Assembly: GCF_004010195.1 (NCBI RefSeq)
Contig: NC_057758.1
Location: 7,566,463 to 7,599,478 of the forward strand
Direction of reading: 5' to 3'
Length of the DNA stretch: 33,016 bases
Origin: Chiloscyllium plagiosum
Taxonomy: Eukaryota
Shown here: positions 1 to 33,016 of the stretch, piece by piece
Numbering within the stretch: the stretch's first letter is position 1
Layout of the letters: the number at the start of each line of letters is the position of its first letter
Notes under the pieces: model-generated
What the model saw: only the letters and a program-made list of their open reading frames with translations
What the model was told of the DNA's origin: nothing
The model's database searches: none
Made by a program: the position numbers and the translations under genes

Positions 1-950
1 GTCTAGCAGAGGCATCTGGGTAAACTCTTCCCATAACTTTTTTAAGGAATCATCGCAGTGTTGTGCTTGCCTAACGTCCTCTGTGTTTGACTGACTTAGA
101 CTGACAGCACTGGCCTGCTTACCTATGGGTGTCCCCCAGAAAACTCCAACATCAGCCCCTCTTTTGGAGCATTTGTCTGCTCTGTGTTTACATTATGGGG
201 ATCATGATGGTTATTTCTATCTTTGATTATTCTGTATTTAACCTTCTGTGAGTCCTGCAGTTGTTCAGTGAGGGTTCTGATGGTAGTGGTGTAGGGTGTA
301 GGTCCCATCTGCGGAAACACAACCTCGAGCTTCCCAAAGTGTTAAGCATTCAGTGAGGCTATTGCATACATACATGCTGTCCGAATATATATGCGTTGGT
401 AAAGGTAACAGACCATGGGGGTGGACGACACAGGCTGATCGATCGGACCAAAATGGGCATTGGCATCCATGTTGACGGCAGTATGGTTTTTCGATATCCA
501 TTACTGCAGGTACTGTGTGCACGTAGCCTCTTCCAAATAAGGGTGTGAGGCGCCCTGTGACAGGTGCACACCTCGATGTTTCTGTCGAGCTGACTCATTT
601 CAACCGCAAATTCGGATTTATATTTTATGTCTTCAACTGCCATGTTGATTGCAAACATTCTATTTGTCGCTGCAGCTAGTCTGGATTCTGTGGCATGTTT
701 AAAGCACATTCATTTTGCTTGTGTCACGCCTTAGTTTCCCCGCATGATTTTGTCCTTGTCAATTTTTAACTAAATCTATCATAAACGTTATATTTGGAAC
801 ATACCACCTGAAAACAACTGGAAGATCTGATGGGAACAAAGAAGACAAACCTTTACTCTGAATATAATTTGTGCCGATATGCTCTGGGAATTTATGACTG
901 AACAATTTGAAATTTGCTCTGCTCTGTATCTTATTTGTGTTCGACATGAA
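1..950 (-). mobile_element. pol: Decayed pol fragment of an LTR retroelement/ERV-like element (RNase H, probable upstream tether; continues off the left edge)
   Basis: Frameshifted minus-strand pieces read 'PTHIYSDSMYVCNSLTECLTLWEARGCVSADG' (retroviral-type RNase H IYxDS...W.xRG motif), then 'KYRIIK...RADKCSKRGADVGVFW' (the NxxAD.LAK-equivalent helix), then 'EDVRQAQHCDDSLKKLW' (typical RNase H-integrase linker). The upstream boundary (~700-950) is weak. Confidence 0.75.
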
Positions 951-1044
951 CCGAGTATCTTGTTGTAGTTATTATTACAGAGTCTAAACAGTTCTTAGCA
1001 AATATACCCACATTCTCCGATACTCACAACCAGATTATAAAAAT

Positions 1045-1270
1045 CATTCGAACTTCCAACGGGGTAGATAGTGAATAATTATATTCTAATCCAAGCAGCC
1101 ACTTAAAATAAAAAAAAAATGATAAAAGTCTGGAGATGGTGTCCTTCGAGAGGGAAAACGCGATTTTTAGGAATGCCTTCAGAGGTAGTTGGGTATCGCG
1201 GGAGATGGGGTGCTTCAGTTCTTCTCAGTAGTGCGGGGATACGTTTAAAAGTACATAGCCAGAAGATTAG
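1045..1270 (+). mobile_element. Highly decayed CR1 LINE 3' ORF2/3'UTR remnant
   Basis: Patchy similarity to younger CR1 3' ends in the window (ggggtagatagtga; cagaggtagttggg; acgtttaaaagtacat). Confidence 0.35.
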
Positions 1271-1957
1271 AATCTCCTCATTTCAGACAAATTACTTTGA
1301 GCTGGCTCGTCAGATCTCGTGTGCTGTGGGAAAATAAACAAAGAAAGTCGGAAGGTGAGTGAGAAAAAACTTGTACAGAAATGATGAAAAGGTCTGGATA
1401 TTGAATCTATTAATAATGTGAACATTGGTAGACCACGTTTGAGAGGGAAATGAAATAAAGTGTTTGATAAACATATGTAGTTGACGGGGTTAAGACTATG
1501 TAAATTTAGCTTGCATTGGCCTTCGTTAATATCGTAGTTGATCAGTTTGTCACCTCAAACCTACACTTCCATCCAATCTACTAAACGTTCACTACTTATG
1601 TTCATGTGGAATGAAGTATTGAAATTTCGAATAGCTAGCTGGGGATCATTCTGCAAAATTACATTTTGGTATTCTCATTAAAGCATGACAGTTTGACTTA
1701 AAACTGATGTAAGTTGTCTGGCTCACATAAAACTTCCAAAATTTGATAAGATCATGAATGATCTGTCTATGGTGTAAAAACCACTTCCTGCCTGCCCCGA
1801 TGTCTTTCGAATCTATGACTGAAAGCTGAAGTCACTCTCTTAAAAAATTGTAGCGCGAGATCCCTGTTGTGTTTATGGTACATTCATATTAATGGCCGTA
1901 TCACAGTCATACCAGAAACCACGATCTTCGTCTTGCATGGGAAAGTCACATTTATTA

Positions 1958-2716
1958 TGTTGCGACAGGGGGAAAAGAAACATCTGCTAATTTAAATCAG
2001 ACACACAGAAAAACTCAGATTGCACCATAACCTATTAAATTTCGAGAGGCAACGAACTATCCCAGATTTCAATATTTAAGATAAAAATTAACACTTGCAT
2101 TCTTTAAGGCCAACAGAGAACATTAAAACCACAACCAGTTTCCAATTTCTTACTTTTAAGCCTTTAAATGGCAATCCATAATACTGCTTCGCTTAAAATA
2201 ATCCAACTATGATTTACGAAAATGAACTTTAAAGTTTCAAAAATCCAGCCAGTTATCCATCCTCCTTTGTAGATTTTCCTCTGTAGATTTTCCTTTGCAT
2301 TTTCCGCTGTCATCTTTTCTTCGGTCGCCTGCTGCGCAACTTTAATTATGGACAGATATCTTTCAGAGAATTATTTGACTAACAGTCAGTTTTGATGGTG
2401 CTGTTTGCAGTTGTTCCCAACTGATAAGAACCTGCGGCATTATACCCCAAAGCATCTGTTCGTTTCATTGGTTTAATGTTATCAAACAATTAAATTCAAA
2501 TTCGATTGGATCGCTGGGGCATAATTTAAACTGGTTGGCCGAATTTCAATTTGTTTTTGTTCCATGGCAGCGCAAATCCAGCTATTCATTTCAAATAATT
2601 CTGACATTTTTTATCACTTTTAACACAGTCTCTAATTTTAGTCAGTCCTTATTATCTTTTCGCTGTCGTTAAAGTACAGTCGATGCCTCGACCTTCAGAA
2701 TAATTATCGCACAACA
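1958..2716 (-). mobile_element. Solo LTR (Gypsy/ERV-like)
   Basis: TG...CA termini with an imperfect inverted repeat (tgttgcga at 1958; tcgcacaaca ending 2716). Flanks ATTA (1954-1957) and ATCA (2717-2720) form a 4-bp TSD with one mismatch. Minus-strand CCAAT at 2467-2471 and 2505-2509 precede TATAAT at 2439-2444. Confidence 0.65.
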
Positions 2717-3247
2717 ATCACTGTTTGATAAAAAGCTGAACGATCTATTTTTACTTTAGTTTTTATAATCATGTGTATGCGAGTGTAGAAATACAGCACG
2801 ACAATGAAAATGTATACTGTTGCCATACATGGCGCCATCTGAGATGCCAATGCAACTAGGATTGTAAAAAGAATCTTTGACACAAAAGATGTAGAGAAAG
2901 AAAACGTTGAAAAGTTAAGTATTCGTTGATAGAATGTTAGAAAAACAAAGAAATTGATAATAGTTCACATCAATTCGTTCTCATCATTTAGTCTAGGATA
3001 ACAAAGACATAAGTTAAAACTTCAGCAGACTTTGATGAGTTCTTCGCTTATCTCACTCTGCTCTCTGTTGCCAACGCCACCGCTATAGATTCCATCACTA
3101 CTGCTGAAACCGTGTCTATATCTCTTCGTCTATTTCTGTTGTTCTGGGGGTGAACTCATTAAAATGAGTTCAAACCTCCCCTCTCTATCCCTCTTGTGTT
3201 CAAGGTGATACAATGCTCATGTTGCTGCAAGTCTCAATGTGTGTTTT

Positions 3248-3270
3248 TGTGTGTGTGTGTGCGTGTGTGT
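3248..3270. repeat. (TG)n microsatellite
   Basis: Imperfect TG run, seen directly. Confidence 0.9.
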
Positions 3271-3530
3271 TCTTGCATGTGTACTTGTGTCCATCACGGT
3301 CTGCAATGGGAGTCACTTTGTCCGAATGAAGTTTGAACGAATAAATTAAAATGTGTTGAATCAAAGGTTCAGAGTTCTGTCTCTCTTTATGTCTAGTCCG
3401 CGTGTGTTTCAATTGAGACAATACCACCCTCTGCTGGATTCCCCATGCCACTGCACAAACATCAGATTTATTTTGGAGAAAACGTCCAAGTCTGTGAATG
3501 TCTAAAATTGCACGTTTGTTTCATTCTTCA

Positions 3531-3625
3531 AAGCTTCATGAAATGCTTCTGACCAAAACGTAGATTCTCCTGCTCTTTAAGTGCTGACTGGTTGTACTTT
3601 TCCAGCACCATACTTTTCGTCTCTG
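3531..3625 (+). mobile_element. Decayed Penelope-like terminal repeat remnant
   Basis: atgaaatgcttctgaccaaaacgtagattctcctgctc...cttttccagcacca aligns by eye to the better preserved copies at 21508-21595 and 22210-22276. Confidence 0.6.
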
Positions 3626-3698
3626 TGTGTCTCTGTGTGTCATTGTGTGTCTTTGTGTTGATGGTGCTGTCAGTTTGGATTATGCTGTGAGCTGCTGT

Positions 3699-3719
3699 TC
3701 TCTCTCTCTCTCTCTCTCT
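3699..3719. repeat. (TC)n microsatellite
   Basis: Perfect TC run of about 10 units. Confidence 0.9.
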
Positions 3720-4030
3720 GACTGAATCCTTGAGGGAATGCATCGTCCACAGCACCACATGCAGTGGCATGGAGGGTACAGTAGAAACTAGAGATGTTTT
3801 TTTTAATCTTCACTCATGACAGGAAATATATGTTTGTGGGCTGCAATGGTGTAGCAGGCCATTGGAATTTGTAAGTTCGATGCTAAAAAAAAGAAACCCA
3901 GCTTTTGTTATTATTCATAAGTTTTAGTTATTCATAACATATTTTACTGTGTTATTGAACTTCTGTCCGAATCGAGCCAATGTTGCTGCATAAATAACCT
4001 TGCAGTCATTATCTGGGCCAACTTGGCACT

Positions 4031-4316
4031 TACTGTTAAAGTTCACTTGAGAATGTAACTTAAAGGAAGTTCTGGAATTTACTTATGAAAGAACTGAAAC
4101 AAGCATGCCCATTTTAAAAGATGAGAGACTTAAAAAATCCAGGTCTTTTTTCAATATATAATTTCAGTCACATCACACTGTAAACCTTTGCTAAAAATTC
4201 TGTGTCTTATGATCCTGTTACACAGCTACCTGATGAAGGAGCAGCGCTATGAAGACTAGTGCTTGCAAATAAACCAGTTGTACTCTAACGTGGAGTTGGC
4301 TGATTTTTAACTTTGC
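4031..4316 (+). mobile_element. Penelope-like element terminal region (second family) with a decayed hammerhead-like core
   Basis: tac-CTGATGA-aggagcagcgctat-GAA-gact-a-gtg at 4227-4261, followed by aataaa. This matches my recollection of a common shark Penelope-type end. Confidence 0.55.
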
Positions 4317-4656
4317 ATAAATAAATGTTTTGTGGGTGGGTTCTGATAGCATCATATGATGACGTGCCACAATTTCCCACATTGAAACAGCTCATCGTTG
4401 TCTGTTTATAGTATTAGGATGGGATCTGTTGGATTGTTACTGAGCAGTGAGACCATGCATTTAATAGACAAACATTTTCTGATTAACTATTTAATTTCAC
4501 CAGAACACTCTGAAGTATTTGTTTGTGATGGAGATTTACAGAGGGTTCCACGCCAATAGGAACTAGCCAGTAGGAGATTCCTTTGGATTGTGCTGCGATG
4601 GAAAATCCTTAGGTTCCCAGCTCAACTCTTTCCCTGCACTAGGATAAGGACACTCT

Positions 4657-5152
4657 GTCAGGAGTGTGAGGGAATACTCCACACTTGCCTGGATGGGTGC
4701 AGCTCCAACACTCACTGAAGAAGCTCGACACTATCCAGGACAAAGCAACTGCTTGATTGTTACCTCATCTACAAACATCCACTCCCTCCACCTCCGATGC
4801 TCGTTAGCAGCAGAGTACATCATCTACAAGGTGCACTGCCGAAATTCATCAGAGATCCTCGGATAGCACCGTCCAAACCCATAATCACCTGCATCTGGGA
4901 GGGCAACGGCATCTGATACCTGGGAACACCACTCCCTGCAAGTTCCCCTCCAAGCCACTCATCACCCTGAATTGGAAATATATCACCACTCCTTCATTGT
5001 CAATGAGTCAAAATGCTGGAATTCCCTCCCTCGGAGCATTGCGAACTGCAGCAGTTCAAGAAGGCAGCTCACCACCACCTTCTCAAGGGGCAACTAGGGA
5101 CAGTAATAGATGCTGATCCAGCCAGCAATGCTCACATTTCACAATGGAATTT
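4657..5152 (+). mobile_element. CR1-clade LINE 3' fragment (ORF2 C-terminus plus 3'UTR)
   Basis: Translates 'VRSVREYSTLAWMGAAPT / LKKLDTIQDKATCLI', the post-RT region of a LINE ORF2, with frameshifts. Confidence 0.85.
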
Positions 5153-5213
5153 TTAAGACATAATTTCATGGTCCGAATACACCAGGACGCTCCTGTGGTG
5201 TTCACTGATGAGT

Positions 5214-5223
5214 TTTATTTATT
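5214..5223 (-). terminator. Candidate polyadenylation signals (two overlapping AATAAA) for the GPCR gene
   Basis: Minus-strand AATAAA at 5223-5218 and 5219-5214, about 16-25 nt after the stop codon. Confidence 0.45.
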
Positions 5224-5238
5224 TATAACACATGGAAT

Positions 5239-6116
5239 TCACGTAATCAAGTATTTTACTGCGTTACTGATTTTCGCTCTGAATCGGGGCAATGTTGCTG
5301 AGTAAATAAATGTGTTTGTGCAACAACTTCGGAGCTGCAACATGTGACCAACTTTACTGAAGTTATACATAAAGCCCGAGTAATCATCAGTATTGATTAC
5401 TTGAATGACATAGTATAAGAAATCGACAACATATATTAACCACAGGAGGATGAAGCTCCCAGATATGGTGAAGAGCAAAATCACAGATTTCTTTCTGCTC
5501 TCCATCTCTGGATCTCTGTGATTCTCTCCTTTGCTCTCACCCTTTAGCCTCTTCCGAACTAGACTGGTCACCAAAATGTGCCTGACTGTCAGAGCATTGA
5601 GCAACAGAATCAAAGTGAATGGCAGAAAAGGGGTCAAAACAGTATCAAGCCAATCCAATACCACCCACCAAGTCTCAGTATAGTAGCTTGACTTTGTTCT
5701 ACAATAGAATGGAACATTGTTGATTATGCTCCGAGGTTCATATTGAAAATAGAAGGGGATGTTTTTCAAACAGAGCAGGGTGAAGGTTGTTGCTAGAACC
5801 ACAGTCGCAGTTTTCTCAGTACAATATTTTGTTCTCAACTTCTGACAACAAATGATCACAAATCGGTCAAAGGAGAAAGTGACGGTGAACCAGACAGAGC
5901 AGTCAGTAGCTGCACGACGCAGCACCCCAGTAACACAACACACAGGAGTGATGTCCAGGAAACAGCGTGGGTAATGATAAGTGCGAAATTTCCACAGCAT
6001 AACATCTGTGATAATTACCATCAGGTCAGTAGCTGCCATAATCACCAGGTAACGAGTAATACAGGGAGACAGACCACACTTGCCCCGTGAAAGGACAACA
6101 ATCGCCAGAAAATTTA
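5239..6116 (-). CDS. GPR139-like: Class A orphan GPCR, GPR139/GPR142-like, coding exon 2 (end of TM1 to C-terminus)
   Basis: Open frame NFLAIVVLSRGKCGLSPCITRYLVIMAATDL...SVWFTVTFSFDRFVIICC...PFLPFTLILLLNALTV...CCTNTFIY with seven-TM spacing and a DRF motif. Acceptor ttttctgtctaccacAG ends at 6117; phase 1 matches exon 1. Confidence 0.93.
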
Positions 6117-6343
6117 CTGTGGTAGACAGAAAAGATGCAATGAATTACTGATCACAATTTCCTCCTGCATGTTCCAGAATGTAACAATACGATTTTCGCC
6201 ACAAAAACAGCTGTACTGTGTGAGTGGAAGTGGTCAGGGTTGAGTGCATTTAAATTGTAAGATTTTCACACGCACCCCAGATTGTCATCCAGCACAATCA
6301 CTTCAGAGATTATGAGGTTTGGACAGAGTCTGTGCCACAGCAA

Positions 6344-6366
6344 CCCCCCCCCCCCCCCCCCCCCCC
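6344..6366. repeat. Poly-C tract (poly-G on the pre-mRNA strand), intronic
   Basis: C23 run. Confidence 0.9.
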
Positions 6367-6654
6367 ACCGACCCCCTTGGAAAGCAGAGAGTTGTCTGCG
6401 ATTTTGTTTGGTTGAAAGGTCACTATGAGAATGAGAAAATAGATTCTTCCAGTTCTCAGCCCCAACTCTGACAGGTGCAGAATCCCATTAGAAATCTCGC
6501 CTCAGCTCAGTAACAGGACTGGAGAACGGACTGTCAAAAAAATCAAACTCACCCCCTCTCCTTGGATCAAGTAGTATTGGACTAACTCCTGATCTGAGCC
6601 ACAACAGGATTAAGAAATAGGTCATCTGTTTGAGATTTTGGAGTGCAGACTCAA

Positions 6655-8387
6655 AGATTCATAGAGATGTACATATGCCGACCAGATGTCCCAACACAAT
6701 CTAGTCCCACCTGCCAGCACCGGCCCATATCCCTCTAAACGCTTCCTATTCATATACCCATCCAAATGTCTCTTAAATGTTGCAATTGTACCATCCTCCA
6801 CTGCATCCTCTGGCAGCTCATTCCATACATGTACTACCCTCTGCGTGAAAACGTTGTGCCGTAGGTCTCTTTTATATCTTTCCCCTCTCACCCTAACCTA
6901 TGCCCTCTAGTTGTGGACTCCCCGACCCCAGGGAAAAGACTTTGCCTATTTATCCTATCCATGCCCCTCATAATTTTGTAAACCTCTATAAGGTCACCCC
7001 TCAGTCTCCAATGCTCCAGGGAAAACAGCCCCAGCCTGTTCAGCCTCTCACTGGAAACATCCTTGTAAATCTTTTCTGATTCTGAACCCTTTCAAGTTTC
7101 ACAACATCTTTCCGATAGGAAGGAGACCAGAATCGCACGCAATATTCCAACAGTGGCCTAACCAATGTCCTGTATAGCCGCAACATGACCTCCCAACTCC
7201 TGTACTCAATATTCTGACCAATAAAGGAAAGCATGCCAAACGCCTTCTTCACTATCCTATCTACCTACGATTCCACTTTCAAGGAGCTATGAACCTGCAC
7301 TCCAAGATCTCTTTGTTCAGCAACACTCCCAAGAACCATACCATTAAGTGTATAAGTCCTGCTAAGATTTGCTTTCCCAAAATGCAGCACCTCGCAGTTA
7401 TCTGAATTAAACTTGGCCCATGTGGTCAAGATCCTGTTGTAATCTGAGGTAACCTTCTTCGCTGTCCACTATACCTCCAATTTTGGCGTGATCTGCAAAC
7501 TTACTAACTGTACCTCTTATGCTCGCGTCCAAATCATTTATGCAAATGACAAAAAGCAGAGGACTCAGCACCGATCCTTTTGGCACTCCAATGGTCACAG
7601 GTCTCCAGTCTGATAAACAACCCTCCACCACCACCCTCTGTCTTCTACCTGTGAGCCAGTTATGTATCCAAATGGCTAGTTCTCTCTGTATTCCGTGAAA
7701 TCTAACCTTGCTAATCAGTATCCCATGGGGAACCTTGTCGAACACCTTACTGAAGTCCATATGGATCACATCTACTGCTCTGCCCTCATCAATCTTCTTT
7801 GTTACTTCTTCAAAAAACTCAATCAAGTTTGTGAGACATGTTTTCCCACGCACAAAACCATGTTGACTATCCAGAATCAGTCCTTGATTTTCCAAATACA
7901 TGTACGTCCTGTTCCTCAGGATTCCCTCCAACAACTTGCCCACCACCGAGGTCAGGCTCACTGGTCTACAGTTCCCTGGCTTGTCCTTACCACCCTTCTT
8001 AAACAGTGGCACCACGTTTGCCAAACTCCAGTCATCCGGCACCACATCTGTGACTATCGATGAGACAAATATCTCAGCAAGAGGCCCAGCAATCACTGCT
8101 CTAGCTTCCCACAGAGTTCTCCGGTACACCTGATCAGGTCCTGGGGATTTATCCACCTTTAACCGTTTCAAGACATCCAGCACTTCCTCCTCTGTAATCT
8201 GGACATTTTGCAAGATGTCAGCATCTGTTTCCCTACATTCTATATCTTCCATATCCTTTTCCACAGTAAATGCTGATGCAAAATATTCATTTAGTATCTC
8301 CCCCATTTTCTGTGGCTCCACACAAAGGCCGTCTTGTTGATCTTTGAGAGGTCCTATTCTCTCCCTAGTTACCCTTTTGCCCTTAAT
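6655..8387 (-). mobile_element. CR1 (HER1-like) LINE, RT domain to 3' end, in the GPCR intron; 5' part lost in the gap
   Basis: ORF2 motifs KSPGPD, NCRPVSLTSVVGKLLE, QHGF, MDFSKVFDKVPH, GVPKGSVLSP, KFADHAK, VRPLLEYC. Internal deletions near 7050 and 7412. Confidence 0.96.
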
Positions 8388-8741
8388 NNNNNNNNNNNNN
8401 NNNNNNNNNNNNNNNNNNNNNNNNNNNNNNNNNNNNNNNNNNNNNNNNNNNNNNNNNNNNNNNNNNNNNNNNNNNNNNNNNNNNNNNNNNNNNNNNNNNN
8501 NNNNNNNNNNNNNNNNNNNNNNNNNNNNNNNNNNNNNNNNNNNNNNNNNNNNNNNNNNNNNNNNNNNNNNNNNNNNNNNNNNNNNNNNNNNNNNNNNNNN
8601 NNNNNNNNNNNNNNNNNNNNNNNNNNNNNNNNNNNNNNNNNNNNNNNNNNNNNNNNNNNNNNNNNNNNNNNNNNNNNNNNNNNNNNNNNNNNNNNNNNNN
8701 NNNNNNNNNNNNNNNNNNNNNNNNNNNNNNNNNNNNNNNNN
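8388..8741. other. Assembly gap (354 N)
   Basis: N run, with a poly-G stretch on its right side. Confidence 1.
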
Positions 8742-8760
8742 NGGGGGGGGGGGGGGCGGG

Positions 8761-9109
8761 GGGGCATGGATAAGATAAATAGACAAGATCTTTTTCCTGA
8801 AGTAGAGGAGTCTGGGAGTAGATGGCATAGTTTGAGGGTGAGAACGGAAAGATTTAAAAGCATCTTGAGGGGCAACTTTTTCACATAGAAGGTGGTGCGT
8901 GAATGGAATGAGCTGCCAGAGGAAGTGGTGGAAACTGGTACAATTACAAGATTTAAAATGCACCTGCATGGGCATATGAATATGAAGGATTTAGAGGGAT
9001 ATGGGCCAACGACTGGCAAATGGGATTCAACTAATTTAGAATAACTGGTCTGCATGGACGAGTTGAACCAGTTAATATATTTCAATGTTGCATGACTCTA
9101 TGACTCTAT
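8761..9109 (+). mobile_element. CR1 LINE 3' end with (ATGACTCT)n tail
   Basis: GMDKINRQDLFP...RWHSL...RGNFFT...WNELPEEVVE, then catgactctatgactctat. Confidence 0.92.
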
Positions 9110-9689
9110 CAGAACTTCCATAAGATTTGAAACAAAACCACACCATTTCTCTGACACAGGTGTAGCAGAACAGAACATGTAGGGCTCCCTTAGTGACAAT
9201 GCGTGACTTTTAGGACAGTTGCGATATTTACACTGTAAATCAAAACTCCATGCATCACAAATGTCTTGACGTGCAGGGGTCTGGAGGGAAATCTATCAAG
9301 AGTTTAAACAACTAACCAGAGACTGTGAGGAGAAGAGAATTTCCAGATGGGTTGGTAGTTAGATTAAGTTATACAAATCAAAACGGAGCACATATCCCAC
9401 AATTCCTTTGCATCACAAAAAGTTCACAACTGATCCAGCATCCACTGCCATTTGTGGAGGAGAATTCCAAACATCTCCCGCCCTATGCATGTCAAAGTGC
9501 TTCCTAACACTTCGCTAGCTCATTCCCGCAAGAATTCAGAGACTCTGCTACCTCGTTCTAGATTCACAAACTACGGGAAAGAGTTCATCTTAATCTACTC
9601 ATTCTTTCTGGGTAATGTCTTGTGGGACTTCAATCAGATCACTCGTTAACGTTTGCAAGTTGGGAGAAAACTGGCCTTATTTATGAAAT

Positions 9690-9782
9690 AAACAAAAATT
9701 GCTGGACAAACTGAGGACAGCCAGGAAATGTGGGACAGAAATCAGAGCAAACACTTTGGATCCAGTGTCCCATTGTCAGAAT
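9690..9782 (-). mobile_element. Decayed Penelope-like terminal remnant
   Basis: aaattgctggacaaactgagg...cagagcaaacactttggatccagtgtcccattgtcagaa. The reverse complement has a relic CTGAnnA-hairpin layout, and a similar piece lies at ~31060-31122. Confidence 0.4.
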
Positions 9783-10045
9783 TCATACCTCATACCCTCA
9801 CGCCTTATGAAACCGGAACAGATGACAGAACACTGAGATCAGAGAATGCTGCAGCAGCAGTGACGTTGGGTGTCTCTGTCAGACAGAATTGTACCAAGAA
9901 TGCCACTCAGTGAATTGCTGTCACTGTCCCGGTGTCTGGATATGGCTGACCAGTCAATGAGCTGGAGACATTATTATTCAAAAGATAAAACTAGAGAGCA
10001 GATCATCAACAGATTAAAACAAGTTCAATTCTCATAAAGTCATAC

Positions 10046-10112
10046 CAGGAACGCCAATAAAAGCGAGGATGGTGTAGTACGCCTTCTCCACGTGCTGAAT
10101 TGGTAGATGCAT
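10046..10112 (-). CDS. GPR139-like: GPR139-like GPCR coding exon 1 (MHLPIQHVEKAYYTILAFIGVP-V)
   Basis: ATG at 10112 with A at -3. The exon is 67 nt (22 codons + 1 nt) with donor G|GTATGA at 10045. Splicing to 6116 gives YYTILAFIGVPVNFLAIVVLS, a complete TM1 with the G-x-P-x-N motif; total 314 aa. Not in the ORF track. Confidence 0.9.
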
Positions 10113-10194
10113 TTTTTTCTCTGCGAGGTGATCTTTTCCTTCAGGCAGCTGACAAGCTCCTTGTTTGAAACTCTGAGCTGATGAGAGTCACTGC

Positions 10195-10200
10195 CTTATA
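10195..10200 (-). promoter_or_regulatory. Candidate TATA box of the GPCR gene
   Basis: Minus-strand TATAAG about 85 nt upstream of the ATG; positional evidence only. Confidence 0.3.
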
Positions 10201-10949
10201 CTGTGTGGAAACTCCTTGGGGAGATCGAGGTGACAGCATTACTCAGCTTTGTTGTTATTTTTCAAATTTCTTTCAATGAACAAACGAAGTATAATAACAA
10301 GTTTAATCACAATTATGAAGGAATGGTGTTACTCATACATTGCAACGAAACAACAAAAACAGACTCTGGAGTCTGTCAGCAATAACACTGTCCACTCAAA
10401 CACCATGAGCCCTCTCCCAAGGTCATACAATATTTCAACTGATGCTGCATTGAGACAGTTTATTCCATTGTGAAATTATGTCTCAGAGCTGTCTTTGTTA
10501 CTCTAGGGTAGGAGATGCCCTCTTGAAACAAAAAAAAATCACTCTCTGATTGAAATAAGAATCTTCTCACACATTGAATGTGTGCATTGCTGCTGAGGTC
10601 AGTGTTTATTCCCTACTTTATATTTCCCAGGATCCAGTGTCACATTATGGACCAAGTCAGGAGAACATACTGCCTTTCCTGAGGGAAGCGATCTCAGTGA
10701 ATAAGATGGACTTCCAACAATGGAGACATCACTGACCGCACTCTCACTGACACTGTCCATCCAGAAAACTACAGAATGGCAGTTTTAAATCTGAACAGGG
10801 ATGGGGTCACCTTGGTGTTCATGTGTATATATCTTTGAATGTGACAATATCAGCTGAAGAGGGAAATAGCAAACGTATCGGATATTAAGTATCACTAATG
10901 ACACAGTGAAAATTAACACTAGGGAGAGATATTAATCCAGAGGTTTAGC

Positions 10950-11617
10950 TTCTTTGAAAGTTGCCACCCAGTTTGACAGGGTTCTTAAGAAGGCATACAG
11001 TGTTTTAGCATTTATTAATAGAGGGATCGAGTTCCTGAATCATGAGGATATACTACAGCTGTACAAAACTCTAGTGCGGTTGCACTTCGAGTATTGTGTA
11101 CAGTTCTGGTCACCGCATTATAAGAAGGATGTGGAAGCTTTGGAAAGGATGCAGAGGACATTTACTAGGATGTTGTCAAGTATGGAGTGAAGGTCTAACG
11201 AGGAAAGGCTGAGGGACTTGAGGTTGTTTTTGTTAGAGAGAAGAAGGTTGGGAGGTGACTTAATAGAGACATATAAGATAATCAGAGGGTTAGATAGGGT
11301 GGACAGGGAGAGCCTTTTTTCCAAGAATGGTGACGGCGAGCACAAGGGGGCATAGCTTTAAATTGAAAGGTGATAGATATAGGACAGATGTCAGAGGTAG
11401 TTTCTTTATTCAGAGAGTAGTAAGGGTATGGAATGCTTTGCCTGCAACTGTAGTAGATTCGCCAACTTTTAAGTACATTTAAGTCATCATTGGACAAGCA
11501 TATGGACGTACATGGAATAGTATAGGTTAGATGGGCTACAGATTGGTATGTGAGGTCGGCGCAACAGTGAGGGCCGAAGGACCTGTACTGCGCTGTAATG
11601 TTCAATGTTCTATGTTC
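10950..11617 (+). mobile_element. 5'-truncated CR1 LINE with intact 3' end and (TGTTCTA)n tail
   Basis: KVATQFDRVLKKAY...LVRLHFEYCVQFWSPHYKKD. Ends gggccgaaggacctgtactgcgctgtaatgttcaatgttctatgttct. Confidence 0.95.
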
Positions 11618-14458
11618 TGAATTGGACTCTGAACTCGTGACACTGAGTTGGGAAAACCTTATTTCTTGCCAGGTATGTGCTATCTGTACCTATGTGGATC
11701 AGTAAGATTGTCTTATCCCCATCCCATTGTGAACTTATCGACAGCCCTGACCTTGGGCCCTGAAGACCAGCACAGGAAGAGAACACAGCCTCCTAGACAC
11801 ACGTTCATTGCTGCAGAAAACGCTCACATACTGCAGCTGTGACACATTACTTATTGACACTGGCCTTAATGTCCTCAAATTAAATGCTTCATTTTCTCGA
11901 ATTAAGTTTTTACGTGCATGTACACGTTTTCACGTCTTTTCTTGAACTTACACTTCTTCGCTAGATTAATATAAAGCTTACAATAGGTATTCTAGTGTAA
12001 GACCCACCCAAGTTGTAAGTTGCTGTCGTTTGACAAGATTCATACGCTCCAAGCAAAATGGATCGATCTGACTCAGTTATGGAGGAGCCATTTTCAGCTG
12101 CTTCTTTGAGTAAATAATGCCAAGTGTATTGTTCCCTAGGGCAGATCTTGTCAAACTCTCCTTTAATGTGGGAATTTCACATCTTTACCTGTCGATTTCA
12201 GTTAACTTCAATCTAATAACCCGTACAAACAAGATTTGATTTGCCCAAAAGTTCAGATTCTCTTGCCTAGTTGTCCATTTTCCTTTTAAACTTTTCTCTC
12301 TTCGGTCAAATTGCATCACCTTGAAGAATGAGAATGGTGGTGGAGGGATAATGGGAATTTCACTGCAATAATCATCCAGAAACACAAGAGAACAGCGCTA
12401 CCATAACAGCTGGTGAAATGTGAAACAGAAAAAAAAAACATGTAATAAAGAAGCAGCTGTAACAATTCTCAATTTTCCTAAAAATCCATCTATTTCCTGA
12501 AAATTTGTTCAGGAGAAAGAACGATATGTTTCACTTAGTCTGCCACTATTTGACTGCAGATCCAGTTCAATGTGTCATGGTATCTCAGTTGCCCTTCGGC
12601 TGATTATTGATAGATAATGAACGTTGGAATATGTCACTCACACCCCATGAACAAATGAATAATCTGGAATTTACAATAAGGCAAGATGGAATGGGATGTA
12701 ATTCAGGATGGAATTCACCTGTTGAAAGCATGCTGGCCTGTGACAATTCACATCATGGGCAGGACTCTCGATCCTGAGGGGAACAGATGCCTCGAAGTGT
12801 TTTCCGTCAGAAAGAGAGTGCAGAGAAACCAGGGTTTGGGGGATAGCTGGGCAAATCAGACAATTAACGTAATGAAGCCTGGACAAGCACATGTGTAACA
12901 GCAACACCAACTGAGAAGGCTGAATGGTCTCTTACTTTTGCCCACTCTACCCTATCCTCTCACACCCATACATTGCTTATCTCAACAGACTAAAAGCTAA
13001 CTTCTTTCGTGCTGAAAGGGCCAATACTGCGCGGTGATGCTCTATGTTCTATGAGCTAACTTCCTTTGTTAGCTGAGCGGTTCCATAAAAAGCATGTACT
13101 GCGCTGTGATGTTCTTAATGCTCTATGAGTCTAACTTCCTTTAATAGTTCAGCGGTTCCATGAAGGGCCTGTACTGCACTGTCATGTTCAAAGTTATATT
13201 AGTCTAACTTCCTTAATCAGCCGAGCCGTTTCATCAAGGTCCTGTACTGCGCTAAAATCTTCCATGTTGTATGAGTGTAACTTCCTTTATGAGCCGAGCG
13301 GTTCCTCAAAGGGCCTGCACTGCACTGTCATATTCGATGTTCGTTGAGTCGAACCTCGTTTATTAGCTGAGCGGTTCCAAAAAGGGCCTGTACTGCACTT
13401 AATGTTCTATGAGTGCAACTTTCTCTATTAGCCAAGCTGTATGTAAAGGGCCTGTGCTGTGCAGTCATATTCTATGTTGTATTTGCCCAACTTTCTTTAT
13501 CAGTCAAGGGGTTCTCTAAAGGGACTTTACTACACTGTAATGCTATTTGTTCGATGAGTCTAACTTCCTTTATGAGCCGAGCGGTTCCATAAAGGTCCTG
13601 TAATGTGCTGTTCTATGAGTGGAAATTTCATTAACAGCTGAGCGGTTGCATGAAGGGCCAGCACTGCACTGTCATAGTTTAGTTTGTATTAGTTTAATGA
13701 TCTTTACGAGCCTAGCAGTTCCATAAAAGGCATGTAATGTGCTGCAATGTTCTATGTTAGACAGTCTAACATCCGTTATTAGCTGAGCTGTTCCATAAGT
13801 GCCTGCATAGCGCTGTAATGCTCTGTGTTCTATGAGTCTAACGTACATTATTAGCCGAACTGTTCTGTAAAGGGCATGTACTGCGTTGAAATGTTCTATA
13901 TTCTCTGAGCTCCATCTCCTTTATTAGCTGAGCGGTCCAAAAGAGGGCCTGCACTGCACTGTCATAGTCTAGGTTGAATTAGTCTAATGTCCTTTATGGG
14001 CATAGCATTTCCGTAAAGGGCCTGTAATGCGCTGTAATGTTCTATGTTGTATTAGTCTAACTTCCTTAATGAGCCGAGCGGTTCCATAAAGGGCCTGTAC
14101 TGCGCTGTAATGCTCTATGTTCTGTGAGTCTAACATTCTTTATTATCCAAGCATTCCATAAAACTCTATACTGAGCGGTAATGTTTAATGTTCTATGAGT
14201 CTAACTTGCTTTATTTGCCAAGCGGTTCCATAAGTGGCCTGTAGCGCGCTGTGATGTTCGACGTTGTATTAGTCTAGTATCCGTTATGAGCCGAGCGGTT
14301 CCATAAAGAGCCTGTACTGCTCTGTCATATTCTATGTTGTATCAGTCCAACTTCCTTAATCAGCCAAGCGATCCCGTAAAGGACCTGTCCTGCTCGAGAA
14401 TGCTCTATGTTCTCTGAGTCTAACTTGCTTTATTAGCTGCGTGGTTCCGGAAAGGACC

Positions 14459-14735
14459 GGTGGCACAGTGGTTAGCACTGCTGCCTCACAGCGTAAGAGA
14501 CCTGGGTTCCATTCCCGACTCAGGCGACTGAATGTGTGGAGTTTGCACATTCTCCCTGTGTCTCCGTGGGTTTCCTCCGGGTGCTCCGGTTTCCACCCAC
14601 AATCACAAAGATGTGCACGTCAGGTGAATTGGCCATGTTAAAGAGGTAAATGTACGGGAATGGGTGGGTTGCGGGTCGGTGTGGACTTGTTGGGCCGAAG
14701 GGCCTGTTTCCACACTGTAAGTAATCTAATCTAAT
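14459..14735 (+). mobile_element. tRNA-derived V-SINE, HE1-like, inserted in the array
   Basis: Pol III A box TGGCACAGTGG at 14461-14471 and B box GGTTCCATTCC at 14505-14515. V-domain core tgtgtggagtttgcacattctccc...gggtttcctccgggtgctccggtttcc. CR1-like tail gggccgaagggcctgtttcc followed by (TAATC)n. Confidence 0.93.
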
Positions 14736-16273
14736 GCACTGTAATGTTTATGTTGTATTCGTCTAGCTTCCTCTTTCATTCGAGCGGTTCCATAAAGGGA
14801 CTGTACTGAGCTGTCATGTTCTGTGTGCTATGAGTCTAACTTCCTTTTTTAACTGAGCGATTCCATAAAAGGCGTGTACTGCGCTGTAATGCTCTATTTC
14901 CCATGAATATAACGGTCATAATAGGCCGAGCGGTTCCCTAAAGGGCCTGTAATGCACTCTAATGTTCTGTGTGTCTAACTTCCTGTATTATCCGAGCGGT
15001 TCCATAAAGCACCTGAACTGTGCTGTAATGTTCTCTGTTCTACGTTCTATGAGCCTAACTTCCGTTATTAGAAGAGTGGTTCCATAAAGGGCCTGTACTG
15101 CACTGTCAAAGCCGAGGTTGTATTCGTCTAATGAACTTTTTGTGCCGAGTGGTTCCGTAACGGGCTGTACTACGCTGTAATGTGCAACTTCATATTCGTC
15201 GAAATGTTTTTATTCGTCGAGTTGTGCCAGAACGGGCTTGTACTGCGCTGTAATCTTCTATCTACTATGAGTCTAACATCCTTTATTCGCCAAACGGTTC
15301 CATAAGCCTAATGTAGTGCGCCATGATGTTCTGTGTTCTGTGAGTCTAACTTCCTTTATTTGTTGAGCAATTCCATAAAGGGCCTGTACATCGCTGTAAT
15401 GTTCTATGTTTTTTTGAGTCAAACTTCGTTTATTAGCCGAGCGGTCCCATAAAGGTCATGCATGGAGCTGTGATGCGCTATGTCCCATGAGTTAAACATC
15501 ATTTATTAGCCTTGTAATTCCATGAAGTGATGTATCATTATATGTTTTATTGGTCTAACGTCCTTTATTAGACGAGCGGTTCCAGGCAGGGCATGTTCTC
15601 TACGTTCTGTGTGTCCAACTTCCTTTATTACCCAAGCGGTTCCATAAACAGCCTGTACTGCGCTGATATGTTCTGTGATGTATTAGACTAACTTCCTTTA
15701 TCTGCTGAGTGATTCCATAAAAGGGCCTATACTGTTCTGTAATGTTTTATGTTATATTAATTTGACTTCCCTTATTTGCCAAGCGGCTCCACTAAGTGCC
15801 TGTACTATGTTTTCCTGTTCGAAGTTGTATCAGGCTAACTTCCTTAATCAGGTGAGCGGATCCATAAAGGATCCATAAAATACTTCGCTGTAATGTTCGA
15901 TGTTCTACGAGTCTAACTTCATTTATCAGCCCAGCAGTTCCGTAAAGTCGTGTAGTGCACTGTAATGTTCTCTGTTCTGGGAGTGTAACTTTCACTATTA
16001 GCCAAGCATTCCATGGAGGGTCTATACCGCGCTGTAATGTTCTATGTTGTATTAGCCTAACTTCCAGAATCAGCCAAGCGGTTCCATTTACGTCCAGTAC
16101 TGCGCTGTGATGTTCGATGTTGTATTAGTCTAACATCCGTTACGAGCCGAGCAGTTCCACAAAGGTCATGTACTGCGCTGTAATGTTCAATGTTCTATGA
16201 GTCTAACTTTCTTTATTCGCCGAGCGGTTCCAAAAAGGGCCTGTAATACGCTGTAATGCTGTATGTTATATTA

Positions 16274-16421
16274 GCTGAAAATGTGTTGCTGGAACCGCGC
16301 AGCAGGTCAGGCACCTTCAAGGCACAGGAGAATCGACGTTTCGGGCATAAGCCCTTCTTCAGGAACCCGAAACGTCAATTCTCCTGTTCCCTGGATGCTG
16401 CCTGACCTACTGCGCCGTTTC
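16274..16421. mobile_element. Fold-back Penelope-like terminal fragment inserted in the array
   Basis: Inverted arms ~16290-16345 and 16366-16423. The minus strand reads TTC-CTGAAGA-AGGGCTTATGCCC-GAAACGTC-GATT (16365-16331). Confidence 0.75.
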
Positions 16422-19400
16422 AGTCTAACTTCCTTAATCAACCGGGTGGATGCATAAAGGGCTTGCACTCCGTTGTAATGTTCCATGTTCTATGAGTCTA
16501 GCTTCATTTATCATCCGAGCGGTTCTGTTAAGAGGAACTGTAATGTTCTATGTTCTGTGAGTGCAACTTTCACTATTAGCCAAGCAGCTCCATGGAGAGT
16601 CTGTATGCGCTGTTTTGTTCCATGTTGTATTAGTCTAATGTTCGTTATTAGCTGTGCGGTTCCATACAGGACCTGTACTGATCTCTCATATTCTATGTTG
16701 TATTAGTCCACCTTCCTTAATCAGCCATGAAGTACCTGTCCTGCGCTATAATGATCTATGTTTTAGTAGTTTAATTTCCTTTCTAAGCTGACCAGTTCCA
16801 TAAAGAGTCTGTAATGCGCTGTAATGTTCGATGTTCTATGAGTCTAACTTGCTTTAATAGCTGTGCGGTTCCGGAAAGGACCAGTAACGCACTGTAATGT
16901 TCATGTTGAATTCGACTAGCTTCCTATATCATTCGAGCGATTCCATAAAGGGTCTGTACTGCGCTGAAATGTACTACTTTGTATTCGTATAACTTCTTTT
17001 ATTGGTCGAGTGGTTCGATAAAGGGTCTTTACTGCATTGTAATAATCTATCTTTTATGAGTCTAACATCCATTATTAACCAATTGGTTCCATAAGAAGAA
17101 TGCAGTGCGCCATGATGTTCTGCGTTCTTTGAGTGTAACTTTCTTTATTTGTTTAGCGATTCCATAAAGGGCCTGTACAGTGCTGTAACGTTCTATGTTC
17201 TATGAGTCTAACTTCCTTTATTAGCCGAGCGGTTCCATAAAGTTCATATACGGAGATGTGATGCGCTATGTTCCATGAGTCAAACTTCGTTTATGAGCCG
17301 TGCGATTCCATGAAGTGATGTACCATTATATGTTGTATTAGTCTAACATCCTTTATTAGACGAGCGGTTCCATGCAGGGCATGTAACCTACGTTCTGTGT
17401 GTCTAACTTCCTTTATTACTCAAGCGGTTCCATAAACAGCCTGTGCTGCGCTGATATGTTCTGTAATGTATTAGACTAACTTCCTTTATCTGCTGAGTGG
17501 TTCCACAAAGGGCCTATACTGTGCTGTAATGTTTTATGTTGTATTAATCTGACTTCCGTTATTAGCGAGCGGTTCCAATAAGCGCCTGTACTATGTTTTC
17601 CTGTTCGAAGTTGTATCGGTCGAACTTCCTTAATCAGGGGAGCGGATCAATAAAGGATCTATAAAGTACTTCGCTGTAATGTTCTATGTTCTGTGAGTCT
17701 AACTTCATTTATCTGCCCAGCGGTTCCATAACGTCGCGTTGTGCACTGTAATGTTCTCTGTTCTGTGAGTGTAACATTCACTATTAGCCAAGCAGTTCCA
17801 CGGAGGGTCTGTACTGCGCTGTAATGTTCTATGTTGTATTCGTATAACTTCCAGAATCAGCCAAGTAGTTCCATATACGTCCAGTACTGCACGTGATGTT
17901 CGATGTTGTATTAGTCTAACATCCGTTATGAGCCGAGCAGTTCCATAAAGGGCCTCTACTGCACTGTCATGTTCTATGTTCTATGAGTCTAACTTCTTTT
18001 ATTCGACGAACGGTTCTAGAAATGACCCGTAGTGCACTGTCATATTCAAAGTTGCATTAGTCTAACTTCCTTTATTAGCCGAGCGGTTCTAAAAATCTCC
18101 TGTACTGCGCTGTAATGTTCTGTGTGTTATGTGACTAACTTCCTTAATCAGTCGAGCGGTTCCATAAAGGGTCTGTACTACGTGGTAATGTTCCATGTTC
18201 GATGAGTCTAACTTCCTTAATCAGCCGAGCGGTTCCAGAAAGGGGCTGTACTACGCTGTAATGTTATGTGATGTACCAGTCTAACTTCCTTTATCAGCCA
18301 AGGGGTTCCTTAAACGGCTTGTAATGCGCTGTAGTTATCGATGTTGGATAAGTCTAACTTCCGTTAACAGCCGAGTGGTTCCATGAAAGGCCTGTACTAC
18401 ACTGTGATGTTCTTGGCTCTAGGAGTCTAACTTCCTTTATTAGCCGAGAGGTGCCCTAAAGGGCCTGTACTGCGCTGTAATGGTTTATGCTGTAGTAGTC
18501 TAACTTCCTTTTTTCGCCAAAGGGTTCTGTAAATGGAATGTACCGAGCCGCAATTATCTCTGTTGTATTAACCTCACTTCTTTTACTGTCTGAGCGGTGT
18601 CCCACTGAGCCTGTACTGCGCTGCAATGTTCTCTGCTGTCTAACTTCCTTTATTAGCCAAAGGGGTCCGTAAACGACCTGTACTGTGCTGTAATTATCTA
18701 TGTTTTATTAGTCTCACTTCCTTTATCAGCCAAGTGGTTCCATAAAAGAGGTTTAATGCGCTGTAATGTGTTATGCTCTATGAGTGTAGCTTCCATGATT
18801 ATTAGCTGAGTTGTTTCAGAAAAGGGCCTGTACTACGTTGTAATATTCCATATTCACTGAGCTCAACTTCCTTTTTTAGCCGAGCGGTTCAAAACAGGGC
18901 ATGTACTGCGCTGTCATAGTCTTGGTTGAATTAGTCTAATGCCCTTTATGGGCGTAAAATTTCCATAAAGGGCCTGTAATGCACTGTAATGTTCTATGTT
19001 GTATTCATCTAACTTCCTTTATCAGCCGAGGCGTTCCATAAGCGGCCTGCAGTGCACTATATTGTTCCACGTTGTACTAGTTTAATGTTTGTTATTAGCC
19101 AAGTGGTTCCATAACGCGCCTGTACTGCATTGTAATGTTCTATGTTCTATGTGTCTAACTTCCTGTCTTAGAAGAAACGTTCCATAAAGGGCTTATATTG
19201 CGCTGTATTGTTCTATGTTGTATTAGGCTAAATTCCTTTATCAGATGAATAATTCAATAAATTAATTGCACGGCGCTGTGATCTTCTATATTCTATGAGT
19301 CTAACTTTCTTTATTAGCCGAGCGGTTCCATCAAAGACCCGTACAGTGTTGTAATGTTTTACGTTCTATGAGTCTAATTTCCTTTATGAGACAAGCGGTT

Positions 19401-21375
19401 CCATAAAGCTGTGTGCTGCGCTGTCATATTCAATCTTGTATTACTCTAACGTCCGTTATTAGTCGAGGGGTTCTATTAAGGGCCTATACTGTGCGTTCAT
19501 GTTCGAAGTTGTTTCAGACTAACTTCCTTACTCAACCGAGTGGATCTATAAAGGCATTGTACTACGCTGTAGTGTTCCATATTCTATGAGTCTAGCTTCA
19601 TTTATCAGCCAAGCGGTTCTGTAAAGTCGTGTAGTGCACTATAATGTTCTAAGATCGGTGAGTGTAACTTTCAGTATTAACCGAGTAGTTCCATGGTAGG
19701 CCTGTACTGCGCTGTAATGTTCTATATTGTATTAGTCTAACTTCCTGAATCAGCCAAGCGGTTCCATAAAAGGCCAGTACTGCGCTGTGATGTTCGATAT
19801 TGTATGAGTTAACATCCGTTATTAGCCGAGTGGTTCCATAAAGGGCCTATATGGCACTGTAATGTTCTATGTTCTATGAGTCTAACTTCATTTATTAGAC
19901 TAATGGTTCTAGAAATGACCCGTAGTGCGCTATCATATTCAAAGTTGTATTAGTCTAACTTCCTTTATTCGGCGAGCAGTTCCATAAAGCTCCTGTACTG
20001 CGCTGTTATGTTCTGTGTTCTGTGAGAGTAACTTCCTTAATCAGTCGAGCAGTTCCATAAAGGGTCTGTACTGCGTGGTCATGTTCCATGTTCGATGAGT
20101 CAAACATCCTTTATCAGCCGAGCCGTTCCAGAAAGGGCCTGTACTACACTGTGATGTTGTGTGTTGTACCAGTCTAACTTCCTTTCTTAGCCGAGGGATT
20201 CATAAACGGCTTGTAACGCGCTTTAATTATCTATGTTGGATCAGTCTAATTCCCCTTAACAGCCGAGTGGTTCCGCAAAGGGCCTGTACTACATTGTGAT
20301 GTTCTTTGGTCTAGAAGTCTAACTTCCTTTATTAGCCAATCGGTGCTCTAAAGGGCCAGTGCTATGCTGTAATGTTTTAAGCTGTACTAGTGTAACTTCC
20401 TTTATTCGCCAAAGGGTTCCATAAACGGCCTGCACTGTGATCTAATTACCTATGTTGTCTTAGACTCACTTCCTTTATCAGCCGAGAGGTTCTACACGGG
20501 AAGTGTAGTGCGCAGTAATGTTCTTTGTTCTTTAAGTGTAACTTCCATTACCAGCCGAGTGGTTCCATAAAGGGGCAGTACTGCGTTATGATGTTCTATG
20601 TTGAATTATTCTAACATTCTTTGTTAGCTGAGCATTTCGATAAAGGGCGTGTACTGCGTTGTAATGCTCTACGTTCTATGAGTCTAACTTTCTTTATTAG
20701 CCAAGCGTTTCTTTAAAGGACCTGCACTGTGCTCTTCCACGTTTGATGTGTCTAACTTCCTTGGTTAGCCGAATGGTTCAAGAAAGGGCCTGTAATGCGC
20801 TGTCATATTTTATGTTGTATTAGTCTAACGTCGTCTATTGGCTGAGCAGTTCCATAAAGGCCCAGTACTGCGCTTAATGTTCCATGAGTCTAAGATCCTT
20901 TATTAGACTATGTTGTATTAGTCAAATTTACTTTATTAGTCGAGCAGTTTCATAAGGGACCCGTACTGTTCTGTAATGTTCTATGTTTTATGAGTCTAAC
21001 TTCAATTATTAGACGAGCGGTTCTAGAAAGCGCCCGTACTGCGCTGTCATGTTTTAAGATGTATTAGTCTAACTTCTTTATTAGCTGAGCGGTACCAGAA
21101 AGGGACTTTACTGTGCGGTAATGTTCCAAGTTCTATGAACCTAACTTTGGTAATCAGCCGAGCGGTTCCATAAAGACTCTGTGCTGTTCTATCATATTTT
21201 ATGTCGTATTAGTCTAACTTCCTTTATCAGCTGAGAGGATCTGTAATGGATCTGTACTGCGCTGTAATTATCCATGTTGCATGAGTCTAACTTCCTTTAT
21301 CAGCTGAGCGGTTCCATCAAATGTCTGTACTGCACTGTAATGTTCTATGTTGTATCAGTCTAATATCCGTTATTA

Positions 21376-21596
21376 TCTTTGAGGAGAAAGTGAGGTCTGC
21401 AGATGCTGGAGATCAGAGCTGAAAATGTCTGGCTGGAAAAGCGCAGCAGTTCAGGCAGCATCCAGGGAACAGGAGAATCGACGTTTCGGGCATAAGCCCT
21501 TCTTCAGGAAGAAGGGCTTATGCCCGAAACGTCTATTCTCCTGTTCCCTGGATGCTGCCTGACCTGCTGCGATTTTCCAGCAACACATTTTTAGCC
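21376..21596. mobile_element. Fold-back Penelope-like terminal fragment (88-bp inverted arms) inserted in the array
   Basis: Arms 21418-21505 and 21508-21595. Flanked by an imperfect duplication, aatatccgttatta (21362-21375) and aacatccattatta (21597-21610). Confidence 0.8.
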
Positions 21597-22031
21597 AACA
21601 TCCATTATTAGCCTTGCAATTTCCATAAAGAGCCTGTACCGCGCTGTAATATTCTGTGTTCTATGTGTCTAAGTTCCTTTATCAGCCAAGAGGATCTATA
21701 ATGAGTCTATACTGCGCTGTAATTATCTATGTTGTATTAATCTAACTTCCTGTATTAGCTGGGCCCTTTCAAAAAGGACTTGTACTGCACTGTCATGTTC
21801 TATGTTGAATTAGTCTAACGTCCATTATTAGCCGAGCATTTTCATAAAGGGCCTGTACCACACTGTAATGTGCTATGTTCAATGAGTCTAACTTCCTTTA
21901 TTGGACGACCGTTTCCATAAAGGGTCTGTACTGCGCTGTTAAGTTATATGTTCTATGTCTCTAACTTCCTTTATTAATTGAGCCGTTCTATAAAGGCATG
22001 TACTGCGCTGTCATATTCTATGTTGTATTAG

Positions 22032-22276
22032 GTAAAAACAATGACTGCAGATGCTGGAAACCAGAGTCTAGATTAGAGTGGTGCTGGAAAAGCACAGCAG
22101 TTCAGGCAGCATCCGAGGAGCAGTAAAATCGAAGTTTCGGGCAAAAGTCTCCCCACCCCCAATCTCCTCTCACTTATCTCTCCACCCTTCAGGCTCTCTG
22201 CCTGTATTCCTGATGAAGGGCTTTTGCTCAAAACGTCGATTTTACTGCTCCTCGGATGCTGCCTGAACTGCTGTAC
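22032..22276. mobile_element. Fold-back Penelope-like terminal fragment with 15-bp TSD inserted in the array
   Basis: TSD tctatgttgtattag at 22017-22031 and 22277-22291. Inverted arms ~22091-22147 and 22221-22277. ATTC-CTGATGA-AGGGCTTTTGCTC-AAAACGTC at 22206-22237. Confidence 0.8.
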
Positions 22277-23134
22277 TCTATGTTGTATTAGTCTAACTTG
22301 TTTTATCAGCTGAGCGGTCCCATAAACGGACTGTATTGCCCTGTAATGTAATATGTCCTATGAGTCTAACATTCTTTATTGGCCAAGTGGGTCTATAAAG
22401 GGCCTGCACTGTAATGGTCTATATTGCATTAGTCTAACTTCCTTTATTAGACGAGTGGTTCCATAAAATGCCTGTACTGCGCTGTCATATTCTCTGTTGT
22501 ATCAGTCTAATGGCCTTACAATTGTATAAAAGACCTGTACCTCGCTATAATGTTCTATGATCTATGTGTCTAACTTGTTTGATTAGCTAGCGTTTCCATT
22601 AAGGGCCTGTAATGCGCTGTAATGTTCTATGTTGTATTAGTCTAACGTCCGTTATTAGCCGAGCAGTTCCATAATGGGCGAGTACTGCTCTGTAATGTTC
22701 TATGTTTTATGAGTCTAACTTCCTTTTTGAGACGAGCGGTTCTAGAAAGCGCCAGTACTGTGCTGTCATATTTGAAGTTGTATGAGTCGAACTACCTTTA
22801 TTAGCCAATTGGTTCTATAAATGGCCTGTACTGCGCAGTAATATCCCATGTTCTATGAATCTAACTTCCTTAAACAGACGAGCGGTTCCATAAAGACTCT
22901 GTGCTGTGCTATCATATTCTATGTTGTATTAGTCTAACTTCCTTTATCAGCCAAGAGCATCTATAATGGGCCGGTACTGCGTTGTAATTATCTATGTTGT
23001 ATTAGTCTAACTTCCTTTAGCAGCCGAGCGGTTCCATCAAGGGCCCGTACCGCACTGTAATGTTCTGTGTTGCATCGTCTAACATCCTTTATTAGCCTTG
23101 CATTTTTATAAAGGGCCTGCACCGCGCTGTAAAA

Positions 23135-23803
23135 TTAGAACATAGAACATTGAAAATTACAGCACAGAACAGGCCCTTTGGCCCACGATGTTGTGCCGAG
23201 ATTTGATCCGAAAATAAAATATAGTAACAACCTACGTACCCTCAACTCACTGCTATCCATGTGCATGTCCAGCAGTCGCTTAAATGTCCCCAATGACTCT
23301 GCTTCCACCACCGCTGCATTCACATCTCTCTGTGTAAAAAACCTACACCTGACGTCTCCTTTATACCTTACTCTTAATATCCTCAAACTATGACTTCTTG
23401 TACCAGTCAATCCTGCCCTGGGGAAAAGTCTCTGGATATTGACTCTATCGATTCCTCTCATTATTTTGTACACTTTGATCAGGTCTCCTCTCCTCCTTCT
23501 TCTCTCCAGAGAGAAAGGTCCGAGTTTATTCAACCTTTCTTCATAAGGCAAGCCCTACAGTCCAGGCAGTAGCCTGGTACACCTTCTTTGCACACTCTCC
23601 AAAGCCTCTGTATCTTTTCCATAGTAGAGCGACCCGAACTGGACACAACGTTCCAAGTGTGGCCTCACCAGGGACTTGTAGAGCTGCAGCAAAACCTCAC
23701 GGCTCTTAAACTCTATCCCCCTGTTAATGAAAGCAAAAACACCATATGCTTTCTTAATAACCCTATTCCCTTTGGTGGCAATTTTGAGGGATCTATGTTC
23801 TTG
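23135..23803 (-). mobile_element. CR1 LINE 3' portion with (TAGAACA)n tail, running into the gap
   Basis: YEERLNKLGPFSLERRRRRGDLIKVYKIMRGIDRV...RFFTQR, with the tail at 23135-23150. Confidence 0.95.
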
Positions 23804-24303
23804 NNNNNNNNNNNNNNNNNNNNNNNNNNNNNNNNNNNNNNNNNNNNNNNNNNNNNNNNNNNNNNNNNNNNNNNNNNNNNNNNNNNNNNNNNNNNNNNNN
23901 NNNNNNNNNNNNNNNNNNNNNNNNNNNNNNNNNNNNNNNNNNNNNNNNNNNNNNNNNNNNNNNNNNNNNNNNNNNNNNNNNNNNNNNNNNNNNNNNNNNN
24001 NNNNNNNNNNNNNNNNNNNNNNNNNNNNNNNNNNNNNNNNNNNNNNNNNNNNNNNNNNNNNNNNNNNNNNNNNNNNNNNNNNNNNNNNNNNNNNNNNNNN
24101 NNNNNNNNNNNNNNNNNNNNNNNNNNNNNNNNNNNNNNNNNNNNNNNNNNNNNNNNNNNNNNNNNNNNNNNNNNNNNNNNNNNNNNNNNNNNNNNNNNNN
24201 NNNNNNNNNNNNNNNNNNNNNNNNNNNNNNNNNNNNNNNNNNNNNNNNNNNNNNNNNNNNNNNNNNNNNNNNNNNNNNNNNNNNNNNNNNNNNNNNNNNN
24301 NNN
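23804..24303. other. Assembly gap (500 N)
   Basis: N run of round length, probably a placeholder size. Confidence 1.
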
Positions 24304-25417
24304 TGATTCTCCACTGGCTGTCCCATGGTCTCCTGTTGATTGTCTGTGTTCAGTCCTTCTAGGGCTCAGTTAACTTGTTGGGCAAGGATCCTGAGTTTAT
24401 ATTTCAAATTAGCCATGTCAAGGACATTAACCGGTGAAACTACCGCCCCGTGTGCTGTGGCTAGATCATTAAGGAGTCCGCTTCTCTTTCATCTGTTAAC
24501 TGCTGATCTGGGTTTTCCCTCATATTTTCCTGTCCTTCACCCCGTTAACCCGTGGGTCAGGTGGGAATGTAATCATTTTAATGGGGAAGGACCCCACTCC
24601 GGTAACTGTATCCCTGACGTTATGATTATGATTGGTATTAGTCTATGGTGAATGTTATTGAACAGGGTTTTCCCTGTGAATTTAATGACTAGTCGATTGC
24701 GAGGGCTCAATGTATGTGGGATAAGTTGGGAGAGGAGCCTTCACTCCTGGTCTCAGCCCGTTTTTAATTGTGTTCTCGAAGAATTCTCCCTGTTGGGACT
24801 TCCTGAGGCATCGCTGTCTGAACTCTAACCCCCTGTCCGAACTCTGACTCCTGTACAGGATGTGTGCTAGATATCCCACTGCCATGTAGTCGTTCTCAGG
24901 GAAACCCCACCAATCGCCCGTGATCCCTGCGCACCTGTAACACAATGTGGGAATCCCATTGTGTACACCAAGAGCTGATGGCTTCACCTCAATCCCACTG
25001 ATTCCACAGAATGGATCCAGAGGGTCCCATCTCCACACACCGCGGTTCCTGGTGGGTCATACCACAGTGATCCTGGGTACATTGTTCTCCCTTGGGCATG
25101 TGCTACACCTTCCCATGCAGTCATTATAAAGCTCATACAGACATGCAATAAACACTCCAGAAGGTCACATCACTTCCTTGGAGTAACTGCTCCAGTGCAC
25201 TTCACAAACAGAGAACAAGAGTCATTTCTGTAAATATCTTGGTCTAATATCTGACACCATGTCCTCCATGACGTTAGAAATTTGTCAAAGTATCGAATTG
25301 TCACCCATTCCTGGTCCCCCTGTGATTGAATAAATGGAGCCCGTATGCAGGATGTGATGTGGAGGGGTGGGCTCTCCCCCAGGAAGCACAATTGAATGGC
25401 TACTCCAAGACTATCAT
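24304..25417 (-). pseudogene. env: Decayed env-like (class I fusion glycoprotein) gene of an ERV-like element; C-terminal part lost in the gap
   Basis: A single frame from 24692 reads LVIKFTGKTLFNNIHHRLIPIII...QLPEW...VNR*KR-SGLLNDLATAHGAVVSPVNVLDMANLKYKLRILAQQVN*ALEG. This is a furin-type site (24494-24483), a fusion-peptide-like stretch and a heptad repeat. Upstream are Cys/Trp-rich pieces and a signal-like MIV/LGVAIQLCFLG (ATG 25417, needs one frameshift). Confidence 0.7.
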
Positions 25418-25559
25418 GCTGTCCCTGATTGGCTACCAAGTAGCAGCTTCCGCTATCATGTGGTTGGTCAACCTCAGTGTAAAGATCACAGGCTGTTTCC
25501 ACTCCAGCTGCTGCTGACAGGATGGTACCATTGGTGTTAGTCCCCTTTTCCAGCCTTCC

Positions 25560-27000
25560 CGTTGCCAGGTGGGAATTTTGGCTGGCCGCAGTCCTGAATG
25601 AAATGGCTGGTTCAGCCACACTTAGAGCACAGTTTGGGCTTGGGCTTCATTTGGGAGAGTTCCCTTCTCCTGGGACAGGGACTTGGATGGAGGGGGAGTC
25701 CACCTGGGCTCTGTGCTGTATTCCTGCCCCTTCCTTTGCTGCTCCAGTTTTAGGAAAGGGGTGCGGAGCTGTAATAATTCCAGATCGTGCTTATGTGGCC
25801 TGATTTTCAGGATGACTGCTCGGCCCTTAACTCCTTTCCCATACAGTGATTAATTTGTGGAGGACCCAAGCGTCATTATAGGAGGCGTCTGAGGACCCGA
25901 ATTCCGGGTGTCCCTCCCTCTTTCTGAGATATGGGAGACAAGAGATAGAAACCGGTTTCTCATTGCTAAGAGAGTGTGTGTCATATCCCCGAAAACGCAA
26001 ACAAACTGGACCCAAAGTCTCTGGGTGAAGCTGATGGGGTGTTCCCCTTGTTGTGGTTCTGCATTTATGTAGCACGTCCATAGGGCCTGCCTTATCCTAC
26101 GCTACAACAGTCAGGACCACTGTCTTCATTTCATCAAGGGACCCCCGCCGAACCGCTGGCCCTCAGGGAGGGCTGAATGGCCTGCTGGACAACAACCAAT
26201 GATGATTAATTTGGTTTGTTCCTCAGTATCCAGTCCGGAATGACAGATTTCGGAAGTTCCCATCCAAAAAGTATCTGGGTCTGAGGGGAATGAAAAGGAG
26301 TCCTCTTTCTGGTGCTGCCCACGGCTGGGTGACTGCCATGGGTGTTGGGTGTGTCATGTGACCATCAGCTGTTTGACATGCGTAACTACAGGATTCATGG
26401 GATCTGGCTTGGGCTGTGGATCAGGGGTGGAGGCGAAAGGTGCGATTACCTGGGAGAAAAGCAGAGTGGGGGTACCCATCTGTGGGCGAGTGTGGATGTC
26501 TCCATGTGGGGCCTCTCGCTATGTCACTGGGGAGGGATGATCCCCAAATGCCCACATTATCCCATTCTTGGCAGAGACCTGGATCCCGACGGATTGTATT
26601 TGTCCCTGGCCCTTCCTACTAAGGCCTGCTGTACATTGCTCAGTGTTGCAGGCAGACAGGTCACATGCAGCTGGTTGGAACTCCCTACACTCCCCTTCCA
26701 GCTTGTCACTGTATTCTGAGGCTGCTTCACAGTCCCCAGTTGCCTTCCTTTCACGGGATTGGGCTCTTTCCAATTGGAACTGGAGCTGTCCCGTGTTGGG
26801 GAGGTTTTCCTGCAACGTTCTGTCCTGTTCCTTGTGGAAGAGCTCACGCTCTGACACAGTCTGTTTTTTTTTTCCCTGGAGTGAGCGAATCTCAGCTGCT
26901 ATCTTCTGATCGGGGTCCTCCAGGCTATAGATTGCTGCAAGCAGGGTATGATGTTCTTCAGGAAGAATCGATAAAGAGACTTTTTTTGTAAACGGGTAGA
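25560..27000 (-). pseudogene. gag: Decayed gag of an ERV-like/LTR element
   Basis: N-terminal coiled-coil-like frame (27000-26519), PMNPVVT (~26400), capsid-like GSLDEMKTVVL...PMDVLHKC, MHR-like QQGEHPISFTQRLW (~26055-26010), and zinc knuckle CSKCG*TSHFIQDC (CX2CX4HX4C, 25629-25588). Confidence 0.85.
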
Positions 27001-27049
27001 TGCTATAGGACTTTTGGTGTGATGGTGTGTAACATTTACAATCTGCAGC

Positions 27050-27660
27050 AGAGGGCGATCATACAGTGACTGTGTGTGTGCGCGTCTGTGTGATATTCAC
27101 AGAGTCTTCCAGTGGGATATTGCTGTTGGTGAAACTGTCCTTGTAGAAACATCTTCAGCACAATTTGTGTCAAGCAGCTTCTTCCTAGCATTGACAGATG
27201 AACTATCGATGAAAAAGCAGAACAACCTTGGAAAATCCCCTGACGTGATGCTGGGAATGAAGTACATTTGTTTGATCATCTTACATTCAATTCTAACACA
27301 TACTTCTGTTCAGTTCTCTAAACAAAAACTTCATTTGTATAATAATCTTGTGTGAAATTGTAAATACAGTGTGCTCAATTGTATGACGCATTTAACATCA
27401 TTTGTATACACCTCAAGGTCATTAAGATTGCTGACTTTACCTGTGTGACCTCGTGTGTAGCAATATTGTATTCATTTGTAGAATAAACCTGTGTTCATTT
27501 GTTCAAACATCTTGTGTTAAGATTTGCGACAAATTGCGCTAATTTCTACAAATACCTTGTGTTAATTTATGCAAAGGTCTTGTGTTGTAGCTGTTCTGTG
27601 TTTGAAACTATAGCTTTGTGTCTGTGATCATTCCACGTCTGGGTCCAGTGGGGATGTGAG
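27050..27660 (+). mobile_element. Possible LTR-like segment
   Basis: AATAAA at 27482 followed by GT-rich ttgtgtt repeats, as in an LTR R/U5 region. No clear termini or TSD, and it is oriented opposite to gag. Confidence 0.3.
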
Positions 27661-27879
27661 GATAGGGGCAGACTAGGACAGCCCTGGGCTAAACCATTGA
27701 TCTGCTGCTGTCTCCCACACCCCTCTCTAATCGCATAAAGAACATATCATTGTTCTCTCACTCTCTGTCACTATGAACAACATTCAGGAGACAGTGTTCC
27801 TAATGAGATATTACCTATACCTGTCCATTGATGCCATGGGTCCTGTATGCCTATGCACTCTTGCTCCTACAAACCCCTT

Positions 27880-28680
27880 TGTGTCATTATCAGAGGGATG
27901 GTTAGTACGTTTTCAAATGACACCAATATTGGAGGGATACTGGACAGCGGATAAGGTTGCCTTAGAGTCCAATGCACCTTGATCAGGTAGGCCGATGGTC
28001 TGAGGAGTGGCAGATGGGGTTTAATTCAGATAGATGTGAGGTGTTCCCTTTTTGTAAGGCAAATCAGGATAGGACTTATACATTTAATGGGAAAGTCCTG
28101 TGGAGTGATGCCAAACAAAGAGATCCTGGAGTGCTGATTCACAGTTGCTTGAAAGTCTGGTCGCAGATAAACAGGACTGTGAAGAAGGCATTTGGCATGC
28201 TTGCCCTTATTGGTCATTGCATTGAGTGTAAGAGTTGGAATGGTATCTTGCAGCTGTAAAGGTCATTGGTTAAGCCAATTGGAATCCTCTGTTCAATGCT
28301 GGTCTCCCTTCTACGGGGAAGATATTAAGAAACTTGAAAGGGTTCAGAAAAGATCTACCGGCATGTTGCCGGGCGAGAGGTTTCGAGCTAGAGGGGAGAG
28401 GCTGAATTTGTTGGAGGCGATTTTGCCTGGAACATTCGGGGCTAAGGGGGAGCCTTGTAGAGATTTATAAAATCATCGGGGTATAGAGAAGGTAAATAGC
28501 CAAGGTCTCTTTCCAAAGATTGAGGCGTCCAAAACTAGAGGGCAGAGCTTTAAGTCGATAGGAAAAAGATTAAAACGGGTACTGAGGGGCAAGGTTTTCA
28601 CCCAGAGAGTGGTGCTTGTATGGAACAAGATGCCAGAGGACGTGGAGAAGGTGGGTACATTGCACCATTTAAAAGGCATC
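27880..28680 (+). mobile_element. Decayed CR1 LINE ORF2 C-terminal fragment
   Basis: WSEEWQMGFNSDRCEV...QRDPGVLIH...VKKAFGMLALI...QCWSPFY...LERVQKR. Confidence 0.92.
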
Positions 28681-28988
28681 ATGCAATGCCCCCAAATCAC
28701 CAAGGTCTGTTTTTGCACATATAACTGCCATACACTGCAATGCTGAAAACGGAAAACTTTTGTGAAATATGTTTTATATACAACAAAAATAAATGTTATC
28801 ATTCGTGTTATGTGACTATCCATCTGCACACAGCAATGTCCTTCAAGGACACAGCAGTCTTCCGAGTGATTGGTAAGCTCTCTACAAAGTCGTTCAGTGC
28901 CCCCTTGCCGCCCCCTTTCAGTTCAATGCCCACCGAAGGAAGGCCAACGCCCCTCAGGGGGTGCTTCCGCCCCCATTGAGAAGCACTG
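28681..28988. mobile_element. hAT (Charlie-type) non-autonomous DNA transposon fragment, one end only
   Basis: The end TTGAGAAGCACTG (28976-28988) is a CAGTGCTTCTCAA-type TIR. The next 8 bp, GTTTAGAG, resemble the NTCTAGAN Charlie target, and subterminal gccccc motifs are repeated. The other TIR was not found. Confidence 0.6.
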
Positions 28989-28996
28989 GTTTAGAG

Positions 28997-30110
28997 GAAA
29001 ACAGGATTGAAACAGGCCCTTTTTCCCAAACTGCTCCATGCTGACCATGTGCTTGTTCCAATTGCCTACAGTTGGTCCATGTCCTTCTAACCCCTCCCCG
29101 ACCATGTACATCTTCGAATTTATTTTAAACGTTGTTATTTTTCCGTCCTCAACCACTTTCGCTGGCAACTCATTCCATTCACTCTCTGCGTGAAGAAATT
29201 GCCCCTCAGGTCCTTCCTAATTCTTTCCCTTCTTACCTTCAGTCAATGCTCTCCAGTTTTTAATTTTCCATCCCTGGGAAAAAGGTTATAAACATTAATC
29301 CTATGTCAGCCCCGCATGATTTTATACACATCACTAAGGTCACCCCTAATCCCACTCAATCCAAGGAATTAAGTCGTATACTAGCCAACCTCCCCCTATA
29401 ACTCAGGCCTGTTAATGCTGGTAACATCTTCGTAAATCTTTCGAGTATTAGTTATGTCTTTACTGTAACTGGGAACTGAACACAATACTGCAACCGCACC
29501 AATGACTTATACAGCTGTAATACAATGTTCCAACTGCTGTACTCGTTGCTTTGACCAATGCTAGATGTTTTCTTCACCACCCTGACTACCTGTAGCACCA
29601 CGTTCCAAGACAATGTACTTGCACTCCTGGGTCCCTCTGTTCCACAACACTGTTCAGGACCTTATCATTTACGGTATAAGTCCGACCTTGGATTGACTTT
29701 CCAAAGTGCAAAACCTCACATCTATCTCAATTGCATTGTATTTGCCAATCCTCAGCACACTTCCCTGCAATTTGTGACAACCTACCTCGCTCTCAACGAT
29801 ACCTCCTAATTTTATATCATCTACAAACTTACTCATCATGCCTTGTACATTCACATCCATATCATTTCTGTAAGTAACAAATACCGAAGGGCCCAGCACC
29901 GACGCCTGAGGCTCACCACTAGCTACAGGCCACCAGTCCAAGATATGACATCCAACAATTACCCTCTGTTTGCTACCATTGAGTCAATTTTGAATCCAAT
30001 TAGCTCGCTCTCCCTGTATGCCATATAACCTAAAATTCACGATTAGCCTGCCATGCATCACTTTGCCGAAGGCCTTACTAAACTCCATATACAGAAAATC
30101 CACTGCCCTG
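28997..30110 (-). mobile_element. Decayed CR1 LINE (RT to 3' end)
   Basis: SGEPQASVLGP...SKFVDDIKLGG, DFLYMEFSKAFGKV near 30100-30060, and a 3'UTR near 29000-29100. Confidence 0.92.
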
Positions 30111-30128
30111 AATTTAACATTGGAAACA

Positions 30129-30202
30129 TGCAATGACCAGGAATCGAACCTGGGTCAACTGCTTGGAAAGCAGCTATGCTAAAAACACTATACTAACATT
30201 GC
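30129..30202 (-). pseudogene. tRNA-Gly(TCC) pseudogene
   Basis: GCAATGTTAGTATAGTGTTTTTAGCATAGCTGCTTTCCAAGCAGTTGACCCAGGTTCGATTCCTGGTCATTGCA is colinear with vertebrate tRNA-Gly-TCC. The anticodon arm GCTGC-TTTCCAA-GCAGT and the T arm are intact, but the D-loop GG is replaced by a T5 run. Confidence 0.88.
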
Positions 30203-30209
30203 TCATTGT

Positions 30210-31270
30210 GGGCTTCTAAATGTTCATTGATGAAGAAGGTGAGGATGGTTAGACCTAGAATATTTCCAGGGAGGTTCTTGCAGAGATGTCTTGAAAGTGA
30301 AATTGCTGACATGAACAATGACAACAGTCCTCCTTCTTGCTACTTTGTGCTGCAACCAGCAGAGAGTCTTCTCTGGATTCTCATTGACTGTGGTTTTACC
30401 TTGGCCTGCTAGTGTCACACTAAGTCAAATCATGCCTTCTCCTCTGAGTCCACTTCATTGAATCAAGCTGTAATCAATAGCCATTGTGGCACCTAAACTT
30501 GCCATCAGTAAGCAAGTTATTGCTGATCAGGTATTGCTTGATAGTCCGATTTAATGACACCTTCCTTCCCTTCCACTGTTAGAAAATGGACAGACGACCC
30601 GTTCATTGACAACATCAGATTTGCCCTCATATTTCTGTGTAAAATGTGCCTGGGTATTTTTTTCACATTCTCGGTCCATGCCAGTGCTGTTGCGCCATCA
30701 GAACACTGTGACCTAGCAGGCGACAGGTTTTCGATATTTAACTTGTCAGGATCCACAACCTTTCAGTATCCAGTGCCTCAAGTAATTCTGTAATATCAGG
30801 GATGCTGAATTGGCTGGATACTGGGATCTGTGAACATGGGGACCTCAGGAGGAGGCTGAAATGGATCAATGTCTTGATATTTTTGGTTGAAGATTATTGC
30901 AAATGCTTCAGCTTTATCTTCTGCCCTGATGTCCTGGGCTCCCCTATAACTGAGGGTTTAGTTGTTAGAGAACAGCCTTCTCGCCCAGTGGTTTAATTGT
31001 CCACTATCTTTTATGACTAAATGTGCCAGAGCATAGAACTGTAGAACATGGATGTGATGCAAAAACTGAAATTACTGGTGTAACACGGCAGGTCTGGCAG
31101 CATCAGTGGGGAGAAACAAGACTTTCATTGGTTGTGTGATCACTTAACTCTATCTGCCACTTGTTGCAGACAAATGTTATCCTGTTTTGTAGCTTCACCA
31201 GGTTGGAACCTCATATATTGGTTTTCAGTGCTGCCGTCTGTATGTGCTGTTGTACTCTTCATCGAACCAG
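30210..31270 (-). mobile_element. Old CR1-clade LINE ORF2 fragment (pre-RT and RT start)
   Basis: VDPDKL...VEGKEGVIKSDYQAI corresponds to the GPDxI...ISKVMEGVINxAIKQ region; heavily degraded. Confidence 0.65.
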
Positions 31271-31289
31271 TCTGAAGCCTTCCTATTCA

Positions 31290-31995
31290 GATACTCACCC
31301 AGATGCCTTTTCAACGTTGTAATTGTACCAGCTTCCACCAGAGAACCATAGCGTCAATAAGCATGGAAACTGACACTTCGATGTATCCAGTCCAAGCTGG
31401 ATGTAATCCCAAACTGAACTGATCCCACCCGCCTGCTCATGATCCATCTCGCTGCAAACCCTTCCTATTCATGTATCCATCCAAATGTCTTTGTTCCATA
31501 CATACACCACCCTTTGCATGAAGGAATTCCCTCTCAGTTCGCTTTGAAATCTTTCCCCCTCACTTTGAACCCATGCTCTCTAAAATGTGGGGCAGGCAGA
31601 TTGGTGACAATACTTTTGAACAGTCCCAGCTCAGTCAGCAGGTGGTGCTGCTGAGCCTGTCTTGGTGATTGACACTGAAGCCTCCCACACATCGTCCATT
31701 CTCTGTCCTTTCCCATTTCAATGTTGTGCTCAAACAAGGAAATTCGAGGGATGTGTTAATTGATAATCAGCAGAATGATTCTGTGCCCGTGTTTAATCTG
31801 AGGTTTCATGGGGACAGAAATCAATGCTGAGCACCTCCAGGGTACTCCCGCCCACCCCCTCGACTGTATCTTACAGGGCTGCTGCCTCTGCTGGTTCTAT
31901 CCTGACAGTGGGACAGGACCTGCCCTGAGATGATCATAGTGTAGTCTGGGACATTGTCTGGAAAGTGGGATTCTGTGAGTGTGACTATTTTCGAT
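31290..31995 (-). mobile_element. Mosaic of CR1 3' pieces (31290-31580) and an old LINE endonuclease-region remnant (31581-31995)
   Basis: REHGFKVRGKDFK is a CR1 C-terminal motif. Endonuclease-like relics include IVTLTESH near 31990-31965. Confidence 0.55.
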
Positions 31996-32000
31996 TGTTA

Positions 32001-33016
32001 CATAGAACATAGAACATAGAACAATACAGCACAGAACAGGCCCTTCGGCCCACGATGTTGTGCCGAACATTTGTCCTAGCTTAAGCACCGATCCATGTAC
32101 ATATCCAATTGCCGCTTAAAGGTCACCAAAGATTCTGACTCTACCACTCCCACAAGCAGCGCATTCCATGCCCCCACCATTCTCTGGGTAAAGAACCCAC
32201 ACCTGACATCCCCCCCCATACCTTCCACCCTTCACCTTAAGTTTATGTCCCCTTGTAACACTCTGTTGTACCCGAAGAAAAAGTTTCTGACTGTCTACTC
32301 TATCTATTCCTCTGATCATCTTATAAACCTCTATCAAGTCACCCCTCATCGTTCGCCGTTCCAACGAGAAAAGGCCTAGCACTCTCAACCTATCCTCGTA
32401 CGACCTATTCTCCATTCCAGGCAACATCCTGGTAAATCTTCTCTGCACCCTCTCCAAAGCTTCCACATCTTTCCTAAAATGAGGCGACCAGAAATGCACA
32501 CAGTACTCCAAATGTGGCCCAACCAAAGTCCTGTACAGTTGCAACATCACTTCACGACTCTTGAATTCAATCCCTCTGCTAATGAACGCTAATACACCAT
32601 AGGCCTTCTTACAAGCTCTATCCACCTGAGTGGCAACTTTCAAAGATATATGAACATAGACCCAAAGATCCCTCTGCTCCTCCACCTTACTAAAAACCCT
32701 ACTGTTAACCCTGTTCCGCATTCTTATTTGTCCTTCCAAAATGGACAACCCCACACTTGGCAGGGTTGAACCCCATCTGCCACTCCTCAGCCCAGCTCCG
32801 CATCATATCCAAGTCCCTTTGCAGCCAACAGCAGCCCTCCTCACTATCCACAACTCCACAAATCTTCATATCATCTAAAAATTTACTGACCCACCCTCTT
32901 CCAAGTCATTAATAAAAATTACAAACAGCAGAGGACCCAGAACAGATCCCTGCGGAGCTCCACTTGTAACTGGACTCCAGGCTGAATATTTACCATCTAC
33001 CACCACACTCTGACTT
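32001..33016 (-). mobile_element. Relatively young CR1 LINE (RT to 3' end) with (CATAGAA)n tail; continues off the right edge
   Basis: 212-aa ORF with QRDLWVYVH...LVGPHLEYCVHFWSPH...[24 protein letters not shown] near 32960, and the tail at 32001-32023. Confidence 0.96.

What the first reader, a model, noticed from the sequence alone, without database searches (positions are those of the whole stretch)
12995..23133. 10-kb tandem array built from the CR1 LINE 3' terminus (the RT-recognition end)
Seen: the last ~36 nt of the 73-bp unit (AAGGGCCTGTACTGCGCTGTAATGTTCTATGTTCTA) closely match the extreme 3' ends of three CR1 copies in this window (11577-11617 +, 23135-23178 -, 32001-32045 -). The other ~36 nt match no LINE sequence that I can see. 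Established: CR1/L2-clade LINE proteins recognise their RNA through a 3' stem-loop plus short terminal repeats, which SINEs such as HE1 borrow. Inference: this is a satellite of ~125 head-to-tail LINE-end modules. If transcribed, it could act as a decoy or substrate for CR1 ORF2, a mobilisable mini-SINE-like unit, or a source of small RNAs against CR1. I do not recognise it as a described satellite.
Basis: partly seen in the sequence, partly recalled or inferred. Interest (0 to 1): 0.75.

Follow-up and report, generated by a model that had tools for sequence, protein, structure and literature searches.

The report
Old satellite built from LINE tail
A 73-base satellite DNA, probably from a shark, carries half of a jumping gene's tail signal in each unit, but it is old, decaying and barely seen in RNA, so it looks like an ordinary transposon-derived satellite and not a decoy against the jumping gene.

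Summary
The array is real: about 127-130 head-to-tail 73-bp units at 12995-23136, on average 82% like their consensus and 70% like each other, with kilobase block duplications and four later insertions. Thirty-six bases of the unit match three CR1-type LINE 3' ends at 32-34 of 36. But the match starts in the loop: the unit holds only the 3' arm of the stem-loop plus the tail repeats, not the whole recognition end. A weak substitute stem is not significant and shows no covariation. Both halves decay equally (0.834 vs 0.838), and 0 of 130 units keep both arm and tail intact. Raw DNA reads give about 970-fold depth on the non-LINE half, 25-75 times what this array can supply, so the family is much larger; a second organism holds it too. 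In one poly(A) RNA run, 1 of 159 laid reads fell on a non-LINE half. Verdict: a new, seemingly undescribed member of a known kind, a retroposon-derived satellite. The scan's notes held no earlier finding of it.

The parts
12995..13014 (+). Partial leading unit: degenerate, shortened non-LINE half; left edge of the array. No extended LINE sequence upstream of it.
   Evidence: sequence; starts the first full row at 13015; one search finds no LINE 5' arm here
13015..23136 (+). Tandem array of 127-130 units of 73 bp, mean 82% to consensus, two interspersed unit types differing at positions 35, 39 and 57
14016..14051 (+). LINE-derived half of a near-consensus unit (unit 15, positions 2-37): end of the loop, 3' stem arm and two 7-nt tail repeats of a CR1-type LINE
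   Evidence: loose ends begin at 14015/14016 and 14088/14089, where LINE reads continue into their own 5' arm
14052..14087 (+). Non-LINE half of unit 15 (positions 38-73); origin unknown; DNA read depth about 970-1140 in run X7
17222..17232 (+). Example of a Pol III A-box-like motif in the non-LINE half (consensus motif recalled); present in 13 of 130 units; no good B box seen
   Evidence: column conservation
14459..14729 (+). tRNA-headed SINE (HE1-like; name recalled) inserted into unit 21; the paralogous unit 49 is empty; junction shows 3-nt microhomology and no duplication
16268..16416 (.). Palindromic insertion with a hammerhead-core-like motif at 16338-16362 (-)
21377..21592 (.). Palindromic insertion (edges approximate; alignment core 21384-21541) with the same motif at 21483-21507 (-)
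22032..22277 (.). Palindromic insertion (right edge approximate) with the motif at 22210-22234 (+); about 14 bases of the unit are duplicated around it
15036..16230 (+). Block duplication, copy 1 (partner 16825-18016, 85.9% over 1198 bp; lag 23 units)
20908..21375 (+). Block duplication, copy 1 (partner 22627-23094, 84.6% over 469 bp; lag 19 units)
11577..11617 (+). 3' end of a CR1-type LINE copy with its complete stem-loop (5' arm from about 11558); 34/36 to the unit
23135..23803 (-). CR1-type LINE copy that abuts the array tail to tail and runs into an N gap (23804-24303); 32/36 to the unit
32001..32045 (-). 3' end of a third CR1-type LINE copy; 33/36 to the unit

Best explanation
An old, moderately repeated satellite family whose founding unit joined the last 36 bases of a CR1-type LINE to 36-37 bases of unrelated DNA, most simply a very short 5'-truncated insertion plus its flank. 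Shown: the chimeric unit, the break inside the loop, block duplications, even decay, later insertions, a family far larger than this array, presence in a second organism. Inferred: a first duplication by slippage or unequal exchange made the unit; unequal crossing-over amplified it, first as monomers (two unit types), later in blocks of 19-28 units; copies spread to other arrays; homogenisation then stopped and the array has decayed neutrally. It works as passive tandem DNA and has no sequence-specific role towards the LINE.
For: Uniform 73-bp period with units about 0.20 substitutions per site from their type consensus. Block duplications at lags 19, 23, 26, 28 and 63 units. Equal conservation of both halves (0.834 vs 0.838, p 0.79), also base by base, and a two-fold CpG transition excess (0.20-0.22 vs 0.10). 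Only 3 of 130 units keep the 3' arm intact, 3 the tail repeats, 0 both. No covariation in either candidate stem: 17 of 61 double changes keep pairing, against a null mean of 21.8; 26 of 50 against 20.6, p 0.11. DNA depth 972 on the non-LINE half from 1934 Mb read, against at most 41 copy-equivalents from this array under a permissive simulation; the array alone would need an 82-Mb genome. RNA run X6: 0 depth on unit 15's non-LINE half against about 10 expected from the LINE-tail ratio. Precedent: CR1-derived chicken satellites (table of PMC6947457) and SINE-derived reptile satellites, some with 14-44 nt of unknown origin in the unit (PMC10702118).
Against: The founder event is not observed: no genome was held, so neither the empty site nor the source of the non-LINE half was found. 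The non-LINE half can pair with the LINE arm in a similar register (11.9 expected pairs in the isolated 45-nt frame; p 0.07 against shuffles, 0.04 against genomic 21-mers) and holds an A-box-like motif, both hints that it may not be random flank. One RNA read did lie on the non-LINE half of unit 17. Only one RNA run, poly(A), tissue unknown, about 2% of it read. The extra depth could come from one collapsed large array instead of many loci.
Confidence: 0.72

Rival explanations
1. The whole 73-bp unit is the 3' end (or a deleted form) of an older, unrecognised SINE or LINE that used the same tail, so the 'non-LINE' half is that element's own 5' arm or tRNA-derived head; the satellite is still passive today.
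For: The consensus can fold into a stem of similar register using the non-LINE half as 5' arm. An A-box-like motif lies in that half; chance expectation is 1.3 matches in the whole 33-kb window. Reptile satellites often come from SINE parts (PMC10702118).
Against: The substitute stem is weak (-9.2 vs -16 to -17.5 kcal/mol; p 0.36 and 0.24 on energy) and wobble-rich, with no covariation. No tRNA or Rfam family in the units. The loose ends listed show only the LINE's own 5' arm and no cluster leaving the non-LINE half, but only 24 rows were shown (down to 536 reads for X7) and 583 were not. No extended parental sequence at the left edge.
Confidence: 0.15
2. The array is transcribed in germ line and acts on the LINE, as a decoy for ORF2, as a mini-SINE substrate or as a source of piRNA-type small RNAs.
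For: The family is large and shared by two organisms. The conserved part of the ORF2 tail-binding region binds stems generically (PMC4176376). Tandem arrays can be read through in oocytes from a nearby CR1 promoter (chicken LL2R, bioRxiv 10.64898/2026.03.19.712899). Small RNAs need no stem-loop.
Against: 5' arm and native loop are missing, and the loop carries the specificity. No selection on the LINE half. Median unit matches only 29 of 36 LINE bases, and about 14,000-42,000 real LINE tails already exist as a better source. 1 of 159 RNA reads on a non-LINE half.
Confidence: 0.06
3. The array was built by repeated targeted retro-insertion of LINE tails at one regenerated site, as earlier scan notes describe for Tx1 LINEs in this genome.
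For: Scan notes e1-8020005 and e1-7788809 report stacked LINE tails in this genome (unchecked leads).
Against: Truncation points of independent insertions vary, whereas here the period is a fixed 73 bp with one break point; private variants are copied in blocks; none of the four insertions found inside the array is a same-tail LINE.
Confidence: 0.02
4. A single-locus amplification that is much longer in the real genome and collapsed or cut in this assembly; no spread to other loci.
For: Read depth cannot tell one big array from many; an N gap lies 670 bases to the right.
Against: Units only 70% alike assemble without collapse as a rule (inference). The array does not resume after the gap. Contig pieces include segments 10-19% different from this array.
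Confidence: 0.05

Closest known systems
SINE-derived satellites (sSat1-3) of squamate reptiles, PMC10702118 (parts 1-4 of 5 read; supplements not seen)
   Same: Units of about 70-290 nt cut from a non-LTR retroposon, some with 14-44 nt of unknown origin; arrays of tens to hundreds of units; alternating subvariants; several loci.
   Different: Source here is the extreme 3' tail of a CR1-type LINE, not a SINE portion; half of the unit is foreign; units are more decayed (70% pairwise, against 82-94% in cobra loci); no extended parental terminal unit; chromosomal position unknown.
CR1-derived chicken satellites: HinfI repeat and Cen2, 3, 4, 7, 11 repeats (as listed in Table 1 of PMC6947457; passages only; primary papers not read)
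   Same: Tandem repeat that incorporates CR1 sequence.
   Different: Other lineage; from recall their units are far longer; I did not see that they use only the terminal 36 bases.
Stringent LINE/SINE tail pairs: HE1 SINE with HER1 LINE in sharks and rays (table row in PMC3747384, passages); ZfL2-1/ZfL2-2 tail recognition (PMC4176376, part 1 of 5 and passages)
   Same: The unit carries part of the same kind of 3' tail (stem arm plus short repeats).
   Different: SINEs keep the whole stem-loop and a working Pol III head; the unit has half the stem, no intact loop, no good B box, and is tandem.
Chicken LL2R tandem repeat (bioRxiv 10.64898/2026.03.19.712899; passages)
   Same: Tandem array next to CR1; shows that such arrays can be transcribed in oocytes.
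   Different: In the passages read, CR1 supplies the promoter, not the unit; no full-length LINE 5' end was seen upstream of this array.

Membership tests
Retroposon-derived satellite DNA | Long head-to-tail array of one unit | tested here: met
   127-130 units of 73 bp
Retroposon-derived satellite DNA | Unit homologous to part of a dispersed retroposon | tested here: met
   32-34 of 36 to three LINE ends; about 13,400-fold DNA depth of such tails
Retroposon-derived satellite DNA | Amplification at DNA level (subvariants, block duplications) | tested here: met
   two linked unit types, block duplications of 0.5-1.2 kb
Retroposon-derived satellite DNA | Family larger than one array | tested here: met
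   depth 25-75 times this array's share for genomes of 2-6 Gb; number of loci not determined
Retroposon-derived satellite DNA | Heterochromatic or subtelomeric location | not testable with these tools
   no genome held
SINE / mini-SINE using a stringent CR1 or L2 tail | Complete 3' stem-loop with cognate loop | tested here: not met
   5' arm and most of the loop absent; substitute stem not significant
SINE / mini-SINE using a stringent CR1 or L2 tail | Terminal short repeats | tested here: met
   present in the type-1 consensus, but intact in only 3 of 130 units
SINE / mini-SINE using a stringent CR1 or L2 tail | Internal Pol III promoter (A and B box) | tested here: inconclusive
   A-box-like motif in 13 of 130 units (motif recalled); B box judged absent by eye; no tRNA call in the array
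SINE / mini-SINE using a stringent CR1 or L2 tail | Dispersed single copies with retroposition junctions | tested here: inconclusive
   no such loose-end cluster among the 24 rows shown, 583 rows hidden
SINE / mini-SINE using a stringent CR1 or L2 tail | Transcribed | tested here: inconclusive
   1 of 159 RNA reads on a non-LINE half in one poly(A) run; short Pol III or small RNAs would be missed
CR1 clade (the parent LINE) | RT phylogeny or library match placing the three parent copies in CR1 | not tested
   Name rests on recalled ORF2 C-terminal and tail features; Pfam gave RVT_1 for another LINE copy at 7410-8387 and no family for two of the parent copies' frames; no Dfam or Repbase on hand

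The most novel reading that the evidence does not exclude
The unit is a chimeric minimal retroposon module (Pol III A-box-like piece, substitute 5' stem arm, LINE 3' arm and tail) that was amplified into a genome-wide satellite and is read in the germ line into RNA that binds CR1 ORF2 or feeds small-RNA silencing of CR1: a host satellite made of a transposon's recognition signal and turned against it.
Probability: 0.06. Interest if true: 0.72.

Novelty: new member of a known kind. Interest (0 to 1): 0.27.

Why it matters
As it stands it is a tidy example of a satellite born from 36 bases of a LINE tail, and a candidate lineage and cytogenetic marker in sharks, for which my searches turned up little satellite description. 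Its block structure and nested insertions record the order of array growth and decay. It would matter much more only if germ-line RNA from it engaged the LINE machinery, which the evidence here does not favour.

Tried and rejected
Genome-wide search: no genome held. Exact 22-nt non-LINE motif: 0 hits in metagenome contigs, viral contigs and paper full texts; these collections are not expected to hold shark DNA, so the blanks say little. No RNA holder listed (no evidence either way). Rfam at E<=5: 11 weak hairpin matches, none on ordinary units, all below gathering score. ARAGORN: one tRNA-like call, outside the array. Scan notes: none on this sequence or on a satellite in this genome. A regular dimer or higher-order period: rejected; mean identity by lag is flat at about 0.70 except lags 23 and 26, and unit types do not strictly alternate. 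Selection on the inverted-repeat hairpin inside the unit: not supported (p 0.11-0.13). Folding z-scores do not single out the LINE ends either (z 0.06 and -1.19; units 0.95, 1.02, -0.86), so the stem-loop assignment rests on the same fold in three LINE copies and the SINE tail and on the literature, not on energy. The first consensus lost one base through an alignment setting and was replaced. Contig depths were not used as copy numbers. Literature searches for a described shark satellite of this kind (passages of PMC11406177, whose printed Y-linked unit is a different 46-mer) found none; Dfam, Repbase, subscription journals and supplementary satellite lists were not seen, so it may already be catalogued there.
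Full report
Observation. TRF reports a period-73 array from 13015 to 23132 with 63-73% matches. A wrap-around alignment gives a 73-base consensus and 130 unit rows from 13015 to 23136, 116 of them with at least 68 aligned bases. One or two rows lie in insertions, so I count 127-130 units. Mean identity to consensus is 0.82 and between units 0.70; the corrected distance to the type consensus is about 0.20. Four DNA runs of one sample hold 66-74% of 499 sampled words of 16460-21370. The setting looks like a shark: HE1-like SINE and CR1-like LINEs (names recalled, no repeat library on hand), and earlier scan notes call this genome cartilaginous fish (not checked by me).

The LINE match. Unit positions 2-37 match the three LINE ends at 34, 32 and 33 of 36, with local scores 56-62 against at most 30 in 30 shuffles; the other half matches nothing else in the window. 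All three LINE ends, and the tail of the SINE in the array, fold into a long stem-loop. The unit's match begins in the loop, so it keeps the 3' arm and the two 7-nt tail repeats and lacks the 5' arm. Public reads agree: thousands of LINE-tail reads leave the unit exactly at 14016 and 14088/14089 and go on into the LINE's 5' arm. In zebrafish L2 LINEs, deleting or swapping the stem-loop abolishes retrotransposition, and the loop carries the specificity (PMC4176376; part 1 of 5 and passages). Carrying this over to a shark CR1 is an inference. Against my reading, the consensus can form a substitute stem of similar register with the non-LINE half (-9.2 kcal/mol; 11.9 expected pairs in the isolated frame, 3.6 in wider context). 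Its energy is not unusual (p 0.36 against 2000 shuffles, 0.24 against 2000 genomic 21-mers); its pair count is borderline (p 0.07 and 0.04); it shows no covariation across 129 adjacent unit pairs. Among 99 real junctions examined, the mean is -7.7 kcal/mol and 8 reach -12 or lower. Folding z-scores are unremarkable for units and LINE ends alike.

Mode of growth and decay. Two unit types are tightly linked at positions 35 and 39 (50 type 1, 53 type 2, 27 unassigned; Fisher p 6e-22) and are mixed without strict alternation. Only type 1 keeps the LINE's perfect tail. Blocks of units were duplicated later: 15036-16230 against 16825-18016 (85.9%) and 20908-21375 against 22627-23094 (84.6%) by blastn, and runs at lags 26, 28 and 63 by best-partner analysis. 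A SINE sits in unit 21 while its paralogue, unit 49, is empty, and three palindromic elements have also inserted. With four bimodal columns left out, conservation is 0.834 in the LINE half and 0.838 in the other (p 0.79), and CpG transitions are twice as common as others. Eight of 130 units match the LINE half at 33 of 36 or better; none keeps both arm and tail intact. This is what neutral decay looks like.

Copy number and distribution. I laid four runs on four units (13942-14231) at 80% likeness. In raw DNA run X7 (1934 Mb read) the non-LINE half of unit 15 has depth about 970-1140 and the LINE-tail half of unit 16 about 13,400. A permissive simulation shows that this array can put at most 41 copy-equivalents there. 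For genomes of 2-6 Gb (size not known) the depth means 1,000-3,000 near-consensus monomers, 25-75 times this array's share; the array alone would need an 82-Mb genome. So the family is not confined to this 10-kb stretch, though depth cannot say how many loci there are. Organism B (run X5) holds the family too: 4,464 contigs were laid, most probably LINE tails, but with depth over the non-LINE half, with joints that go back as tandem copies do, and with one 203-base piece across units 14-16 showing 12 other letters and no gap. That fits an orthologous or closely paralogous array older than the split of the two organisms.

Expression. In RNA run X6 (single-cell poly(A), tissue not given, about 2% read) 159 reads were laid. 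Depth is 144 on the LINE half of unit 16, with the LINE's 5' arm as loose end; these are LINE transcripts or read-through. Depth on unit 15's non-LINE half is 0, where the DNA ratio predicts about 10 (Poisson 3e-5). One read lay on the non-LINE half of unit 17. The satellite is thus below the per-copy level of LINE tails in this library. Germ-line, non-poly(A) and small RNAs were not tested.

Origin of the other half. Not found: no Rfam family, no tRNA, no exact 22-mer hit in metagenome or viral contigs or in paper texts. It holds an A-box-like motif (recalled consensus): 14 matches in the window, 13 in units and 1 in the SINE head, against 1.3 expected. The 13 are copies of one event, the motif was noticed after the fact, its columns are not better conserved, and I saw no good B box. 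I keep a SINE or tRNA origin as a rival at 0.15.

Mechanism. Most likely (0.72) a very short 5'-truncated LINE insertion, cut in the loop, and its flank were duplicated once, amplified by unequal exchange, spread and then left to decay. The chimeric unit, block duplication, decay and family size are shown; the founding event and the spread to several loci are inferred.

Comparison. Satellites from retroposon parts are known: CR1-derived HinfI and centromeric repeats of chicken (table in PMC6947457, passages) and SINE-derived satellites of reptiles, several with extra DNA of unknown origin and alternating subvariants (PMC10702118, parts 1-4 of 5). This array meets the tested features of that kind and fails the stem-loop test for a mini-SINE. 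I found no description of this unit (most seen as search listings only), but Dfam, Repbase and supplementary satellite lists were not seen and may hold it. The scan's notes had nothing on it.

Verdict. Observation confirmed, interpretation partly supported; new member of a known kind; interest 0.27. The boldest reading left open, a germ-line RNA acting on CR1, has about 0.06 probability.

Noticed in passing
window 16268-16416, ~21377-21592, ~22032-22277: Three palindromic insertions in the array each carry a hammerhead-core-like motif with a short stem (4 matches in the window, 1.55 expected, so not significant by count alone). From recall such minimal hammerheads mark Penelope-like element termini; Rfam gave only hairpin miRNA-like hits below gathering score, and the review passages seen (PMC6155905) did not settle it.
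   Followed up: partly
window 23110-23179: The last partial unit and the inverted LINE tail that abuts it form a tail-to-tail hairpin (-24.5 kcal/mol). Whether the LINE inserted into the array and the rest was lost, or lies beyond the N gap, is unknown.
   Followed up: partly
window 5239-6144 (-): Single-exon rhodopsin-family GPCR frame (7tm_1, E 8.5e-21); resembles, from recall, the GPR139-like receptors expanded in sharks; start not checked.
   Followed up: partly
window 7407-8387 (-) and 6660-7410: Another LINE copy with an open RT frame (RVT_1, E 7.4e-22), interrupted by an N gap at 8388-8742; its tail differs from the array's.
   Followed up: partly
window ~24300-27600: GC-richer region with broken frames that may be a decayed LTR retroelement; no Pfam family for the 26522-27058 frame.
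   Followed up: no
window 30129-30202 (-): Degenerate tRNA-Gly-like gene called by ARAGORN, probably a pseudogene or SINE head.
   Followed up: no
window 14052-14087 (- strand of each unit): The consensus non-LINE half reads as a canonical polyadenylation hexamer on the minus strand and contains a 7-bp inverted repeat that overlaps the LINE break point; neither is better conserved than other columns.
   Followed up: partly
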